Positions 1 through 64,000 of a DNA stretch of 64,000 bases are shown piece after piece. Positions within the stretch are counted from its first letter, which is position 1. Every line of letters starts with the position of its first letter. The notes under the pieces were generated by a model, which made no database searches, was not told the origin of the DNA, and worked only from the letters and a program-made list of their open reading frames with translations. A program made the translations under genes and the position numbers. This stretch comes from Vulcanimicrobiaceae bacterium (GTDB taxonomy: Bacteria > Methylomirabilota > Methylomirabilia > Methylomirabilales > 2-02-FULL-66-22), in the NCBI GenBank assembly GCA_035505475.1, contig DATJQT010000246.1:1632-65631 (forward strand). Direction: 5' to 3'.

Positions 1-1083
1 GCGCGTTCCGCGGGCACTGGTCATCAGGTCCAACCCACGCACCGCCAGGCCGGGGCGATCCTCGAGCCCGTACAACAGGACCCGCTTGCCTTCAGCGCGG
101 GCCCGTTCGGCCAACCGCCGGCAGACGGGATCGTCGGCGTTGATCACGGCGGGCGCCCCGGCCGGGAGCGCCGCGATCAGCTCGTATTTCGCCTCGGCGA
201 TCCGCTCGGGCGTGCCGAACCGTTCCAGGTGCTGCACGCCGACGGCCGTGAGAATCCCGAGCGCGGGGTGGACGAGATCGCAGACCTCCCGGATTTCGCC
301 CGGCCCGTAGGCGGACATCTCGACGACGAAGTACTGGTAGTCGTCTCGGAGATCCTCGCGGACAACGCGGGTGATACCCATCGTGGTATTCACGCCGGCC
401 GGCGTCTTGAACACGCGGTAGGCGATGCCTAAGAGGTCGGCCACGACGTACTTGGTCGAGGTCTTGCCGTAGCTGCCGGTGATGCCGAGGACTCGGCCCG
501 GGAACTGCCGCATCCGCGCCTGCGCCTGCGCGAGGTACCGCAGGCCCAACGCCCGCTCGCCGGGCCCGGCAACCGCGGCCGCGATCCACACCAGCGCGGG
601 AACTGCAAGGTCGAGGACCGCCAAGGCGCCGACCGCACCAGCGACCCACCAGAACGGAGGCAGTCCGACGACCGCCGCGCGGACGAGCGCGCCCAACAGC
701 AGACCCCCCCCGATCGCCGCGAGCGAGACGACACGAACAGCCCGCGCGGTCCATCCCAGACGTTGGCTGACCTGCAATGACCGGAACGTGCGCAGGAGCG
801 CCTGGCCGCCGCCCCACCAGGCGATAACCGGCCCCAGGAAGGGAAGCCCGGCGAGCGTGAGGACGATTGCAACACCGACGGTTCCAGCGTGAATCCCGAT
901 CGTGGCAGGCGGGAGGACCTGTCGCCAGTGCCGGGCCATCCACCCACGATAGCGACCGGCCATGTAGCGTTCGAGTTGCAGGACGTACAGGCAGTCTGTC
1001 GCGCGGTCACCAATGACGAAGAAAGACGGCACGAACCATGCCAGCGTACTGCGCAGTTTTCCGCCCCTCGTTGCCGCCGTCAC
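1..1083 (-). CDS. Mur ligase family protein with a MurF-like P-loop/middle domain and a hydrophobic N-terminal region (3' end runs off the left edge)
   Basis: Own translation of a - strand frame that is absent from the ORF track because it has no stop in the window. It reads ...FPGRVLGITGSYGKTSTKYVVADLLG...NTTMGITRVV...VVEMSAYGPGEI...GILTAVGVQHLERFGTPERIAEAKYELI...AVINADD. The ~190 aa before the P-loop contain three long hydrophobic stretches. The GTG at 1083 overlaps the upstream gene's stop (GTGA). The frame is open and GC3-rich throughout. Confidence 0.8.
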   Translation of the reverse strand, partial: MTAATRGGKLRSTLAWFVPSFFVIGDRATDCLYVLQLERYMAGRYRGWMARHWRQVLPPATIGIHAGTVGVAIVLTLAGLPFLGPVIAWWGGGQALLRTFRSLQVSQRLGWTARAVRVVSLAAIGGGLLLGALVRAAVVGLPPFWWVAGAVGALAVLDLAVPALVWIAAAVAGPGERALGLRYLAQAQARMRQFPGRVLGITGSYGKTSTKYVVADLLGIAYRVFKTPAGVNTTMGITRVVREDLRDDYQYFVVEMSAYGPGEIREVCDLVHPALGILTAVGVQHLERFGTPERIAEAKYELIAALPAGAPAVINADDPVCRRLAERARAEGKRVLLYGLEDRPGLAVRGLDLMTSARGTR

Positions 1084-1850
1084 CACGCGCCACCTGCCTG
1101 CAGAAACCCGATCAGTTCGTGCTGAAATGCCTCCGGCGCATCCTGAAACGGAAAATGTCCGGCCTCCGGAAACACCACCATGCGCGCTTCAGGAATCTGC
1201 GCCGCCATCACTTCAACCGCCCGGCGTCCGACCTCGCGGTCCTGATCGCCCCAGAGCAACACCGTAGGCGCCTTGATCGCTGGAAGCAGCGGCGCCAGAT
1301 CTTCGTTCACCACGCGGACCAGCGTCGGCCGGAGCGCGCCGGCCTGCCGATAATCCTGCGAGCCAACCCGTTCCCGCCAGCGGTCCAACGCCCACGCCAT
1401 CGCCCCGCCCATCAGGGGGAGGTGCGACCCGGCCTTGAGCAATTTGGCGGTCGCGACGAGCATCCTGCTCTTGAAGCCGCGCGGCGGCCGGACGCCCGCG
1501 CTCGCCACCAGCACCAGCCGCGCCACGCGCTCGGGGTATCGTGCCGCCAGAGCGATGGCCACCCGGCCGCCGAATGAGTGGCCGAGCACCGCCGCCTTTG
1601 GTATCGCGAGGTGGTCTAACAGCGCCGTCACATGCGCCAGGTATTCGAATACACCCCACGCCTGGGGGGGTGGGGCACTCCACCCGAACCCCGGCAGATC
1701 CACGCTTACTACCCGATACATGCGCGCGAGCGCCGCGGCGGTCCCGGCCAGGGCCTCGCTGGACGAGCCCCAGCCGTGCAGCAAGAGGACCGGGCTGCCG
1801 GCGCCGGCATCGCGGTAGTGCGTCTCGACATTCTGGATCCGGATCAGCAC
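1080..1850 (-). CDS. alpha/beta-fold hydrolase
   Basis: 256-aa ORF with LLLHGWGSS (oxyanion region), the VLGHSFGG nucleophile elbow (GxSxG) and C-terminal EAGHFPFQD (catalytic His region). The GTG start lies 12 nt after the murE stop. Confidence 0.85.
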   Translation of the reverse strand: MLIRIQNVETHYRDAGAGSPVLLLHGWGSSSEALAGTAAALARMYRVVSVDLPGFGWSAPPPQAWGVFEYLAHVTALLDHLAIPKAAVLGHSFGGRVAIALAARYPERVARLVLVASAGVRPPRGFKSRMLVATAKLLKAGSHLPLMGGAMAWALDRWRERVGSQDYRQAGALRPTLVRVVNEDLAPLLPAIKAPTVLLWGDQDREVGRRAVEVMAAQIPEARMVVFPEAGHFPFQDAPEAFQHELIGFLQAGGAW

Positions 1851-1862
1851 CAGGCCACCCCA

Positions 1863-3392
1863 TCAGTGGTCCTCTGCGGGGGAGCCGCTGGGCGCACCAA
1901 AGCCCAGGTCCGCCAAAGCCTCGCGTGCCACAACGCGGTCGTCGAAGGGGATCGTGCGGTCTCGGAGGATCTGGTAGGCTTCGTGCCCTTTACCTGCGAG
2001 CACCACGATATCGCCGCTTCGCGCGCGCGCCAAAGCGGCACCGATGGCCTCGCGTCGGTCGGGGATATTAGCATGAGTCATTCCGGGGCGGGAACCCTTT
2101 TTGACCCCGCGCTCGATTTCTTGCAAGATTGCGCGCGGATCCTCGCTGCGCGGATTGTCGGAGGTGAGAAACAATTCGTCGGCCAATCCTGCCGCGACCG
2201 CGCCCATCAGCGGGCGCTTGCCGCGATCGCGGTCGCCCCCGCAACCGAACACGACCAGCACTCGCCCGGCGGCATACTCCCGCGCGACCGTCAGCACCCG
2301 CTGCAGCGCATCCGGCGTGTGGGCATAATCAACCACCGCACCAAACGGCTGCCCGGCCTCGATCTTCTCGAACCGGCCCGGCACCGCCGCCAGGCTCGCA
2401 ATGCCCGCTTCGACCGCCTGCGGCGAAATGCCGAGGGACAGCCCCGCGCCGACTGCGCCGAGGATGTTGGCTAGGTTGTGCCGGCCGACCAGGCGAGAGT
2501 GCACCGCCAGCGGACCCCAGGGCGTGCTGAGTGTAGCCTGGATGCCTGCGAGGTCGAACCGCGAGGCGCGCGGAAAGAGATCGGTCTCGCGCTCCATGCT
2601 GAAGCGCAGCACCCGCGCCGCGGTTTCGCGCACCATGCGCTCTGCCCAGGGATCATCCCCATTGAGAACCGCTGCCGGATCGCGCGGCTTGGTCCGCTCC
2701 TGGCCGAGCGCCTCGAAGAGGAGCGCCTTGGCGTCGGCGTACTGCTCCATCGTGCCGTGGAAGTCGAGATGATCCTGGGTGAGATTGGTGAAGATGGCGA
2801 CATCGAACTCGCAGCCGACGACGCGCGAGAGGACGAGCGAGTGGGACGAGACCTCCATCGCCGCCCCCCACGCCCCCAGATCGGCCATGCGCCGCAGCAG
2901 CCGCTGCAAATCGCTGGACTCCGGTGTGGTCCGCTCGCCGGGAAACGTTTGGCCGGCACAGCGGTACTCGATCGTCCCGAGCAGTCCGGCCTGGTACCCG
3001 GCCGCCCGCAGGATCGCTTCGACGAGGTAGGCGGTGGTCGTCTTGCCGTTGGTCCCGGTCACCCCGACGAGACGTAGCGCGCGGCTGGGTTCGCCATAAA
3101 AGCGGGCTGCCATGCGGGCTAATGCGATACGGCTGTCGGCGGCCCGGAGGACGGTCAGGCTCGCCGGGATCGCGAGGGTGGCGGAATCGGTCTCGACCAC
3201 GACCGCGCGCGCGCCGCGGCGCGCCGCCTCGGCGATGAAGGCATGCCCGTCCTGCCGGAAGCCACGGATGCAGACAAACAGGTTGCCCGGCTCAACGCGC
3301 CGCGAATCGTGCTCCACCCCGGTGATATCGCAATCGAGCGTACCCGTCACTGCCACCGGCTGCCAGGCCGCCAGCAGCTCTGAGAGTCTCAT
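1863..3392 (-). CDS. murE: UDP-N-acetylmuramoyl-L-alanyl-D-glutamate--2,6-diaminopimelate ligase
   Basis: MRLSELL... with the GVTGTNGKTTTAYL P-loop and the TSDNPRSEDP motif. The ATG at 3392 overlaps the ftsI stop (ATGA). The longer track ORF (to 3938) overlaps ftsI and was rejected. Confidence 0.9.
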   Translation of the reverse strand: MRLSELLAAWQPVAVTGTLDCDITGVEHDSRRVEPGNLFVCIRGFRQDGHAFIAEAARRGARAVVVETDSATLAIPASLTVLRAADSRIALARMAARFYGEPSRALRLVGVTGTNGKTTTAYLVEAILRAAGYQAGLLGTIEYRCAGQTFPGERTTPESSDLQRLLRRMADLGAWGAAMEVSSHSLVLSRVVGCEFDVAIFTNLTQDHLDFHGTMEQYADAKALLFEALGQERTKPRDPAAVLNGDDPWAERMVRETAARVLRFSMERETDLFPRASRFDLAGIQATLSTPWGPLAVHSRLVGRHNLANILGAVGAGLSLGISPQAVEAGIASLAAVPGRFEKIEAGQPFGAVVDYAHTPDALQRVLTVAREYAAGRVLVVFGCGGDRDRGKRPLMGAVAAGLADELFLTSDNPRSEDPRAILQEIERGVKKGSRPGMTHANIPDRREAIGAALARARSGDIVVLAGKGHEAYQILRDRTIPFDDRVVAREALADLGFGAPSGSPAEDH

Positions 3393-5086
3393 TCCGCACG
3401 TACCAGCCGCACGTTCTTGGGCGGCGATCCCGGGACCTTCAGGTACGCCAGTGTGTCGCGGGCGATCTCGCGAAAGGTCGGGGCGGCGATCGAACCGCCC
3501 CAGCGCAGAATCTCCGGCTCGTCGATGGTGACCAGGATCACGAGCTGGGGCGCCTCCGCCGGCACCGCCCCGACAAACGAGGCAACGATCTTCTTGTGCG
3601 AATACTTGCCGGTTGCCGGATCCACCTTCTGCGCCGTCCCGGTCTTGCCGGCCACCGAATACCCCGGCACCGCAGCCTCTTTCCCCGTACCCTCTTCGAC
3701 CACGCCCGTGAGTATATCCATCAGCGTGCGGGCGGTCGGCTCCGAGATCACGCGCCGCACCACGGCCGGCTCGACAGGCCGGATCAGCGAGCCGTCTTGC
3801 GCGACGAGGCGCTGCACCACGTGGGGGCGCATCAAAGTGCCGCCATTGGCCACCGCGGCAAACGCCGTGGCGTACTGCAGGGGTGTGACCGAGATCTCCT
3901 GGCCCATGGATAGGACCGACAGCGAAAGCGCGGACCACGCCTTGGGGCGCCGAATGAGTCCCGGCGTCTCGCCCGGCAGGTCCACCCCGGTAAGGGTGCC
4001 GAACCCGAAGGCGCTGATGTAATGATAGTACAGGCTTTTGCCGAGTTTTTGCCCGATCTTAATCACGCCCACGTTGCTCGAGTGCGTGATGATCTGCCGT
4101 ACGGTCAGCCAGCCGTACTTCTCGTGGTCCCGGATCGTCACGCCGCCCACCTGGATTGCACCATTTTCGCCGTAGAACTGATCGGTGGGCCGGACGATCC
4201 CCTCTTCCAGCGCGCCGGCGGCAAGGATCACCTTGAAGATCGAGCCGGGCTCGAAATAGTCGGTCGTAGTCCGGTTGCGCCGCGCCGCGGCCTGGGCGCG
4301 GTGGTAGTCGTTGGGGTCGTACGTCGGCTGGTTGGCGAGGGCGAGCACTTCACCCGTCCGGGGATCGAGCACGACCGCGGTGCCCGCCTTGGCGCGCGAA
4401 TGCTCCACCGCCTTCGCCAGCTCGCGCTCGGCGATATACTGGATCACCTTGTCGATCGTCAGGTGGACGTCGAAGATCGGCGTGCGCGGCTCGGGCTCTT
4501 CCTGGCGAAAGACCAGTCGCCCCAAGGCGTCCTGCTGCGCGACGACGAAGGTGGGTTTGCCGCCGAGTGGGTCGTCATACAGGTGCTCGATGCCCTCGAG
4601 CCCGCGGTCGTCGACGCCGACCATGCCGAGCACGTGCGCGGCCAGGTCCTGGTTGGGGTAGTAGCGGCGACTTTCGGGGAACAGGCCGATGCCCTTGAGG
4701 CCGAGGTCCGCGACCGCTTCTGCGCGGCGGGAGTCGAGCTGCCGCTCGATCCAGACGAACGGCTTGTCTGTGGCGAGCTTTCCGCGGATCTCCTCGACGG
4801 GCCGTCCCAGGATCGGCGCGAGAGCCTTGGCGGTCTCGGCGGCGTTCTCGATAACGCCCGGCTGGGCAAAGACGGAGGAGACGCGCAGGCTGACCGCTAA
4901 TTCGAGGCCGCTCCGGTCGTAGATGGTGCCACGCCGCGAGACGAGCGGGACGAGGCGTTGGTACTGCTTACTGGCGATCTCGGTGAGGCGGTCGCTCTGG
5001 CGGATCTGGATCGTAAAGAGCTTGGCACCCACGCTGGCGAGGCCCAGCAAGAGGATGAGGAAGACGGCCAGAATGCGCCCGTGCAT
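3389..5086 (-). CDS. ftsI: penicillin-binding protein 3-type transpeptidase (class B PBP)
   Basis: N-terminal TM segment, then the SxxK (GSIFKV), SxN (HSSNVG) and KTG (AGKTGTAQK) motifs. It sits between ftsL and murE. Confidence 0.9.
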   Translation of the reverse strand: MHGRILAVFLILLLGLASVGAKLFTIQIRQSDRLTEIASKQYQRLVPLVSRRGTIYDRSGLELAVSLRVSSVFAQPGVIENAAETAKALAPILGRPVEEIRGKLATDKPFVWIERQLDSRRAEAVADLGLKGIGLFPESRRYYPNQDLAAHVLGMVGVDDRGLEGIEHLYDDPLGGKPTFVVAQQDALGRLVFRQEEPEPRTPIFDVHLTIDKVIQYIAERELAKAVEHSRAKAGTAVVLDPRTGEVLALANQPTYDPNDYHRAQAAARRNRTTTDYFEPGSIFKVILAAGALEEGIVRPTDQFYGENGAIQVGGVTIRDHEKYGWLTVRQIITHSSNVGVIKIGQKLGKSLYYHYISAFGFGTLTGVDLPGETPGLIRRPKAWSALSLSVLSMGQEISVTPLQYATAFAAVANGGTLMRPHVVQRLVAQDGSLIRPVEPAVVRRVISEPTARTLMDILTGVVEEGTGKEAAVPGYSVAGKTGTAQKVDPATGKYSHKKIVASFVGAVPAEAPQLVILVTIDEPEILRWGGSIAAPTFREIARDTLAYLKVPGSPPKNVRLVRAE

Positions 5087-5141
5087 GTTGCCCCCGCCTC
5101 CTGTCAGCCTCTGGCCCGCCGCGGTCCCCGGGCGCTCGGAC

Positions 5142-5510
5142 CTACTGAATGGGTGTCTCGGGGAGGATCACCACCTGCCCGGGCTTCGGCGTCACCATGC
5201 CAAGCTCGCGGCGCGCGATCTCTTCTACGCGCCGCAGCGACTGCAACTGGCCAGCCTCCAGCTTGAGCGCCTTATTCTCCTGCACGAGCTTGGCGTGCGT
5301 TTCCCGCAGCCGCTCGAGCGCATATCCCTGCCGGACGACGTGCACGTGCTGCCAGACGTAGAACAGGGCGCCGGCCAGACAGAGCAGGCCGAGGCCCGCC
5401 AGTGAGACTGCGTCCACCCACTCCCACCAGCGGTGCCGCCGCGCCCGGCGCGACCGCCCGGCTACGCGTACACTGCCTGCGGTGCCCAGCGCGGGCGAGA
5501 TCTGCGCCAT
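5142..5510 (-). CDS. ftsL: cell division protein FtsL-like (single TM plus coiled coil)
   Basis: 122 aa with one hydrophobic span (VSLAGLGLLCLAGALFYVW) followed by a heptad-like region (LERLRETHAKLVQENKALKLEAGQL). It holds the canonical slot between rsmH and ftsI. Confidence 0.65.
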   Translation of the reverse strand: MAQISPALGTAGSVRVAGRSRRARRHRWWEWVDAVSLAGLGLLCLAGALFYVWQHVHVVRQGYALERLRETHAKLVQENKALKLEAGQLQSLRRVEEIARRELGMVTPKPGQVVILPETPIQ

Positions 5511-5511
5511 C

Positions 5512-6411
5512 TTATGCCACCCGCGGCAATTCGATGACGCGTAGCTTGGCGCTGCGCGCGCGCGGATTGGCCGCGGCCTCGTCCGGTCCTGGCGTGATCG
5601 GCCGCTTGGTCACGATCTGGACGCCCGCCTCGGCGAGCCGCCGCCAGGTCTGTTTCACGATGCGGTCCTCGAGCGAGTGGAAGCTAATCGCCGCCGCGCG
5701 CCCGCCGGGTGCAAGCAGGCTGACACCGGCCTCCAGCGCCAGCCCGAGCCCGACCAGTTCCTCGTTCACCGCAATGCGAAGCGCCTGAAACGTCCGAGTG
5801 GCCGGGTGGATGTGGCGGGGCCAGAATCGGCGTGGAATGGCGCGGGCGACGACAGCCGCCAGCTGGCCGGTGGTCGTGATCGGCTCATGCGCCTGCGCCG
5901 TGACGATGGCGCGGGCGATGCGGCGCGACCAGCGCTCTTCGCCCCAGCGGTAGATCAGGTCGGCCAAGTCGCGTTCGGACAATCGCGCGACGAGGTCCGT
6001 CGCCGTCTCGCCTGTACGCCGGTTCATCCGCATGTCCAGCGGACCCTCCCGTCCGAAGGCAAAGCCTCGCTCCGGGCTGTCGAACTGCAACGAGGAGGCG
6101 CCCAGATCGAACAGCACCCCGTCGAAGGGCGCGGCGTCGCCGACCAAAGCTGGGAGATCTTCATACCGTCCCCCGATCAGCGTGAGCCGGCCACCGAACG
6201 CAGCCAGCCGGGCGCGGGTCAGGGCCAGGGCCTCGGGATCGCAATCGACGCCCGACAGGACGCCGTCCGGCGCCGATTTCAGGAGTAGCGCTTCCGCGTG
6301 CCCGCCCAATCCGACCGTCGCATCAAGGTAGCGGCCACCCGGCTTTGGCCGGAGGGCCGCCACGACCTCGGCCAACAACACCGGCGTATGCACGGGCGCC
6401 GGGCCGTCCAC
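5512..6411 (-). CDS. rsmH: 16S rRNA (cytosine1402-N4)-methyltransferase
   Basis: HTPVLLAEV, DATVGLGGHAEALL, FDLGASSLQFD and ISFHSLEDRIVK motifs. GTG start with GGAGG just upstream. Confidence 0.92.
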   Translation of the reverse strand: MDGPAPVHTPVLLAEVVAALRPKPGGRYLDATVGLGGHAEALLLKSAPDGVLSGVDCDPEALALTRARLAAFGGRLTLIGGRYEDLPALVGDAAPFDGVLFDLGASSLQFDSPERGFAFGREGPLDMRMNRRTGETATDLVARLSERDLADLIYRWGEERWSRRIARAIVTAQAHEPITTTGQLAAVVARAIPRRFWPRHIHPATRTFQALRIAVNEELVGLGLALEAGVSLLAPGGRAAAISFHSLEDRIVKQTWRRLAEAGVQIVTKRPITPGPDEAAANPRARSAKLRVIELPRVA

Positions 6412-6426
6412 ACTCCTCCCTCGCAG

Positions 6427-6798
6427 CTAGGCCGCGACCGACAGCGCGAGTTCCGACCCGGCATCGGCAAGCCGCTCCAGCGCTGCAGGCACGGAATCGA
6501 ACACCTGGAACAGCGAGTGCACCCTGAGCTCGACCAGTCGCGTGACCAGATCCGGACACAGGTTCGCCAGCGCGAGCGTGCCGTGCAACTCGCGCGCGCG
6601 GCACAGGCGCTCGACGAGGACGCCCAAGCTCATGGCATCCATCCGCTGGACCCCGGCGCAGTCTAGGATCAGCACGCGGACCCCTTCGGCCAGCAGGCTG
6701 GTGATGCCGTTCTTCATCTCCACCATGGTACGAATCCCGAGGTCCCCCTCGGCATCGATCACCGCCACCCGGTGCGCTTGCGACCAGCGGACCTGCAT
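6427..6798 (-). CDS. STAS-domain protein (SpoIIAA/RsbV-type anti-sigma-factor antagonist family)
   Basis: 123 aa: ...VAVIDAEGDLGIRTMVEMKNGITSLL..VRVLILDCAGVQRMDAMSLGVLVERL...TLALANLCPDLVTRLVELRVHSLFQVFDS. The ATG at 6798 is preceded by AGGAGG (6803-6810). The N-terminal part of the track ORF was rejected. Confidence 0.75.
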   Translation of the reverse strand: MQVRWSQAHRVAVIDAEGDLGIRTMVEMKNGITSLLAEGVRVLILDCAGVQRMDAMSLGVLVERLCRARELHGTLALANLCPDLVTRLVELRVHSLFQVFDSVPAALERLADAGSELALSVAA

Positions 6799-7024
6799 AG
6801 CTGTCCTCCTAGACGTAGGCGATGCGGTGCACGCGCGACCATTCGGGCCGCAGCGTGGCCGGAGGAAATAGCCGCAAAATTCGTGGCGGCTGTGGCTGGA
6901 ACGTAATGCCCAGGGCCGGGAGCTCCGGCGCAGTCCCCTGCGGTTGGGGCATTTGCGGCCGGCTGTCTCGTGCACGATCCATGGGTCCCCCTTGTGCCGT
7001 TGCGGCACGGTTGAGGTGGCGCGC

Positions 7025-7456
7025 CTAGATGCCGAGCTCTCCGAGTCGGGCCGACAGTTCCTCGGGCGGCGGGGCAGAGGCCAACTTCGCCTCCCAGCGC
7101 GCCTTGTCCCAAATCTCGATCGTATCCATCATGCCGATAATGATCACGTCCCGCCCGATCCCCGCTCGCTGACGCAAGCCCTGGGGGATCAGGATGCGTC
7201 CCTGCCCATCCAGATCAACGTCCTCTGCCGAGGAATAGACGAACCGCAGAAAATCGCGTTGTTCCCGCTTGAACTTTGGATTCGCCCGCAGGCGGTCTTC
7301 GATGGCCCGCCACTCGCCCAACGGATACACGGTCAGGTATGACTCGGCGCTAGTCAGGACGAGGGTCTTCTCTTCGCGCAGCGCCTCCCGGAATTTCGCC
7401 GGGATGCTGAGCCGGCCCTTTTCGTCAATGGCGTGCGTGAACTGGCCGCGAAACAT
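7025..7456 (-). CDS. mraZ: transcriptional regulator MraZ
   Basis: MFRGQFTHAIDEKGRLSIPAKFRE... plus a second half-repeat, DGQGRILIPQGLRQRAGI. It is the first gene of the dcw cluster. Confidence 0.92.
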   Translation of the reverse strand: MFRGQFTHAIDEKGRLSIPAKFREALREEKTLVLTSAESYLTVYPLGEWRAIEDRLRANPKFKREQRDFLRFVYSSAEDVDLDGQGRILIPQGLRQRAGIGRDVIIIGMMDTIEIWDKARWEAKLASAPPPEELSARLGELGI

Positions 7457-7460
7457 AACA

Positions 7461-7517
7461 CCCCACTTAGTGGTTATTAGTGGAGATATTACGCCACTAT
7501 TCCCCACTTCTCCCCAC
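7461..7517 (-). promoter_or_regulatory. candidate MraZ operator: phased GTGG(G/C)G direct repeats in the mraZ leader
   Basis: On the gene strand: GTGGGGA(7517-7511) GAA GTGGGGA(7507-7501) ATA GTGGCGT(7497-7491), giving exact 10-nt phasing. A further GTGGGG lies at 7466-7461. Two opposite-sense AGTGG cores sit 10 nt apart (7469-7473, 7479-7483). Confidence 0.6.
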
Positions 7518-7528
7518 CATTATGGCGG

Positions 7529-7558
7529 ACAATAGCTCGTTTGGAAATCGGCTGTCAA
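7529..7558 (-). promoter_or_regulatory. sigma70-type promoter upstream of mraZ (Pmra candidate)
   Basis: Gene strand reads TTGACA (7558-7553), an 18-nt spacer, then TATTGT (7534-7529). It lies immediately upstream of the GTGG repeat array, in an AT-richer spacer. Confidence 0.55.
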
Positions 7559-7703
7559 GAAATTTTGCGAGATTTTTTAAAGACTTGTGCGATTTTATGG
7601 AGGACTACCAGGCCTAGGGCTCTTTGATGGATCCCCACACAAGTTTTTGTGAAAAGCGGACATCCTATATCTCAATTTTATCGGAATCGCAGCGGATTGC
7701 CGG

Positions 7704-8558
7704 TTACACAGGGTCGGCTTGCAGGAACGCATTGTCGATGAGACGAGTGACCCCGAATCGCGCAGCGACCAGCGCGATGGCGCGGTCGTCGAGCGTGCTC
7801 AGCGGCTCCAGCGTCTCGGCGTCGCACACGGCCGCGTATTCGATCCGGGCCAGCGGGGCACTGGAGATCTGCCGCTCAAGGTCGGTGCGCACGCGCTGTA
7901 AGTCGCGCTCGCCGGCTCGGACGGACGCGGCCGCCGCCGACAGGGCCTGCGAGAGCACGGCCGCTTCCCGCCGCTCCTCCGGCGACAGATGCACGTTGCG
8001 GGAGCTGAGGGCCAGACCATCGGCTTCACGCACCGTAGGGAGGACGACGATATCGAGCCCGAGGTCGAGGTCCGCCACCAGCCGGCGCACGACCAGAGTC
8101 TGCTGGTAATCCTTCTGACCGAAATAGGCGCGGTGCGGCCGGCAGGCTGTAAACAGCTTGGTGCACACCGTGGCGACGCCACGAAAGTGGCCGGTGCGGG
8201 CGGCGCCTTCCCAGCGGGTGGTCAGCCCCTCCACCGTCACATGCGTCGCAAACTCTGGTGGGTACATCGTGTCGATCGAAGGGGCATAGATCACATCCAC
8301 GCCGGCCTGCTGGGCCAGCGTCGCATCTTGTTCGAGCACCCGTGGATAGCGCGCGAGGTCGTCTGGTCGGTCAAACTGCATCGGGTTGACGAACAGCGTC
8401 ATGATCACAAGCTCGGTGTCCGCCCGGCAGCGGGCCAGCAGACTGAGGTGGCCGGCGTGCAGCGCCCCCATGGTCGGCACGCAGCCGACCCGGCGCCCGG
8501 CACAGCGGGCCGCCTCGCTGATCCGCTGCATCGCCGCAGCGGTTGTGACGATCTCCAC
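7704..8558 (-). CDS. panC: pantoate--beta-alanine ligase
   Basis: GCVPTMGALHAGHLSL (HIGH-type motif) and FVNPMQF. GTG start with GGAGG 4 nt upstream. Confidence 0.92.
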   Translation of the reverse strand: MEIVTTAAAMQRISEAARCAGRRVGCVPTMGALHAGHLSLLARCRADTELVIMTLFVNPMQFDRPDDLARYPRVLEQDATLAQQAGVDVIYAPSIDTMYPPEFATHVTVEGLTTRWEGAARTGHFRGVATVCTKLFTACRPHRAYFGQKDYQQTLVVRRLVADLDLGLDIVVLPTVREADGLALSSRNVHLSPEERREAAVLSQALSAAAASVRAGERDLQRVRTDLERQISSAPLARIEYAAVCDAETLEPLSTLDDRAIALVAARFGVTRLIDNAFLQADPV

Positions 8559-8572
8559 AAGACCTCCGACTG

Positions 8573-9226
8573 CTACTTACCTGACCCGAGCGGTACGTAA
8601 TACTGCGTCCCGCCCTTCGCCTCGCGCACCGCCTTGATGAGTTGATCGAGATCCGCCGGTCGGTTCACGAAATCAATATCGCTCGTGTTCACGACCAAGA
8701 GGGGCGACGCCGTGTAATGGAAGAAGAAGTGGGTGTAAGCCGCATTCAGCTCGTCCAGGTAGCCTTTGCGAATCTCGCGCTCGTAAGGCTTTCCGCGCTG
8801 CTGGATGCGCTGGACCAGGGTGTCGATGCCAGCCTGCAGGAAAATGACCAGGTCGGGGACGGGCGCCGGCACCTCCAGTTCGTCATGGACTCGCTCGTAG
8901 AGCGCCAGCTCGTGATCTTCGAGCGTGAGGTACGCGAACAGCCTGTCTTTGGCGAAGAGGTTGTCGGCGATGAGCCGCTGGTGCGCCAGATCAATCTCCG
9001 CCAGCTCGCGCTGCTGGCGCACGCGGTTGAGGAGGAACCAGAGCTGCGTCTGAAACGCGTAGCGTTGCGGGTCGCGGTAGAACCCGGGCAGAAACGGATT
9101 GTCGTCGGCCACCTCCAACACGAGCCGCGCGCCCAGGCGCGTGGCCAGTCGCTCCGCCAGGCTGGTCTTTCCCACGCCGATCGGTCCCTCGACGACGATG
9201 TAGCGCGGCAGCACGAGTTCGTTCAT
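8573..9226 (-). CDS. deoxynucleoside kinase family protein
   Basis: MNELVLPRYIVVEGPIGVGKTSLAERLA (P-loop) with a dNK-like body. The ATG at 9226 overlaps the folK stop (ATGA). The track's N-terminal extension overlaps folK and was rejected. Confidence 0.75.
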   Translation of the reverse strand: MNELVLPRYIVVEGPIGVGKTSLAERLATRLGARLVLEVADDNPFLPGFYRDPQRYAFQTQLWFLLNRVRQQRELAEIDLAHQRLIADNLFAKDRLFAYLTLEDHELALYERVHDELEVPAPVPDLVIFLQAGIDTLVQRIQQRGKPYEREIRKGYLDELNAAYTHFFFHYTASPLLVVNTSDIDFVNRPADLDQLIKAVREAKGGTQYYVPLGSGK

Positions 9227-9699
9227 GGCCGGTCCGTCCCGAGCCGTTCGAGCAGCTCTACGGCAGTCAGGTCCAGCACCGGATGCCGGACCTCCGGCGC
9301 GATCGCGGCGAGCGGCTCCAGCACGAACCGGCGCTCGCCCAGGCGGGGGTGCGGCACCGTGAGCCCGGGCCACTGCACAACGGCGTCGCCGTAGAGGAGC
9401 AGATCGAGGTCAATGGTCCGCGCCTTGCCGCGCGCATGGGGCGAGGGCCGGCCCAGCGCCGTCTCGATCGCCTGCAGCCCTACCAGGAGTTCATCAGGCG
9501 GCAACGTGGTCGCAATCTCCGCCACGCCGTTCAGAAAGGGGCCACCCTCCACGTCGTCCTCCGGTTGGGTTTCGATGAGTGGCGAGGTCCGGGTCAACAC
9601 CGTCCCCCGCAATCTCCGCAGGTGGGCGGCCGCCGCCGTGCAGTGCGCTGCGCGATTGCCCAGATTGGAACCGAGCCCGATGAATGCGCGCACGCTCAC
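9223..9699 (-). CDS. folK: 2-amino-4-hydroxy-6-hydroxymethyldihydropteridine diphosphokinase
   Basis: AFIGLGSNLGNR, RTIDLDLLLYG and PHPRLGERRFVLEPL motifs. The GTG start overlaps the folB stop (GTGA). Confidence 0.9.
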   Translation of the reverse strand: MSVRAFIGLGSNLGNRAAHCTAAAAHLRRLRGTVLTRTSPLIETQPEDDVEGGPFLNGVAEIATTLPPDELLVGLQAIETALGRPSPHARGKARTIDLDLLLYGDAVVQWPGLTVPHPRLGERRFVLEPLAAIAPEVRHPVLDLTAVELLERLGTDRP

Positions 9700-10052
9700 G
9701 GCCGGGTGACCTCGGCAGCCACCTGTCCGCCGAAACCCGGCATAGGCGGATTGGGTTTTGTCAGTCGGACCGTCACGTGCTGACAGCGAAAACGGGACAG
9801 CAGTGCCGTGGCCATGCGCGCCGCCACGGTTTCGATCAAGGGGCAGGGTGTGCCCGTGCCGACCTCGAGGACGGATGCCACGACTTGGCTGTAGTCCACC
9901 GTCGCAGAGACATCGGTCCAGTGTTCTGCGCCTGCCAGATTGAGCTGCAGTTCGACATCGACGAGGAAGCGCTGACCCAGCCGGCGCTCTTCCTCGTACA
10001 CGCCGTGGTACCCGTAAAAGCTGATTCCGGAGAGCAGGATGCGATCGGGCAT
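9696..10052 (-). CDS. folB: dihydroneopterin aldolase
   Basis: ILLSGISFYGYHGVYEEERRLGQRFLVDVEL..., 118 aa, adjacent to folK. Confidence 0.87.
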   Translation of the reverse strand: MPDRILLSGISFYGYHGVYEEERRLGQRFLVDVELQLNLAGAEHWTDVSATVDYSQVVASVLEVGTGTPCPLIETVAARMATALLSRFRCQHVTVRLTKPNPPMPGFGGQVAAEVTRP

Positions 10053-10128
10053 ACAGGAAGGTCCAACGTTCGAGATCTAATGTCCGACGTCTAACGGCTC
10101 AGTCTCGGCACTGGCGCCCGGCGCTGCG

Positions 10129-11304
10129 TCATCCGCGGACGCCGAGCGTGCGGATGCGGTCCAGTGCCTCGCGGATGCGTTCGACCTTGACAGTGAAGGC
10201 CGCCCGCACGAAGCCTTCCCCCGCCGCCCCGAAGCCATTGCCGGGCGTGACCACCACACCGGTCTTGAGCAGGATCTCGGCCGTGAAACTGCTAGAGGTG
10301 AACCCGCGCGGGACCGGTACCCAGGCGTAAAACGTCGCCTTTGGCGCGGCGACGGCGAACCCCAACTCTCGCAACCCGCCGATCAGCACGTCACGCCGCT
10401 CCTGCCAGATGCGGCAATTGTCGGCCACGCACGCCTGCGATCCCGTGAGTGCGGCGATGCCGGCATACTGCACGGCCTGGAACACCCCGGAGTCGACGTT
10501 TTGCTTGACGCGGCCCAAGCCGGCAAGGATTTCGGCATTCCCGACTGCGAAGCCGATCCGCCAGCCAGTCATGTTATAGGTCTTCGAAACCGAATGGAAC
10601 TCGACCGCGACATCGCGCGCCCCCGGCACCGCCAAGATGCTTTCCGGCCGATATCCGTCATACGCAATCTCGGAGTACGGCGCATCGTGGGCGAGGATCA
10701 GTCGGTGCCGGCGCGCAAAATCCACGGCCTGGGCCAGGAACTCGCGTGGGGCAACTGCCCCGGTGGGATTATTGGGGTAATTCAGCCAGAGGATCTTCGC
10801 CCGCTTGACGACCGCAGCCGGAATGGCGTCGAGGTCTGGCAAGAAATTCCGCGCCGGCGTGAGCGGCAATGCATAGGATTCGCCCCCCGCAAATAGCGTC
10901 CCTGCCGCATACACGGGGTACCCCGGATCCGGGACCAGCACCACGTCCCCCGGGCTCACGAAGGCCAGGGGCAGATGGCCGATGCCTTCCTTCGAACCGA
11001 TCAGCGTCAACACCTCTTTCGCCGGATCGAGCGCCACACCGAAGCGGGCCTGGTACCAATCGGCCGCCGCACGCCGGAACGCGAGCATGCCTTCATACGA
11101 CGGATACTGGTGATTGGCCGGATCGACCGCCGCCTTGGCAAGCGCCTCAATGATGTGAGGAGGCGTCGGCAAGTCCGGATCCCCGATTCCCAAGCTGATG
11201 ATGTCCACCCCCTTTTTCACCTGTTCCTGTTTCATGCGGTCCAACTCGGCAAAGAGGTATGGGGGCAGAGCTCGCAAGCGTTCCGACTGCGTGTAGCTGC
11301 TCAT
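10129..11304 (-). CDS. dapL: class I/II PLP aminotransferase, LL-diaminopimelate aminotransferase-like by context
   Basis: RLRALPPYLFAELDRMK...GVDIISLGIGDPDLPTP and SVSKTYNMTGWRIG (PLP-Lys). It sits directly downstream of dapB-dapA-lysA. The specific substrate is inferred from context only. Confidence 0.65.
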   Translation of the reverse strand: MSSYTQSERLRALPPYLFAELDRMKQEQVKKGVDIISLGIGDPDLPTPPHIIEALAKAAVDPANHQYPSYEGMLAFRRAAADWYQARFGVALDPAKEVLTLIGSKEGIGHLPLAFVSPGDVVLVPDPGYPVYAAGTLFAGGESYALPLTPARNFLPDLDAIPAAVVKRAKILWLNYPNNPTGAVAPREFLAQAVDFARRHRLILAHDAPYSEIAYDGYRPESILAVPGARDVAVEFHSVSKTYNMTGWRIGFAVGNAEILAGLGRVKQNVDSGVFQAVQYAGIAALTGSQACVADNCRIWQERRDVLIGGLRELGFAVAAPKATFYAWVPVPRGFTSSSFTAEILLKTGVVVTPGNGFGAAGEGFVRAAFTVKVERIREALDRIRTLGVRG

Positions 11305-11383
11305 AGACTCCTCGAGTTCAAGGGATCGAAAGACCGAATGCGTGATCGTGTTCGTGGCGTCGCTCGCGGCGCTGCGGGTGTGC

Positions 11384-12193
11384 TTACAAGCGTTTCAGTC
11401 CAAGCACGTCCGCCATATCATAAAACCCCGCCGGCTTCCCGATGACCCAGCGGGCCGCGCGCAGCGCCCCATGAGCGAAATTGTCCCGGCTGTGTGCCCG
11501 GTGCGTCACCTCGATCCGCTCGCCCATTCCGCCGAACAGGACGGTATGCTCGCCCACAATGTCGCCCGCCCGGATCGCATGGACGGCGATTTCTTTCGCC
11601 GGGCGTTCGCCGACCAGCCCCTGCCGGCCATAGACGCCCACCTGCTTCAGGTCGCGGCCCAGCGCGCGGGCGATGACTTGCGCGATCCGCTCGGCTGTCC
11701 CGCTCGGCGCGTCCTTCTTAAAGTGGTGGTGGGCCTCGGTGATCTCCACATCGTACGCGTCGCCCAGCATACGGGCGGCCTCGGCCACGATCCCGTACAG
11801 GACGTTCACGCCCACACTCATGTTGGGCGACTGCACGCAGGATATCGCGGTGCAGAGCTCTTTCGCGCGCTTGAGGTCCGCCTCGGACAGACCGGTGGTC
11901 CCAATCACCGCAGCTACTCGGGCCTTACTCGCCGCCTCCAGGTTTCGCAGGGCCGCCTGGGGCGCGGTGAAATCGAGGTAGACCTCGGCCCCTTTCAGGG
12001 CGGCATCCATCCGGTCCTGGAGCGGCACGCCGACCGTCCCCACGCCGGCGACGTCCCCCACATCGCGACCGACATCCGGATGGCCGGCGCGCTCAACCGC
12101 GCCGCAGACCTGTAGATCCCCGCTTTCCCGGATCAGCGCGATCAACCGCCTCCCCATCCGCCCCGCCGCCCCAGCGACCACAACCTTGGTCAC
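11384..12193 (-). CDS. dapB: 4-hydroxy-tetrahydrodipicolinate reductase
   Basis: VTKVVVAGAAGRMGRRLI (NAD(P) fold) and EAHHHFKKDAPSGTA signature. GTG at 12193 is preceded by GAGGAGG. The longer track ORF would read through the repeat spacer. Confidence 0.9.
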   Translation of the reverse strand: MTKVVVAGAAGRMGRRLIALIRESGDLQVCGAVERAGHPDVGRDVGDVAGVGTVGVPLQDRMDAALKGAEVYLDFTAPQAALRNLEAASKARVAAVIGTTGLSEADLKRAKELCTAISCVQSPNMSVGVNVLYGIVAEAARMLGDAYDVEITEAHHHFKKDAPSGTAERIAQVIARALGRDLKQVGVYGRQGLVGERPAKEIAVHAIRAGDIVGEHTVLFGGMGERIEVTHRAHSRDNFAHGALRAARWVIGKPAGFYDMADVLGLKRL

Positions 12194-12207
12194 GGCAACC
12201 TCCTCTT

Positions 12208-12305
12208 CAATGACCAATGAGCCAATGACCAATTCCCAGTTGACCCCCTCCGGCATTGGTCATTGAGGGTTGGTCATTGGCCATTCTTGGTCATCATCGG
12301 TCATT
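12208..12305. repeat. cluster of CAATGACCAA / TTGGTCATTG units (two direct plus two inverted, plus partial copies) in the dapA-dapB spacer
   Basis: caatgaccaa at 12208-12217 and 12223-12232. The inverted ttggtcattg lies at 12256-12265 and 12271-12280. Partial ttggtcat / cggtcatt copies lie at 12287-12294 and 12298-12305. The arms can pair as two 10-bp helices. Confidence 0.8.
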
Positions 12306-13189
12306 CACAGAATGCCATAGGCCTTCAGCGCGATTTCCAGCTTTTTCCGGTTCACGTCGGTCATGGCACAGAGCGGCAGCCGAAACTCTTCCTTGATCTT
12401 TCCCATCATGGCAAGTGCCGTCTTGACCGGGATCGGGTTCGTCTCGTAGAACATCGCCTGCGACAGTGGGAAGAGCTTGAGGTGCAGCTCGCGCGCCCGC
12501 TTCCAGTCGCCGCTCAAGAACGCGCGGGTCATGGCGGAAACGTCCTGCGGAACGATGTTGGCCACCACCGAGATGATCCCCCGGCCCCCCACCGCCATCA
12601 ACGGCAGGGTGAGCGTGTCGTCGCCCGACAGGAAGCTCAGCTTGTCTCCGCACAGCACGATGTCCTGCGTCATTTGCTCCAGGTTCCCGGTAGCCTCTTT
12701 CATCCCCACGATGTTCGGATGATCGGCAAGCACTGCCACAGTCTCGGGGAGCATGTTGATGCCGGTCCGACCCGGAATGTTGTAGAGGACGAGCGGAAGG
12801 TCCGCCGCATCGGCGATGGCGCGGCAATGTTCGATCAAACCCTTCTGGGTGGGCTTGTTATAGTACGGCAGCACGATCAGGGCCGCGTCGGCGCCCGCCT
12901 GCTTGGCGTGTTTGGTGAGGCTGATCGCCTCGGCCGTGGAATTCGAGCCCGTACCGGCGATGACTGGTACCCGCTTGTTGCTGGCCGCGATCACGATGTC
13001 GATCACCCGCTTGTGTTCATCGTGATCCAAAGTGGGCGATTCGCCGGTCGTCCCACAGGGGACGATCCCATCGGTGCCGCCGGCAATTTGGAACTCGACC
13101 AGCGACTTGAGGGCGGACTCGTCCACCTTGCCGTCGCGAAACGGCGTGACCAGGGCTACGATGGAACCTTGAAACAGTCGCTTGGCCAT
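12305..13189 (-). CDS. dapA: 4-hydroxy-tetrahydrodipicolinate synthase
   Basis: GSIVALVTPF, IVPCGTTGESPTL, YNIPGRTG. The ATG at 13189 is preceded by GGAGGGG. Confidence 0.92.
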   Translation of the reverse strand: MAKRLFQGSIVALVTPFRDGKVDESALKSLVEFQIAGGTDGIVPCGTTGESPTLDHDEHKRVIDIVIAASNKRVPVIAGTGSNSTAEAISLTKHAKQAGADAALIVLPYYNKPTQKGLIEHCRAIADAADLPLVLYNIPGRTGINMLPETVAVLADHPNIVGMKEATGNLEQMTQDIVLCGDKLSFLSGDDTLTLPLMAVGGRGIISVVANIVPQDVSAMTRAFLSGDWKRARELHLKLFPLSQAMFYETNPIPVKTALAMMGKIKEEFRLPLCAMTDVNRKKLEIALKAYGIL

Positions 13190-13213
13190 TGTCCCCTCCA
13201 ACGCGCGACGGGC

Positions 13214-14473
13214 CTACTGGACCTCTTCCAGCGTGTGCTCGCCGCGCATCAAGTCCGCATAGCTCTCCCGCTCTCGCACCACGAAGAACCGGTCGCCGCG
13301 GACCATCACTTCGGGCGCGCGCGGCCGCGCATTGTAATTCGACGACATGGTGTGGCCGTAGGCGCCGGCCGACATGATGGCCATCAGCTCCCCCGGTTCG
13401 AAGCGCGGCAGCAGCCGCTCCTTGGCCAGGAAATCGCCGGATTCGCAGATCGGCCCCACGACATCCGCGATGATTTCTTCGCGCCCGGGCACGCGGCGCG
13501 CGCGCCAGATCGCATGATAGGACCCGTACAGGCTCGGCCGCGCCAGATCGTTCATGCCGGCATCGACGATTAGGAAGTTCTTCACCGGGCTCTGCTTGGT
13601 GTACAGCACCCGGGTCACCAGGATGCCGGCATTGCCGACCAGCAGGCGGCCCGGCTCCAGCACCACCGTGGCGTCCAGATCCTTGATCACGTCGATCAGC
13701 GCCCGCGCGAATTCGCCCGGCAAAGGCGGCGTCTCGTCCTGATACGTGATCCCCAGGCCGCCGCCAATATCAATGTAGCGGATGTGCGTGCCTTGACCGC
13801 GCAGTTGCCGGACCAAGCCAGCTGTCCGCGTGAGTGAGTCCACGAAGGGTTGAATGCTCGTGATCTGTGACCCGATGTGCTGGTGAATCCCGACGACATC
13901 GATCGAGGCCATTCGCGCCGCCGCCGCATACTCTTCCAGGGCTCGGTGAATATCGATGCCGAATTTGCTCTGCTTGAGCCCGGTCGCGATGTACGGGTGC
14001 GTCTTCGGATCAACATCGGGGTTCACGCGCAGCGCCACGCGCGCGCGGAGCCCCAGCTCGGCGGCAACCGCATTGATGGTGCGCAGTTCCTGATCCGATT
14101 CCACGTTGAACATCAGGATATTGGCTTTCAGCGCGTCGGCAATCTCCTCGCGCGTCTTGCCGACGCCGGCATAGACGATTCGGTCCGGCGCCACCCCGGC
14201 GCGGAGCGCGCGGTACAGCTCTCCGCCCGAGACCACATCCATTCCCCCGCCCAGGTCCGCAAAGAGCTTCAGAACCGCGAGGTTCGCGTTCGCCTTCAAG
14301 GCAAAGCAGATCAGATGGGGAACGGCCTGGAACGCCTCGTCCAGCATCCGATAATGCCGGGTGAGCGTGGCGTGGCTGTAAATGTATGCCGGCGTGCCCA
14401 CGGCCTCGACGATACGCGCGACCGGCACGTCTTCACAGTAGAGGTCGTCGCCTCGATGCTGAAAATGATGCAT
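13214..14473 (-). CDS. lysA: diaminopimelate decarboxylase
   Basis: GTPAYIYS, CFALKANAN (PLP-Lys), IGGGLGI, GPICESGD. Start taken at MHHFQHRGDDLY (14473). The 58-aa track extension has no lysA-like sequence. Confidence 0.92.
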   Translation of the reverse strand: MHHFQHRGDDLYCEDVPVARIVEAVGTPAYIYSHATLTRHYRMLDEAFQAVPHLICFALKANANLAVLKLFADLGGGMDVVSGGELYRALRAGVAPDRIVYAGVGKTREEIADALKANILMFNVESDQELRTINAVAAELGLRARVALRVNPDVDPKTHPYIATGLKQSKFGIDIHRALEEYAAAARMASIDVVGIHQHIGSQITSIQPFVDSLTRTAGLVRQLRGQGTHIRYIDIGGGLGITYQDETPPLPGEFARALIDVIKDLDATVVLEPGRLLVGNAGILVTRVLYTKQSPVKNFLIVDAGMNDLARPSLYGSYHAIWRARRVPGREEIIADVVGPICESGDFLAKERLLPRFEPGELMAIMSAGAYGHTMSSNYNARPRAPEVMVRGDRFFVVRERESYADLMRGEHTLEEVQ

Positions 14474-15040
14474 GCCGTGGCCTCTCCCGCGAGCTGATAT
14501 AGAGGAAATGGCGCCCGAGCGGCCTTCGAATGGAAATGGGTACCATACGTTTATGCGAGTGTCAAAATCAAAACAAGCTATTCGCTCCGTCCTGGCTGGT
14601 ACCGCGACTCGGCCAAGCCCGGTCCCCTGCTTGAAGCTGCTTGACAACGAGTGGCGCCTTGGCCTAGCTTTCGACCACGATCTCCGGCAGTGTGGAATCT
14701 CGCGATCCGAAAGAGGTCAGCGTGAGTTGGGCAGTCCGCGCATTGCGGTCTCGGTCATCTGGACCCTGCACCCCGAATATTCGCTTCGACTCTTCAGGTG
14801 TGAATGGCCGATACACGGCCCACGCGGTGTTGCGCAAAGAAGAAGTCTTTTGAGACAGAAGCCATAGGGGATGCTGGAAGTTATCGTCTGCGCGAGCGTG
14901 GCGCTGACGGTGACTGCCGAGGTGGCCAAGAGCAGCATCGGCTCGATCTACGGACCCGATGCTCCGCTACCCTTTGGGTCGGTCAAATTCAAGGGGTTGG
15001 TTGGGTAAGCTGCCCACCTGCGCACATTGATAGGAAGAGC

Positions 15041-16336
15041 ATGTCTTATCGTCTCGCTTTCCACGGCGCACACCTGATTGATGGGGTGCACGAAGCCTCA
15101 TCGTCAAATCAAACCGTACTGGTCGCTCATGACGGGAAAATCGCTGCCGTAGGTCCTTCCGAGGCCATTGCCGTGCCGGCAGGAGTCCCGACAATCTCCG
15201 GCCAGGGCATGACGCTGCTCCCCGGCCTCATAGATGGCCACGTGCATCTCACCTGGGACAAGACGCTCTACAGTGCGTACTCCTCCCGTGACTACTCGAG
15301 GCGGCTGCGCCTCCGCGATCCGGAGCGCCAGTTGGTCCGGGCCGAACACTTTGCCCAGATGGCGCTGGCGGCAGGGGTCACGACGGTCCGGGACTGCGGA
15401 GCGGATGACTTCACCGTCCTTGCGTTGCGAGAGGCCATCGCTGCGGACCAGTTCGTCGGCCCGCGTATTCTCGCCTGCGGGCGCCCGATCACGACCACAG
15501 CGGGGCACATCTACTCGGACTGGGGCGTGGACAGCGCCGAGGATCTCCGTAAAGCCGTCCGGACGCTCGCGGCGAAGCATGTGGATTTCATCAAGCTGAT
15601 CGTGAGCGGCGGGACCACAACGCCGGGCACGAACATCAGCCGGTCGCAGTATTCGCTCGAAGACCTCAAGGCGGTCGTCGCTGACGCGCATCGCTTGGGC
15701 TTGCCCGTCGTCGGCCATGCGATTTCCACCGACAGCATCCGCTTGGCGGCCCAGGCCGGGCTCGACACCATCGAGCATTGCTCCTGGATCGGCAACGACC
15801 CGAACACCACCGTCACGGATTCGAGCGCCGTCGAGTGGATGGTCCGGAACAACGTCCGGGTAGATCACGCCATTATCCCTCGGCCGTACCTATTCCCGGA
15901 CGAGAATGGGGGGCCACCAACCCCGGAGGAACAGTGGTGGCTCAACATGCTGAAGGTCCGCTGGCCGTTTCTCCACACGATGCGCGCCAACGGGGTCCCC
16001 GTCTTCCTCGGCACCGATGCGGCATTCGGCGTATGGCCTGGGACCCAACTGTGGCCCGGTTTCCAGGAAATGGCGCGCGCCATCGAGGTGATGGTCCGCT
16101 GGGCGGAGTTTCCGGCGATGGACGTGATCCGGATGGCGACCAGCGAGGCGGCCCTTGCACTCCGACTGGATGCCGAGGTCGGCAGCATCGAAGTCGGCAA
16201 GCGCGCCGATCTCATACTGGTCCATGGCGATCCGCTTGCCGAGATTCGCCGCCTGCGGAACCCGGCAACGGTTTTCCGCGACGGCCGCCTGGCGGCCGCA
16301 GACGGTCGGGTCGTGCTTCCGGGAGCCACCCTGTGA
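15041..16336 (+). CDS. amidohydrolase-superfamily metal-dependent hydrolase
   Basis: MSYRLAFHGAHLIDG...LLPGLIDGHVHL (HxH metal site), VVGHAIS, DTIEHCS, LGTDA. The C-terminal ...VGKRADLILVHGDPL is typical of the Amidohydro_1 fold. Substrate unknown. Confidence 0.8.
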   Translation: MSYRLAFHGAHLIDGVHEASSSNQTVLVAHDGKIAAVGPSEAIAVPAGVPTISGQGMTLLPGLIDGHVHLTWDKTLYSAYSSRDYSRRLRLRDPERQLVRAEHFAQMALAAGVTTVRDCGADDFTVLALREAIAADQFVGPRILACGRPITTTAGHIYSDWGVDSAEDLRKAVRTLAAKHVDFIKLIVSGGTTTPGTNISRSQYSLEDLKAVVADAHRLGLPVVGHAISTDSIRLAAQAGLDTIEHCSWIGNDPNTTVTDSSAVEWMVRNNVRVDHAIIPRPYLFPDENGGPPTPEEQWWLNMLKVRWPFLHTMRANGVPVFLGTDAAFGVWPGTQLWPGFQEMARAIEVMVRWAEFPAMDVIRMATSEAALALRLDAEVGSIEVGKRADLILVHGDPLAEIRRLRNPATVFRDGRLAAADGRVVLPGATL

Positions 16337-16466
16337 GAGGAAACAAACGGGCCGTTCGCGCTTCGATAGACTCGGCCTGAATGGCTCATGTTCCGCGCGA
16401 CAGCAAGCTTGTCTTGAACTCGTCGCGATGAGTGGTGCCATCCGAACAGACTGCAAGGAGACTAGG

Positions 16467-17768
16467 ATGAAATCCGAGGCGCTTTTCAGCGCAGCACAGA
16501 AACATTTAGTCGGTGGCGGCGGTGCCGGGGGTCGCTATCACCCACTGCTCAAGCGGCCGGTGTACCTGACCAAAGGCAAGGGGTCGCGTTTTTGGGATGT
16601 GGATGGGAAGGAGTACATCGACTTCTTCACGGGTAGCGGCGCCAATTTTTTGGGACACGATCATCCGGCCATCGCCGCCGCAATCCGGCAGGCGCTCGAG
16701 ATCGGCGTCATCTGCAATGGTGAAACTGAATACCACTCACGTTTGGCCGACCTGGTGGCCGAAGCGGTTCCGTGCGCCGAAAAGATCCGATTTGCAAACA
16801 GCGGCACGGAAGCGACGCTGGGGGCGGTCCGCATCGCCCGCGCCTTTACCAAGAAATCGAAGATCCTGAAATTCGAGGGGCATTTCCACGGCATGCACGA
16901 GTTCACCTGGTACAACTGCGCCACCGCAGTGGGCGATGTCCGGGCCGACGGAACGATTGCGCCGATTCCCGACTCGGATGGCATGCCCGACCTCTCCCAC
17001 CTCGTGATCGTGGTGCCGTTCAACGATGCGGACGCATTCGACCGGGCAATCCGCGCGTACAAAGACGAAATTGCTGCCGTGATCATCGAACCGATCGCCT
17101 ACAACATGGGCTGCGTACCGTCCCAGCCGGACTTTCTGCGCCATGTGCGGCAGGTCTGTACCGACACGGGCATCGTCTTGATCCTGGATGAAGTACTCTC
17201 CGGCTTTCGCATGTGCCGCGGTGGGGCCCAGCAGTATTTCGGGGTGACCGCCGACCTGTGCACGTTGGCCAAGGCGCTCGGCGGTGGCGTGCCGATCGCA
17301 GCGGTGTGCGGGAAGTCCGACGTAATGGCCGTACTCAATCCCACCGGTCACACCGTGATGAGCGGCACATACACCGGCCATCTGACCGCCGTCATGGGCG
17401 CGATCGCCTGCCAGACGGAACTGGCCAGCCCTGAGTTTTATGTTCACATCAACACGCTTGCCGACCGGCTCTACAAGGGCATCGCCGAAGCGCTGCGTGC
17501 GACCGGAGTGCCGGGCATCGTGCAGGGGGTCGGCGCCCGCTTCGGTTTGTATTTGGGCGTCACCGAGCCGGTGACCAGTTACCGAACCGCAGTCCGCTGC
17601 GACCGCCACAGAGAGATCCGATTCATACTGGGATGCGTCCGACGTGGGCTGTACCTTCACGATTATTCCCACCAGGCACCTATGCATCACGGCTTCTCGT
17701 CCCAGCACTCCATCGCCGACATCGATGCCGCGTTGAATATCATCGAGGATTCGCTGCGCGAGTCGTAA
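16467..17768 (+). CDS. class-III (GSA-aminomutase-like) PLP aminotransferase
   Basis: ATG preceded by AAGGAG. Motifs: GSRFWDVDGKEYIDFFTGSGANFLGH, FANSGTEAT, ILDEVLSGFR, DLCTLAKALGGGVPIAAV (PLP-Lys). Confidence 0.82.
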   Translation: MKSEALFSAAQKHLVGGGGAGGRYHPLLKRPVYLTKGKGSRFWDVDGKEYIDFFTGSGANFLGHDHPAIAAAIRQALEIGVICNGETEYHSRLADLVAEAVPCAEKIRFANSGTEATLGAVRIARAFTKKSKILKFEGHFHGMHEFTWYNCATAVGDVRADGTIAPIPDSDGMPDLSHLVIVVPFNDADAFDRAIRAYKDEIAAVIIEPIAYNMGCVPSQPDFLRHVRQVCTDTGIVLILDEVLSGFRMCRGGAQQYFGVTADLCTLAKALGGGVPIAAVCGKSDVMAVLNPTGHTVMSGTYTGHLTAVMGAIACQTELASPEFYVHINTLADRLYKGIAEALRATGVPGIVQGVGARFGLYLGVTEPVTSYRTAVRCDRHREIRFILGCVRRGLYLHDYSHQAPMHHGFSSQHSIADIDAALNIIEDSLRES

Positions 17769-17781
17769 CAGCCACGAACCG

Positions 17782-17821
17782 AAGAAACCGGGTACGTGCT
17801 TGCGCATTTCCCCGGTTTCTT
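17782..17821 (+). terminator. hairpin terminator candidate after the aminotransferase gene
   Basis: aagaaaccggg (17782-17792) pairs with cccggtttctt (17811-21), followed by gttgtg. The loop is rather large (18 nt). Confidence 0.45.
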
Positions 17822-17839
17822 GTTGTGCGGTCGTGCAAA

Positions 17840-17876
17840 CGCCGTGTGCACGTCGCCAGTCGAAGTGCACACGGCG
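17840..17876 (-). terminator. perfect 12-bp inverted repeat between convergent genes
   Basis: cgccgtgtgcac (17840-17851), a 13-nt loop, then gtgcacacggcg (17865-17876). It lies 18 nt downstream of the 17895 stop on the - strand, with only a short U-run (UUUG). Confidence 0.45.
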
Positions 17877-17894
17877 GTGTACACCCGTGAGGGC

Positions 17895-18251
17895 TTAGGC
17901 GTACAGATCCAGGCGCGTGCCGAGGTGGCGCTCGTCTTGGCTTTCAGGAGGGGTATCGGGAAGCGGATCGGGCAGTGGTCCCGTCGCTCGCTGCTGGTCA
18001 CGGATCCGGCGCAGGACGTCGCGGACTCGATTTTCTGGGGCGATGGGCTCGTCCGGCTTGATCGGGATGCGCGGCGCGGCAGCGTATGCCGTGCTCCCGA
18101 ACAGCAATTGGTCTTCAGCCGTGGCTCCCCGCGCAACCGGCGTCACCGGGGTATCGGGCGGGCGTTTCGAATCGGCAAGGGGAGTCTCTAGCCCACCCAG
18201 CCTGCGTGCCGCTAAAATGTTCAAGACTTGCCCGCTGATGAAGTCAAACAT
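17895..18251 (-). CDS. hypothetical Pro-rich protein (start uncertain; the ORF is open to 18389)
   Basis: GC3-rich frame. The ATG at 18251 has AGAGGA 8 nt upstream. Sequence: MFDFISGQVLNILAARRLGG... then a low-complexity P/D/T-rich region. No motif I recognise. Confidence 0.45.
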   Translation of the reverse strand: MFDFISGQVLNILAARRLGGLETPLADSKRPPDTPVTPVARGATAEDQLLFGSTAYAAAPRIPIKPDEPIAPENRVRDVLRRIRDQQRATGPLPDPLPDTPPESQDERHLGTRLDLYA

Positions 18252-18415
18252 GCCGCCAATCCTCTGCGGAATGCCGCCTAGCATCCATATCGGTAGGTGC
18301 CCTTGATGACTTGAGGTTATTTGTCCGCTTACGGCGGGTAAAGACATACAGGGTGCTGAAAAATTCGTCTGCTCAGAAAAGCGCCGCAACGCTGCAGATG
18401 GGGGGCAGCCGTCTG

Positions 18416-19468
18416 CTAAGGTAAGGTGGCTTCGACTTCCGCGGATGGGGCACTTTCGTTGGTGTGGGCAGAGCGGTCCACGGCAGTGATGCTGTACAGA
18501 TACGTCACCCCGGGCCGGACGGTGCGGTCCGTGAAAGTGGTGCCAGGGACCGGGGACTCGGTGAGTCGATTGGCGGTCACCGCGGGAAGAGCCCTGCGGT
18601 ACACGACGTAGCCCAGCAGATCCGGCTCCGTGTTGGCTATCCAGGTCAAGCCGATGGCACCCTGAGACGGCACAGCGGCCAGACCGCGAGGCGGTGCCGG
18701 CGGAATGAAGTCCTGTGGTGTCACTTGGGCCTGGTTTGAATCCGCGCTCTCGCGCCAGGGCGGCCGCGCGGTACTGACGCTCCGCACCACGTAGGCGTAG
18801 ACCGTGTCATTCTTGACGCCGGCATCTCGGAATGTCGTCTCGGTAACCGGACGGGCGTTGACCGGCTGGGGGCCAAACGGTCCTGGCAGCGTTGCCCGAT
18901 AGATGTTATACCCCGTGACCACATTGGCTGCGACCGGTGCCTGCCACGTGAGGTCCACGACGCCGTCGCCGGGCATGGCGGTCAGTCCCGTGGGCTCCGG
19001 CGGGGTCGGCGTGAATTCGATGATCGCCTCACCCGACGTCGTGCCGACAGCACCCCGCGCATTCGCAGCCTCGACGCGATACCGGTAGCGCGTTCCGACC
19101 TGTAGGCCCTGTGCGCCGCCCTCGTCCCGGTAAACGTACGTCGAATCTTGCACCAGCGCATTGCCCGGATTCTCGGCCCGCACCACAGCGAGGGGAACGA
19201 GCGGCCCAAGCGCCCCGGCTTCACTGGGCCCGGAGGCCCGCAGGATCCGAAAATCCTGCAAATCGCGTAGCGGAGAGCCGTCTTCATTGCGCGTTGGGCG
19301 GATCCAGGAAATCAGGATCGCATTCCCGCGGGCTTCGGCGCGCACGTCGCTCGGCGCGGCCGGGGCCGTGGCTTTGGGTGGGAGCGGCGCCCCGCGGCGC
19401 CCGCAGGCAGGGAAAATCAGACAGAGCAAGAGGACCGCGATTCCTGCGGCAGCGAGGCGGGCGGTCAT
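18416..19468 (-). CDS. lipoprotein with an LptM-like N-terminal motif and three fibronectin type III-like domains
   Basis: Signal peptide plus Cys (LLLCLIFPAC) followed by GRRGAPLPP. Three repeats follow with an ...L.W.....(G)Y.(I/V)YR... pattern. The ATG overlaps the argH stop (ATGA). Confidence 0.75.
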   Translation of the reverse strand: MTARLAAAGIAVLLLCLIFPACGRRGAPLPPKATAPAAPSDVRAEARGNAILISWIRPTRNEDGSPLRDLQDFRILRASGPSEAGALGPLVPLAVVRAENPGNALVQDSTYVYRDEGGAQGLQVGTRYRYRVEAANARGAVGTTSGEAIIEFTPTPPEPTGLTAMPGDGVVDLTWQAPVAANVVTGYNIYRATLPGPFGPQPVNARPVTETTFRDAGVKNDTVYAYVVRSVSTARPPWRESADSNQAQVTPQDFIPPAPPRGLAAVPSQGAIGLTWIANTEPDLLGYVVYRRALPAVTANRLTESPVPGTTFTDRTVRPGVTYLYSITAVDRSAHTNESAPSAEVEATLP

Positions 19469-20847
19469 GGCCGGCGCAACGCGCGTCGGGCGGTTTTCAG
19501 CGCCTCAGCCACGCGGGCCGGGCTCGTCCCGCCGAACGATTGCCGGCGCGCGACGCAGCCATCGAGCGTGAGGTGGCGCGCGACGTCGGCCCGGAATGCC
19601 GGCGAGAAGCGGCGCAGAACCGAGAGCGGAAGTTCCTCGAGGCGGCGGCCTTTCTCAATGCCGTGCCGGACGATGCGCCCGACGATCTCGTGCGCGCTCC
19701 GGAAGGGGACACCCTTCGTCACGAGGTAGTCGGCCAGGTCGGTTGCGTTTAGGTAGCCGTCCGCCACGGCGGCTCGCATGCGATCCTTCCGGAAGGTGAC
19801 TGCTGCCAGCATCGGGATCAACACGGCCAACAGACCGCGGATCGTGTCGGCCGCATCGAAAACCGGCTCCTTGTCTTCTTGCAAATCGCGGTTGTACGCC
19901 AGCGGGAGACCCTTCAACGTGGTGAGCAAGCCGATCAATGCACCGTATACCCGCCCCGTCTTCCCCCGTGCCAGCTCGGCGACATCCGGATTCTTCTTCT
20001 GCGGCATGATGCTGGATCCCGTCGCAAACGCATCCGGCAGCTCGATAAACCCGAACTCGGCGCTGGCCCAGAGGACCAGCTCCTCTGCAAGGCGCGACAC
20101 GTGCATCGCAAAGATGGCGCCAGCGGCCAGGAACTCGACCGCGAAGTCCCGGTCTGCGACAGCATCTTCGCTGTTGGCCAGCACGCCGGCAAATCCGAGT
20201 AGTTTGGCGACGTAATGGCGGTCGATCGGAAACGGCGTCCCGGCCAGTGCCCCGGCGCCGAGCGGCAGAAGGTTCACGCGCCCGAGGCAATCGGCGAAAC
20301 GCTCCCGGTCGCGCTGGAACATCTCGAAGTAGGCGAGCAGATGATGGGCGAGGACGATCGGCTGCGCGCGTTGCACGTGCGTGTAGCCCGGCAGTATCGT
20401 CTCGACATGCGCCTCCGCCTGCCCGATCAGGACGGCCTGTAGCTCCAGAATACCCGTCCGAATTTTCCGGATGACGTCACGCAGGAACAGGCGGAGATCG
20501 AGGGCCACCTGGTCATTGCGGCTCCGCGCCGTGTGCAGCTTGCCGCCGAGCGCGCCGATCTTCTCGATCAGCCGCCGCTCCACGTGCATATGAATATCTT
20601 CCAGGGCCGGATCGATCTTGAACTCGCCCCGCACGATCTCGTCGTGGATTTCTTTGAGGCCGGCGACGATCGCGCCCGTTTCAGCGCGGCTCAGGATGCC
20701 GCATTTGCCGAGCATCTGGGCATGGGCGATGCTGCCCGCGATGTCATACGGCGCGAGGCGCTGGTCGAAATGGATAGAGGCCGTAAAGGCCTCCACCGTT
20801 TTGTCGGTGGCGGCGCCGAAGCGGCCGCCCCAAGCTTTCGTCGGCAT
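19465..20847 (-). CDS. argH: argininosuccinate lyase
   Basis: WGGRF, TARSRNDQV, and the GSSIMPQKKNPD fumarate-lyase signature. Confidence 0.95.
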   Translation of the reverse strand: MPTKAWGGRFGAATDKTVEAFTASIHFDQRLAPYDIAGSIAHAQMLGKCGILSRAETGAIVAGLKEIHDEIVRGEFKIDPALEDIHMHVERRLIEKIGALGGKLHTARSRNDQVALDLRLFLRDVIRKIRTGILELQAVLIGQAEAHVETILPGYTHVQRAQPIVLAHHLLAYFEMFQRDRERFADCLGRVNLLPLGAGALAGTPFPIDRHYVAKLLGFAGVLANSEDAVADRDFAVEFLAAGAIFAMHVSRLAEELVLWASAEFGFIELPDAFATGSSIMPQKKNPDVAELARGKTGRVYGALIGLLTTLKGLPLAYNRDLQEDKEPVFDAADTIRGLLAVLIPMLAAVTFRKDRMRAAVADGYLNATDLADYLVTKGVPFRSAHEIVGRIVRHGIEKGRRLEELPLSVLRRFSPAFRADVARHLTLDGCVARRQSFGGTSPARVAEALKTARRALRRP

Positions 20848-20895
20848 GGATGCCTCAGGCTTTCAAGGCGCGAGGCCGAGATTCGCCCCAGTACC

Positions 20896-20930
20896 ATGAA
20901 CCTTGAACCGTTAACTTTGAACCGTGAACC
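20896..20930. repeat. five tandem heptamers (NTGAACC-like) in the SDR-argH spacer
   Basis: atgaacc ttgaacc gttaact ttgaacc gtgaacc, contiguous from 20896 to 20930. Confidence 0.85.
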
Positions 20931-20934
20931 GCCC

Positions 20935-21729
20935 CTACATCACGATGCCGCCGTCCACGATCAGCACCTGACCCGTAATGTTCCGCGCCTCGTCGGAAAC
21001 GAGGAAGAGCGCAGCGTGGGCGATATCCTCGGGCGTCTGCTCTCGCTGCAGCGGAATCCACTCCTTCACTTTCCGGTCGAAGACTTGGCGAGCCGTGAGA
21101 CCGGCGAAGCTCGGGTCGGTTTCGCGCATCCGGGCGCCGATCTTCTCCCACATCTCCGTGTACAGCAGGCCAGGGCAGATGGCGTTGACGTTCACGTTGT
21201 AGCGCGCCAGATCCTTGGCCACGGCCTTGGTAAACGTGATCACACCCATCTTGGCCACACTGTACGACGGCATCGTGGTACTCGACATTGGGCCGGCAAT
21301 CGAGGCGATGTTGACGATCTTGCCGGCGCGCCGCTCCATGTAATGCGGTGCGATATATTTGCACGAAAAAAAGACCGACTTGACGTTCACGTCGAACACC
21401 CGGTCCCAGTCCGCCTCGACCTGGCGTGTGAAGGGCAAGCCGAGGTTGGGAGCGATCCCCGCATTGTTCACCAGAATGTCTATTCCACCGTGAACGCGGA
21501 TCGCCTCTGCAATCACGGATTGGACGTCGCTCTCTTTGCTCACGTCGACCTTGAGCGGGGTGGCCTGTCGCCCCAGCGCCTGAACCTCCGCGGCCACGCG
21601 CTCCGCATTCGTGGCCTGGAGATCCGGAATGACGAGATCCGCGCCTTCCCGCGCCATCGCCAGGGCGATTGCCCGGCCGATCCCGCTGCCGCCGCCGGTT
21701 ACCATCGCCACTTTCTTCCCGAGCCGCAT
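20935..21729 (-). CDS. short-chain dehydrogenase/reductase (classical SDR)
   Basis: VTGGGSGIGRA (TGxxxGxG), NNAG, and the S...YSVAK catalytic motif. 264 aa. Confidence 0.87.
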   Translation of the reverse strand: MRLGKKVAMVTGGGSGIGRAIALAMAREGADLVIPDLQATNAERVAAEVQALGRQATPLKVDVSKESDVQSVIAEAIRVHGGIDILVNNAGIAPNLGLPFTRQVEADWDRVFDVNVKSVFFSCKYIAPHYMERRAGKIVNIASIAGPMSSTTMPSYSVAKMGVITFTKAVAKDLARYNVNVNAICPGLLYTEMWEKIGARMRETDPSFAGLTARQVFDRKVKEWIPLQREQTPEDIAHAALFLVSDEARNITGQVLIVDGGIVM

Positions 21730-21753
21730 ACCACTCCTCCGCGCTGGCTGCCG

Positions 21754-22677
21754 CTAGGCTCCGAGCAGCCGGACCAAGATCGCTTTTTGCACGTGCAGCC
21801 GATTTTCTGCCTGATCGAACACAATGCTGTGCGCCCCGTCCAGGACCTCGTCGGTAATCTCTTCGCCGCGGTGGGCAGGCAAGCAGTGCATCACCAGCAC
21901 CTCGGGCGCGGCCCGGTCGAGCAGCTCCTGGTTGAGCTGGAATCCCTGGAAGTCGCGCAGCCGTCGGCTGCGTTCTTCCTCCTGGCCCATGCTGGTCCAG
22001 ACATCCGTGTACAGGACGTCCGCAGAGCGCGCCGCAGCCTTCGGGTCGTGGGCGATGGTCAGCGTCGCGCCGGTGCCCTTCGCTTCGGCAAGCGCCTCTG
22101 CCAGGATGGCGCCGTGAGGTTCGTACCCTGGGGGACAGGCCAGGACGAAGTGAATGCCCATCTTGGCCGCGCCCTGCAGCCAGGAGTGGCACACGTTGTT
22201 GCCATCACCAACGAACACCACGCGCAGGCCGGCCAGTTTCCCCCGGCGCTCCCAGAGCGTGAACAGATCGCAGAGGATCTGCACCGGATGATGGCCGTCC
22301 GTGAGGCCGTTGATGACGGGAATCTGGGCGAAGCCGGCCAGACGCTCCACCATCTGATGGCTGAATGTGCGCGCTACGATTCCGTCCACCCAGCGCTCCA
22401 GGTTCCGCGCGGCGTCCTGCACCGTCTCTCGCTCACCGAGTTGGATGTCTGACGGGGTCAGGTAGATCGCGTGCCCGCCCAGTTGCGTCATGCCGGTCTC
22501 GAAGGTCACCCGTGTGCGCAGCGACGGCTTTTCAAAAACCAGGGCCAGCGTTTTGCCGGCAAGCAGCGGATGGGCGATGCCCTGGCGCCGCTTGGCCTTG
22601 AGGTCCGCCGCCAGCGCGAAGAGGTCGAGGACGTCTTGCGCACTGAGGTCCGTGAGCGTGATCAGATGCCGGTTCAT
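21754..22677 (-). CDS. argF: ornithine carbamoyltransferase
   Basis: FEKPSLRTRVTFE, HPVQIL, DVWTSMG, HCLPAHRGEE. Confidence 0.93.
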   Translation of the reverse strand: MNRHLITLTDLSAQDVLDLFALAADLKAKRRQGIAHPLLAGKTLALVFEKPSLRTRVTFETGMTQLGGHAIYLTPSDIQLGERETVQDAARNLERWVDGIVARTFSHQMVERLAGFAQIPVINGLTDGHHPVQILCDLFTLWERRGKLAGLRVVFVGDGNNVCHSWLQGAAKMGIHFVLACPPGYEPHGAILAEALAEAKGTGATLTIAHDPKAAARSADVLYTDVWTSMGQEEERSRRLRDFQGFQLNQELLDRAAPEVLVMHCLPAHRGEEITDEVLDGAHSIVFDQAENRLHVQKAILVRLLGA

Positions 22678-23864
22678 GCCGCCGCTCCTTGCAGCGCTTT
22701 GCCAACGATTCCCACTGCCTCGTCAATCTCGGCTTCGGTCACGATGAGCGGCGGCACCATGCGTAACACTTGGTCCCCAGCCGTCAGCACGAGCAGGCCC
22801 TGCTCCATGCAGCTCGCCACGACACCACGGGCGGGCACGGTCAACTCGATGCCGATGATCAGGCCCTTGCCGCGAACCGTCTTGATGACGGGCGAGCGCA
22901 AGGCCCGCACCCGCTCCAGGGCATACGCGCCCAATGTGGCAGCCCGGCCGGGGAGATCCTCGGCCAGCATCGTCTCGAGCACGGCCAAGGCCACGGCGGT
23001 CACGAACGGCGTCCCGCCAAAGGTCGAGGCGTGGGTGCCCGGAACGAAACTCGCTGCAACCGCTTCGGTCGCCAGCATGGCGCCGATCGGCACGCCGCCG
23101 GCCAGTGCCTTGGCAAGCGTCATGATGTCCGGCGAGATCCCGGAATGCTGGTACGCGAACAACTTCCCCGTGCGTCCCATCCCCGTTTGCACTTCGTCAA
23201 AGATCAGCAGCGCACCGGCCTCCGTGCACAGCCGGCGCAGTCCGGGGAGGTAGTCGGCGTCTGGAATGTTCACGCCACCCTCGCCTTGGACGGGTTCCAC
23301 CAGCACGGCGCAGGTCCGGGAATCGAGCGCCCGCTCGACGGCCCGCAGGTCGTTGTAGGGCACCTGTTTGAACCCGGGCATCAGCGGCTCGAATCCGTGC
23401 AGGTACTTCGGGTTGCCGGTCGCCGTCACGGTCGCGAGCGTGCGGCCGTGAAACGCGTGTTGCATGGTGATAATCTCGGTCCGGTCTGTGCTCCAGTGAT
23501 CCTTGGCATATTTGCGGGCCAGTTTGATGGCGGCCTCATTGGCCTCCGCCCCGCTGTTGCAGAAGAACGCCCGATCGGCAAACGAGTGCTGGCACAGCAG
23601 CGCGCCGAGCCGGATCTGCGGCTCGATATGATAGAGGTTGCTGATGTGAATCAGTGTGTCGGCCTGCTCCCGGATTGCCTGTACCATGCGCGGATGGCAG
23701 TGGCCGAGAGCGTCCACGGCGATGCCGCCTACGAAATCCAGGTATTCCTTCCCATCCGAATCCCACAGCCGCACGCCCTTGCCGCGCACCAGGACGATCG
23801 GGAAGCGGGCATAGGTGTTGGCCAGGTGTTTGCTCGAGGCTGCCAGCAGCTCCTGCGTGGTCAT
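22674..23864 (-). CDS. argD: acetylornithine aminotransferase
   Basis: Class-III aminotransferase with NSGAEANEAAIKLARK, FDEVQTGMGRTG, LAKALAGGVPIGA. It overlaps the argF start by 4 nt. Confidence 0.9.
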   Translation of the reverse strand: MTTQELLAASSKHLANTYARFPIVLVRGKGVRLWDSDGKEYLDFVGGIAVDALGHCHPRMVQAIREQADTLIHISNLYHIEPQIRLGALLCQHSFADRAFFCNSGAEANEAAIKLARKYAKDHWSTDRTEIITMQHAFHGRTLATVTATGNPKYLHGFEPLMPGFKQVPYNDLRAVERALDSRTCAVLVEPVQGEGGVNIPDADYLPGLRRLCTEAGALLIFDEVQTGMGRTGKLFAYQHSGISPDIMTLAKALAGGVPIGAMLATEAVAASFVPGTHASTFGGTPFVTAVALAVLETMLAEDLPGRAATLGAYALERVRALRSPVIKTVRGKGLIIGIELTVPARGVVASCMEQGLLVLTAGDQVLRMVPPLIVTEAEIDEAVGIVGKALQGAAA

Positions 23865-23891
23865 GGGGTCATCTCCTTCACCCTCCGGGGA

Positions 23892-24761
23892 TCAGGCGAC
23901 GATTTCCGTCCCGATCCCGTCGGTGGTCAATAGCTCTTCAATCAGCGCATGCTCCCGCGTCCCGTTGATGATGTGGCTCTTGCGGACCCCGCCCTGCATC
24001 GCCCGCAGGCAGGCGCCGACCTTGGGGAGCATGCCCTTGGAAATCGTTCCGTCCGCAATGAGCGCTTCAACCTGCTGCTTTGTCAGGGCGGACAGGAGCG
24101 TTCCGTTGCGATCCAGAATCCCGTCGGTATCGGTCAGCAGGACGAGCTTTTCCGCAGGCAGCGCCGCGGCCAACTCTCCCGCAACCACATCTGCATTGAT
24201 ATTGTACGTGGCACCGGTCTCGTCCCCCGCCGTGGGTGCCACCACGGGAATGTATCCGGCCTCTTGGACTGTTCGCAGCAGCCGAGGGTCCACGGCCGCG
24301 ACTTCGCCGACCAGCCCGAGGTCCACCACTTGCCCATCGGCCATCTTGCGGGGCGGCGCCTTGCGCGCCTGGATCAGGCCGCCGTCTTTGCCCGACAGCC
24401 CGATCGCTCGTCCGCCCAGTCGCTGGATCGCCGCGACGATCCCCTGGTTAATCTCGCCGACCAGGACGCGCTCCACGATTCGCACCGTGTCGGCGTCGGT
24501 GACGCGGAGCCCCTGGACGAAATTCGGTCGCAGACCCGACGTTTTCATCGCCTCATCAATCTGGGGACCGCCGCCGTGCACCACCACCGGTCGCATGCCG
24601 ACCAGCCCCATCAGGATCACGTCTTGAATCACGGCCGTCATGAGGGCGGGGTCCACCATAGCATTACCGCCGTACTTCACGACGATGGTCTTCCCGCCGT
24701 ACAACTGGATGTAAGGCAGGGCGCCGATGATGATCTCGGCCCGACTTGCATGCGTCGGCAT
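23892..24761 (-). CDS. argB: acetylglutamate kinase
   Basis: TIVVKYGGNAM, VVVHGGGPQI, NINADVVAGELA. Confidence 0.93.
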   Translation of the reverse strand: MPTHASRAEIIIGALPYIQLYGGKTIVVKYGGNAMVDPALMTAVIQDVILMGLVGMRPVVVHGGGPQIDEAMKTSGLRPNFVQGLRVTDADTVRIVERVLVGEINQGIVAAIQRLGGRAIGLSGKDGGLIQARKAPPRKMADGQVVDLGLVGEVAAVDPRLLRTVQEAGYIPVVAPTAGDETGATYNINADVVAGELAAALPAEKLVLLTDTDGILDRNGTLLSALTKQQVEALIADGTISKGMLPKVGACLRAMQGGVRKSHIINGTREHALIEELLTTDGIGTEIVA

Positions 24762-24781
24762 GGAAATGGCTCCGAAAGATG

Positions 24782-25825
24782 TTAACGGGTTCTGGGCTCG
24801 CCCAGGTCTTGGGTGCGGCTGCGGGGTGGCCCCAGCTCCTGGCTTCGGCTCTTTTCCAGATTGACCCGCGCCAGCTTGGCGTTGGCGATGGCCAATTCCT
24901 CGACCGACCGCGTCAGCTGCTCGTACAGCGAGGAGGACGTCATGGCCAGCGACACCAGTGCGGACAACGCGACCATCACCGACAGGTCGTGTTCCGTGAA
25001 GGAGCCGCCATTGGCCTTGTTGTTCGCGTTCAGGACCCCCACGGTCTTCCCGTTCACCTTGAGGGGCACGGAGACGAGCGAGTCGGTCCGATAGCGCGGG
25101 TTACGCTCTTTCTTCCCGAAGGTCATGTCCTGCGACAAATTGCGAATCAGGAGCGGCTCGCCGCTTTCAGCGACGTGCCCGGAAATGCCTTCCCCCAGTG
25201 GGACGGTCGTGGTCCGCTGGATTTCCGGGTCGAGCCCCTTGGCCTGCGCAATGCGCAGCAGGCCGTCGTCACCGAGCAACATCAACGAGACGATTTCGAC
25301 ATCAAGGATCGTGGAGGCCATTTCGATCACACGCTGGTACCAGGCATCGGGCTTCGCGTGGAAGGTCCCCAGGTTGTCCCAGCGGATGAGGTTCATCAGC
25401 GCCTGCGACCCGTCTTGCAGCCGGATCAGCTCCTCGCTCTGTGCCGGGGCGGCACCCGCCGCCGGAACCTTGCGGATGGCGACCTGGAGCGAAGTGACCA
25501 GCTCTTCGAAGTTCATCGGCTTCCGCAAAAAATCCGCCGCGCCGCGCCGCATCGCTTGAATGCCGGACAGGTACGAGGCGCGGGCAGAGGCCACGATCAC
25601 CGGAACCTGAGGATGCGCCTCGCGCAATTGCGGCAGGAGGTCCAGCCCGTCCGCGTCGGGCAGGATGACGTCCAAGAGCATCACCTGGACGGCCTCCTTC
25701 GCCAGCACCTCTTTGGCCTGCGCGGCGGTTTCCGCGCCCAGAAAGCGGAAGCCGGCCCGCTCCAGCTCTTCCCGCACGGTTGCCAGGAACAGCTTGTCGT
25801 CATCGATGACCAGTACCGTGTCCAT
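24782..25825 (-). CDS. response-regulator receiver (REC) plus GAF domain protein, with no recognisable output or DNA-binding domain
   Basis: VLVIDDD...MLLDVILPDADG...FLRKP (REC). GAF-like: IVSLMLLGDDGLLRIAQAKG...VPLGEGISGHVAESGEPLLIRN...SLVSVPLKVNGKTVGVLNANNK. The short tail contains the QELGPPRSR/QDLGEPRTR repeat. Confidence 0.8.
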   Translation of the reverse strand: MDTVLVIDDDKLFLATVREELERAGFRFLGAETAAQAKEVLAKEAVQVMLLDVILPDADGLDLLPQLREAHPQVPVIVASARASYLSGIQAMRRGAADFLRKPMNFEELVTSLQVAIRKVPAAGAAPAQSEELIRLQDGSQALMNLIRWDNLGTFHAKPDAWYQRVIEMASTILDVEIVSLMLLGDDGLLRIAQAKGLDPEIQRTTTVPLGEGISGHVAESGEPLLIRNLSQDMTFGKKERNPRYRTDSLVSVPLKVNGKTVGVLNANNKANGGSFTEHDLSVMVALSALVSLAMTSSSLYEQLTRSVEELAIANAKLARVNLEKSRSQELGPPRSRTQDLGEPRTR

Positions 25826-25851
25826 ACGCAGTCCTCACCCGGTGTGTTGGA

Positions 25852-27195
25852 TTACAAGATATAGCGGCTCAAATCCTGATTCGTGACGATGCTGGCCAGG
25901 CGCTCGCGGACCATCGCCCCGCTGACCTCGACTCGCACACCGGCCATGTGCGGCGCCTCGAAGGAAACCTCGTCTAGGAGCCGCTCCATGATCGTGTAGA
26001 GCCGGCGCGCGCCGATATTCTCGGCCTGCTGATTGACGGTCGAGGCGAAAGCAGCAATCTCTTCGATGGCGTCGGGAGTGAAATGCAGCTCTACCTGCTC
26101 CGTCGCAAGCAGCGCAGTGTACTGCTTGGTCAACGCGTTCTCGGGCTCGGTCAGAATCCGCACGAAATCCTGGCGCGTCAGGCTAGCCAATTCGACCCGG
26201 AGCGGAAATCGCCCCTGCAGCTCCGGGATCAGGTCCGACGGCTTGGACACGTGAAAGGCACCGGCTGCGATGAAGAGGATGTGATCGGTGCGGACTGGGC
26301 CGTGCTTCGTGCTGACCGTCGATCCTTCCACGATCGGCAGCAGGTCGCGCTGGACGCCTTCCCGCGACACGTCCGGACCGCGGGCGCCGCCTTCCCGTCC
26401 GGCCACCTTGTCGATCTCGTCGAGGAACACGATCCCGGAATTCTCGACGCGCCGGATCGCCTCGCTGGTCACCTCTTCCTTGTCGACTAGCTTGTCGGCC
26501 TCCTCTTGCATCAGGATCCGCCGCGCCTCGCTCACTTTGACTTTACGCCGGCGCGTGCGGGAGGGCAGGAGATTGCCGAGCATCTCCTTCAGGTTCTCCT
26601 GCATCTCCTCCATGCCCTGCCCGCCCATCAGGTCGATCATCGGCAGCGAGCGCTGGGCGACTTCCAGTTCGACCAGCCGGTCGTCGAGCGACCCGTCGGC
26701 CAAGCGTGCCCGCAGCTTTTCCCGCGTCTCCTGGCCTGCCCCACTGTCCGCTGCGGAGCCGAGGCCTCCCACCCCGCGCGGAGTGGGGAGGAGCAAATCA
26801 AGCAGCCGCTCCTCGGCCATTTCCTTGGCGCGGACCTCGACCCCCCGGGTCCGCTCACTGCGCACCAGGTTGACGGCCAGCTCGACCAAATCCCGGATCA
26901 TCGACTCCACATCGCGGCCGACGTAGCCCACCTCGGTGTACTTGGACGCCTCCACCTTGATGAACGGCGCTTCCGCCAGCCGGGCCAGCCGCCGGGCGAT
27001 CTCGGTCTTCCCCACGCCGGTCGGCCCGATCATGATGATGTTCTTGGGGGCGACCTCGTCGCGCAGTTCAGGCGGCAGGCGCTGCCGCCGCCAGCGATTG
27101 CGGAGCGCGATCGCCACCGCCCGCTTGGCCTGATGCTGGCCGATGATGTACTTGTCGAGCTCCGCCACGATCTGGCGGGGGGTCAAGCGATCCAT
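25852..27195 (-). CDS. hslU: ATP-dependent protease ATPase subunit HslU
   Basis: [22 protein letters not shown] (Walker A), VFLDEIDK (Walker B), 447 aa. Confidence 0.95.
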
Positions 27196-27198
27196 GCC

Positions 27199-27747
27199 CT
27201 ACAGCTCCTCGATCGTGATCCGGTCGTTCGTGTACACGCACAGGCCGGCGGCGATCGTCATCGCCTCCTCGGCGATCTCCCGCGCGGACAGCGTCGAATG
27301 CTTGACCAGGGCGCGGGCCGCGGCCGCGGCATAGCCCCCGCCCGAGCCGATGCCGATGATGCCGTCGTCCGGCTCGATCACGTCCCCGGTCCCGGAGATG
27401 ATCAGCGACACCTCGGCATTGGCGACCGCCAGCAGGGCCTCGAGCCGCCGCAGCGCCCGGTCCATGCGCCAGTCTTTCGCGAGTTCCACGGCGGCGCGGG
27501 AGAGATTGCCGCCGAATTCTTCGAGCTTGGCGTCGAACTTGGCAAACAAGGCGAAGGCGTCGGCCGCGGCCCCGGCAAAGCCGCCCAGCACGGCGCTGTT
27601 GGACATGCGCCGCACCTTGCGGGCGGTGTGTTTCATGATCTGATCGCCGACCGACACCTGGCCGTCGCCGGCCATCGCCACGCGGCTGGCATGCCGCACG
27701 CACAAGATGGTTGTGCTGCGGACCCTTGGCCGCCCCGGATCCTTCAT
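27199..27747 (-). CDS. hslV: ATP-dependent protease subunit HslV, with an 11-aa N-terminal extension
   Basis: TTILCVRH...AGDGQVS...[10 protein letters not shown]...GSGGGYA is collinear with E. coli HslV. The ATG at 27747 has AGGAGG 5 nt upstream and overlaps the xerC stop (ATGA). Confidence 0.93.
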
Positions 27748-28805
27748 CCCGACCTCCTGCCCGCCGCCCGCGCGCGGGGATGCGCCCCGTCGTAGATCGC
27801 CAAGATCTGGTCCAGCCCGACATGCGTGTAGCGCTGCGTCGTGCTGAGTCGGGCATGACCGAGCAGTTCTTGAATCGCACGTAGGTCGGCGCCCGCGCTG
27901 AGCAGGTGCGTGGCGAAGCTGTGGCGCAGCCCATGCGGGGTGATCTTGCGCCCCAATCCGCTCGCCAAAAGATGCTGCAAGAGCAGGCGCGAGACCCCGC
28001 GGGCGCCCAGCCGGCTCCCCCGGGCATTCAGGAACAATGCGGTCTCGTCCGTGGTACCGGAACCGAGCTGGTCGCGCACCTCTAGGTAGCGCGTTAACGC
28101 CGCCAGCGCCGCCCGCCCGACCGGGACGAGGCGCTCCTTCCGGCCTTTCCCCAACACGCGAACCAGGCCTTGCCCGCCGTCCACATCCGCCATCGAGAGC
28201 CCCGTCAATTCCCCGATCCGGAGCCCGGAGGCATAGAACAACTCCAGGATGGCCGTGTCGCGCCGACTGAGCGCCTTAGCCTGGCGGCCCGTAGCACGGC
28301 GAGCCCCCGGCGCGGCCATCAATTGAAACGCCTCGTCCACGGACAGGTGCGGCGTCGTGCGTATCGGCGCCCGCGGGGCACGGACCAACTCCGCCGGGTT
28401 CGCGTCGAGCTGCCCGCGGCGGCAGAGGAACCGGAAGCACGAGCGGACCGCCGCCAGCTTTCGCCCGATGCTTGACCGCGCCAGCCGGCGCCCGTGCAGC
28501 CAGGCCAAGAAGCCTCGCACGGCAAGCTCATCAATAGCTGCCGGCGCGGGAAGCGGGCCGCCGCGCGTCCACAGGAATTCGACGAATTGACCGAGGTCGA
28601 TCCGATAATTCCGGAGCGTGTGGGCCGACGCGTCCCGCTCGGTGGTCAAATAGGCGAGGAATTCCTCGACGGCTGCTTGCAACGACGCCTCCGCCGCCCC
28701 CAACGACAAGCCGACCGGTCCGCCCGGCGGCGGACGCGACCAAAGCCGCAAAATACGCTGAACCCCGCGAAAGATCAAGCGAAATGGGTCAGACGGAGTC
28801 CTCAT
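27744..28805 (-). CDS. xerC: tyrosine recombinase XerC/XerD family
   Basis: [25 protein letters not shown] (N-terminal SAM-like domain), [33 protein letters not shown] (R-H-R-Y). Start uncertain: candidates are TTG 28820, ATG 28805 and TTG 28709. Confidence 0.88.
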
Positions 28806-30165
28806 CAGAGGACAGACCAACGGCAGTCAACCAGGCCGCGAAGGCCTGCTGCCCGCGGGCCGACAGTCGCCGGTTCCGCTCCTGGCGGTCGCGAACGACG
28901 CTGGAACAAGGGGGTAGCAGGCCGAAGTTGGCGTTGATGGGCTGAAAGCTCGTGGGGGCGGCGCGCGTGAGATAGTGCAGGAGCCCTCCGAGGATCGTGG
29001 TGGGAGGCGGCGCAAGGGGCGGCTGTCCCGACAGGCCGCGCGCCGCATTGCGGCCGGCGAGTAAGCCGGTCGCCGCCGATTCCAGATACCCCTCCACACC
29101 GGTGAGTTGGCCCGCCAGGAACACGCCGCCCTCGCCGCGAAACTCGAGCGCCGGCGAGAGCAAGAGCGGCGCGGTCACAAACGTATTCCGATGCACGCTG
29201 CCGTAGCGCAGGATCTCGGCGTTGGCCAGACCCGGGATCAGACGGAGAGCCGTCGCCTGATCGGCGCGACGAAGCCGGGTCTGACATCCGACGAGATTGT
29301 ACATCGTGGCCCGGCCGTTCGGTCCGCTGTCCTCTTGGCGCAGCTGGACGACAGCGAAGGGCCGCTTGCCGGTCCGGGGGTCGCGCAGGCCGACCGGCCG
29401 GAGCGGGCCGTAGCGCAGCGTGTCTTCGCCGCGCTCCGCCAGCTCTTCCAGCGGGAGACAACCCTCGAAATAGTGCGGCTCTTCAAAGGCATGCAGCGGG
29501 TACCGCTCGCCGCTGAGCAGCGCCTCTCGGAAGTGGGAGTATTCGTCGCGGGTCATGGGGCAATTCAGATAATCCGACCCGCCGACCCCATACCGGGCGG
29601 CCGAGAAAGCCACGGCCACATCGATCGATTCCGCTGCCACGATCGGCGAGATGGCATCGTAAAAATAGAGCAGCTTGCCGCCGCGCGGCGCATCCCCCAA
29701 GAACGCGGCGAAGCGCCGCTCCAGATCATCAGCTAATGCAGCCGAGGTCAGCGGTCCGGACGCGATGATCACGGGGCGATGGTCCGGGACGGCAGCCACC
29801 TCCTCCCGGCGCAGTGTAATCGCAGGATGCTCGATGATAGCGCGAGTGACCGCATTAGCGAACCGCTCCCGGTCCACGGCCAAGGCCGACCCCGCCGGGA
29901 CCCGGTGCGCGTCGGCGCACGAAAGGACGAGCGAGCCCAGCGCCCGCATCTCGGCCTTGAGCAAGCCGCTCGCGTCGTCGAGCGATTCGGATTTGAGGGA
30001 GTTGCTGCAGACCAGCTCGGCCAAAGCGTCCGTCTGATGAGCAGGCGTCCGAACATCCGGCCGCATTTCGAACAGATGAACCGTACAGCCGCGCTGGGCA
30101 GCTTGCCACGCTGCTTCACACCCGGCCAGGCCACCGCCTACTATGGTGATGTGCTTGTCGGCCAT
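28789..30165 (-). CDS. trmFO: methylenetetrahydrofolate--tRNA-(uracil54-C5)-methyltransferase
   Basis: ITIVGGGLAGCEAAWQAAQRG, LFEMRP, LVCSNSLK, GQLTGVEGYLESAATG. Start taken at MADKHITIVGGG (30165); an alternative ATG lies at 30207. Confidence 0.9.
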   Translation of the reverse strand: MADKHITIVGGGLAGCEAAWQAAQRGCTVHLFEMRPDVRTPAHQTDALAELVCSNSLKSESLDDASGLLKAEMRALGSLVLSCADAHRVPAGSALAVDRERFANAVTRAIIEHPAITLRREEVAAVPDHRPVIIASGPLTSAALADDLERRFAAFLGDAPRGGKLLYFYDAISPIVAAESIDVAVAFSAARYGVGGSDYLNCPMTRDEYSHFREALLSGERYPLHAFEEPHYFEGCLPLEELAERGEDTLRYGPLRPVGLRDPRTGKRPFAVVQLRQEDSGPNGRATMYNLVGCQTRLRRADQATALRLIPGLANAEILRYGSVHRNTFVTAPLLLSPALEFRGEGGVFLAGQLTGVEGYLESAATGLLAGRNAARGLSGQPPLAPPPTTILGGLLHYLTRAAPTSFQPINANFGLLPPCSSVVRDRQERNRRLSARGQQAFAAWLTAVGLSSDEDSV

Positions 30166-30210
30166 GTACCCGGTACGACCAACGGCGCGGAGGGCTTTAT
30201 TGGACATTGG

Positions 30211-32658
30211 TCATTCGGCGGCCTTCGCCGGTTCGGCCGGGGCCGCTTCGCGATTGTAGTCGCAGCCTGCGGCGATGCAGTGGATGGTCGCCTCGCCCTT
30301 GCTCTTCTTCTCGACCAGGAAGGCTGCCCCGCACTTGGGACAGGGCTCGGGGATCGGCCGCTCCCAGAGGGTGAAGTCGCACGTGGGATAGGCCGTGCAG
30401 CCGTAGAACGTCCGGCCGCGCTGCGTCCGACGGGCCGCGATGTCCGCGCCGCATTTCGGGCACTGCACGCCGATCGGAATCGGCTTGACGTTCTTGCACT
30501 TGGGATACGTGCTGCAGGAATAGAACCGGCCGAAGCGGCCGGTGCGGATGACCATCGGTGCGCCGCACTGCTCGCAGGTCTGGTCGGTCGGTTCCGGCGT
30601 CGACGCGGCGCCCTTGGCCACCTTGACGATGGTCCGACACTCGGGATACCCCGAGCAGGCGAGGAACGGCCCGAAGCGGCCGCGCTTCAGGACCATCGGT
30701 TTGCCGCAGTTCTCGCAGGTCTGCGACTCGCCCTCGCCGTTCCCGTTCCCGTGGCCGTTCGCGCCGTCGGTGCTGCTGCCGGCGAGCTCTTTCGTGCTCT
30801 TGCACTCCGGATATCCCGAGCAGGCCAGGAACTTGCCGAAGCGGCCCCACTTGATCACCATGGGGCGGCCGCACTTTTCGCAGGTCTGATCGCTCGGCTC
30901 TTCCATCGCCTTCACGTTCTTCATCTTGGCCTTGGCTTGGTCCAGCCATTTCGTGAATGCCTCGTAGAACGTGTGCATGGACTTCAGCCAGTCGGCCGTG
31001 CCCTCTTCGATCTCGTCGAGCGTCGTCTCCATCAAGGCCGTGAAGCCGGGGTCGAGAATGCGCGGGAAACTCTCGATCAAGAGGTCCACCACGATCTCGC
31101 CCAGTTCCGTCGGCCGGAATTTCCCCTCGTGCTTGACGGCGTAGTCGCGGTTCTGGATCACGCTGAGGATCGCGGCGTACGTGCTGGGACGGCCAATCCC
31201 CCGCTCCTCCAGCTCTTTGACGAGCGTGGCCTCGCTGTAGCGCGGGGGCGGCTGCGTGAAATGCTGGCCCGGCTCCAAGGCACGGCAGTTCACCCGCTCG
31301 CCCTCGGCGAGGGCCGGCAGTGTGTGCTCGTCGTCCTCTTCCTCGCTCTGTCCATTGCGGGCGTCGTCGGCCGGCGTATCGTCCCGGCCCTCGACGTACA
31401 CTTGCATAAACCCCGCGAAGGTCAGGTGCTGGCCGCTGGCCCGGAACGTGTACCGGCTCGCGGTGATGTCCACCGCCGTCGTGTCGAAGAGCGCCGGCCG
31501 CATCTGCGAGGCAACGAAGCGGTTCCAGATGAGGGTGTAGAGCGCCAGTTGGTCGCGGGACAGATGCGACGCCAGCGCCCCCGGCTCGCGCAGCACAGAG
31601 GTCGGGCGCACCGCTTCGTGCGCCTCCTGCGCGCCCTTGCCGCTCTTGTAGGTCGGCGGCTGCTCCGGCAGGAACTGCTCCCCGTAGCGGGCGCTGATGA
31701 AGGCCCGGACCTCGGTCTGCGCCTCGGGCGAGACCCGGGTCGAATCGGTGCGCATGTAGGTGATCAGGCCGACGGATCCGCCTTCGCCGATGTCGATACC
31801 TTCATAGAGTTGCTGGGCCACCTGCATCGTCCGCCGGGCGGTGAAATGGAGTTTGCGCGCCGCTTCTTGCTGCAGCTTGCTGGTCGTGAACGGCGGGACC
31901 GGATTCCGCCGGCGCTCTTTGCGGGTGACGCCGCTAACCTGGAAGTCCGCACCGGACAATTCCGCCAGAATCCGGTCGGCGTCCTGCTGCGAGCCGATGC
32001 TCGCCTTGTCCCCGTTCACGCGGGCCAATCGGGCAGCGAACTCCGGACCGATCCCGTCGGTTTTCTCCAGGCGGGCCGTCAGGCTCCAGTATTCGGTCGG
32101 GACAAAGGCACGGATGTCTTTCTCGCGATCGACCACGAGCCGGAGGGCGACCGACTGGACGCGGCCGGCGGAGATGCCCCGGCGGACCTTCTCCCAGAGC
32201 AGCGGGCTGATCTTGTAGCCGACCAGCCGGTCCAGGATGCGCCGGGCCTGCTGGGCGTCCACCTTGCGCTGATCGATGGTCCCCGGATGGGCGAAGGCGT
32301 CCTGGACGGCGCGCTTGGTGATCTCGTTGAACATCACCCGGTGGACCGGCTTCTTGGCGGTCTTCAATTCCTGCCGCAGGTGCCAGCAAATCGCCTCGCC
32401 CTCGCGGTCCGGGTCGGCGGCGAGGTAGATCGCCTCGGCCGTCTTGGCGGCTTGCTTCAGCTCGCTCAGGACCTTCTCGCGCCCCTTGACCACTTCGTAT
32501 TTCGGCTTGAAATCGTGGTGCACGTCCACAGCCAGACTCTTGGCGGGCAGATCGCGGACGTGGCCCATCGACGCCTTGACGACGTAATTGCGCCCCAGAA
32601 ACTTATTGATCGTTTTCGCCTTGGCCGGCGATTCGACGATGACGAGCGATTTCGGCAC
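30211..32658 (-). CDS. topA: DNA topoisomerase I (type IA) with C-terminal zinc-ribbon repeats
   Basis: SLVIVESPAKAKTI (Toprim), GLITYMRTDSTR (active Tyr). Three CxxC...C(S/T)(G/T)YP(E/K)C repeats (and one CxxC...CTAYPTC variant) plus a degenerate last one. GTG start with TAGGAG upstream. Confidence 0.95.
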   Translation of the reverse strand: MPKSLVIVESPAKAKTINKFLGRNYVVKASMGHVRDLPAKSLAVDVHHDFKPKYEVVKGREKVLSELKQAAKTAEAIYLAADPDREGEAICWHLRQELKTAKKPVHRVMFNEITKRAVQDAFAHPGTIDQRKVDAQQARRILDRLVGYKISPLLWEKVRRGISAGRVQSVALRLVVDREKDIRAFVPTEYWSLTARLEKTDGIGPEFAARLARVNGDKASIGSQQDADRILAELSGADFQVSGVTRKERRRNPVPPFTTSKLQQEAARKLHFTARRTMQVAQQLYEGIDIGEGGSVGLITYMRTDSTRVSPEAQTEVRAFISARYGEQFLPEQPPTYKSGKGAQEAHEAVRPTSVLREPGALASHLSRDQLALYTLIWNRFVASQMRPALFDTTAVDITASRYTFRASGQHLTFAGFMQVYVEGRDDTPADDARNGQSEEEDDEHTLPALAEGERVNCRALEPGQHFTQPPPRYSEATLVKELEERGIGRPSTYAAILSVIQNRDYAVKHEGKFRPTELGEIVVDLLIESFPRILDPGFTALMETTLDEIEEGTADWLKSMHTFYEAFTKWLDQAKAKMKNVKAMEEPSDQTCEKCGRPMVIKWGRFGKFLACSGYPECKSTKELAGSSTDGANGHGNGNGEGESQTCENCGKPMVLKRGRFGPFLACSGYPECRTIVKVAKGAASTPEPTDQTCEQCGAPMVIRTGRFGRFYSCSTYPKCKNVKPIPIGVQCPKCGADIAARRTQRGRTFYGCTAYPTCDFTLWERPIPEPCPKCGAAFLVEKKSKGEATIHCIAAGCDYNREAAPAEPAKAAE

Positions 32659-32716
32659 GGATGAACGCTCCTACCCGCCGCCCGGAACCCGTGGGCGGCG
32701 TCGAGTATGCTGAGAA

Positions 32717-32749
32717 TGGAAAACCCAAGGTCCTCCGCCGGCCTTGGGT
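32717..32749 (-). terminator. intrinsic terminator candidate between dprA and topA
   Basis: - strand: ACCCAAGG (32749-32742), an 11-nt loop, CCTTGGGT (32730-32723), then UUUUCCAUUCU. Confidence 0.55.
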
Positions 32750-32777
32750 CGCTGCTACCCTGCGATCGGGAAAACCC

Positions 32778-33908
32778 CTAGTTGCCGTCGGCCTGCTCGA
32801 ACACTTTGCCTTTCACGGCACGAACCACGCCCCGCATCTCTAACTCGACCAGGATCGAGGCAACCCGGCCACCCCCCAACCCAGTCGCGACAATGATCGC
32901 ATCGATGTGCAGCGGGCCCGCCGCCAGCGCCTCGTACACCCGCTGCTCGTCGGGCGTCAGTGACGGCGGCGCCCGCCGCGCGCGACGGCGAGGCGGCTTG
33001 AGCGCCGGGACCAGTTCCGAAACCACGTCTTCCCAGCTCTCGACCAGTTTGGCCCCGGCCTTGATCAGGCGATTGCAGCCCTCACTATAGCGCGCGTGCA
33101 CCCGACCGGGAACAGCGAAAACCTCGCGCCCTTGCTCGAGCGCGTGATCGGCCGTGATCAGGGCGCCGCTGCCCAGCCCGGCCTCGACCACGACCACCCC
33201 CAGGCTGAGGCCGCTGATGATGCGATTCCGCTGGGGAAAATGCAAGCGGAGCGGCGGCGTACCGAGCGGAAATTCGCTGAGGAGTGCGCCTGCCCTGCCC
33301 ACCGCCTCGGCCAAACCCCGGTGTTCGGGCGGATAGATCTGATCCAGGCCACTGCCCAAGACCGCCAGCGTGCGGCCCCCCGCATCCAGCGCACCCCGGT
33401 GCGCGGCCGCATCGATGCCGCGGGCGAGTCCGCTCACGATCGTGAGCCCGCGCTGGGCGAGTTCGCGGGCCAGGTCGCCGGCCACCGCCTCCCCGTACGC
33501 GGTCGCCCGGCGCGAGCCGACGACGGCCACAGCGCGCGCGTCCTCCACCTCCAAGGTCCCCCGGACATAAATGACGGGCGGCGCCGAACCCACCTGCTGT
33601 AACGGCGCCGGATAGTCCGGGTCGCCCCACACGAGGACCCGGACGTCCGCGGCGGCGACCCGGGCCTGCTCCGCCCGGAGCGCTGCACGCCAGGGAAACC
33701 GCTGCATGCGTCCGGCCAGGGCCGGCCCGATCCCCGCATCCCGGATCTGCTGCGGGGAAGCCTGCCAGGCGGCCAGGGCAGAACCGAAGCCCGCCAGGAG
33801 CGTCTGCAGTCCAAGGCCGCCGGCCTGCGGCAAGAGCCCCCAGGCCCAGCGAGCGTCGCGTTCAGTAACGTCCGCATCCGTTCGGCGGGGCCGGGCACCG
33901 GAGGGCAT
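32778..33908 (-). CDS. dprA: DNA processing protein DprA
   Basis: VVGSRRATAYG, TIVSGLARGIDAAAHRGAL, PPEHRGLAE, FPQRNRIISGLS, and a C-terminal winged-helix-like tail. Confidence 0.9.
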   Translation of the reverse strand: MPSGARPRRTDADVTERDARWAWGLLPQAGGLGLQTLLAGFGSALAAWQASPQQIRDAGIGPALAGRMQRFPWRAALRAEQARVAAADVRVLVWGDPDYPAPLQQVGSAPPVIYVRGTLEVEDARAVAVVGSRRATAYGEAVAGDLARELAQRGLTIVSGLARGIDAAAHRGALDAGGRTLAVLGSGLDQIYPPEHRGLAEAVGRAGALLSEFPLGTPPLRLHFPQRNRIISGLSLGVVVVEAGLGSGALITADHALEQGREVFAVPGRVHARYSEGCNRLIKAGAKLVESWEDVVSELVPALKPPRRRARRAPPSLTPDEQRVYEALAAGPLHIDAIIVATGLGGGRVASILVELEMRGVVRAVKGKVFEQADGN

Positions 33909-33938
33909 GGGGTTAGGCAGGCACGAGCCGGAAAACGA

Positions 33939-35063
33939 CTATGGCGCGAGTTGCTGACTGAGCACGACCCGATCGCCAACCGCGAACGCTTGGGCGCTCT
34001 GCATGATGAGGGCGGTGGACCCCTGATCGGTCACGCGGAGTACCAGCACCTCTCCAAGCCGTTCCGGAGGAATCGCGACGATCGCACCGGCCGCGTTGTA
34101 CATCGGCGGCTTGATCCGATACACGGCGAACAGGTCGCCAGGGAGGACGCCCTGGACTGTATTCGGGCTCAAGAACACCGTTTGCATCTGGCCCAGCAGG
34201 ATAGTATCGAACGTGGACCCCAAGACGAACCCTTCAACGGCCTGCCGCGCCCGCTGAAACGTCTTGCCGGGGGGAAATGAAGCGAGGCGGAACGGGATCA
34301 CCCGATCGCCAACGGTCATTGCCCCGCAGGCATACGCGACTCTGGCCTGGGCAACCTGTCCTTCGCTGGCCGTGACCTCGAGCACGCCGAGGACGAACAA
34401 GACCCTTCCAACCACCCGGCCGGTATCGGGATCCACCAGTTGTTGGGCCGGACGCACCACGGCGAGCAGCGCCCCCGCGGCGACCGGCTCGGGCACCGTC
34501 AAGCCCACGTGTACCCGGTTCTCGCGCGAGAGCATCAGCAGGCCTTCCCGGCTCTCGATGATGCTGCCGAGCCCTTTCGTCATGGCCGCCTCTTCCGAGG
34601 TGACCACCGGGCTACAATTCACCGTAAACGGGTTCACCAGCGGCACCGCGGGCGGGGGCGGGGCGGGCGGTGCGGCCACGACCGGGGGTGCGGGAGCCGG
34701 CGGTGGGGTTGGCGGTGCGGCCACGACCGGGGGTGCGGGAGCCGGCGGTGGGGTTGGCGCCGGAGACGGCGCAAGTTGTGCCGCAGGGGCCGGGACCGCC
34801 TCGAGCGTTTTGCCGGGCACGGCGAGCCGCTCACCGGGGAAGATCAGGTTCGGATTCTTGATTGACGGGTTCTCTTCCCAGAGCCGCGGCCACAGCAACG
34901 GATCCTCGAGCAATTGCTTCGCGATTCCCCAGAGCGTATCGCCCTTCTGCACGACATAGTCGGGCGATCCGGGGGCCGCGGGCGGGGCCGGGTCCACTGC
35001 CCAGGCAGGAGTCAAGCTCAAAGCCAGCACAACCCCGATCAGCTGTCCCGTGCCGGTCCGCAT
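33939..35063 (-). CDS. secreted LysM-domain protein with a Pro/Ala-rich linker
   Basis: Signal peptide MRTGTGQLIGVVLALSLTPAWA, a LysM domain (YVVQKGDTLWGIAKQLL...PNLIFPGERLAVP), then a PAPAPPVVAAPP repeat linker. The ATG at 35063 has GGAGGA 6 nt upstream. Confidence 0.8.
   Translation of the reverse strand: MRTGTGQLIGVVLALSLTPAWAVDPAPPAAPGSPDYVVQKGDTLWGIAKQLLEDPLLWPRLWEENPSIKNPNLIFPGERLAVPGKTLEAVPAPAAQLAPSPAPTPPPAPAPPVVAAPPTPPPAPAPPVVAAPPAPPPPAVPLVNPFTVNCSPVVTSEEAAMTKGLGSIIESREGLLMLSRENRVHVGLTVPEPVAAGALLAVVRPAQQLVDPDTGRVVGRVLFVLGVLEVTASEGQVAQARVAYACGAMTVGDRVIPFRLASFPPGKTFQRARQAVEGFVLGSTFDTILLGQMQTVFLSPNTVQGVLPGDLFAVYRIKPPMYNAAGAIVAIPPERLGEVLVLRVTDQGSTALIMQSAQAFAVGDRVVLSQQLAP
34666..34755. 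repeat. perfect 45-bp tandem duplication inside the LysM protein linker
   Basis: ggcggtgcggccacgaccgggggtgcgggagccggcggtggggtt occurs at 34666-34710 and again, identically, at 34711-34755. It encodes part of two repeated Pro-rich units in the linker, which read APAPPVVAAPPTPPP and APAPPVVAAPPAPPP. Confidence 0.95.
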
Positions 35064-35078
35064 GGACATTCCTCCGGT

Positions 35079-36137
35079 TCAGAGCCCGTCGGGGGGCGCC
35101 GGCCCGCCTGCCTTCACGTCCCAGAGAAACGCCGGCGTCGACGACTCGGTGGGGGTGGGCGCGGCAGACGATTTTCGCGCCGACCCAAACCCATATTCCA
35201 GGAGGGTGGCCGCATCCGACCACCGCTGGGGATCGTTCAAGAGGACGGCGATCATGCGTTGGTTGCCCCGGCTCGCAGAGGCCACCAAGGTCTTGCCTGC
35301 CGATCCGGTGAAACCGGTCTTCACCCCATCGGCCCCCGCCACCATGTCAAGAAGCCGGTTATGACTGAGCACTAGGCGCGGTTGCGGGGTGAGCGCGCGT
35401 CGCCCGGAGGTCCAGATCGTCACGCGCGCTTCACGGGCGCGGACTAGGGCCGCGAAGGTGGGATTCTCGAGCGCCACCCGGGCGACGATCGCCATGTCGC
35501 GCGCCGTCGTATAGTGGAATGGATGGTCGAGGCCATGGGGATTGGCAAAGTGGCTGTTGGTCATCCCGAGGTCCTGGGCGGTCCGGTTCATGAGCGTCAC
35601 GAACCCGTCCAGGCTGCCCCCGACATGCTCTGCGGCCGCCACGGCGGCGTCGTTCGCCGAGCGGATCAAAATGGCCGCCAAAAGATCGTCGAGCCGAATC
35701 CGCTGCCCCGTCCGCAAGCCCAGCCGGAATCCACCCGTCTCTGCAGCGGTCCGGCTCACCACCACAGTATCGTCCAACTTACCGTTTTCCAATATAACCA
35801 ATGCCGTTAAAATTTTGGTGATGCTGGCCGGCGCCCGGATGGCGTCCGGATTGAGGGCGTACAAGACCTCGCCGCTGTTGCCGTCGATCAGGATGGCAGA
35901 GGCGGCCCGCACGGCGATGTCGTCGGCCGGGTCCGGAGCGGAGGCCAGCGAGGGCACACGCAGCGACTCTCTAGGTGGGGCGAAGCGAACCAGTTTCGTG
36001 TGGGTCCGCGCCGTCGCGCTCCGCCTGGCGCGCTGCCGCGTCTTCGCCGGCCCGTACTGGCTCCGGGCAGCAAATGCTTCGGCGCCGAGGCCAAGCACGA
36101 GGAGCCCGACGAGTGCCCAGCCGACCAATCGCCTCAC
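35079..36137 (-). CDS. D-alanyl-D-alanine carboxypeptidase (PBP5/6, S11 family)
   Basis: PASITKILT (SxxK), IRSANDAA (SxN), GVKTGFT (KTG), and an N-terminal signal/TM. GTG at 36137 has GAGGAGG 6 nt upstream. Confidence 0.85.
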   Translation of the reverse strand: MRRLVGWALVGLLVLGLGAEAFAARSQYGPAKTRQRARRSATARTHTKLVRFAPPRESLRVPSLASAPDPADDIAVRAASAILIDGNSGEVLYALNPDAIRAPASITKILTALVILENGKLDDTVVVSRTAAETGGFRLGLRTGQRIRLDDLLAAILIRSANDAAVAAAEHVGGSLDGFVTLMNRTAQDLGMTNSHFANPHGLDHPFHYTTARDMAIVARVALENPTFAALVRAREARVTIWTSGRRALTPQPRLVLSHNRLLDMVAGADGVKTGFTGSAGKTLVASASRGNQRMIAVLLNDPQRWSDAATLLEYGFGSARKSSAAPTPTESSTPAFLWDVKAGGPAPPDGL

Positions 36138-36150
36138 CGCCACCCTCCTC

Positions 36151-36768
36151 TCACCCCTTTTGCTCGCCGGTCCGGGCTGGCGCCTCACGGCTCGCCTGGC
36201 GAACGGCGAGCGAATCCTCGACCAGCGCACACAGGGCGTGCCCCAACGTGATGTGGGTCTCCTGGATGCGCGGCGTCTCCCCGCTAGGAACGATAAACGC
36301 CTGATCCACTGCGGAGGCGAGACGCCCGCCGGAACCGCCTGTCAGCGCCACTGTTGCGATCCCGACCTTGCGCGCGGTAGCCACCGCCGCGAGCAGATTC
36401 ATAGAGTTCCCACTCGTGCTGATGGCGACGAACAGATCACCCGGCCGACCGAGCGCCTCGATCTGCCGCGAAAACACCTGGTCGAATCCGAGGTCGTTGC
36501 CGATGCTGGTGAGCACCGACGTGTCGGTCGTCAGGGCAACGGCGGCCAGGGCCTGTCGGTCCCGTAGGAATCGATTCACGAACTCCGCCGCGAGGTGCTG
36601 CGCGTCGGCTGCGCTCCCCCCATTGCCGGCGAACAGAATCTTGCCCCCGGCTCGAAGAACGTCCGCCATCCGGCGAGCCAGATCCGCAACCCGTCCAGCC
36701 TGTTCCTGGGCGAATTGAAGCTTGACCGCCGCGCTGTCCTGAAACATCCCCCGGATTCGTGCTTCCAC
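36151..36768 (-). CDS. gmhA: SIS-domain phosphoheptose isomerase (GmhA/DiaA family)
   Basis: GGKILFAGNGGSAADAQHLAAEF, TSIGNDLGFDQVFSRQ, FVAISTSGNS, RIQETHI. Start ambiguous (GTG 36768 or ATG 36747). Confidence 0.8.
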   Translation of the reverse strand: MEARIRGMFQDSAAVKLQFAQEQAGRVADLARRMADVLRAGGKILFAGNGGSAADAQHLAAEFVNRFLRDRQALAAVALTTDTSVLTSIGNDLGFDQVFSRQIEALGRPGDLFVAISTSGNSMNLLAAVATARKVGIATVALTGGSGGRLASAVDQAFIVPSGETPRIQETHITLGHALCALVEDSLAVRQASREAPARTGEQKG

Positions 36769-36852
36769 CGTCCCTCCACCCCTGTTTTCGGCAGCGGAGC
36801 AGGGATCCACCACCCTAGAATCGAGTCCAAGAGATGCACTACTCTTTTTTTA

Positions 36853-36880
36853 ACTATAACGGTGAGCCAGGCGATGTCAA
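36853..36880 (-). promoter_or_regulatory. sigma70-type promoter upstream of gmhA-like gene
   Basis: Gene strand reads TTGACA (36880-36875), a 16-nt spacer, then TATAGT (36858-36853), in an AT-rich spacer downstream of recJ. Confidence 0.6.
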
Positions 36881-36976
36881 GGAAAAACCGATCGCAAAAC
36901 TAACACTTTGCCAATACTGGAAGGCACTTCGGAAAGGTAGCTCGAAAATGTGCGAGGTTATCCGAATAACAAAGCG

Positions 36977-38713
36977 CTATTCGGACACCGAGTGCAGGTC
37001 GCGAATCCGGAGTTGCAAGCTATCCCGGCCGTTCCAAGTGTTGCGTTCCGGCACATACGCCAGATCGATCCTCGGCGCCTGGGCGGCTTCCAGCCGTTCC
37101 GCGTACTCGCCCAGATTGAAGCCGATCGCATCGACCACCCGCCCGTCTCCGCCCGGCTCGCGCACCCGAATCTTCAGGTGGTTCCGACCGACCTTGCGGG
37201 GATAACGCATCACCTGGACATGGCGGGTGGCAAGGAGCGGCTCAGGATTTCCCAGGCCATGTGGAGAAAGCCGGGCGAGCCAGTCCACCAGCGAGAGGTC
37301 CAGCCGGTCCAACTCCACTTCGGCGTCGATGTCGAGGCTCGGCTCGAGCGCCTCATCGGCGATAGTCTCGGCCGCGACTTGCAAAAACCGGGTGCGAAAC
37401 GCGTCGATGCGATCGGCACCCAGAGAAAATCCACCAGCGGCCCGATGACCGCCGTGGTGCGTCAAGAGATCCGCGCAGCGCTGGAGCGCGTCCGCGACGT
37501 GGAACCCGCAGGCCGATCGGACCGAGCCCCGCGCTGCCGCTCCCATGGTGGCGATCAGGGCCGCGGGGCGATTGTAGCGTTCCACTAGCCGTGAGGCGAC
37601 GATCCCGAGCACTCCCGGATGCCACTCGGCCGATTGCACGACGATGGCCCGATCCCGGTCGAGATCGTGGGTCGCCTCCGCCTGCGCCAGGGCCGCCTCC
37701 AGGATCCCGGCTTCCAGCGCCTGGCGGTCACGGTTGTGTTTGTCGAGCTCCGCCGCCAATTCGCGGGCCTCGAAGGGATCCGGAGTGAGGAGCAGCCGCA
37801 CTGCTACCCGCGCATCCATCAAGCGGCCCGCCGCATTAATGCGGGGGGCGAGCCCGAACGCCACGCGGCCGGGCGTCGCACCGCCCGCCTCGGAGAGCCG
37901 GATGCCGGCCACTTCGGCCAGCGCGCGGAGTCCCGGGCGATCCGTGATGGCGAGCTGCGCCAACCCGTGCTTGACCAGAATGCGATTCTCCCCGACCAGC
38001 GGGACCAAATCGGCGATCGTGCCCAACGCCACCAGATCGAGGAGCGGCCAGCACTCGTCGCCCGCATCGGGTCCGTACAGCGCCTGGATCAACTTGAAAG
38101 CGATCCCCACCCCGCACAAATCTGGGAACGGGTATCCGCATCCGGGCTGCCGCGGGTTCAAGATGGCCATCGCGGGCGGCAGGGTGGGTGGTGGGAGGTG
38201 ATGATCGCAGATAATCAGGTCCAGACCGCGCTGGAGCGCGAGCGAGGCCGCCTCGTGCGCGGTGATCCCATGATCGACGGCCACCAGCACGCGAGCGCCG
38301 GCATCCGCCGCCTGTCCCACGATCTCGGCGGGCAGACCGTAGCCGTGCTCGTGCCGGGTCGGGACGGCGTAACTCACGTCCGCGCCAGCCCGGGTTAATC
38401 CGCTGACCAAGAGGGCCATCCCCGTGACACCGTCCACGTCGAAATCGCCGCACACCCAGATCGGCTCATGGCGGGAAATGGCGTGCTGGAGTCGGGCGAC
38501 CGCCTGGGACATGCCGGTCATCTGTAAGGGGTCGGGCAACGCGGCGAGCGAGGCATCCAGGAATAACCGGGCGGTGTCCGCGGTCGTGCAGCCGCGCCGG
38601 ATCAAGAGGTGGGCCAACAGGGAAGGAATAGCGAGGGCCTCGGCCAAAGCGGCTGTGCCGGCCGCATCCGTCTCGGCAATCCGCCAACGTCGTCCGATTT
38701 TGGCCTCGGCCAC
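36977..38713 (-). CDS. recJ: single-stranded-DNA-specific exonuclease RecJ
   Basis: VCGDFDVDGVTG, VAVDHGI, ICDHHLP (DHH), GGHRAAGG (DHHA1). Start taken at GTG 38713 (VAEAKIGRRWRI), 25 nt after the secF stop; the track start at 38758 overlaps secF. Confidence 0.9.
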   Translation of the reverse strand: MAEAKIGRRWRIAETDAAGTAALAEALAIPSLLAHLLIRRGCTTADTARLFLDASLAALPDPLQMTGMSQAVARLQHAISRHEPIWVCGDFDVDGVTGMALLVSGLTRAGADVSYAVPTRHEHGYGLPAEIVGQAADAGARVLVAVDHGITAHEAASLALQRGLDLIICDHHLPPPTLPPAMAILNPRQPGCGYPFPDLCGVGIAFKLIQALYGPDAGDECWPLLDLVALGTIADLVPLVGENRILVKHGLAQLAITDRPGLRALAEVAGIRLSEAGGATPGRVAFGLAPRINAAGRLMDARVAVRLLLTPDPFEARELAAELDKHNRDRQALEAGILEAALAQAEATHDLDRDRAIVVQSAEWHPGVLGIVASRLVERYNRPAALIATMGAAARGSVRSACGFHVADALQRCADLLTHHGGHRAAGGFSLGADRIDAFRTRFLQVAAETIADEALEPSLDIDAEVELDRLDLSLVDWLARLSPHGLGNPEPLLATRHVQVMRYPRKVGRNHLKIRVREPGGDGRVVDAIGFNLGEYAERLEAAQAPRIDLAYVPERNTWNGRDSLQLRIRDLHSVSE

Positions 38714-38738
38714 GCGTCCGTCCCTGGAAATGAAGCGA

Positions 38739-39653
38739 TCAGCGCGGGCGGCGAGCAATCTCCCGGCGGGCGCGCCACTCGTAGATCAGCGGCGAGGCCA
38801 CGAACCAGGAGGAGTAAGTGCCCACCACCACCCCGAGCAACAGGGCAAATCCGAAATCGTGCAGCACCTCGCCGCCGATCAGAAACAGCGCCAGGGCCGA
38901 CAACAACACCGTCAGCGATGTCATCGCCGTCCGGCTCAGCACCTGGTTGATGCTGGCATTGATCGTCTCCCCGAGCCCCTGCTTGCGCCGGCTGCGCAGG
39001 TTTTCGCGGATCCGGTCATACACCACAACGGTATCGGTGAGGGAATATCCGGCAATCGTGAGCAGGGCCGTGACGATCAGCAACGTGATCTCTTTTTGCA
39101 GCAGGAACACGATGCCGAGCACCGCCAAGACGTCATGGAACGTCGCAATCGTGGCTGCCACGCCGAAGTCGAACTGGAACCGCCAGGCGATGTAGATGAC
39201 GATGCCCGCCAGGGACATCACGATCGCGATCAGCGCTTTGTGCTGCAGGTCCTTCCCGATCGCCGGGCCGACTTCGCTCGAGGCCTCGACCGAATACGGA
39301 TTGTCGGCGATCTCTTTCTTGAGCGCGGCCTGCACCTGCTGCGTGAGGCTCGCTTCCGTGCTACTGGTCCGCTTCAGCCGAATCAGGACCGTGCGCCCGT
39401 CCGCAAACTGCTGCGGTTCGCTGTCCTTGATGCCGTTCTTGCCGAGCGCGTCGCGCACGGCACCGAGATCCACCGGCTTCTGGAATTTGACCTGAATCGA
39501 GGTGCCACCCGCGAAATCGATGCCCATGTTGGCGGCCCCGCGCGAAATCTGCACCAGGGCCAGAATCCCCGAGAAGACCAACACGCCGGAAATCAAATAG
39601 GCGATATGCCGCTTTCCGATGAAATCGAAATTCGTCTTGCCGAGAATTTCCAC
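38739..39653 (-). CDS. secF: protein translocase subunit SecF
   Basis: FDFIGKRHIAYLISGVLV, GIDFAGGT, and six hydrophobic spans. It lies downstream of secD. Confidence 0.92.
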   Translation of the reverse strand: MEILGKTNFDFIGKRHIAYLISGVLVFSGILALVQISRGAANMGIDFAGGTSIQVKFQKPVDLGAVRDALGKNGIKDSEPQQFADGRTVLIRLKRTSSTEASLTQQVQAALKKEIADNPYSVEASSEVGPAIGKDLQHKALIAIVMSLAGIVIYIAWRFQFDFGVAATIATFHDVLAVLGIVFLLQKEITLLIVTALLTIAGYSLTDTVVVYDRIRENLRSRRKQGLGETINASINQVLSRTAMTSLTVLLSALALFLIGGEVLHDFGFALLLGVVVGTYSSWFVASPLIYEWRARREIARRPR

Positions 39654-39699
39654 CGCTGCTCCATCCCGCCGGATCGCACCGGCGGATTCGCGTGCTCCG

Positions 39700-41298
39700 T
39701 CAGATACTGAGCGCCTTAAGCTCGCGCCGGGTCATCCAGTCGTAGACGACGCGCGTGCCGACCAACGCCGTGAACAGGTTGATGAGGACCCCCAGACTCA
39801 GCGTCACTGCAAACCCCTTGATCGGGCCTGTCCCGAACAGGAACAGCGCCACGGCCGTGATCAACGTGGTCACGTGGGAGTCCACGATGGTGACGAACGC
39901 CTTGTCGTAGCCGCCGTCAATGGCGGAGCGGACTGTTTTGCCCAGCTTCAGCTCCTCGCGGATGCGCTCCAGGATCAGCACGTTACTGTCCACGGCCATT
40001 CCGATGCCCAAGGCAACGCCCGCGATACCGGGCAGGGTCAGTGTGGCCCGCAGCACCGCCAAGAGCCCAATTAGCATGACGGTGTTCAGAGCCAAAGCGG
40101 CATCGGCAATGACACCCGACAGCTTGTAATAGAAGGCCATCAAGAGCACGACGAGCACGGCGGCCACCAGGGCGGCCCGGATGCCGTCCCGGATCGAGTC
40201 CTGGCCGAGCGACGGCCCGATCGTCAGATTGGCGATGATCTTCACCGGGGCCGGCAGGGCGCCGGCGCGCAACACGATCGCCAGGTCGCGTGCGGTATCG
40301 GGCGTGAACCCGCCCTCGATCTGCCCGCGGCCTTCGCCGATCTTGGAGCGGATGACCGGCGCACTATAGACCGAGTCGTCCAGCACGATCGCCAGTTGCT
40401 TGCCGATGTTTGCGGCCGTGAAGTCCCCGAATATCCGCGCGCCCTGGCTGTCCAGGGTAAAGGCGACCACCCAGCCCCCCTGATCGTCGGGGCGCACCTC
40501 GGCCCCGGTCAAGTCGGCGCCGGTTATGACGGGGCGCTTCTGGACGACGATCGGGCGCTTCCCGATCACCTGCCGCTTGTCGTTCAGCTCCCGCGTATAG
40601 AGGAGTTGAAGGTCATCAGGCAGCTTGATTTTTTCCGCGGCCGCCTCTTCCGGATTCACGGATGTATCCACGGCTTTTAGTTCCAAGAGCGCCGTCTTGC
40701 CAATCAGGTTGATGGCCCGCTCGGGATCCCGAATGCCGGGTAGTTGCACGACGATGCGGCGGTCGCCCTCGGGGACGATGTGCGGCTCGGTCACGCCGAA
40801 CTGGTCCACGCGATTCCGAATCGTCTCAAGGCTCTGCCGCACGGCGAGCTCTTGAATGCGGGTCACCTCGCGGGGCTGCAGTGTAAGCCGCAATTCGGCT
40901 GGGGTGGCGCCCGGGACCTTGTCCAGCGTGGGGATATCCCCCAGCGCGCGGACGGCTTTGTCCCGCTCGTCCGGCTTGCTCAGCGTCAGCAAAAGGGATG
41001 TGGTGCCCTCGCGGGTGAGCGAGGCGATCCCGATGTTCTCCTTCCCCAGCAGCCGCTGGACCTCTTCGCGCATGCGCTCGGTGGTGTTCTCGACCGCCTT
41101 TTCCGCCTGCACCTCGAGGACCAGATGCATGCCGCCCTGTAGGTCGAGGCCGAGATTCATCTTCTCGGCCCGCGGCAGAAACCCGGGCAGGAGCGACGGC
41201 AGGCTTTCGACGGGCGTTATGCTCGGCACCAGGTAATAGCCGGTGAACGCCGTGGCCAACAACAGTAAGATGATGCGTCCTTGGATCCGTTTCCGCAC
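39700..41298 (-). CDS. secD: protein translocase subunit SecD
   Basis: LGLDLQGGMHLVLEV, a periplasmic domain and a C-terminal TM bundle (GPSLGQDSI...). Start taken at GTG 41298 with GGAGG 7 nt upstream. Confidence 0.92.
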   Translation of the reverse strand: MRKRIQGRIILLLLATAFTGYYLVPSITPVESLPSLLPGFLPRAEKMNLGLDLQGGMHLVLEVQAEKAVENTTERMREEVQRLLGKENIGIASLTREGTTSLLLTLSKPDERDKAVRALGDIPTLDKVPGATPAELRLTLQPREVTRIQELAVRQSLETIRNRVDQFGVTEPHIVPEGDRRIVVQLPGIRDPERAINLIGKTALLELKAVDTSVNPEEAAAEKIKLPDDLQLLYTRELNDKRQVIGKRPIVVQKRPVITGADLTGAEVRPDDQGGWVVAFTLDSQGARIFGDFTAANIGKQLAIVLDDSVYSAPVIRSKIGEGRGQIEGGFTPDTARDLAIVLRAGALPAPVKIIANLTIGPSLGQDSIRDGIRAALVAAVLVVLLMAFYYKLSGVIADAALALNTVMLIGLLAVLRATLTLPGIAGVALGIGMAVDSNVLILERIREELKLGKTVRSAIDGGYDKAFVTIVDSHVTTLITAVALFLFGTGPIKGFAVTLSLGVLINLFTALVGTRVVYDWMTRRELKALSI

Positions 41299-41391
41299 TG
41301 CGCCGCCTCCAAACAACAGACGGGCTGAGTCGGGTCGTGCGCCCGCTCAGCCCGAGCAACCGTCCCGCAACTGGAGCAAAACTGCCGGCGC

Positions 41392-41420
41392 ACTATACTC
41401 AGCCTCTCCCAAAATTGCAA
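41392..41420 (-). promoter_or_regulatory. sigma70-type promoter upstream of secD
   Basis: Gene strand reads TTGCAA (41420-41415), a 17-nt spacer, then TATAGT (41397-41392). A GGGCTGAG/CTCAGCCC hairpin (41322-41353) lies in the leader. Confidence 0.6.
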
Positions 41421-41461
41421 TCCCTTTCCGGGAAATGAATGAGGGGTCGGACCGCGACGGG

Positions 41462-42955
41462 TCAGGCAAGGACCCGAATATGCGATCCGGCGCTGCCGTC
41501 GTCCGACCCGTTCCCCGAGGCCACTACGCCGTCCACCCGGGCGCCGCGCGCGCCCATCGAGAGTAGGTACTGCAACGCAGGGGGCGAGATCACCTCGCCC
41601 GGGACGAGGATGGGAATGCCCGGGGGGTAGATGGTCACGATATCGGCACTGACCCGGCCGGCGGCATCCGCCAGTGGCACGAAGACGTGCGGGGCAAAGT
41701 AGGCCTCCCGCGGCGTGCAGGCCTGGGCGGCCGACTCCACCGGTGGGATGGGCGGAATCTCCGGGAGGCCGCTCGCCGGACGGGGGCGGCGGGTGAGCTG
41801 CATGAGCCCGTTCACTAGGCGCTCCAGATCGTCTTTGCGGTCTCCGATGCTGACGATCACCAGCACGTTGAACAGGTCGGCCATTTCGACCTGGATGCCG
41901 AACTCTGTATTCAGCAATGCCGATGCCGCGTACCCGGTCAAACCCAGCCCCTTGACGGAAATCGTGAGCTTCGTCACATCCAGGCGGAAGTCGCCCCAGC
42001 CTTCGACCTGCTTGAGGCCGAAGCAGCGCAGCCCGTCGATCCGGTTGATGCGCTCGCGGGCTTCTTCGGCCAAGGCGATTGCCTTACTGAGGAGCTTCCG
42101 CCCCTCTGTTGCCATCTGCATCCGCGCGAGGTCAAGCGAGGCCATCAGGATGTAGGAGGGGCTGGTGCTCTGCAACATCTGGAGCGCGCCAGTCACACGG
42201 GCGGCCTCCACCCGCTCCCCTTTCAGGTGGAGCATGGAGGCCTGCGTCATGCCCCCGACAATCTTATGCGTGCTCTGCACCGTGAGGTCGGCGCCGGCGT
42301 CGACCGCGGACGGCGGGAGGGCCGGATGAAAATGCAAGTGGGGCCCGTGCGCTTCATCAACCAGCAGGATCTTGCCCGTCTCCCGGGCGGCCGCCACGAT
42401 GGCCGGGATATCCGCCGCGATCCCGTAATAGTTCGGGCTCGTCACCGCGGCCACGCGTGCCCGCGGGTGGGCCTGCATGGCCGTGCGCACGGCCGCCGCG
42501 CCGACGTTGACGGCAATTGCGTATTCGGGGTCATAGGTGGGCAGCACGAACCGCGGCGTGGCGCCGCTCAGGATGATGCCGGCCAGAATGGATTTGTGCG
42601 CATTGCGCGCCACGAGGACTTCGTCGCCAGGCCGCACCGTCGAGACGATCATGGCGTGGTTGCCGACCGTCGTCCCATTCACCAAAAAGTATGAGCGGTC
42701 CGCGCCGTGCGCCTCGGCTGCCAACTCCTGCGCTTCCTTGATCACGCCAACCGGCTTTTGCAGGCAGTCCACCTCGTCCAGCGTGGTGAGATCGATGGTG
42801 AAAATCTTGCTGCCCACGAACTTGCGAAAGCGCGTGGAAATGCCTTTGCCGCTCTTGTGGCCAGGCGTATGGAACGAGACCTTACGGGCCTCTGCCAGCG
42901 CCACCATGGCATCGAAGAGCGGCGTGCGGGCTTGGCGGGCGTCGATTGCAGCCAC
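41462..42955 (-). CDS. Orn/Lys/Arg decarboxylase family PLP enzyme (Bacillus SpeA-type)
   Basis: SFHTPGHKSGKG, FLVNGTTVGNHAMI, TVQSTHKIVGGMTQAS (PLP-Lys), 497 aa, adjacent to speE. Substrate (Arg, Lys or Orn) not resolvable by eye. Confidence 0.8.
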   Translation of the reverse strand: MAAIDARQARTPLFDAMVALAEARKVSFHTPGHKSGKGISTRFRKFVGSKIFTIDLTTLDEVDCLQKPVGVIKEAQELAAEAHGADRSYFLVNGTTVGNHAMIVSTVRPGDEVLVARNAHKSILAGIILSGATPRFVLPTYDPEYAIAVNVGAAAVRTAMQAHPRARVAAVTSPNYYGIAADIPAIVAAARETGKILLVDEAHGPHLHFHPALPPSAVDAGADLTVQSTHKIVGGMTQASMLHLKGERVEAARVTGALQMLQSTSPSYILMASLDLARMQMATEGRKLLSKAIALAEEARERINRIDGLRCFGLKQVEGWGDFRLDVTKLTISVKGLGLTGYAASALLNTEFGIQVEMADLFNVLVIVSIGDRKDDLERLVNGLMQLTRRPRPASGLPEIPPIPPVESAAQACTPREAYFAPHVFVPLADAAGRVSADIVTIYPPGIPILVPGEVISPPALQYLLSMGARGARVDGVVASGNGSDDGSAGSHIRVLA

Positions 42956-42964
42956 GTGTCCCCC

Positions 42965-43882
42965 CTATTTGAAGGCGAACAGGGGATGGTTGTCTTCGAT
43001 AATCCGCTCTTCCGCCGCGAGCTGCGTACGCACATGCTTCGGCAGGCGAAAACTCATCGCATGGGTCTGGCCGTCATAGTACTTGAGCGACCCCTGCATG
43101 CGCGTCTGGATGCGGCGATCGATCTCGGCGGCGTCGAGGGCGGCCGGGTGCTCGCCCTTGCCGGCGAACAGGAACCCCCACGGGCGCCCGAACGAGGGAA
43201 TATCGGCAAAATACGGGGCCACCACCGGGAAGACGCTCCGCAAGGTGGCGTGGACGGTGGCAAAGCACTCAAGATCGATGAGGCTGATCGTCCCGGCCTG
43301 CACGGCGAGCACGCCCTTCTCGGTCAGCCGGTCGAACGCAATCTTATAGAACTCCTGGGTAAACAAGAGGTACGCGGGACCCTCCTCGATCGGCTCGGAG
43401 ATGTCGATGATGATGGCATCGAAGGTCTGATCCGACGACTCGAGAAACGCGCGTGCGTCCATGAACTGGACCTGGACCCTGGGGTCCTCGTACGCGCCCG
43501 CACTCATCTCGGGCAGATGGCGGCGGCAAAACGCCACGACTTCGCTGTCGATATCCACCAACAGCACCTGCTCGATGCTCTTGTGCTTGAGGATCTCCCG
43601 CACGGGCGCCCCTTCGCCGCCCCCGACAACGAACACCCGGCGCGGCGCCGGATGACAGAGCAGCGCGGGATGGATGATACTCTCGTGGTAGATGAACTCA
43701 TCGCGAATCGTGGACTGCACCTTCCCGTCCAGGATCAGCGCCTTGCCATAGCTCCCCAGCTCGACGATTTCGATAGTTTGATACGGCGACCGCGTGGTCG
43801 CAATCACCCCGGTGACCCCGTGGACATGCCCTTCGTGCGGGCTGAAGGATTCGATCAGCCATTGATGATCCTGGATCGGCAT
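42965..43882 (-). CDS. speE: polyamine aminopropyltransferase (spermidine synthase)
   Basis: YQTIEIVE, LILDGKVQST..DEFIYHE, VFVVGGGEGAPVRE, LVDIDSEVV, IIIDISEP. Confidence 0.88.
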   Translation of the reverse strand: MPIQDHQWLIESFSPHEGHVHGVTGVIATTRSPYQTIEIVELGSYGKALILDGKVQSTIRDEFIYHESIIHPALLCHPAPRRVFVVGGGEGAPVREILKHKSIEQVLLVDIDSEVVAFCRRHLPEMSAGAYEDPRVQVQFMDARAFLESSDQTFDAIIIDISEPIEEGPAYLLFTQEFYKIAFDRLTEKGVLAVQAGTISLIDLECFATVHATLRSVFPVVAPYFADIPSFGRPWGFLFAGKGEHPAALDAAEIDRRIQTRMQGSLKYYDGQTHAMSFRLPKHVRTQLAAEERIIEDNHPLFAFK

Positions 43883-44018
43883 GGGCGGTCCTTTCGGCGG
43901 GCGGTTTCGGCCGCGACGTGCGTCGAACAGCCCGGTCAGCGTATACCGCCGTCCTGCGTGCAGAAGGACTGGCGGCGACTCGCGTTAAGCGAACAGACAA
44001 GCGAGCCGAACTGGACAA

Positions 44019-44056
44019 TAAAAAAAGGGCACCTCGCACACAGCGGCAAGGTGCCC
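44019..44056 (-). terminator. strong intrinsic terminator immediately after speH
   Basis: - strand: GGGCACCU (44056-44049), a 14-nt loop, AGGUGCCC (44034-44027), then U7 (44026-44020). Confidence 0.8.
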
Positions 44057-44071
44057 TCGCTGTAGACAGCC

Positions 44072-44512
44072 TTAGTGGACCAGGGACAATTCTTGAGTGG
44101 CATCGGCGACGGCCTCGCCGAGCTTGGCACTCGTCACCTTGTGCGGCAGCTTGCCGACAACGCCGGGAATCAGGCCGCGCTTCATCTCCACCACCGAGGG
44201 CCCCTTGCACCGGAACCGGCTGGCGATGTAGTCCACCGCCCGCTCCGGCTTGATCACGTCCCCGCAGGTAAAGATGTCAACCGCAGCGTACCGGTACTCT
44301 GGCCAGGTGTGAATCGACAGGTGAGATTCCGCGATCACCACGACCCCGCTCACGCCGAAGGGATTGAACTCGTGAAAAGCCACGTCCACAATTGTCGCCC
44401 CGCAGGCGCGGGCGGCACCCACCAAAATATCCTTGACCACATCCACTTTCTTCAACGAATCTGGGTGACAACCGTGGAGTTCGACGAGCAGGTGTCTACC
44501 CAAAGCGTGCAA
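44072..44512 (-). CDS. speH: S-adenosylmethionine decarboxylase proenzyme (small bacterial type)
   Basis: LGRHLLVELHGC, and GVSGVVVIAESHLSIHTWPEYRYAAVDIFTCG, which carries the ES self-cleavage site. TTG start with GGGGG upstream. Confidence 0.88.
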   Translation of the reverse strand: MHALGRHLLVELHGCHPDSLKKVDVVKDILVGAARACGATIVDVAFHEFNPFGVSGVVVIAESHLSIHTWPEYRYAAVDIFTCGDVIKPERAVDYIASRFRCKGPSVVEMKRGLIPGVVGKLPHKVTSAKLGEAVADATQELSLVH

Positions 44513-44583
44513 CTCTCTACCCCCTTTCGCCCGGCCACCGCCCCAGCGCGTCGCCCGCGGCCCGGTGAAATTTTTGTTTGTTG

Positions 44584-44611
44584 CTTATAGTGCATTTCCC
44601 CTCGAATGCAA
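44584..44611 (-). promoter_or_regulatory. sigma70-type promoter upstream of speH
   Basis: Gene strand reads TTGCAT (44611-44606), a 16-nt spacer, then TATAAG (44589-44584). It lies directly downstream of the 44612-44658 terminator. Confidence 0.55.
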
Positions 44612-44658
44612 GAAAAAAATGGGCCGCTGCCCCAATTTTTTCGGGGGCGTCGGCCCAT
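44612..44658 (-). terminator. strong intrinsic terminator about 270 nt downstream of the VOC gene
   Basis: - strand: AUGGGCCG-AC-GCCCC ... GGGGC-AG-CGGCCCAU (8+5 bp stem), followed by U7CU. Confidence 0.8.
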
Positions 44659-44933
44659 CCGTTGTCTCACCCGGGTCCGTGACAATTCGAGGGCCCACCT
44701 CCGCGTGTTTCCCCCTGGCACCAACGAGGCGTAGTATAAGGGAGAAAACGCGCACTGCATATGCCGATTCGCAAAAATCCGCCTGCTTTGAACACTAATT
44801 ATGCTTGCTTTCCGACCGACCGGGCTCGCCTCTCTCTGGGGAACTCGGAGCGCATTGGGAGCGAGCAAGGATGTACGAGGCGTATTGGGGACTCGTGAAA
44901 GCGCCCTTCCAGAATGCTCGAAATGAAAGTCGC

Positions 44934-45728
44934 TCAGGCGCTGAAGACCACTGCTACTCCATTCGCCTGGGAACCGATCAACTCATTCACTGTTTCGATC
45001 GGTACAGAATGCTTCTCAAAATGTTTTGTCGCTGCATTCATATTTTTCGCTTTCAGCCACACGCCTAAGAACCCTTCCGTCTTTCCCCCCAGCACACGCC
45101 CTGCCACCTGATTCTCAGCGAGCCCCGCCGAATCCAACACGGTCACACGGCTCTTTCCGATACTGACAACTTGTGAGTTTCCGAAGGGGCCGTCCTGCTT
45201 TGCAGCGGTCCCTTCGAAGTTCTTTGCGAGTATGGCGGCGAGGCCCTCCGCATCCTTTGCGCCAATGAGTACAGTCTCGACAGCTTCGAAGATCGCATCG
45301 TTCGCGATAGACAGCGTATGAGTTCCGTGCGCGGGCTGCGCCAGTTCGATCAAGAGGCCCTGATTAGCGCCTGGGTGAAGAAATCCAATCGTGCCGGCCA
45401 ACCCGGGATGCGGAGCCTGATCAATCAGTGGAAGATTGGCGGCTTTGGCTTGGCCCAAGGCGGTAGCCACATCGTTCGTTTCAATGCACAAGTGGTGTAT
45501 GCCCTCGCCCTTTTTCTCCAAGAAGCGGGCGACGCCTCCGGCAGGATGGGTTGGCTCCAATAACTCAATCTCGTCGGGGCCGACGGTCAGCAATGCGGCA
45601 CGTACACCTTGATCGGGAACTGTAGCTTCGCGGCTGACCGGGAGACCCATCGCTAACGAAAAGGTTTTCAACGACTCAGAAAGATTGCGGACGGCGATCG
45701 CAACGTGATGGATACCTCGATAAAGCAT
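44934..45728 (-). CDS. VOC (glyoxalase/methylmalonyl-CoA epimerase-like) family protein with a tandem domain
   Basis: GIHHVAIAVRNL...EIELLEP...GEGIHHLCIETNDV (epimerase-like N-terminal VOC module) plus a divergent second half. G+C looks lower than in the neighbours. Confidence 0.7.
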   Translation of the reverse strand: MLYRGIHHVAIAVRNLSESLKTFSLAMGLPVSREATVPDQGVRAALLTVGPDEIELLEPTHPAGGVARFLEKKGEGIHHLCIETNDVATALGQAKAANLPLIDQAPHPGLAGTIGFLHPGANQGLLIELAQPAHGTHTLSIANDAIFEAVETVLIGAKDAEGLAAILAKNFEGTAAKQDGPFGNSQVVSIGKSRVTVLDSAGLAENQVAGRVLGGKTEGFLGVWLKAKNMNAATKHFEKHSVPIETVNELIGSQANGVAVVFSA

Positions 45729-45767
45729 AACGGACCCTCTTCTTCCTTGCGGGCGCGATTTGCTTAG

Positions 45768-46160
45768 CTACTTTATAATGACGTCGACCGTTCGCTCACG
45801 CGGCCCATCAAACTCAACCAACATGATGCTTTGCCATGTTCCCAGCTTGAGACGGCTCGCGTGAATCGGGATCGCCTCGCTCGGCCCGAGGATCGAGGCT
45901 TTGATGTGCGCAGACGCATTATTGTCAATGCGATCGTGCAACCAGGTGCCGTCGGGAATGAGGCGTGCGAGTGCATCCAGGATGTCTTTGCAAACGTTCG
46001 GATCGGCATTCTCGTTGATGACGAGCGCGGCGGTAGCGTGCGGAACGTACACAAGGCAGATCCCTTCTGCCACCCCGGATTGCTTGACGAACTGCTGTAC
46101 GCGCTCCGTGATGTCAATCATCTCCCGGGTTCTTTCAGTCCGAATGTGAATCTCAGGCAT
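45768..46160 (-). CDS. yjbQ: YjbQ/UPF0047 family protein (secondary thiamine-phosphate synthase-like)
   Basis: MIDITERV..., CLVYVPHATAALVINENADPNV, NASAHIKASILG, LGTWQSIMLVEFDGPRER. Start taken at MPEIHIRT (46160). Confidence 0.85.
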   Translation of the reverse strand: MPEIHIRTERTREMIDITERVQQFVKQSGVAEGICLVYVPHATAALVINENADPNVCKDILDALARLIPDGTWLHDRIDNNASAHIKASILGPSEAIPIHASRLKLGTWQSIMLVEFDGPRERTVDVIIK

Positions 46161-46262
46161 AGAGACGGCCCCCGGTGCAGGTGGTATGCTGTGGGAACGT
46201 TGACCGAATATAGCTAGGCAGGGCAAGCCTGTCATCAACAACCAAGGCTGGAGGGGAAATTG

Positions 46263-46460
46263 ATGGATCCGGCGACGCGCGATGCGATTGCAGAAGCGGT
46301 GCAGGCGATCGATGATGCGATCTCAGGTCTCGTTGGCTTCGCGATGACGCTTCGCCCCACTCTGCGCAATGAGATCTTTCAGATCTGCGGCCCACATCTC
46401 GACCGGGCACGCCAAGCCAGAGAACGACTCAACGCTCTCGTTAACCCTAGCCCTTCCTAA
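46263..46460 (+). CDS. small hypothetical protein (65 aa)
   Basis: ATG preceded by GGAGGGG at a good distance. The frame is GC3-biased and reads as a helical-looking sequence (DAIAEAVQAIDDAISGLVG...). No recognisable motif. Confidence 0.35.
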   Translation: MDPATRDAIAEAVQAIDDAISGLVGFAMTLRPTLRNEIFQICGPHLDRARQARERLNALVNPSPS

Positions 46461-46501
46461 TTTGGCGGAAACTGAACCACATTTGCTCGGCTTTCCTGCA
46501 C

Positions 46502-47656
46502 TCACTGCGCGTTCCGCTGGGGGTGATGTACATCACAGGCCCGCACCGCTTGCGCGATCTCTTCGAGAACCACCGGGTCTTCTTCTTTGGCTTGCACCTC
46601 GCGAAGCACCGAGGTCGCCCCCTCACCAGCAATTCGACCCAAAGCCCATGCGGCATGAGCGCGGACCAAAGCATCACGATCGTGCCGAAGTGTGTTGGCC
46701 AGCGCAGGAACGGCCTCGAGTTGCCCGCTGTTTCCAAGGGCCACACAAACATTCCGAAGAAAGCCACGCCGTTTCGCCCGCAGGGCCGGGCTCTCGCGGA
46801 ACAGCACCTTGAAATCGTGCTCGGTGAGCGATAGGAACGGGATCAACTCCGGGGCCTGCAAGTCCGGACGCGGCGAAAACGCCGCCTCTGTCGATGCAAG
46901 AGGTTTGATGTTATAGGGACACACGTCCTGGCAAATGTCGCACCCAAAGAGATGGGACCCCATGGGCTCGCGCAGATCGGTAGGGATCGGTCCTTTCAAT
47001 TCGATCGTGAGATACGAAATGCACTTTCGGGCATCGAGGATATACGGGCCGACAAACGCGTCCGTCGGACAGGCATCCAGACACAGCCGGCAATCGCCAC
47101 ATCGGTTCGGAAGTGGGCTATCCGCTTCCAGTACAATGTCGAGGAATAGCTCACCGAGCACGAAATAGGATCCCACCCCCGGCCTGATCAGATTTGTGTT
47201 CTTCCCATACCACGCCAGTCCAGCTGCCGACGCAATCTCCCGGTCAAGAATCGGGCCGGCATCCACGAACGCCCGCGCCTGAACGTCCCGCCCGGCTTCC
47301 TCGCACACAGCCGCCCACAACTGGTCAAGACGCTTTCCAAGCACCTCGTGATAGTCTTTGTTCTGTGCATACCGCGCAATGCGTCCGCGTAGCCCTGTGC
47401 CTGAGTTCTGGTGTTGCTCTGCGCTCCAATAGCAGAGGCCGACGGCGATGATCGACTTGGCCCAGGACAGAAAACGCTCGGGATGGAGCCGCTGCTCAGC
47501 CGTCCTCGGCAAGTAGGCCATGTCGCCGTGATACCCCTGATTCAGCCACGTCTGAAACGCGTTTCCGCGCACGGGTGGGCTCACGGCTGCGACGCCGACC
47601 AAATCGAACCCGATGGCAAATGCTCTGCTCTTAACCCGCTCAGCCAACAATTCCAT
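46502..47656 (-). CDS. queG: tRNA epoxyqueuosine(34) reductase
   Basis: GYHGDMAYL, CGDCRLCLDACPTDAF, CISYLTIE, LFGCDICQDVCPYN, and a C-terminal HEAT-like region. Start taken at MELLAERV (47656). Confidence 0.88.
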   Translation of the reverse strand: MELLAERVKSRAFAIGFDLVGVAAVSPPVRGNAFQTWLNQGYHGDMAYLPRTAEQRLHPERFLSWAKSIIAVGLCYWSAEQHQNSGTGLRGRIARYAQNKDYHEVLGKRLDQLWAAVCEEAGRDVQARAFVDAGPILDREIASAAGLAWYGKNTNLIRPGVGSYFVLGELFLDIVLEADSPLPNRCGDCRLCLDACPTDAFVGPYILDARKCISYLTIELKGPIPTDLREPMGSHLFGCDICQDVCPYNIKPLASTEAAFSPRPDLQAPELIPFLSLTEHDFKVLFRESPALRAKRRGFLRNVCVALGNSGQLEAVPALANTLRHDRDALVRAHAAWALGRIAGEGATSVLREVQAKEEDPVVLEEIAQAVRACDVHHPQRNAQ

Positions 47657-47827
47657 GCGGCACATACCCCATCCAGTTTCCAGTATGGCAGGAGAATAAT
47701 GCAAAGCAAAGCCACTCTCTGCGCCGCGTCAATTTATCTTGACACCACTTCCCCACCTGGGCCAAGCTCCCGTTGTGTTTGCGGCACATTCTGAATGGTG
47801 AATCTCTTTCGCCAAGGAGGCCGGCAC

Positions 47828-49393
47828 ATGGGTCGGAATCTGAAACGCATCGGCGTGATCGCGGTACTGGTCGCCGCCCTCGTACTCGTATGGGGCATCG
47901 GCGATGCAGCCCAAACTGCAAAGAAAACATTGGTGGTTGCGCTGAACCAAGATCCCGACATCCTCGACCCCAGCCTCTCGCGGACGTATGTTGGCCGGAT
48001 CGTGTACGAACACATGTGCGAAAAGCTCTATGAGATTGATGAGAATCTGAAGATCTATCCCCAGCTCGCGGCAGAGATGCCCACCTTTGCCGATGGCGGA
48101 AAGACCGTTACGATCAAGCTCCGCCGGACCGTGAAATTCAACGACGGGACACCGATGACCGCGGAAGCGGTGCGCTACTCGTTGGATCGTCATCTCAACA
48201 TGAAGGGCTCGGCCCGACGGAGCGAACTCGAGTTGGTCACCGCCATCGAGGTCGTTGATCCTCAAACCATTCGTTTGCGGCTGAAGGCGCCCTTCTCGCC
48301 TATCGTCGCCACGTTGGCGGACCGGGCGGGGATGCCCGTCTCGCCGGCCCAGGCCAAGAAACTTGACGACAAATTCGGCACGGCCCCGATCTGTGTCGGT
48401 CCCTGGACCATGGTCGAGCGCGTGCCACAGGACCGGATCGTGCTGGAAAAATCCAAGTACTATTATGATCCCTCCCAGGCCAAGTTCGACCGGATCGTCT
48501 TCCGCATCATCCCCGATGACAATGTGCGTCTCGCCAACCTCCGCTCTGGCGACATTGACCTGATGCATCTCGTCGCGCCGACGGACGCCGCCAGTCTACG
48601 GAAAGAGAATCGATTCGAGGTGTCCAGCGTCACCGGACTCGCGTATCAGAGCATCACGATCAACCTCCACAACAAGAACGGCAAGAACACCCCGCCCGCT
48701 GACCTGGGAACCCCGCTGGCCAACGACCCGCGCGTCCGCGAGGCGTTCGACCTCAGCATCGATCGCGAGGCTTTGAACCAGGTCGCCTGGGATGGCCAGT
48801 ACACGCCCGGGTGCACCCCGATCTCGCCGGTGAGCCCGTTCTACGACAAGGGCCGCAAATGCCCGACCCGCGACGTGGCGAAAGCCAAGAAGCTCTTGGC
48901 CGACGCCGGCCTGGCGAGTGGATATAGCTTCGAGATGACGATCGTGAACGACCCGCAGCAGCGGCGCGTGGGCGAGATCATCCAGGGGATGGCAAAAGAA
49001 GCTGGACTCGATATCACCCTCAAGCCGTCGGAATTTGCCTCGGCGCTCAAGGACGATGATGCGGGCAGCCTGCGCGCATTCCTCATCGGTTGGAGCGGTC
49101 GCGTGGATCCGGATGGAAACATTCACCAGTTCCACACCTGCGGCGGCAGCCTGAACACGACCGGCGCATGCGACAAGGCAATTGACGACCTCCTGAACCA
49201 AGCCCGCGAGGTGAGCGATCAGGCGCAGCGGGCCGCCTTGTACAAACAGGCCATCGACAAACTGGTGCTCGAGCGCCGGAATCTTCTGTACCTGTACCAC
49301 CAAAACTACATTGTCGCGTTTCCGAAGAACCTGCGGGGCTACAAGGCCGTGCCGGACGGCCTGATTCGCTTGAAGGGGGTTTCCTGGAACTGA
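47828..49393 (+). CDS. ABC transporter substrate-binding protein, family 5 (peptide/nickel/opine type)
   Basis: ATG preceded by AAGGAGG. Signal peptide MGRNLKRIGVIAVLVAALVLV, then a family-5 body (LDPS..., KFNDGTPMTAEAV.YS). Confidence 0.85.
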   Translation: MGRNLKRIGVIAVLVAALVLVWGIGDAAQTAKKTLVVALNQDPDILDPSLSRTYVGRIVYEHMCEKLYEIDENLKIYPQLAAEMPTFADGGKTVTIKLRRTVKFNDGTPMTAEAVRYSLDRHLNMKGSARRSELELVTAIEVVDPQTIRLRLKAPFSPIVATLADRAGMPVSPAQAKKLDDKFGTAPICVGPWTMVERVPQDRIVLEKSKYYYDPSQAKFDRIVFRIIPDDNVRLANLRSGDIDLMHLVAPTDAASLRKENRFEVSSVTGLAYQSITINLHNKNGKNTPPADLGTPLANDPRVREAFDLSIDREALNQVAWDGQYTPGCTPISPVSPFYDKGRKCPTRDVAKAKKLLADAGLASGYSFEMTIVNDPQQRRVGEIIQGMAKEAGLDITLKPSEFASALKDDDAGSLRAFLIGWSGRVDPDGNIHQFHTCGGSLNTTGACDKAIDDLLNQAREVSDQAQRAALYKQAIDKLVLERRNLLYLYHQNYIVAFPKNLRGYKAVPDGLIRLKGVSWN

Positions 49394-49572
49394 TCGGACA
49401 ATCCCCCGTTCGCTCCGTCGCCGGGCCCCTTCAGGGGAGCTCGACAGGGGTTTCGGCAGGCCCAAGGCAGGCCTAGAGCGGACGGGAGATTCTCCGCAAA
49501 GGCGTATTCTGGCCATGCCGAGCCTGCCGAGGCATGACCGCTTTCCCATGTGTAACCGCTAGCCAGGAGGCC

Positions 49573-50577
49573 ATGCCCGCCTCCGGACTGAGTCGGGGGC
49601 TGGACCGAGGACAGCGCGTGCTCGACTTTCTTGTCCGGCGCATCGGTATCTCCCTCGTCACCTTCCTCCTGATCACCCTCATTGTGTTTACCGGGGTTCG
49701 CATGATCCCCGGCGATCCGGCGCGTGTGATGGCCGGAACCGATGCCGACGAGGCGGGCCTGCAAGAGGTGCGCGCCAAGTACGGGTTGAACGATCCGATT
49801 GCCGTCCAGTACGTCCGCTGGCTCGCACTGGCCCTCCAGGGCGATTTGGGCGAATCTATCCGTACCCGCGAGCCGGTCGTGAAGACGGTTGCGCTCAAGT
49901 TGCCGATCACGATCCAACTCGCCTGTTTCGCGCTCCTGATTGCCATCCTAATCGCCGTCCCCGCAGGCATCTTCTCTGCAGTCAGGCGGAACACGATCTG
50001 GGATCTTGCTGCGAATACGGTGTCCTTGTGTGGCGTCTCGATTCCCAGCTTCTGGCTGGGCATCATGCTGATCCTCTTCCTCTCTGTGCGACTGCATCTG
50101 CTCCCGGCTTCGGGCTATGTCCCATTTCTCCAGGACCCATTCGGGAATCTCCAGCGCATGCTCATGCCCGCTTTTGTGCTGGGTGCCGCGCTCGCCGCAG
50201 CGCTCATGCGCCAGACGCGTAACAGCATGATCGAGGTGATGGGAGCCAACTACATCCGGACCGCCTACAGCAAGGGCTTGGCGGAAAAGGTGGTCATTGT
50301 CCGCCACGCCCTGCGTAACGGGCTGATTCCGATCGTGACGATTCTGGGACTTCAGATGGGGGCCCTGATGGGCGGCGCCGTGGTGACCGAGCAGATTTTC
50401 GTGGTTCCGGGGTTCGGCCGCCTGATCGTCGAGGCCGTGTTCACGCGCGACTATCCGCTCGTCCAGGGCGTTGTGCTGATCACCGCAAGTGCGTACGTGC
50501 TGATCAACTTGCTTGTTGATGTGTCCTATTCGCTCTTGAATCCGCGCATCCGCGTCGGAGGATCGCGCGTTGAGTAG
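49573..50577 (+). CDS. ABC transporter permease (DppB/OppB type)
   Basis: FLVRRIGISLVTFLLITLIVF, and an EAA-loop region (YIRTAYSKGLAEKVVIVRHALRN). Start ambiguous (ATG 49573 or GTG 49618). Confidence 0.85.
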   Translation: MPASGLSRGLDRGQRVLDFLVRRIGISLVTFLLITLIVFTGVRMIPGDPARVMAGTDADEAGLQEVRAKYGLNDPIAVQYVRWLALALQGDLGESIRTREPVVKTVALKLPITIQLACFALLIAILIAVPAGIFSAVRRNTIWDLAANTVSLCGVSIPSFWLGIMLILFLSVRLHLLPASGYVPFLQDPFGNLQRMLMPAFVLGAALAAALMRQTRNSMIEVMGANYIRTAYSKGLAEKVVIVRHALRNGLIPIVTILGLQMGALMGGAVVTEQIFVVPGFGRLIVEAVFTRDYPLVQGVVLITASAYVLINLLVDVSYSLLNPRIRVGGSRVE

Positions 50578-51466
50578 CGCAGCGCCCGTTTCCGCACAGG
50601 CGCCGGTTCGGCGTGCCCCGGGCGAGACGCCCGCCCGACCGCGGAGGAGTTGGCGACGCGCCCTACGTCGACCGCCGGCCGTCGCTGGTGCGGTTGTTGT
50701 GCTGCTGTTCGCGCTGATGGCCCTTGCTGCCCCGTGGATCGCCAGCGGGGATCCCATCCGTACGAACTGGGGACAGATCCGGAAAGCGCCGACTCTGGCG
50801 CACCCCTTCGGAACGGACGACCTCGGACGAGACGTGTACTCGCGCGTGGTGTGGGGATCGCGGACGTCCATGCAGGCCGGAGTGCTTTCGATCCTGCTGG
50901 CCATTACCGTCGGCGTGCCGGCAGGCTTGGTGGCGGGATATTATCGGGGAGGCATCGACCAGGCCATCATGCGGTTAACCGATGCCTGGCTCTCGTTTCC
51001 GTTTTTGATTTTGGCGATCGGCCTGGTCACCATCCTCGGGCCGTCGCTGACTAACGCCACCGTGGCCATCGGCATGGCGGCGACGCCGACCTACATCCGT
51101 TTGACGCGCGGCTTGGTGCTGGGGACGGCCCAGGAGGATTACGTCCAGAGCGCGCGGGCGCTCGGGGGTGGGGACCTGCGGATGATGGCGCGCCACATCC
51201 TCCCCAACATCTTCAGCGCCCTGCTCGTGCAGGCGACCGTGTCTATACCGGGCGCGATCATCGCCGAGGCGATCTTGTCATTCCTCGGTCTGGGCGTGCA
51301 GCCTCCGGCGCCTAGCTGGGGCACGATGCTCAACACAGCCCAGCAATTCTTAGAAACCGCCCCTTGGATGGCCTGGTGGCCGGGCCTCGCGATCTTTTCG
51401 CTCGCCCTCTCGTTCAATTTGGCCGGAGACGGGCTCCGAGATTTTCTGGACCCGAAAGATTACTGA
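50570..51466 (+). CDS. ABC transporter permease (DppC/OppC type)
   Basis: HPFGTDDLGRDVYSRVVWG, and an EAA-loop region (YVQSARALGGGDLRMMARHILPN). TTG start with GGAGGA 7 nt upstream; it overlaps the previous gene. Confidence 0.85.
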   Translation: MSSAAPVSAQAPVRRAPGETPARPRRSWRRALRRPPAVAGAVVVLLFALMALAAPWIASGDPIRTNWGQIRKAPTLAHPFGTDDLGRDVYSRVVWGSRTSMQAGVLSILLAITVGVPAGLVAGYYRGGIDQAIMRLTDAWLSFPFLILAIGLVTILGPSLTNATVAIGMAATPTYIRLTRGLVLGTAQEDYVQSARALGGGDLRMMARHILPNIFSALLVQATVSIPGAIIAEAILSFLGLGVQPPAPSWGTMLNTAQQFLETAPWMAWWPGLAIFSLALSFNLAGDGLRDFLDPKDY

Positions 51467-51469
51467 CCA

Positions 51470-53269
51470 CTACCAGCCCACGGCGTAGCCGATCGCGCGC
51501 CGGGGCGACACCGCCCCCGCGATCACGCCCCGCTCTTCATCGGTTCGAATCCCCATGACCTTCCCATTGGCCCATTCCCCGATCAGCTTTACCTCGTGGC
51601 CGCGACGCTCCAAGCCCTTGATAGTCTCCTGCGGGAAACGCGCTTCCATTTCCACCCGGTTCGGGTATGCCGGCCGCGGATAAAACGAGGACGGAAAGTG
51701 CACCGATGTCAGCGTGGGGGCATCGAGCGCTTCCTGGAGATTCATTCCGAACACGACATGGTTGAGGAAGAACTGCAGTGTCCACTGTTCCTGCCCATCG
51801 CCGCCGGGCGTTCCGAACACCATCAGCGGCCGGCCATTCTTTGTCACCAGGCTGGGCGTGAGCGTGGCGCGCGGGCGCTTGCGGGGAGCCAGAGCATTCG
51901 GCCGGGCCGCGTTCAGATAGAACATCTGCCCCCGCGATCCGAGCGGGAATCCGAGCCCGGGAATGACCGGCGAATCGGCGAGCCACCCCCCGCTCGGCGT
52001 CGCCGCGACCATGTTTCCGTGTCGGTCCACGGCGTCCAGGTGGGTCGTGTCCCCGACGTGCGAATGGCCGAGGCCCAGGTCGCGAACCTCGCCTCCCTTC
52101 ACCTGCAGCGCCCGCCGGTTGTCGGCCAAGACGTCGAAAGTGGCATAGGCGGGCACGCCGCGCCCCACATCCCCCGGGCGGAAATCGGGCGAGGCCGTCT
52201 CGCCGATCGCCGCGCGCCGCTTCTCGGTGTATGCTGCCGAGAGCAGGATGTCCAATGGCACCGCGTCGAACTGTGGATCGCCGTAATACGCCTCGCGATC
52301 GGCAAAGGCTAGCTTCGCGGCTTCGATCAGAATGTGCAAGTACTCGGTCGACTGCGCCCCCAACGCGTGCAGGTCGGGACGATCAATAAGCGCAAGTTGC
52401 TGCAGGAAGACCGGCCCTTGCGTCCACGGCGGGCATTTGTGCACCTCCATCTCTCGGAACCGCAGGCTGACCGGCTCTTCCACGCTTGCATGCCATTCGG
52501 CGAAATCTTCAGCGCTGAGCAGGCCCGAGTGGGCCGTGCCGCTCGCGTCCTCGACCGAATGCTTGGTGATGAACGCCAGAATGCGCTCGGCAATCTCGCC
52601 TCTGTAGAACGCATCCCGCGCGGCCTCGATCCCCGCCGCGCGACCCTTGTGCTGCGCCTCGGACTCTGCCTGGCACAACAGTCGAAGGGACTTCGCCCAA
52701 TCCGGATTGCGAAACACGTCGCCAATCTGCGGAACCCGTCCTCCGGGTAGGTACAACTCGCCGGTCGATGGATACAGATTCAGGTATTTCGTCCGATTGG
52801 CCGTGAGGTGCTCGTGCAGCCCGTCGTACACGGCGAATCCGTTCTCGGCCAACTCGATCGCCGGCTGAAGCACATCGCTCATGCGCAGTGTGCCGAAGCG
52901 AGCGAGAGCCGTCGCCCAGGTATCCACGACCGCGGGGACGCAGGCCGGCAGCAACCCATCGCCGGGGATCAGATCAATCTTGTGCTCACGGCACCAGTCG
53001 ATGGTAAAGGCCTTGGCGGACCATCCCATGCCCGAAACCGCATACGCCTTCTTGTCCTTGGCGGAATAGATCAGGGTGGGCACCTCGCCCCCGATGCCGT
53101 TGCTCTGCGGCTCGAGCAGATTGAGGCAGAACACCATGCTGGCTGCGGCGTCAATCGCATTGCCGCCACGCTCGAGGATTCGGAATCCCGCCGTGCTCGC
53201 CAAATAGTGCCCGGACGTGACCACGGCAGACCGCCCCATGATCACGGGCCGTGTGGTAAAAGACGCCAT
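51470..53269 (-). CDS. ggt: gamma-glutamyltransferase family protein (no obvious signal peptide)
   Basis: VTSGHYLASTAGFRILERGGNAIDAA, HVGDTTHLDAVD (autoprocessing Thr), GTPGGDGQ. Start taken at MASFTTRP (53269) with AAGGAG upstream. Confidence 0.85.
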   Translation of the reverse strand: MASFTTRPVIMGRSAVVTSGHYLASTAGFRILERGGNAIDAAASMVFCLNLLEPQSNGIGGEVPTLIYSAKDKKAYAVSGMGWSAKAFTIDWCREHKIDLIPGDGLLPACVPAVVDTWATALARFGTLRMSDVLQPAIELAENGFAVYDGLHEHLTANRTKYLNLYPSTGELYLPGGRVPQIGDVFRNPDWAKSLRLLCQAESEAQHKGRAAGIEAARDAFYRGEIAERILAFITKHSVEDASGTAHSGLLSAEDFAEWHASVEEPVSLRFREMEVHKCPPWTQGPVFLQQLALIDRPDLHALGAQSTEYLHILIEAAKLAFADREAYYGDPQFDAVPLDILLSAAYTEKRRAAIGETASPDFRPGDVGRGVPAYATFDVLADNRRALQVKGGEVRDLGLGHSHVGDTTHLDAVDRHGNMVAATPSGGWLADSPVIPGLGFPLGSRGQMFYLNAARPNALAPRKRPRATLTPSLVTKNGRPLMVFGTPGGDGQEQWTLQFFLNHVVFGMNLQEALDAPTLTSVHFPSSFYPRPAYPNRVEMEARFPQETIKGLERRGHEVKLIGEWANGKVMGIRTDEERGVIAGAVSPRRAIGYAVGW

Positions 53270-53317
53270 CGGTTTCTCCTTCCCTGGTGACGAAGGCAAC
53301 GCCGCACTCGGCCGCGG

Positions 53318-53346
53318 AGTGTACGCCGCTCTTTTGCAACCGTCAA
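53318..53346 (-). promoter_or_regulatory. sigma70-type promoter upstream of ggt
   Basis: Gene strand reads TTGACG (53346-53341), a 17-nt spacer, then TACACT (53323-53318). Confidence 0.45.
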
Positions 53347-53372
53347 CGGACTCGCCCAGCGTGGGTATACTC

Positions 53373-55097
53373 TCACCTACCTCGCTTCCGCTCGAGCCAG
53401 CTCTTGAGATCCCTGAGGGGTCTAGTATTGAGGACATCGGGCGCCCCGACCCAGGCGCGCCGGGCTACCGCCACGCCATACCGCATGTAGGGCAACTCCG
53501 TGGCCACGTGGGCGTCGGTACTGATGGTGAGCGGAATCCCGAGGTCTTTCGCCCGCCGGGCAGAAACATCGGGAAGATCCAGGCGCGCCGGCGAGGCGTT
53601 GATCTCCATCGCGGCGCCCGATTCCCGCGCTGCCTGGAAGACTGTTTCCAGGTCTACATCGTACGGCGCCCGCTGTCCGATCACCCGGCCGGTGGGATGC
53701 CCCAGGATATGCACCAACGGATGCCGGACACCGCGGACAATCCGAGCAGTCATTTCATCCCGGCTCATCTTGAACCCGGAATGAATCGACACCTGCACAA
53801 GATCCAGCTGGCGCAGCAGCTCATCCTCGTAATCCAGGCTGCCGTCGGCCCGGATGTCCACCTCACATCCGACAAAGATATGAAAATCGGTCAGGCGCTG
53901 CTGCAACTGGCGCACCTCGGCAACCATGGCCATGAACTTGACCGGACCCATCCCGCCGGCAATTGCGGTGGATTGCGAATGATCGGTCACAGCCATGTAC
54001 CGGTATCCCTGAGCCCGAACAGCATCGGCCAAGTCCGCGACGCTCAACGCGCCGTCGCTCCAGGTGCTGTGCAGCTGCAGATCGCCCTGGATATTCTCCG
54101 TCGCGATGAGCTGAGGCAGACACCCTGCTGCGGCGGCCTCGATCTCCCCCGCGTCCTCCCGCAATTCGGGCGGAATCCAGGGCAGGCCGACGGCGCCATA
54201 GACTTCTTCCTCCGTGGCCCCGCCCAGGCGCGTGCCGTCTTCCTGAAATACGCCATACTCGTTGATCTTGAGATTGCGGCGCTGCGCGATCTCCCGTAGT
54301 CGGATGTTGTGTTGCTTGGCCCCAGTGAAATACTGGAGCGCCGCGCCGAAGCTCTCCGGCTGCACGACCCGGAGGTCTACCTGGAGGTTGCGGCGCAGAC
54401 GGACGCTCGATTTCGTCTCACCGCGGACCAGCACGTCTACGACCACGGGCAACCCGATGAATGCTTCCATGATGCGCGCCGGCTCGCGTGAGGTGACGAG
54501 GATATCCACATCCTTGACCGTCTCCTTCATGCGGCGGACGCTGCCGGCGAGGGCAATCTCATCCACGGGCGCACGGTCCCGAAGCTGCTGGACAATCGCC
54601 TCCGCGAGGCCAAGGGCCGTGCCGATCGGCGTACGCTCTCTTCCGCTCCGCCAGACGGCGATACCGCGCAAGATATTCTCTTCCGTCTTGGCTTGAATGC
54701 CCGGAATGCCCGCAAGTTTGTGGTCTCTGGCCAACTCCTCCAGCTTCTCCACCGAATCCACGCCCGCGCGCTCGTACAGCAGCTTGGCCGTTTTCGGCCC
54801 GACCCCGTGCACGCCGATCAATTCGATGACGCCGGCGGGAATTTCTCTGCGCAGGTCCTCCAGGTACTCGATCGAGCGCCGCGCAAGATACTCGGTAATC
54901 TTGGCTGCGAGATCCTTCCCGATGCCGGGGATCGCCAGCAATTCCCCGCGAGCCGCCACCGCCGTGAGATCTTCGGCCAAGCCCTCCAATGCCTGCGCCG
55001 CGCGTCGATACGCCCGAACCCGAAAGGCGTTCTCGCCTTTCAGCTCCAAGAAGTCGCCGATCTCGTTAAAGAGCATTGCGATTTCCGCGTTGACCAT
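53373..55097 (-). CDS. polX: DNA polymerase/3'-5' exonuclease PolX (family X polymerase plus PHP domain)
   Basis: NAEIAMLFNEIGDFLELKGENAFRVRAYRRAA, HhH motifs (IPGIGKDLAAKI, VHGVGPKTAKLL), LAGSVRR..ETVKDVDILV, PHP domain (LQLHSTWSDG, ISTDAH). Start is either ATG 55097 or GTG 55115. Confidence 0.88.
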   Translation of the reverse strand: MVNAEIAMLFNEIGDFLELKGENAFRVRAYRRAAQALEGLAEDLTAVAARGELLAIPGIGKDLAAKITEYLARRSIEYLEDLRREIPAGVIELIGVHGVGPKTAKLLYERAGVDSVEKLEELARDHKLAGIPGIQAKTEENILRGIAVWRSGRERTPIGTALGLAEAIVQQLRDRAPVDEIALAGSVRRMKETVKDVDILVTSREPARIMEAFIGLPVVVDVLVRGETKSSVRLRRNLQVDLRVVQPESFGAALQYFTGAKQHNIRLREIAQRRNLKINEYGVFQEDGTRLGGATEEEVYGAVGLPWIPPELREDAGEIEAAAAGCLPQLIATENIQGDLQLHSTWSDGALSVADLADAVRAQGYRYMAVTDHSQSTAIAGGMGPVKFMAMVAEVRQLQQRLTDFHIFVGCEVDIRADGSLDYEDELLRQLDLVQVSIHSGFKMSRDEMTARIVRGVRHPLVHILGHPTGRVIGQRAPYDVDLETVFQAARESGAAMEINASPARLDLPDVSARRAKDLGIPLTISTDAHVATELPYMRYGVAVARRAWVGAPDVLNTRPLRDLKSWLERKRGR

Positions 55098-55151
55098 GCG
55101 CCGCGACCCTTTCACACACTCATTCCAAGGACGCCAGTGCGGCAGGCAGTT

Positions 55152-56048
55152 CTACCCGTCGAGTCGAAGTCCCGCCTCGCGCGCAATCGCCACGGCCTCG
55201 GCGAATTCGGCGGCTGTCGGCCGTCTGGACAACTCTGAATATTCCGACGCCCGATAACACGGCCGATACTGCGCCATCGCGTTCATGTAGGTGTGCGGCG
55301 ACAGCTCGGCGAGAAAAGCGACGGCCTTGGGCGTGCCGGCCAATCCATGCGGCAGGACGAGGTGGCGGACTAAGAGACCCTGGCGGGCGACACCCCGTGA
55401 ATTCACCTCAAGATCGCCGACCTGTCGGTGCATCTCGCGAATCGCCAGATGAGCGGCGGCGAAATAGTTCTCGACGCCGGAATACCGGAATCCGGCTGCA
55501 TCGTCCGCAAACTTCAGATCCGGCATGTAGATATCCACGATACCGTCGAGAATGCGCAGCGCCTCGACCGATTCGTACCCTCCGCAGTTGTACACGATCG
55601 GCAGATGCAGGCCATGCTCCTGTGCCATGGCCAGTGCGTGCAGGATCTGGGGCATTTGATGCGTCGGGGTGACAACATTGATATTCTCGCAGCCGCGCTC
55701 CTGCAGATCGAGCATGATGGATGCCAGTTGCCGTGCGGAGACCCTGAGCCCGTCTCCGAGCTGGCTGATGTCGGCATTCTGGCAAAACACGCACGAAAGA
55801 TTGCATCGAGCGAAGAAGATCGTCCCCGATCCGCCGGCACCAACGAGCGGACGTTCCTCTCCAAAATGTGGGCCATAGCTCGCCACTTGAGCCTCGGCGC
55901 CCACGCCGCATGCACCCACCTCACCGTCGGTGCGCCGCGCACCACATCGCCTTGGGCACAGGCGGCACGCTGAGATCAGCTCGTCGGCGGCCGCAATCCG
56001 ATCGCGCAAATCTGTCGGGCTCATGCCCAAATAGCGGGGCCAATGCAT
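55152..56048 (-). CDS. radical SAM protein, PflX-like (COG1313-type)
   Basis: CRLCPRRCGARRTDGEVGACG, then FFARCNLSCVFCQNADIS (CxxxCxxC). 298 aa. The 194-aa track N-terminal extension overlaps mutM in another frame and was rejected. Confidence 0.8.
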   Translation of the reverse strand: MHWPRYLGMSPTDLRDRIAAADELISACRLCPRRCGARRTDGEVGACGVGAEAQVASYGPHFGEERPLVGAGGSGTIFFARCNLSCVFCQNADISQLGDGLRVSARQLASIMLDLQERGCENINVVTPTHQMPQILHALAMAQEHGLHLPIVYNCGGYESVEALRILDGIVDIYMPDLKFADDAAGFRYSGVENYFAAAHLAIREMHRQVGDLEVNSRGVARQGLLVRHLVLPHGLAGTPKAVAFLAELSPHTYMNAMAQYRPCYRASEYSELSRRPTAAEFAEAVAIAREAGLRLDG

Positions 56049-56097
56049 AGGTCTTCCCACTATAGGACCGTGATCACCGAGGGCCCTCCCATAAATG

Positions 56098-56916
56098 TCA
56101 ATGCTGGCAAACGGGACAGAAGTGGGTCCCGCGTTGACCGAGGACGATCCGACGAATCGGCGTGCTGCACACCGTGCAGGGCTTCCCATGGCGGTGGTAT
56201 ACACGATGCCGGATGACGAACAGCCCAGGCTCACCGTTCGGCCTGCGATAATCGGAAATCGTGCTGCCGCCATGACGGATACCGGCGGCGAGTATCGCCC
56301 TGATCGCCTCCCGGAGTCGTTTGAACTCATCGCGCCGCAAAGAAGAGGCCCGACGGGTTGGCCGGATTCCCGCCCGGAAGAGCGCCTCATCGGCATAGAT
56401 GTTTCCGACCCCCGCCACCTTGTGTTGATCCAAGAGCGCTGATTTGATTTTGACCTGCGAATGGCGAAGGCATTCCGCGAGTCCCTCCGCCGTAAATGCG
56501 CTCTCCAGCGGCTCGATTCCAAGGCGGAGCGTCGCTTCGACCGCGTCGGTCCGCAGCAAAAAGATCTCGCCGAACTTCCGGATGTCACGGTACGAAAGAA
56601 TGCCATCTCCGGCGAACTCGATCCACGCATGCGTGTGGGTATCGGGAATAAAGGCCGCTCGTGTCCACCAGCGCAATTGGCCTGTCATACCGAGATGGAT
56701 GACGAGTGTCAGCTCGCCGAGTTCGAACAGAAGGAACTTGCCTCGCCGCCCGAGCTTCTGAATGTTTCGCCCAACCACACGTTCCGGGATCTGCTGCGGT
56801 TGCCCCTGCCGACGGTTCAAGCGCGGCGCACGGAGTGTGACACGCGCGATGTGCTGCCCCACAACATGAGGCTCGAGCGCGCGGCGAATAACTTCAACTT
56901 CCGGTAGTTCAGGCAT
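56098..56916 (-). CDS. mutM: formamidopyrimidine-DNA glycosylase
   Basis: MPELPEVE, LGMTG, GVGNIYADEALF, and the C-terminal zinc finger CTVCSTPI...GTHFCPVCQ. Confidence 0.93.
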   Translation of the reverse strand: MPELPEVEVIRRALEPHVVGQHIARVTLRAPRLNRRQGQPQQIPERVVGRNIQKLGRRGKFLLFELGELTLVIHLGMTGQLRWWTRAAFIPDTHTHAWIEFAGDGILSYRDIRKFGEIFLLRTDAVEATLRLGIEPLESAFTAEGLAECLRHSQVKIKSALLDQHKVAGVGNIYADEALFRAGIRPTRRASSLRRDEFKRLREAIRAILAAGIRHGGSTISDYRRPNGEPGLFVIRHRVYHRHGKPCTVCSTPIRRIVLGQRGTHFCPVCQH

Positions 56917-56985
56917 TTCTGGCGACCCCTCGCGATGTATTCCAGGCCTCTACAATCTGATATGCGCTCGGCGCTCGGCTCGCCT

Positions 56986-58419
56986 TCACCCCTCCGCCTC
57001 CGGCTCCGCGTGCACGGTCACCCGTTCAATATCGGAAAGCTCCCGTCGGGCACGGCGGCCCAGTTCCAGGCCAAGCTCGTGCGCTTCGCGAACGGTCAGA
57101 TGGGGATCCATGCCGCAATCGCAAAATATCCAGAGCCGGCCTCGGAGCCGCTTGGCGGTGACATTCCGGCAATTCCGGATTCCGGGAATCTGCGACACCA
57201 AGGCCGACAGCGTGCCGGCAAGCTGTTCGAGGTCCGCTCCCGTTTCCAAGCCATCGCGGCGAACCCCGCGGATCGGGTCAATGTGAATGTGGATCGCCCC
57301 GAGCGCCGGGAAATCGCGCCGCAGATCCGCCTCGATCCGCTCCGTGAGGGCATGCGCCTCGGTGAGAGGCGTCCCGCCGGGCAGTTCCAGGTGGAGATCG
57401 ACGTTTCGTTTCCCGCCCGTGTCATAGATCAGCGTATCGTGTGCTCCGGCCGCATAGCGGGACACGATCAGCCGAACCGCCGCGCCCATGCTCTCGTTAG
57501 CCGACCGGAACGGTTCCGCATGAATGACGGTGCTCGCATCCGGCGCGACCTCTCGGATACGCTGTTCAATCTCGCTCACCACATCGTGAGCGCTCTCCAG
57601 CGACGTTCCCCGCCCGAGCGACACGGCGGCATCAACGAAGAGGTTGGGGCCCGCCGTGCGGACGCGCAACCAGTTGGGCCCGCGGGCGTCTGGTACGCTG
57701 GCGATGGCGGCGCGGATGCGCTCGACGACTTCGAGCGGCGCGCGATCGAGCAGAACGTCAACGGCCCGCCGGCCCAGGCGCACGCCGACCACCAGCACGA
57801 TAAGAGCGACGAGAACCGCGGCCAGCGGGTCCGCCAGGTGCAGCCACGCAATGCCCCACGCCTGACCGACCGCCACGGCGGACAGCCCCACTAACACCGT
57901 GCAGGAGCTCCACACGTCGGTTCGGAAGTTGAGCGCGTCGGCCTCCAGGGCCTGGCTGCCGGTCGCGGTCGCGACCCGCGCCAGGGCGCGCGAGCGCGAA
58001 ATATCGACGGCAATGGACGCGATGATCACACCGAACGCGGCCCAGGTGGGCTCAATGGCAGTCGAACGGGAGAACAGTCGATCCACTGCTTCCCAGACGA
58101 TCCAGCCGCAGGTGATCACGAGCAGGCTGGTTTCGACCAGCGCGGAGAGACTTTCGATCTTTCCATGACCGTAATGATGCTCCCGATCGGCCGGACGATC
58201 GGACACGCGAACAGCCAGAAGGGTCAGAACGCTCGCGACCAGATCAAGGGTCGAATGTGCCGCCTCGGAGAGAATGGCCAAGCTCCCAGTTTGCCAGCCC
58301 ACCAACAATTTCCCGAAGACGAGCGCGCAGGCGGCAATGGCCGAGAGTCGGGCCACCCGGACCTTGTCGGTCGTAACATTGGCAGCCGCCGCTCCCGACG
58401 GCGGAACGACAACGGACAT
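56986..58419 (-). CDS. cation diffusion facilitator (CDF) transporter with three tandem cytoplasmic C-terminal domains
   Basis: TM domain with LSEAAHSTLDL and HHYGHGK. Three ZT_dimer-like repeats follow, each ending ...H(A/I)(E/D)P (aa ~225-303, 310-382, 395-473). Confidence 0.85.
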   Translation of the reverse strand: MSVVVPPSGAAAANVTTDKVRVARLSAIAACALVFGKLLVGWQTGSLAILSEAAHSTLDLVASVLTLLAVRVSDRPADREHHYGHGKIESLSALVETSLLVITCGWIVWEAVDRLFSRSTAIEPTWAAFGVIIASIAVDISRSRALARVATATGSQALEADALNFRTDVWSSCTVLVGLSAVAVGQAWGIAWLHLADPLAAVLVALIVLVVGVRLGRRAVDVLLDRAPLEVVERIRAAIASVPDARGPNWLRVRTAGPNLFVDAAVSLGRGTSLESAHDVVSEIEQRIREVAPDASTVIHAEPFRSANESMGAAVRLIVSRYAAGAHDTLIYDTGGKRNVDLHLELPGGTPLTEAHALTERIEADLRRDFPALGAIHIHIDPIRGVRRDGLETGADLEQLAGTLSALVSQIPGIRNCRNVTAKRLRGRLWIFCDCGMDPHLTVREAHELGLELGRRARRELSDIERVTVHAEPEAEG

Positions 58420-58433
58420 CCAACCTCCACGTG

Positions 58434-58961
58434 CTAGGTGGAATCGTTCCGAGAAGCGAAGAGCTCGGGGCGGGCGGTGCGCAACTGATCCAAAGCGTCT
58501 TCCCAGTCGCGGCTGGACGGAAATGCCAATGCAAAGGCGAGCACCGAAGCGGCCGCTAAGGCGTAAAAATCGAAGAGATACCCACCGACGAAGTACAACA
58601 CCAGCCCGAGGACGACGGGGGCTTCGGCCACCGCGAAGACGAGGATCTGGTTCGAGGATAAGAGCGACAAAATTTCCGGAAGATTGCGGCCGCGCGTCTG
58701 CCGAAGGAGCCTCTCGCGGTCGAACAGCTTCCGCCGCATGATGAAGACCGCAACACAGGCGATTGCGCCCAGCCCGTACAGGGGAAACCGCAGCCAGTCC
58801 ACCGCCGCAAAAACGTCGCGGCCCCGTGGGATGCGGGCCACCATCCGGATGACCTGCACCACCACCCAGTACACTAAAATGGAGCCCAGCATCGCCGCAT
58901 ACACGACGCGCAGAGGCGCGAGCACCATGCGAACGCGGCCGCGAATCGCATCGTCCGGCAT
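58434..58961 (-). CDS. hypothetical integral membrane protein (about four hydrophobic spans)
   Basis: 175-aa GC3-rich ORF abutting the HAD gene stop. No recognisable motif. Confidence 0.45.
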   Translation of the reverse strand: MPDDAIRGRVRMVLAPLRVVYAAMLGSILVYWVVVQVIRMVARIPRGRDVFAAVDWLRFPLYGLGAIACVAVFIMRRKLFDRERLLRQTRGRNLPEILSLLSSNQILVFAVAEAPVVLGLVLYFVGGYLFDFYALAAASVLAFALAFPSSRDWEDALDQLRTARPELFASRNDST

Positions 58962-59606
58962 TTACGATCTCCGAGAGAGCAGCGTCTCGAGTTCCACCTG
59001 CCCCAAATCTTCAACCACCAGGTCCGCGGCCGCGAGACGCCATGCCTGGCAGGAATGCGTCACGGCGACGCAGCGCATGCCGGCGGCTTTTGCGGCCCGA
59101 ATTCCGCCCGGCGTGTCCTCGATCACCACACAGCGGTTCGGGGAAAGCCCGAGGCCATCGGCAGCCCGTAAGAACGGCTCGGGATGCGGCTTGCCCTCGG
59201 TGCAGTCCTCGCGGGTCACGATCAGCTCAAAGCGATCGCGAATCTTATGCGTGCCGAGGGCGAGCTCGGCCTCATCCCGCATGGAGCCCGTGGCCAACGC
59301 CACCCGCCAACCGTCCGTGCGGGCGAGCAGGCCCAGGCCATCCGGAAACGCAGGAATCCCCGCCCGCACCAGCTCCAGATACCGGGCGCTCTTTGCGGCA
59401 CATGCCTCGGGTCGGGACCGTTCCCGGGGCAGGAGCATTTCCATCACTTCCCAATCGGAATAGGCAATGTAGCGGCTGAAATAATCGGCCTCGGACATTG
59501 CGATACCGCACGCCGCCAGGATTTCCTGCGTGGCGCGAAAATGCAGCGGCTCCGTGTTCACAAGCACGCCGTCCATATCAAAGATAATCCCGCGCTCCCC
59601 CGTCAC
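58962..59606 (-). CDS. HAD-superfamily hydrolase (beta-phosphoglucomutase/phosphatase-like)
   Basis: IIFDMDGVLVNTE (DxDxV), LATGS, VVIEDTPGGIRAAKAAGM. Confidence 0.8.
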   Translation of the reverse strand: MTGERGIIFDMDGVLVNTEPLHFRATQEILAACGIAMSEADYFSRYIAYSDWEVMEMLLPRERSRPEACAAKSARYLELVRAGIPAFPDGLGLLARTDGWRVALATGSMRDEAELALGTHKIRDRFELIVTREDCTEGKPHPEPFLRAADGLGLSPNRCVVIEDTPGGIRAAKAAGMRCVAVTHSCQAWRLAAADLVVEDLGQVELETLLSRRS

Positions 59607-59669
59607 GAATCGCCCCTGTCCAAGAGAATCTGTACATTCTGCGCGAATCTGCGATTATCGGCCCCCATC

Positions 59670-61031
59670 TTAATCCCTCGGCGGTTCGATGCCGTACGCA
59701 CGCATTTTGCGGTGGAGATTGCTCCGCTCAATGCCGAGGCGGTCGGCGGCGCGGGTGACGTTCCAATGGGCTTCCGCAAGGCGACGCAGGATGAGCTGCT
59801 TTTCGAACGCCTCGCGAGCTTCGCGGAGCGTCCCCTCGATGACCTCGGTCACCTCGGGCGGCGGTGGAAAACGGAGCGAAGGCTCCAGGTCGTCGGCCTC
59901 GATGATGTCTGGCTGGACCATGATGACCATGCGCTCCATGACGTTGCGGAGCTCTCGCACGTTGCCTGGCCAGGCGGCCTGATCGAGGAGCGCCAGCGCG
60001 GCGTGGCTGAGCGTCTTTTCGCGCTTACCGTATTCCTGCGAGAAGAGGCACAGAAAGTGCGTCGCGAGCAGCGGGATGTCTTCCTTGCGCTCGCGGAGCG
60101 GCGGCACTTCGAACGGAATGACGTTGAGCCGGTAGAACAGATCTTCGCGGAAGGTCCCCTTGCCGATCTCTTCCTCGAGATTCTTGTTGGACGCGGCGAT
60201 GACCCGCACATCCACGGTCAGCGTATCCCCGCCGCCCACCCGTTCAAAGGTCTGCTCCTGCAAGACCCGCAGCACTTTCGCCTGCGTCTTCAGGCTCATG
60301 TCCCCGACTTCGTCGAGGAAGATCGTCCCGCCGTCGGCCAGCTCGAACTTGCCCCGCCGCTTGTTCGTGGCGCCGGTGAAGGAGCCCCGCTCGTGCCCGA
60401 ACAGCTCGCTTTCGATCAGCTCGTCCGGAATGGCCGCGCAGTTAACTTCCACGAACGGCCGCTCTGCCCGCAGGCTTTGGGCGTGGATCGCCCGCGCCAC
60501 CAGCTCTTTGCCCGTGCCGCTTTCGCCCCGGATCAGGACGCGCCCGTGGCTCGGCGCCGCCGACTGGATCTGGGTGCGCAAGGCGTGCATTGCCGGACTA
60601 TCGCCCACGATCTCGTAGCGCGCCTGCAGCCGCTGCCGGAGGGCAAGGTTTTCCTGAGCAAGGCGGCGGTGCTCGAGCGCGTTCCGGACGGTCAGGACCG
60701 TCTTCTCCAGACTGAGCGGCTTCTCGATGAAATCATAGGCGCCCAGCTTGGTCGCCCGCACCGCCGTCTCGACGCTGGAGTGGCCGGAGATCATGATGAC
60801 AGGAAGCTCCGGGGCCACCCGGCGCAGCTCTTCGAGCGCCTGCAGGCCGTCCATACCGGGCAGCCACACGTCGAGGATGACGAGATCCGGCGCCCCCACG
60901 CTCGCCTGCCGCAACAGCTCTTCGCCGCTGCCAACGCTCCGAACTTCGTAGCCCTCGTCCCTGAGGATCCCTTCCAGCGAGCTCCGGATGTTCTTTTCGT
61001 CGTCAACGATCAGAATGTCTTCGTGGCTCAT
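59670..61031 (-). CDS. sigma54-dependent response regulator (NtrC/NtrX family)
   Basis: REC (ILIVDDE...DLVILDVWLPGMDG), AAA+ (GESGTGKELVARAIH, ESELFGHERGSFTGA), and a C-terminal Fis-type HTH (NVTRAADRLGIERSNLHRKM). Confidence 0.9.
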   Translation of the reverse strand: MSHEDILIVDDEKNIRSSLEGILRDEGYEVRSVGSGEELLRQASVGAPDLVILDVWLPGMDGLQALEELRRVAPELPVIMISGHSSVETAVRATKLGAYDFIEKPLSLEKTVLTVRNALEHRRLAQENLALRQRLQARYEIVGDSPAMHALRTQIQSAAPSHGRVLIRGESGTGKELVARAIHAQSLRAERPFVEVNCAAIPDELIESELFGHERGSFTGATNKRRGKFELADGGTIFLDEVGDMSLKTQAKVLRVLQEQTFERVGGGDTLTVDVRVIAASNKNLEEEIGKGTFREDLFYRLNVIPFEVPPLRERKEDIPLLATHFLCLFSQEYGKREKTLSHAALALLDQAAWPGNVRELRNVMERMVIMVQPDIIEADDLEPSLRFPPPPEVTEVIEGTLREAREAFEKQLILRRLAEAHWNVTRAADRLGIERSNLHRKMRAYGIEPPRD

Positions 61032-61051
61032 GTGGATTCAGATCCAGCCGG

Positions 61052-63292
61052 CTAGACCGACGCCGGCACCAGCGCAGGGAGCGTGATGACCAGTCGTGCG
61101 CCACGCGGCTGATTGTCCTCGATGCGGATGTCGCCACCGTGTTCCAGAATGATCCGGTGAACGATCGCAAGACCGAGCCCACCCGACGAGCGCTTGGTCG
61201 AATAGTACGGCAAGAACGCCCGATCACGATCGTCCGGCGGAAATCCCGGGCCGTCGTCGGCGACTTCCAGGACCACCTGGGATGCGCCGGGGACGAGATG
61301 TGTGGAGATGACGATCTCCCCCGTGTTCTCTCCCACGGCAGCGATCGCATTTTCGACCAGATTGATCAGCGCGCGTCGCATCATATCGGGATCGAGGTTT
61401 AGGCGCGGTACCGTGGGATCCAAGTCGGTCCGGACGGTAATCCTTGCCTTAACGCCCGCATAAAGCTGCATCACCTGCTGCACGATGTCGCCCAGGTCGG
61501 TCGCCCGGGGCCGGAGGGCCGGCATGCGGGCGTATTGCGAGAATTCGTCCACCATGTGCCGCAGCCCCTCGACTTCCTGGATGATCGTGCGTGTGCACTC
61601 GTCGAACACCTCAGCCGCGTCGGGCGCTCCTTCCGCGAATTTCTTGCGCAGCCGCTGCGTCGAAAGCTGGATCGGCGTGAGCGGGTTCTTGATCTCGTGC
61701 GCGACGCGCTGGGCCATTTCCCGCCAGGCAATGACCTGCTGCGCCCGCAGGACCTCAGAGACATCGTCCATCACGAGGACGAGTCCTCGGCTCTCGCCCT
61801 GCGAGCCGAGCAGCATGCTGACCGTCACCATCAACGCGACCGGACGCCCCTTCAGCGACAGCGTGACCTGCTGGTTCGAGATCTCCTGCCCGGCCTCGGC
61901 AGCGCGTCGCACCAGGCGCTCCAGCGGTTGGAGCGGTCCGGCGAGCACCTCGCCGGATGGGCGGTTGAGAATCGCATCCCGCGGCCGCCCCAGCATCCGC
62001 GCCGCAGCCTGGTTGACGGTGTTCACGCGGCCTTCGGCATCCAGTGACAGGACGCCGGCGGTGATCGTCTCGAGCACCGTCTCCATGTAGTCGCGCCGGC
62101 GGTCCAATTCCACGTTGGACCGCTGTACTTCTTGGTAGGCTTCGGTAAGCGCCGTCTTGCTCTTGGAGAGGTCGCCCGTCATCTTGTTGAACGAATCCAC
62201 TAGCATCCCAATTTCGTCGTCCGCCTTGACCTGCACGTGGAAATTCAGGTCGCCGGCGGCCACCTTGCGCGTGCCTTCCGCCAGTTGCTGGATCGGTCCG
62301 GTGATGCCACGCGCCAGGTGCACCCCGACCCAGATCGCCCCGAAGATGATCACCAGCGTGACCATCAAGAACAGCATGAGGTAGATGCCCTTGGTCGGCC
62401 CTTTCAGTAACCGGAGCTGCTGATATTCTTTGATGCCGGTTTGGATCTCTTCGGCCTTGGTGCCGATGCCGGCCGGCACCCAATCCACCACGGCCACGGC
62501 CCCGAGCACCTCGCGCGTGCCGGGCCGGAACACCGGCGCCATCGCCCGCACGCTGTCTGCGTTCGGCAACAATTGTGTCGCAACCGATGCTTCCCCGTTC
62601 AACCCGCGGCGGAGCAGCCGAGAGGTGGGTACCAGCAGCGCGTCCGCGCTGACCTGCTCCCCCCGCCATTCGTAGACGAGCGCGCGATGACGATTGAACA
62701 CCTGGATCCCGTCGAGACTATGGTCGCGCACCTTTTCTGCCGCTACCTGTTTGACCATCGTCCCGCCGTCGCCCTCCCAGACCGCCCCGAGCCATCCCGC
62801 AATCAGCTTGGCGCGCGACAGCGCGTTCTCCTGGCGGGAACGCGAATAGGTCTGCGCCACCTCCAGCGCGCGCTGCAGCGATTCTTCGATTTGGACATTG
62901 AACCAGCTGTCCACACTGGTCGTAATCAGGTTGCTTGCTACCAAGAACAGGACCCCGGCCGGGAGAAGGGCTAGGCTAACAAAGGCGACGGCCAGCTTGA
63001 CCCGGATCTTCGAGCCGAGGACGTTTTCCCGCCGCTCCAGATAGACCTTGAACAAACTGCGGAAGATGAGGAGCACGAGCAGGAGGAGAAGGACGGTATT
63101 GATGTTGACCAGGGCAAAGATCAGGATGTTGGAGGCGATGGGCGTCGGGAACCGGAGTTTCTGAATGGTAACTTGCAACGCCGTCAGACCGATGACGGAA
63201 CCGAGCACGATCGCAAGAATTAGGCGGGTACGCCGGCTCCGGTTAGGCATCGTCGGTTCCGGTGCCATGGACGACAGCGGCATGTCCATCAC
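61052..63292 (-). CDS. membrane sensor histidine kinase (NtrY-like: TM, HAMP, PAS, HisKA, HATPase)
   Basis: HAMP (ITGPIQQLAEGTRKVAAGDL), PAS (ITAGVLSLDAEGRVNTVNQAAARMLG), H-box (VAHEIKNPLTPI), G-boxes (DDGPGF, GGLGLAIV). Confidence 0.87.
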   Translation of the reverse strand: MMDMPLSSMAPEPTMPNRSRRTRLILAIVLGSVIGLTALQVTIQKLRFPTPIASNILIFALVNINTVLLLLLVLLIFRSLFKVYLERRENVLGSKIRVKLAVAFVSLALLPAGVLFLVASNLITTSVDSWFNVQIEESLQRALEVAQTYSRSRQENALSRAKLIAGWLGAVWEGDGGTMVKQVAAEKVRDHSLDGIQVFNRHRALVYEWRGEQVSADALLVPTSRLLRRGLNGEASVATQLLPNADSVRAMAPVFRPGTREVLGAVAVVDWVPAGIGTKAEEIQTGIKEYQQLRLLKGPTKGIYLMLFLMVTLVIIFGAIWVGVHLARGITGPIQQLAEGTRKVAAGDLNFHVQVKADDEIGMLVDSFNKMTGDLSKSKTALTEAYQEVQRSNVELDRRRDYMETVLETITAGVLSLDAEGRVNTVNQAAARMLGRPRDAILNRPSGEVLAGPLQPLERLVRRAAEAGQEISNQQVTLSLKGRPVALMVTVSMLLGSQGESRGLVLVMDDVSEVLRAQQVIAWREMAQRVAHEIKNPLTPIQLSTQRLRKKFAEGAPDAAEVFDECTRTIIQEVEGLRHMVDEFSQYARMPALRPRATDLGDIVQQVMQLYAGVKARITVRTDLDPTVPRLNLDPDMMRRALINLVENAIAAVGENTGEIVISTHLVPGASQVVLEVADDGPGFPPDDRDRAFLPYYSTKRSSGGLGLAIVHRIILEHGGDIRIEDNQPRGARLVITLPALVPASV

Positions 63293-63369
63293 CCTCTAAA
63301 GGTGCTAAGAACTCATCTAAGTCGCTAAAAATGAAAAGTATAGGTGTGGGAAAGGGTGAAGGCAAGAGA

Positions 63370-63400
63370 AACCGGGGAGGCGTTGACTCTCTCCCCGGTT
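63370..63400 (-). terminator. hairpin terminator candidate after lpxC
   Basis: - strand: AACCGGGGAG (63400-63391), an 11-nt loop, CUCCCCGGUU (63379-63370), then UCUCUUGCCUU (a weak U-tract). Confidence 0.45.
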
Positions 63401-63434
63401 GAGGTCGGTACGAGCCGGACTACGAGGCCGCTAA

Positions 63435-64000
63435 TTACAGCCCTTGCGCGGCCGGCAACAAGGGCGAAACCCATTGCTCAACGGCCGAGGCCGAAAGGCT
63501 GAACGGTTCAGGGGCCGCGGCGCCAAGCTGCTCCTGAATCCGCCTGACGAGCTGCACATGCATCTGATGGCCGGCGCCATGGGCGATGATCGTGCCCACC
63601 AGAGGCTTCCCGAGCAGGAACAGGTCGCCGATCAGATCAAGGATCTTGTGGCGCACCAACTCGTCCGAAAAGCGCAGCGGGCCGTTCAGGATGCCGTCAT
63701 CGGTCACGATGATGGCATTTTCGAGCGAGCCACCCTTGGCTAACCCCATGCGGCGGAGCATCTCCACGTCCCGCAGGAACCCGTACGTGCGGCACGGGGC
63801 CACGTCGCGAATGTACCGCTCGCGGACGACGTCCATGGCGGAAGTCTGTTCGCCTAGGATTGGGTGGTCGAAGCACATCGTGTAAATGACTTTCAGGCGA
63901 TCGGAGGGCACGATCCTGAGACTCCGCTTGCCCGCCTCGACGGTGATCGCTTGCCGGATTTTCAGGAACGTCTTCGGCGCAAACTGGCGACGCAGTCCTG
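63435..64000 (-). CDS. lpxC: UDP-3-O-acyl-N-acetylglucosamine deacetylase (5' end outside the window)
   Basis: ARTYGFLRDVEMLRRMGLAKGGSLENAIIV, FSDELVRHKILDLIGDLFLLG, AHGAGHQMH. My translation shows the frame stays open from 63911 to the window edge (..FLKIRQAITVEAGKRSLRIVPSDR..). Confidence 0.9.
   Translation of the reverse strand, partial: GLRRQFAPKTFLKIRQAITVEAGKRSLRIVPSDRLKVIYTMCFDHPILGEQTSAMDVVRERYIRDVAPCRTYGFLRDVEMLRRMGLAKGGSLENAIIVTDDGILNGPLRFSDELVRHKILDLIGDLFLLGKPLVGTIIAHGAGHQMHVQLVRRIQEQLGAAAPEPFSLSASAVEQWVSPLLPAAQGL

Follow-up and report, generated by a model that had tools for sequence, protein, structure and literature searches.

A radical SAM gene between fpg and polX: probable inherited synteny in the NC10/Methylomirabilota-like lineage

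In the window, by which we mean the whole 64,000-nt stretch of DNA analysed here, a radical SAM gene lies between fpg and polX, and this arrangement is probably inherited synteny or a mixed housekeeping operon, the radical SAM substrate being unrelated to base-excision repair (BER), rather than a dedicated repair module. In this explanation fpg and polX would be ordinary BER genes acting independently, with Fpg taking out 8-oxoG and Fapy lesions and nicking the DNA by beta,delta-elimination, and with the PHP domain of PolX cleaning the 3' end before the gap is filled. The radical SAM gene would be the one orthologue, in this lineage, of a radical SAM family that is ubiquitous and highly conserved, and the CX3CX2C [4Fe-4S] site of its product would cleave SAM reductively to give a 5'-deoxyadenosyl radical. 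Placement between fpg and polX would have had a single origin in an NC10/Methylomirabilota-like ancestor and would since have been inherited within an extended stretch of same-strand housekeeping genes with mixed roles, and the substrate would most likely be the same as in the many lineages that carry the gene singly or next to unrelated ones. We infer that functional coupling between the radical SAM enzyme and BER is most likely absent.

The gene order is confined to one NC10-like lineage, with none in about 120 other loci, and its value as evidence for a new repair module is therefore weak. If functional, the linkage would give a role to a family that is among the largest radical SAM families still uncharacterised, with over 1100 clusters at 50% identity, and would add a radical enzyme to base-excision repair. 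The main value of the result is negative, in that the synteny is lineage-specific and unfit for guilt-by-association annotation, and what is noteworthy is the family itself, which is extremely conserved, occurs in bacteria and archaea including some aerobes, and carries an invariant second Cys4 site.

The gene row and its surroundings in the window

The features of the row and its neighbours are as follows, in the direction of transcription.

58962-59606, minus strand: HAD_2 hydrolase, by the Pfam annotation of the identical contig L001; in the syntenic block
58434-58961, minus strand: 175-aa ORF from the ORF list; in the same syntenic block as the HAD_2 hydrolase
56986..58419, minus strand: cation-diffusion-facilitator (CDF) transporter (PF01545, PF16916; TIGR01297, 264 bits), 69 nt upstream of fpg
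56098..56916, minus strand: fpg/mutM, formamidopyrimidine-DNA glycosylase/AP lyase, 272 aa (Pfam, NCBIfam, alignment with 1EE8)
56049..56097, minus strand: fpg-radical SAM spacer, 49 nt, with a Shine-Dalgarno-like GGGAAG 6 nt ahead of the ATG (direct sequence reading)
55152..56048, minus strand: radical SAM protein, 298 aa from MHWPRYLG (PF04055), PflX-type by source label
55908..55967, minus strand: N-terminal Cys4 motif of the radical SAM protein, C28-x2-C31-x3-C35-x3-R39-x7-C47 (homologue conservation)
55782..55805, minus strand: CX3CX2C motif of the radical SAM protein (C82, C86, C89; CNLSCVFC then QN), read from the codons
55098..55151, minus strand: radical SAM-polX spacer, 54 nt, or 36 nt given a polX GTG start at 55115 (ORF ends)
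53373..55097, minus strand: polX, family X DNA polymerase with a C-terminal PHP phosphoesterase domain, 574 aa from the ATG (Pfam, NF006375, 3AU2)
51470..53272, minus strand: gamma-glutamyltranspeptidase (GGT; PF01019, E = 9.8e-121), about 100 nt downstream of polX

The preliminary description had named mutM, a radical SAM gene and polX on one strand, and Pfam, NCBIfam and motif matches bear this out for the minus strand. The gaps it gave, 49 and 36-54 nt, are also correct, the shorter value of the second applying to the GTG start, from which PolX would have 580 aa. Its statement that no terminator hairpins intervene agrees with the window scan, which found no terminator-like sites in either gap, and with the RNA folds spanning the gaps, which showed no gain over shuffled sequence (z = +1.8 for fpg-radical SAM and +1.2 for radical SAM-polX). 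Given the common strand, the 49- and 54-nt gaps and the lack of terminator-like structure, the three genes are probably co-transcribed. A 492-aa ORF (55152-56630) is an in-frame upstream extension of the radical SAM ORF that overlaps fpg in another frame, and an entry identical to the 298-aa protein is present in NCBI.

Short co-directional spacing is not peculiar to these three genes and extends to the unrelated CDF, GGT and HAD genes, the same-strand run comprising a sigma54 regulator, HAD, the 175-aa ORF, CDF, fpg, radical SAM, polX and GGT, with successive gaps of 63, 0, 14, 69, 49, 54 and 100 nt. PADLOC gave no defence-system match.

The Fpg protein starts with MPELPEVEV, ends in a zinc finger (CTVC...CPVCQ), matches Fapy_DNA_glyco PF01149, H2TH PF06831 and zf-FPG_IleRS PF06827, and over residues 1-272 scores above the cut-offs of two NCBIfam equivalogs (NF002211, 306.1 bits against 212; TIGR00577, 298.2 against 203.3). 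Its alignment with Thermus thermophilus MutM (1EE8; E = 4.8e-60) spans P2 through the C-terminal zinc finger, and the PELPEVE N-terminus, the H2TH domain and the zinc finger are common to both. In the case of PolX, there are Pfam matches to HHH_8, HHH_5, DNA_pol_B_thumb and PHP, a score of 566.6 bits against the PRK08609/NF006375 equivalog (cut-off 426) and a full-length alignment with T. thermophilus PolX (3AU2; E = 1.5e-167) that includes the KDVDILV and GDLQLHS motifs, the Pol-beta core and the PHP domain with its GDLQxHS motif being shared. These model scores assign the two proteins to Fpg/MutM (TIGR00577/NF002211) and to bacterial PolX (NF006375), respectively. Neither differs notably from its T. 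thermophilus counterpart; the difference is that the window genes flank a radical SAM gene.

Gene order within and beyond the NC10/Methylomirabilota-like lineage

The loci that have both a radical SAM protein at least 62% identical to that of the window and enough flank are the window, L001-L002, L004-L009, L093 and L172-L174, and they are NC10/Methylomirabilota-like. In most of them fpg lies upstream of the radical SAM gene, but this adjacency is not kept throughout the lineage: a gene for a Clp1-type kinase separates the two in L004, L005, L007-L009 and L172, L172 having an opposite-strand Uma2 gene there as well, and in L006 the upstream fpg is absent. The radical SAM-polX junction alone stays intact across the roughly eight arrangement variants of the lineage, its gap ranging from 1 nt (L173, L174) to 218 nt (L172), and the 1-nt gap suggests translational coupling in those two relatives. 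The surrounding syntenic block of about 15 genes has mixed functions, including a two-component system, HAD, CDF, GNAT, GGT, DUF1028 and QueG. Repair and end-processing genes are also abundant in the block of the relatives, namely fpg, a gene for a Clp1-type polynucleotide-kinase-like P-loop protein, polX, two DUF72 genes and uvrC, so that an argument from gene context has some substance here.

Outside the lineage, two independent samples were drawn, totalling 160 loci (80 each) from many phyla, with radical SAM proteins 47-61% identical to that of the window. The mutM/polX linkage, for which the preliminary description had proposed a neighbourhood survey, does extend beyond this genome, polX lying directly downstream in all loci with a radical SAM protein at least 62% identical and enough flank, but fpg occurs at 0 of the 116 loci below 62% identity whose upstream flank reaches 1.5 kb or more, and an adjacent polX at 0 of the 119 loci below 62% identity whose downstream flank is 2 kb or longer. 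No recurrence of the fpg-radical SAM-polX order was thus found in phylogenetically independent lineages in the two samples (about 120 loci with flank). For example, around a radical SAM gene whose product is 61% identical (P0112) the order is TilS, a PhoU-like gene, radical SAM and a metallophosphoesterase. Seventy-three downstream genes yielded 147 Pfam families, none present in more than six genes, and unbiased clustering of the family's flanks gave no common partner. Identity of 47-61% persists in many other phyla, and the family is therefore presumably iso-functional there; this level of cross-phylum identity argues for one conserved function that would be independent of PolX. A BER-linked role, which had been proposed from the adjacency, finds no support in an order limited to one lineage, embedded in a block of about 15 genes that includes unrelated ones, and belonging to a family whose neighbours are heterogeneous throughout.

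The radical SAM protein and its family

The radical SAM protein scores 39.3 bits against PF04055 (gathering threshold 29.5) and carries CX3CX2C, which places it in the superfamily, and none of the NCBIfam models reaches its cut-off. Both cysteine motifs noted in the preliminary description, CxxCxxxC...C near the N-terminus and CNLSCVFC, are present. In 46 diverse homologues C28, C31, C35, R39 and C47 are invariant and CX3CX2C is 90% or more conserved, the latter being invariant in 13 closer ones. CX3CX2C is the binding motif for the SAM-cleaving [4Fe-4S] cluster, and the N-terminal Cys4 is probably a second metal or Fe-S site holding an auxiliary cluster, with metal binding inferred. The family numbers 1139 clusters (50% identity) at E < 1e-30 and occurs in bacteria and archaea, its carriers including haloarchaea and Methylocystis, which we take to be aerobes.

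The AF2 model (pLDDT 96.9) has a PFL-activase-like core, a partial TIM barrel, and the best solved fold is that of PFL-AE (3C8F; TM 0.60 for the query and 0.72 for the target, 14% identity, Foldseek E = 5e-11). With PFL-AE (3C8F/3CB8) and the glycyl-radical activases it shares the barrel core and CX3CX2C followed by (H/Q)N, but its N-terminus is longer by about 50 residues, which include the invariant Cys4, and its C-terminal part is longer too. As a glycyl-radical activase it was rejected by HMM scores of 21.2 bits against 174.35 (TIGR02494), 22.5 against 131.15 (TIGR02495) and 25.8 against 425 (NF043069).

The best NCBIfam match is the AmmeMemoRadiSam radical SAM model TIGR04337, with residues 27-123 aligned to model positions 13-121, from the Cys-rich N-terminus through CX3CX2C; this match scores 25.8 bits, far under the cut-off of 220. 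Partner genes for AMMECR1 and Memo are missing from the clade loci, and neither is among the 25 commonest neighbour Pfam families on each side. To our knowledge, the AmmeMemoRadiSam radical SAM family is likewise without known function. The analogy drawn earlier with spore photoproduct lyase finds no support in sequence or fold, the likeness being superfamily membership only: there is no NCBIfam or Pfam match to it, and no structure of this enzyme is among the 50 best Foldseek PDB matches. On these scores, the protein falls outside all curated activase, AmmeMemoRadiSam and spore-photoproduct-lyase families. COG1313/PflX-type proteins (e.g. Archaeoglobus fulgidus AF_1961) have the same source label, 'putative pyruvate formate lyase activating enzyme', and a length of about 300 aa, the PflX-type assignment resting on source labels and shared architecture. 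The searchable literature held no experimental function for the PflX-type family, as the preliminary description had indicated.

Other readings of the gene order

The radical SAM gene may have been recruited, in this lineage alone, into a repair operon in which its product works with PolX and has looser ties to Fpg, the Clp1-like kinase and DUF72; there it might carry out radical processing of a lesion or blocked DNA end, or modify or activate PolX post-translationally. The junction with polX is invariant in every clade member that has enough flank, also where the upstream side has been replaced (L006) or broken up (L172), with a gap down to 1 nt, repair-related genes are grouped in the relatives' block, and the window has no terminator between the genes. 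This recruitment is nevertheless unlikely, since the association reflects one evolutionary event in one lineage, and with about eight junctions and about six indel events an unbroken junction would arise by chance with a probability that we estimate at roughly 45%. Furthermore, as an orthologue the protein is unremarkable, with 55-60% identity to copies from phyla in which neither fpg nor polX lies nearby, it has no spore-photoproduct-lyase-like signal in sequence or fold, and CDF, GGT and HAD genes share the same block. That the lineage has an NC10-like BER/end-processing operon (fpg, Clp1-type kinase, radical SAM, polX and two DUF72 genes), with radical chemistry directed at damaged DNA, a blocked terminus or PolX, is very doubtful; if true, it would offer a first functional handle on the whole family and, after spore photoproduct lyase, a second known case of DNA repair by radical SAM chemistry.

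A family-wide function on nucleic acids or nucleotides (with RNA, DNA or a phosphorylated, nucleotide-like compound as substrate, and a step such as modification or end-healing), of which the NC10 fpg/polX setting would be one context, appears quite improbable. It draws on occasional neighbours that serve RNA joining and end-healing (archease and RtcB, with a SpoU methylase, co-directional with the radical SAM gene in L038, archease again in L163 and RtcB directly upstream in L062), on the Clp1-type kinase adjoining the gene in NC10 relatives, and on unrelated phosphoesterases that recur (lambda-phosphatase-like Metallophos in 9 of 160 loci, the 5'-deoxynucleotidase-like HD_3 in 5 of 160). In addition, there is a HAD_2 fusion (P0244) and an adjoining HAD gene (L054), RtcA, Mut7-C RNase, TruA, MnmE and an aminoacyl-tRNA synthetase each occur as single neighbours, and three family members contain inteins. 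These families were, however, chosen post hoc from hundreds and are each found in 6% of loci or fewer; several associations are confined to a single lineage, the Metallophos and HD_3 cases being mostly from Thermodesulfobacteriota, and the DUF72 signal fell from 4 of 80 loci in the first sample to 0 of 80 in the second. A pair of class-V aminotransferase and 2-hydroxyacid dehydrogenase genes is equally frequent and would point to amino-acid metabolism. Finally, the protein could be a glycyl-radical-enzyme activase, as its database label has it, generating a glycyl radical in a partner enzyme encoded elsewhere. PFL-AE is its closest solved fold and also its only PDB sequence match (profile E = 7e-4), and the CxxxCxxC(Q/H)N motif is activase-like, but this reading is highly improbable: the scores lie far under the activase cut-offs, glycyl-radical enzyme domains are missing from the clade loci, from the clustered flanks and from the 25 commonest Pfam families of 148 immediate neighbours in other phyla, the family is present in aerobes too, and the invariant N-terminal Cys4 motif is a feature that PFL-AE does not have.

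The trio and its same-strand context

The arrangement of fpg, a PflX-type radical SAM gene and polX in the window brings together known kinds of gene in a synteny restricted to one lineage, and as far as we found it has not been described before. The three genes are:

56098-56916, minus strand: fpg/mutM, 272 aa
55152-56048, minus strand: radical SAM gene, 298 aa
53373-55097, minus strand: polX, 574 aa from its ATG, with a GTG at 55115 that would add six residues

The spacers measure 49 nt (fpg to radical SAM) and 54 nt (radical SAM to polX), neither contains a terminator-like site, and RNAs spanning either of them fold no better than shuffled sequences. The preliminary description, which had proposed a base-excision repair (BER)-linked module, was correct in every particular as to genes, strand, spacers, motifs and the lack of terminators. 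Homologue alignment places the start of the radical SAM protein at MHWPRYLG, and a 492-aa ORF at 55152-56630 (minus strand) is this gene prolonged upstream, where it runs over fpg in a different frame. Many more long overlapping ORFs that are not genes are present on both strands of this region of approximately 64% GC.

The Fpg protein begins with MPELPEVEV, carries a C-terminal CxxC...CxxC zinc finger, scores 306 and 298 bits with two NCBIfam equivalogs, above the cut-off of each, and can be aligned over its whole length with Thermus thermophilus MutM. PolX reaches 566 bits with its own equivalog model and matches T. thermophilus PolX (3AU2) over its full length, including the PHP domain, with E = 1.5e-167. 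By every feature tested, both are members of their own families. An unusual PolX with an altered PHP motif (Q-x-H for H-x-H) was ruled out, because T. thermophilus PolX also contains GDLQVHS and the motif is therefore not the sign of an odd enzyme.

Close co-directional packing extends past the trio and is not peculiar to it. The same-strand order is sigma54 response regulator, HAD hydrolase, 175-aa ORF, CDF metal transporter, fpg, radical SAM gene, polX and gamma-glutamyltranspeptidase (GGT), with successive gaps of 63, 0, 14, 69, 49, 54 and about 100 nt, and since unrelated neighbours are packed equally tightly, the short gaps cannot single out a three-gene module. Elsewhere in the window, positions 44001-48000 have a GC content of 0.575-0.588, compared with 0.62-0.69 in the remainder, and by correspondence with the identical contig L001 they contain a peptide-ABC substrate-binding gene, queG (~46502-47665, minus strand) and yjbQ (~45768-46160, minus strand).

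The radical SAM protein and its family

The radical SAM protein contains two cysteine motifs, C28-x2-C31-x3-C35...C47 and C82NLSC86VFC89. Among 46 diverse family members C28, C31, C35, R39 and C47 are invariant, and conservation is 90% or more at the CX3CX2C cysteines, Q90, N91 and some 30 other positions. Residues C82, C86 and C89 would be the ligands of the SAM-cleaving cluster, and the four N-terminal cysteines (Cys4) probably form an auxiliary site for a metal or Fe-S cluster. Searched exhaustively, 1.84 billion cluster representatives contained 5805 relatives, of which 1139 have E < 1e-30. Homologues carry the source label "radical SAM protein" or "putative pyruvate formate lyase activating enzyme". 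Across many other phyla the family is still 47-61% identical to the window protein, and this unusually high identity argues for a single conserved function.

The only Pfam match is the generic PF04055, and every score against the curated NCBIfam models is far under the cut-off:

AmmeMemoRadiSam rSAM model: 25.8 bits (cut-off 220)
Hydroxyproline dehydratase activase model: 25.8 bits (cut-off 425)
NrdG2 model: 22.5 bits (cut-off 131)
PFLE_PFLC model: 21.2 bits (cut-off 174)

The AlphaFold2 model is very confident (pLDDT 96.9), and its best match among solved structures is the PFL-activating enzyme (PFL-AE) 3C8F (TM 0.60/0.72, 14% identity), followed by generic radical SAM folds; a profile search of PDB sequences likewise matched PFL-AE alone, and weakly. 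The protein resembles PFL-AE-type enzymes in fold and cluster motif, and does not belong to the activase, AmmeMemoRadiSam or spore-photoproduct-lyase (SPL) families. An SPL-like repair enzyme, the analogy drawn in the preliminary description, was ruled out: neither sequence (NCBIfam) nor fold supports it, and there is no SPL in the top 50 structure matches. The accompanying statement that PflX-type proteins have no established function agrees with the searchable literature, where we found no experimental function for the family; PflX/COG1313 and AmmeMemoRadiSam proteins, like PolX- or RtcB-linked radical SAM proteins, have annotation-level mentions only. A viperin-like anti-phage defence module was also ruled out, as none of the three proteins (radical SAM, Fpg, PolX) had a PADLOC match.

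Gene order in the NC10-like lineage and elsewhere

Linkage to fpg and polX was assessed by tblastn with the window's Fpg and PolX, using a 62% identity divide for the radical SAM protein, in 80 loci from GTDB species genomes (Thermodesulfovibrionales, Chloroflexota, Bacillota, Desulfobacterota, Planctomycetota, Bacteroidota, Aquificota, methanogens and others) and in an independent set of 80 loci from JGI metagenomes. At every locus at least 62% identical and with enough flank, polX is directly downstream, and to this extent the suggested mutM/radical SAM/polX linkage does recur; below 62% it does not, with no fpg upstream at 116 loci having at least 1.5 kb of upstream sequence and no adjacent polX at 119 loci having at least 2 kb downstream. 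The sole match below the divide is a PolX-like fragment 7.2 kb off and on the opposite strand in L078, and the gene for a 61% identical protein (P0112) is flanked by a PhoU-like gene, itself preceded by tilS, on one side and a metallophosphoesterase gene on the other.

Contigs encoding 63-67% identical proteins, several of which are labelled candidate division NC10, carry the same long syntenic block, and the relatives' loci are arranged as follows:

L173, L174: HAD, hypothetical gene, fpg, radical SAM, polX, GGT; radical SAM-polX gap 1 nt
L004: CDF, GNAT, fpg, Clp1-type kinase (8849-9931), radical SAM, polX, hypothetical gene, GGT
L005, L007-L009: upstream genes, fpg, Clp1-type kinase (6848-7930), radical SAM, polX, DUF72, DUF72, GGT, DUF1028, uvrC; DUF72 pair at 10855-12400 (L005) and 10730-12275 (L007)
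L172: order as L005, plus an opposite-strand Uma2 gene separating the kinase (2318-3439) from the radical SAM gene; DUF72 pair at 7615-9210
L006: unrelated divergent genes upstream; radical SAM, polX, DUF72, DUF72 (10856-12278), GGT kept

Within the lineage the radical SAM-polX adjacency is accordingly invariant, and the fpg-radical SAM adjacency is not. The Clp1-type P-loop protein between fpg and the radical SAM gene (360-373 aa; PF16575, 135 bits) resembles polynucleotide 5'-kinase and, as a neighbour of Fpg and PolX, would fit a role in processing DNA ends; it is absent from the window genome within its 64 kb. The window's polX-GGT interval likewise has neither DUF72 nor uvrC, which in the relatives lies a few genes past the tandem DUF72 pair. 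NCBI holds an identical 298-aa copy of the window's radical SAM protein (P0001) with the source label "Candidatus Baltobacteraceae bacterium" MAG; its named close homologues are labelled candidate division NC10 and the contigs of other close homologues (63-67%) share the synteny over about 15 genes, which points to mis-binning of the contig or a wrong label on the MAG.

Across the family no general partner emerged from unbiased clustering of all flanking ORFs, nor when neighbours (73 downstream, 75 upstream) were scanned against Pfam, and 147 different Pfam families occur among the 73 downstream genes. The commonest specific neighbours are a lambda-phosphatase-like metallophosphoesterase (9/160 loci, mostly Thermodesulfobacteriota), a class-V aminotransferase with a 2-hydroxyacid dehydrogenase (6-8/160, several phyla) and an HD_3 (YfbR-like) hydrolase (5/160). 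In Thermodesulfobacteriota-type loci the metallophosphoesterase (lambda-phosphatase/ApaH-like, ~215 aa) is directly downstream and co-directional, often with the HD_3 hydrolase about 1 kb upstream; these loci are L022 (2891-3541), L024, L041, L052, L055, L063, L134, L155 and L167. DUF72 was rejected as a conserved partner, since it occurs at four of the 80 genome loci (L016, L075, L076, L078) and in the NC10 clade, yet at none of the 80 metagenome loci, and so is not replicated, and YjbQ/UPF0047 (4/80 and 1/80 loci, anywhere from 0.4 to 6.5 kb away) was too weak. Rarer contexts, chosen post hoc, include a co-directional radical SAM/archease/RtcB/SpoU-type methylase series in L038 (Methanotrichaceae; 7980-11599, gaps 23-80 nt), an archease 49 nt downstream in L163, RtcB directly upstream in L062 (Rikenellaceae; 6352-7503), one case each of RtcA, Mut7-C RNase, MnmE and an aminoacyl-tRNA synthetase, and two of TruA. 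The RtcB and archease contexts hint that the family may be connected with RNA repair or with tRNA.

On the simplest account, which is on balance a probable one, fpg and polX are ordinary genes of BER, the radical SAM gene is the lineage's orthologue of a ubiquitous housekeeping enzyme, and the order of the three arose once and has since been passed down within a co-directional block of mixed genes. A functional tie of the radical SAM enzyme to PolX, peculiar to this lineage, would fit a junction that is never broken in the lineage, with a gap down to 1 nt, and a block that in the relatives collects fpg, the Clp1-type kinase, polX, DUF72 and uvrC; given some eight junctions and some six indels, however, one intact junction is unremarkable, and we consider such a tie unlikely. 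It is very doubtful that the NC10-like lineage has recruited a radical SAM step to BER or to end-processing. A family-wide role in nucleic-acid or nucleotide metabolism, at which the RtcB, archease, kinase and phosphoesterase contexts hint, seems decidedly unlikely given that these observations are sparse and post hoc. The database label implies a glycyl-radical activase, which is highly improbable for a protein that falls under the model cut-offs and whose gene has no partner enzyme nearby in the loci covered.

Fusions, inteins and matches in phage and plasmid collections

Fusions were ruled out as Rosetta-stone hints, as they comprise just inteins in three proteins, one N-terminal HAD_2 phosphatase and one DUF6171 (P0169, P0172, P0201, P0244 and P0221, with P0244 the HAD_2 fusion). 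The inteins, two of which have LAGLIDADG homing endonuclease domains, lie near the cluster-binding motif, and the likeness of the fused HAD domain to the window's HAD gene is generic (31%). Searches of phage and plasmid collections matched just two sets of sequences. One is eight unannotated contigs labelled "Bacteriophage sp." from human faecal samples (MT835472.1, MT835546.1 and six others), which may be phage genomes or bacterial contamination and encode homologues 39-47% identical to the radical SAM protein. The other consists of genes annotated "radical SAM protein" that stand alone on large replicons from Methylocystis and from haloarchaea, both of which are aerobic.
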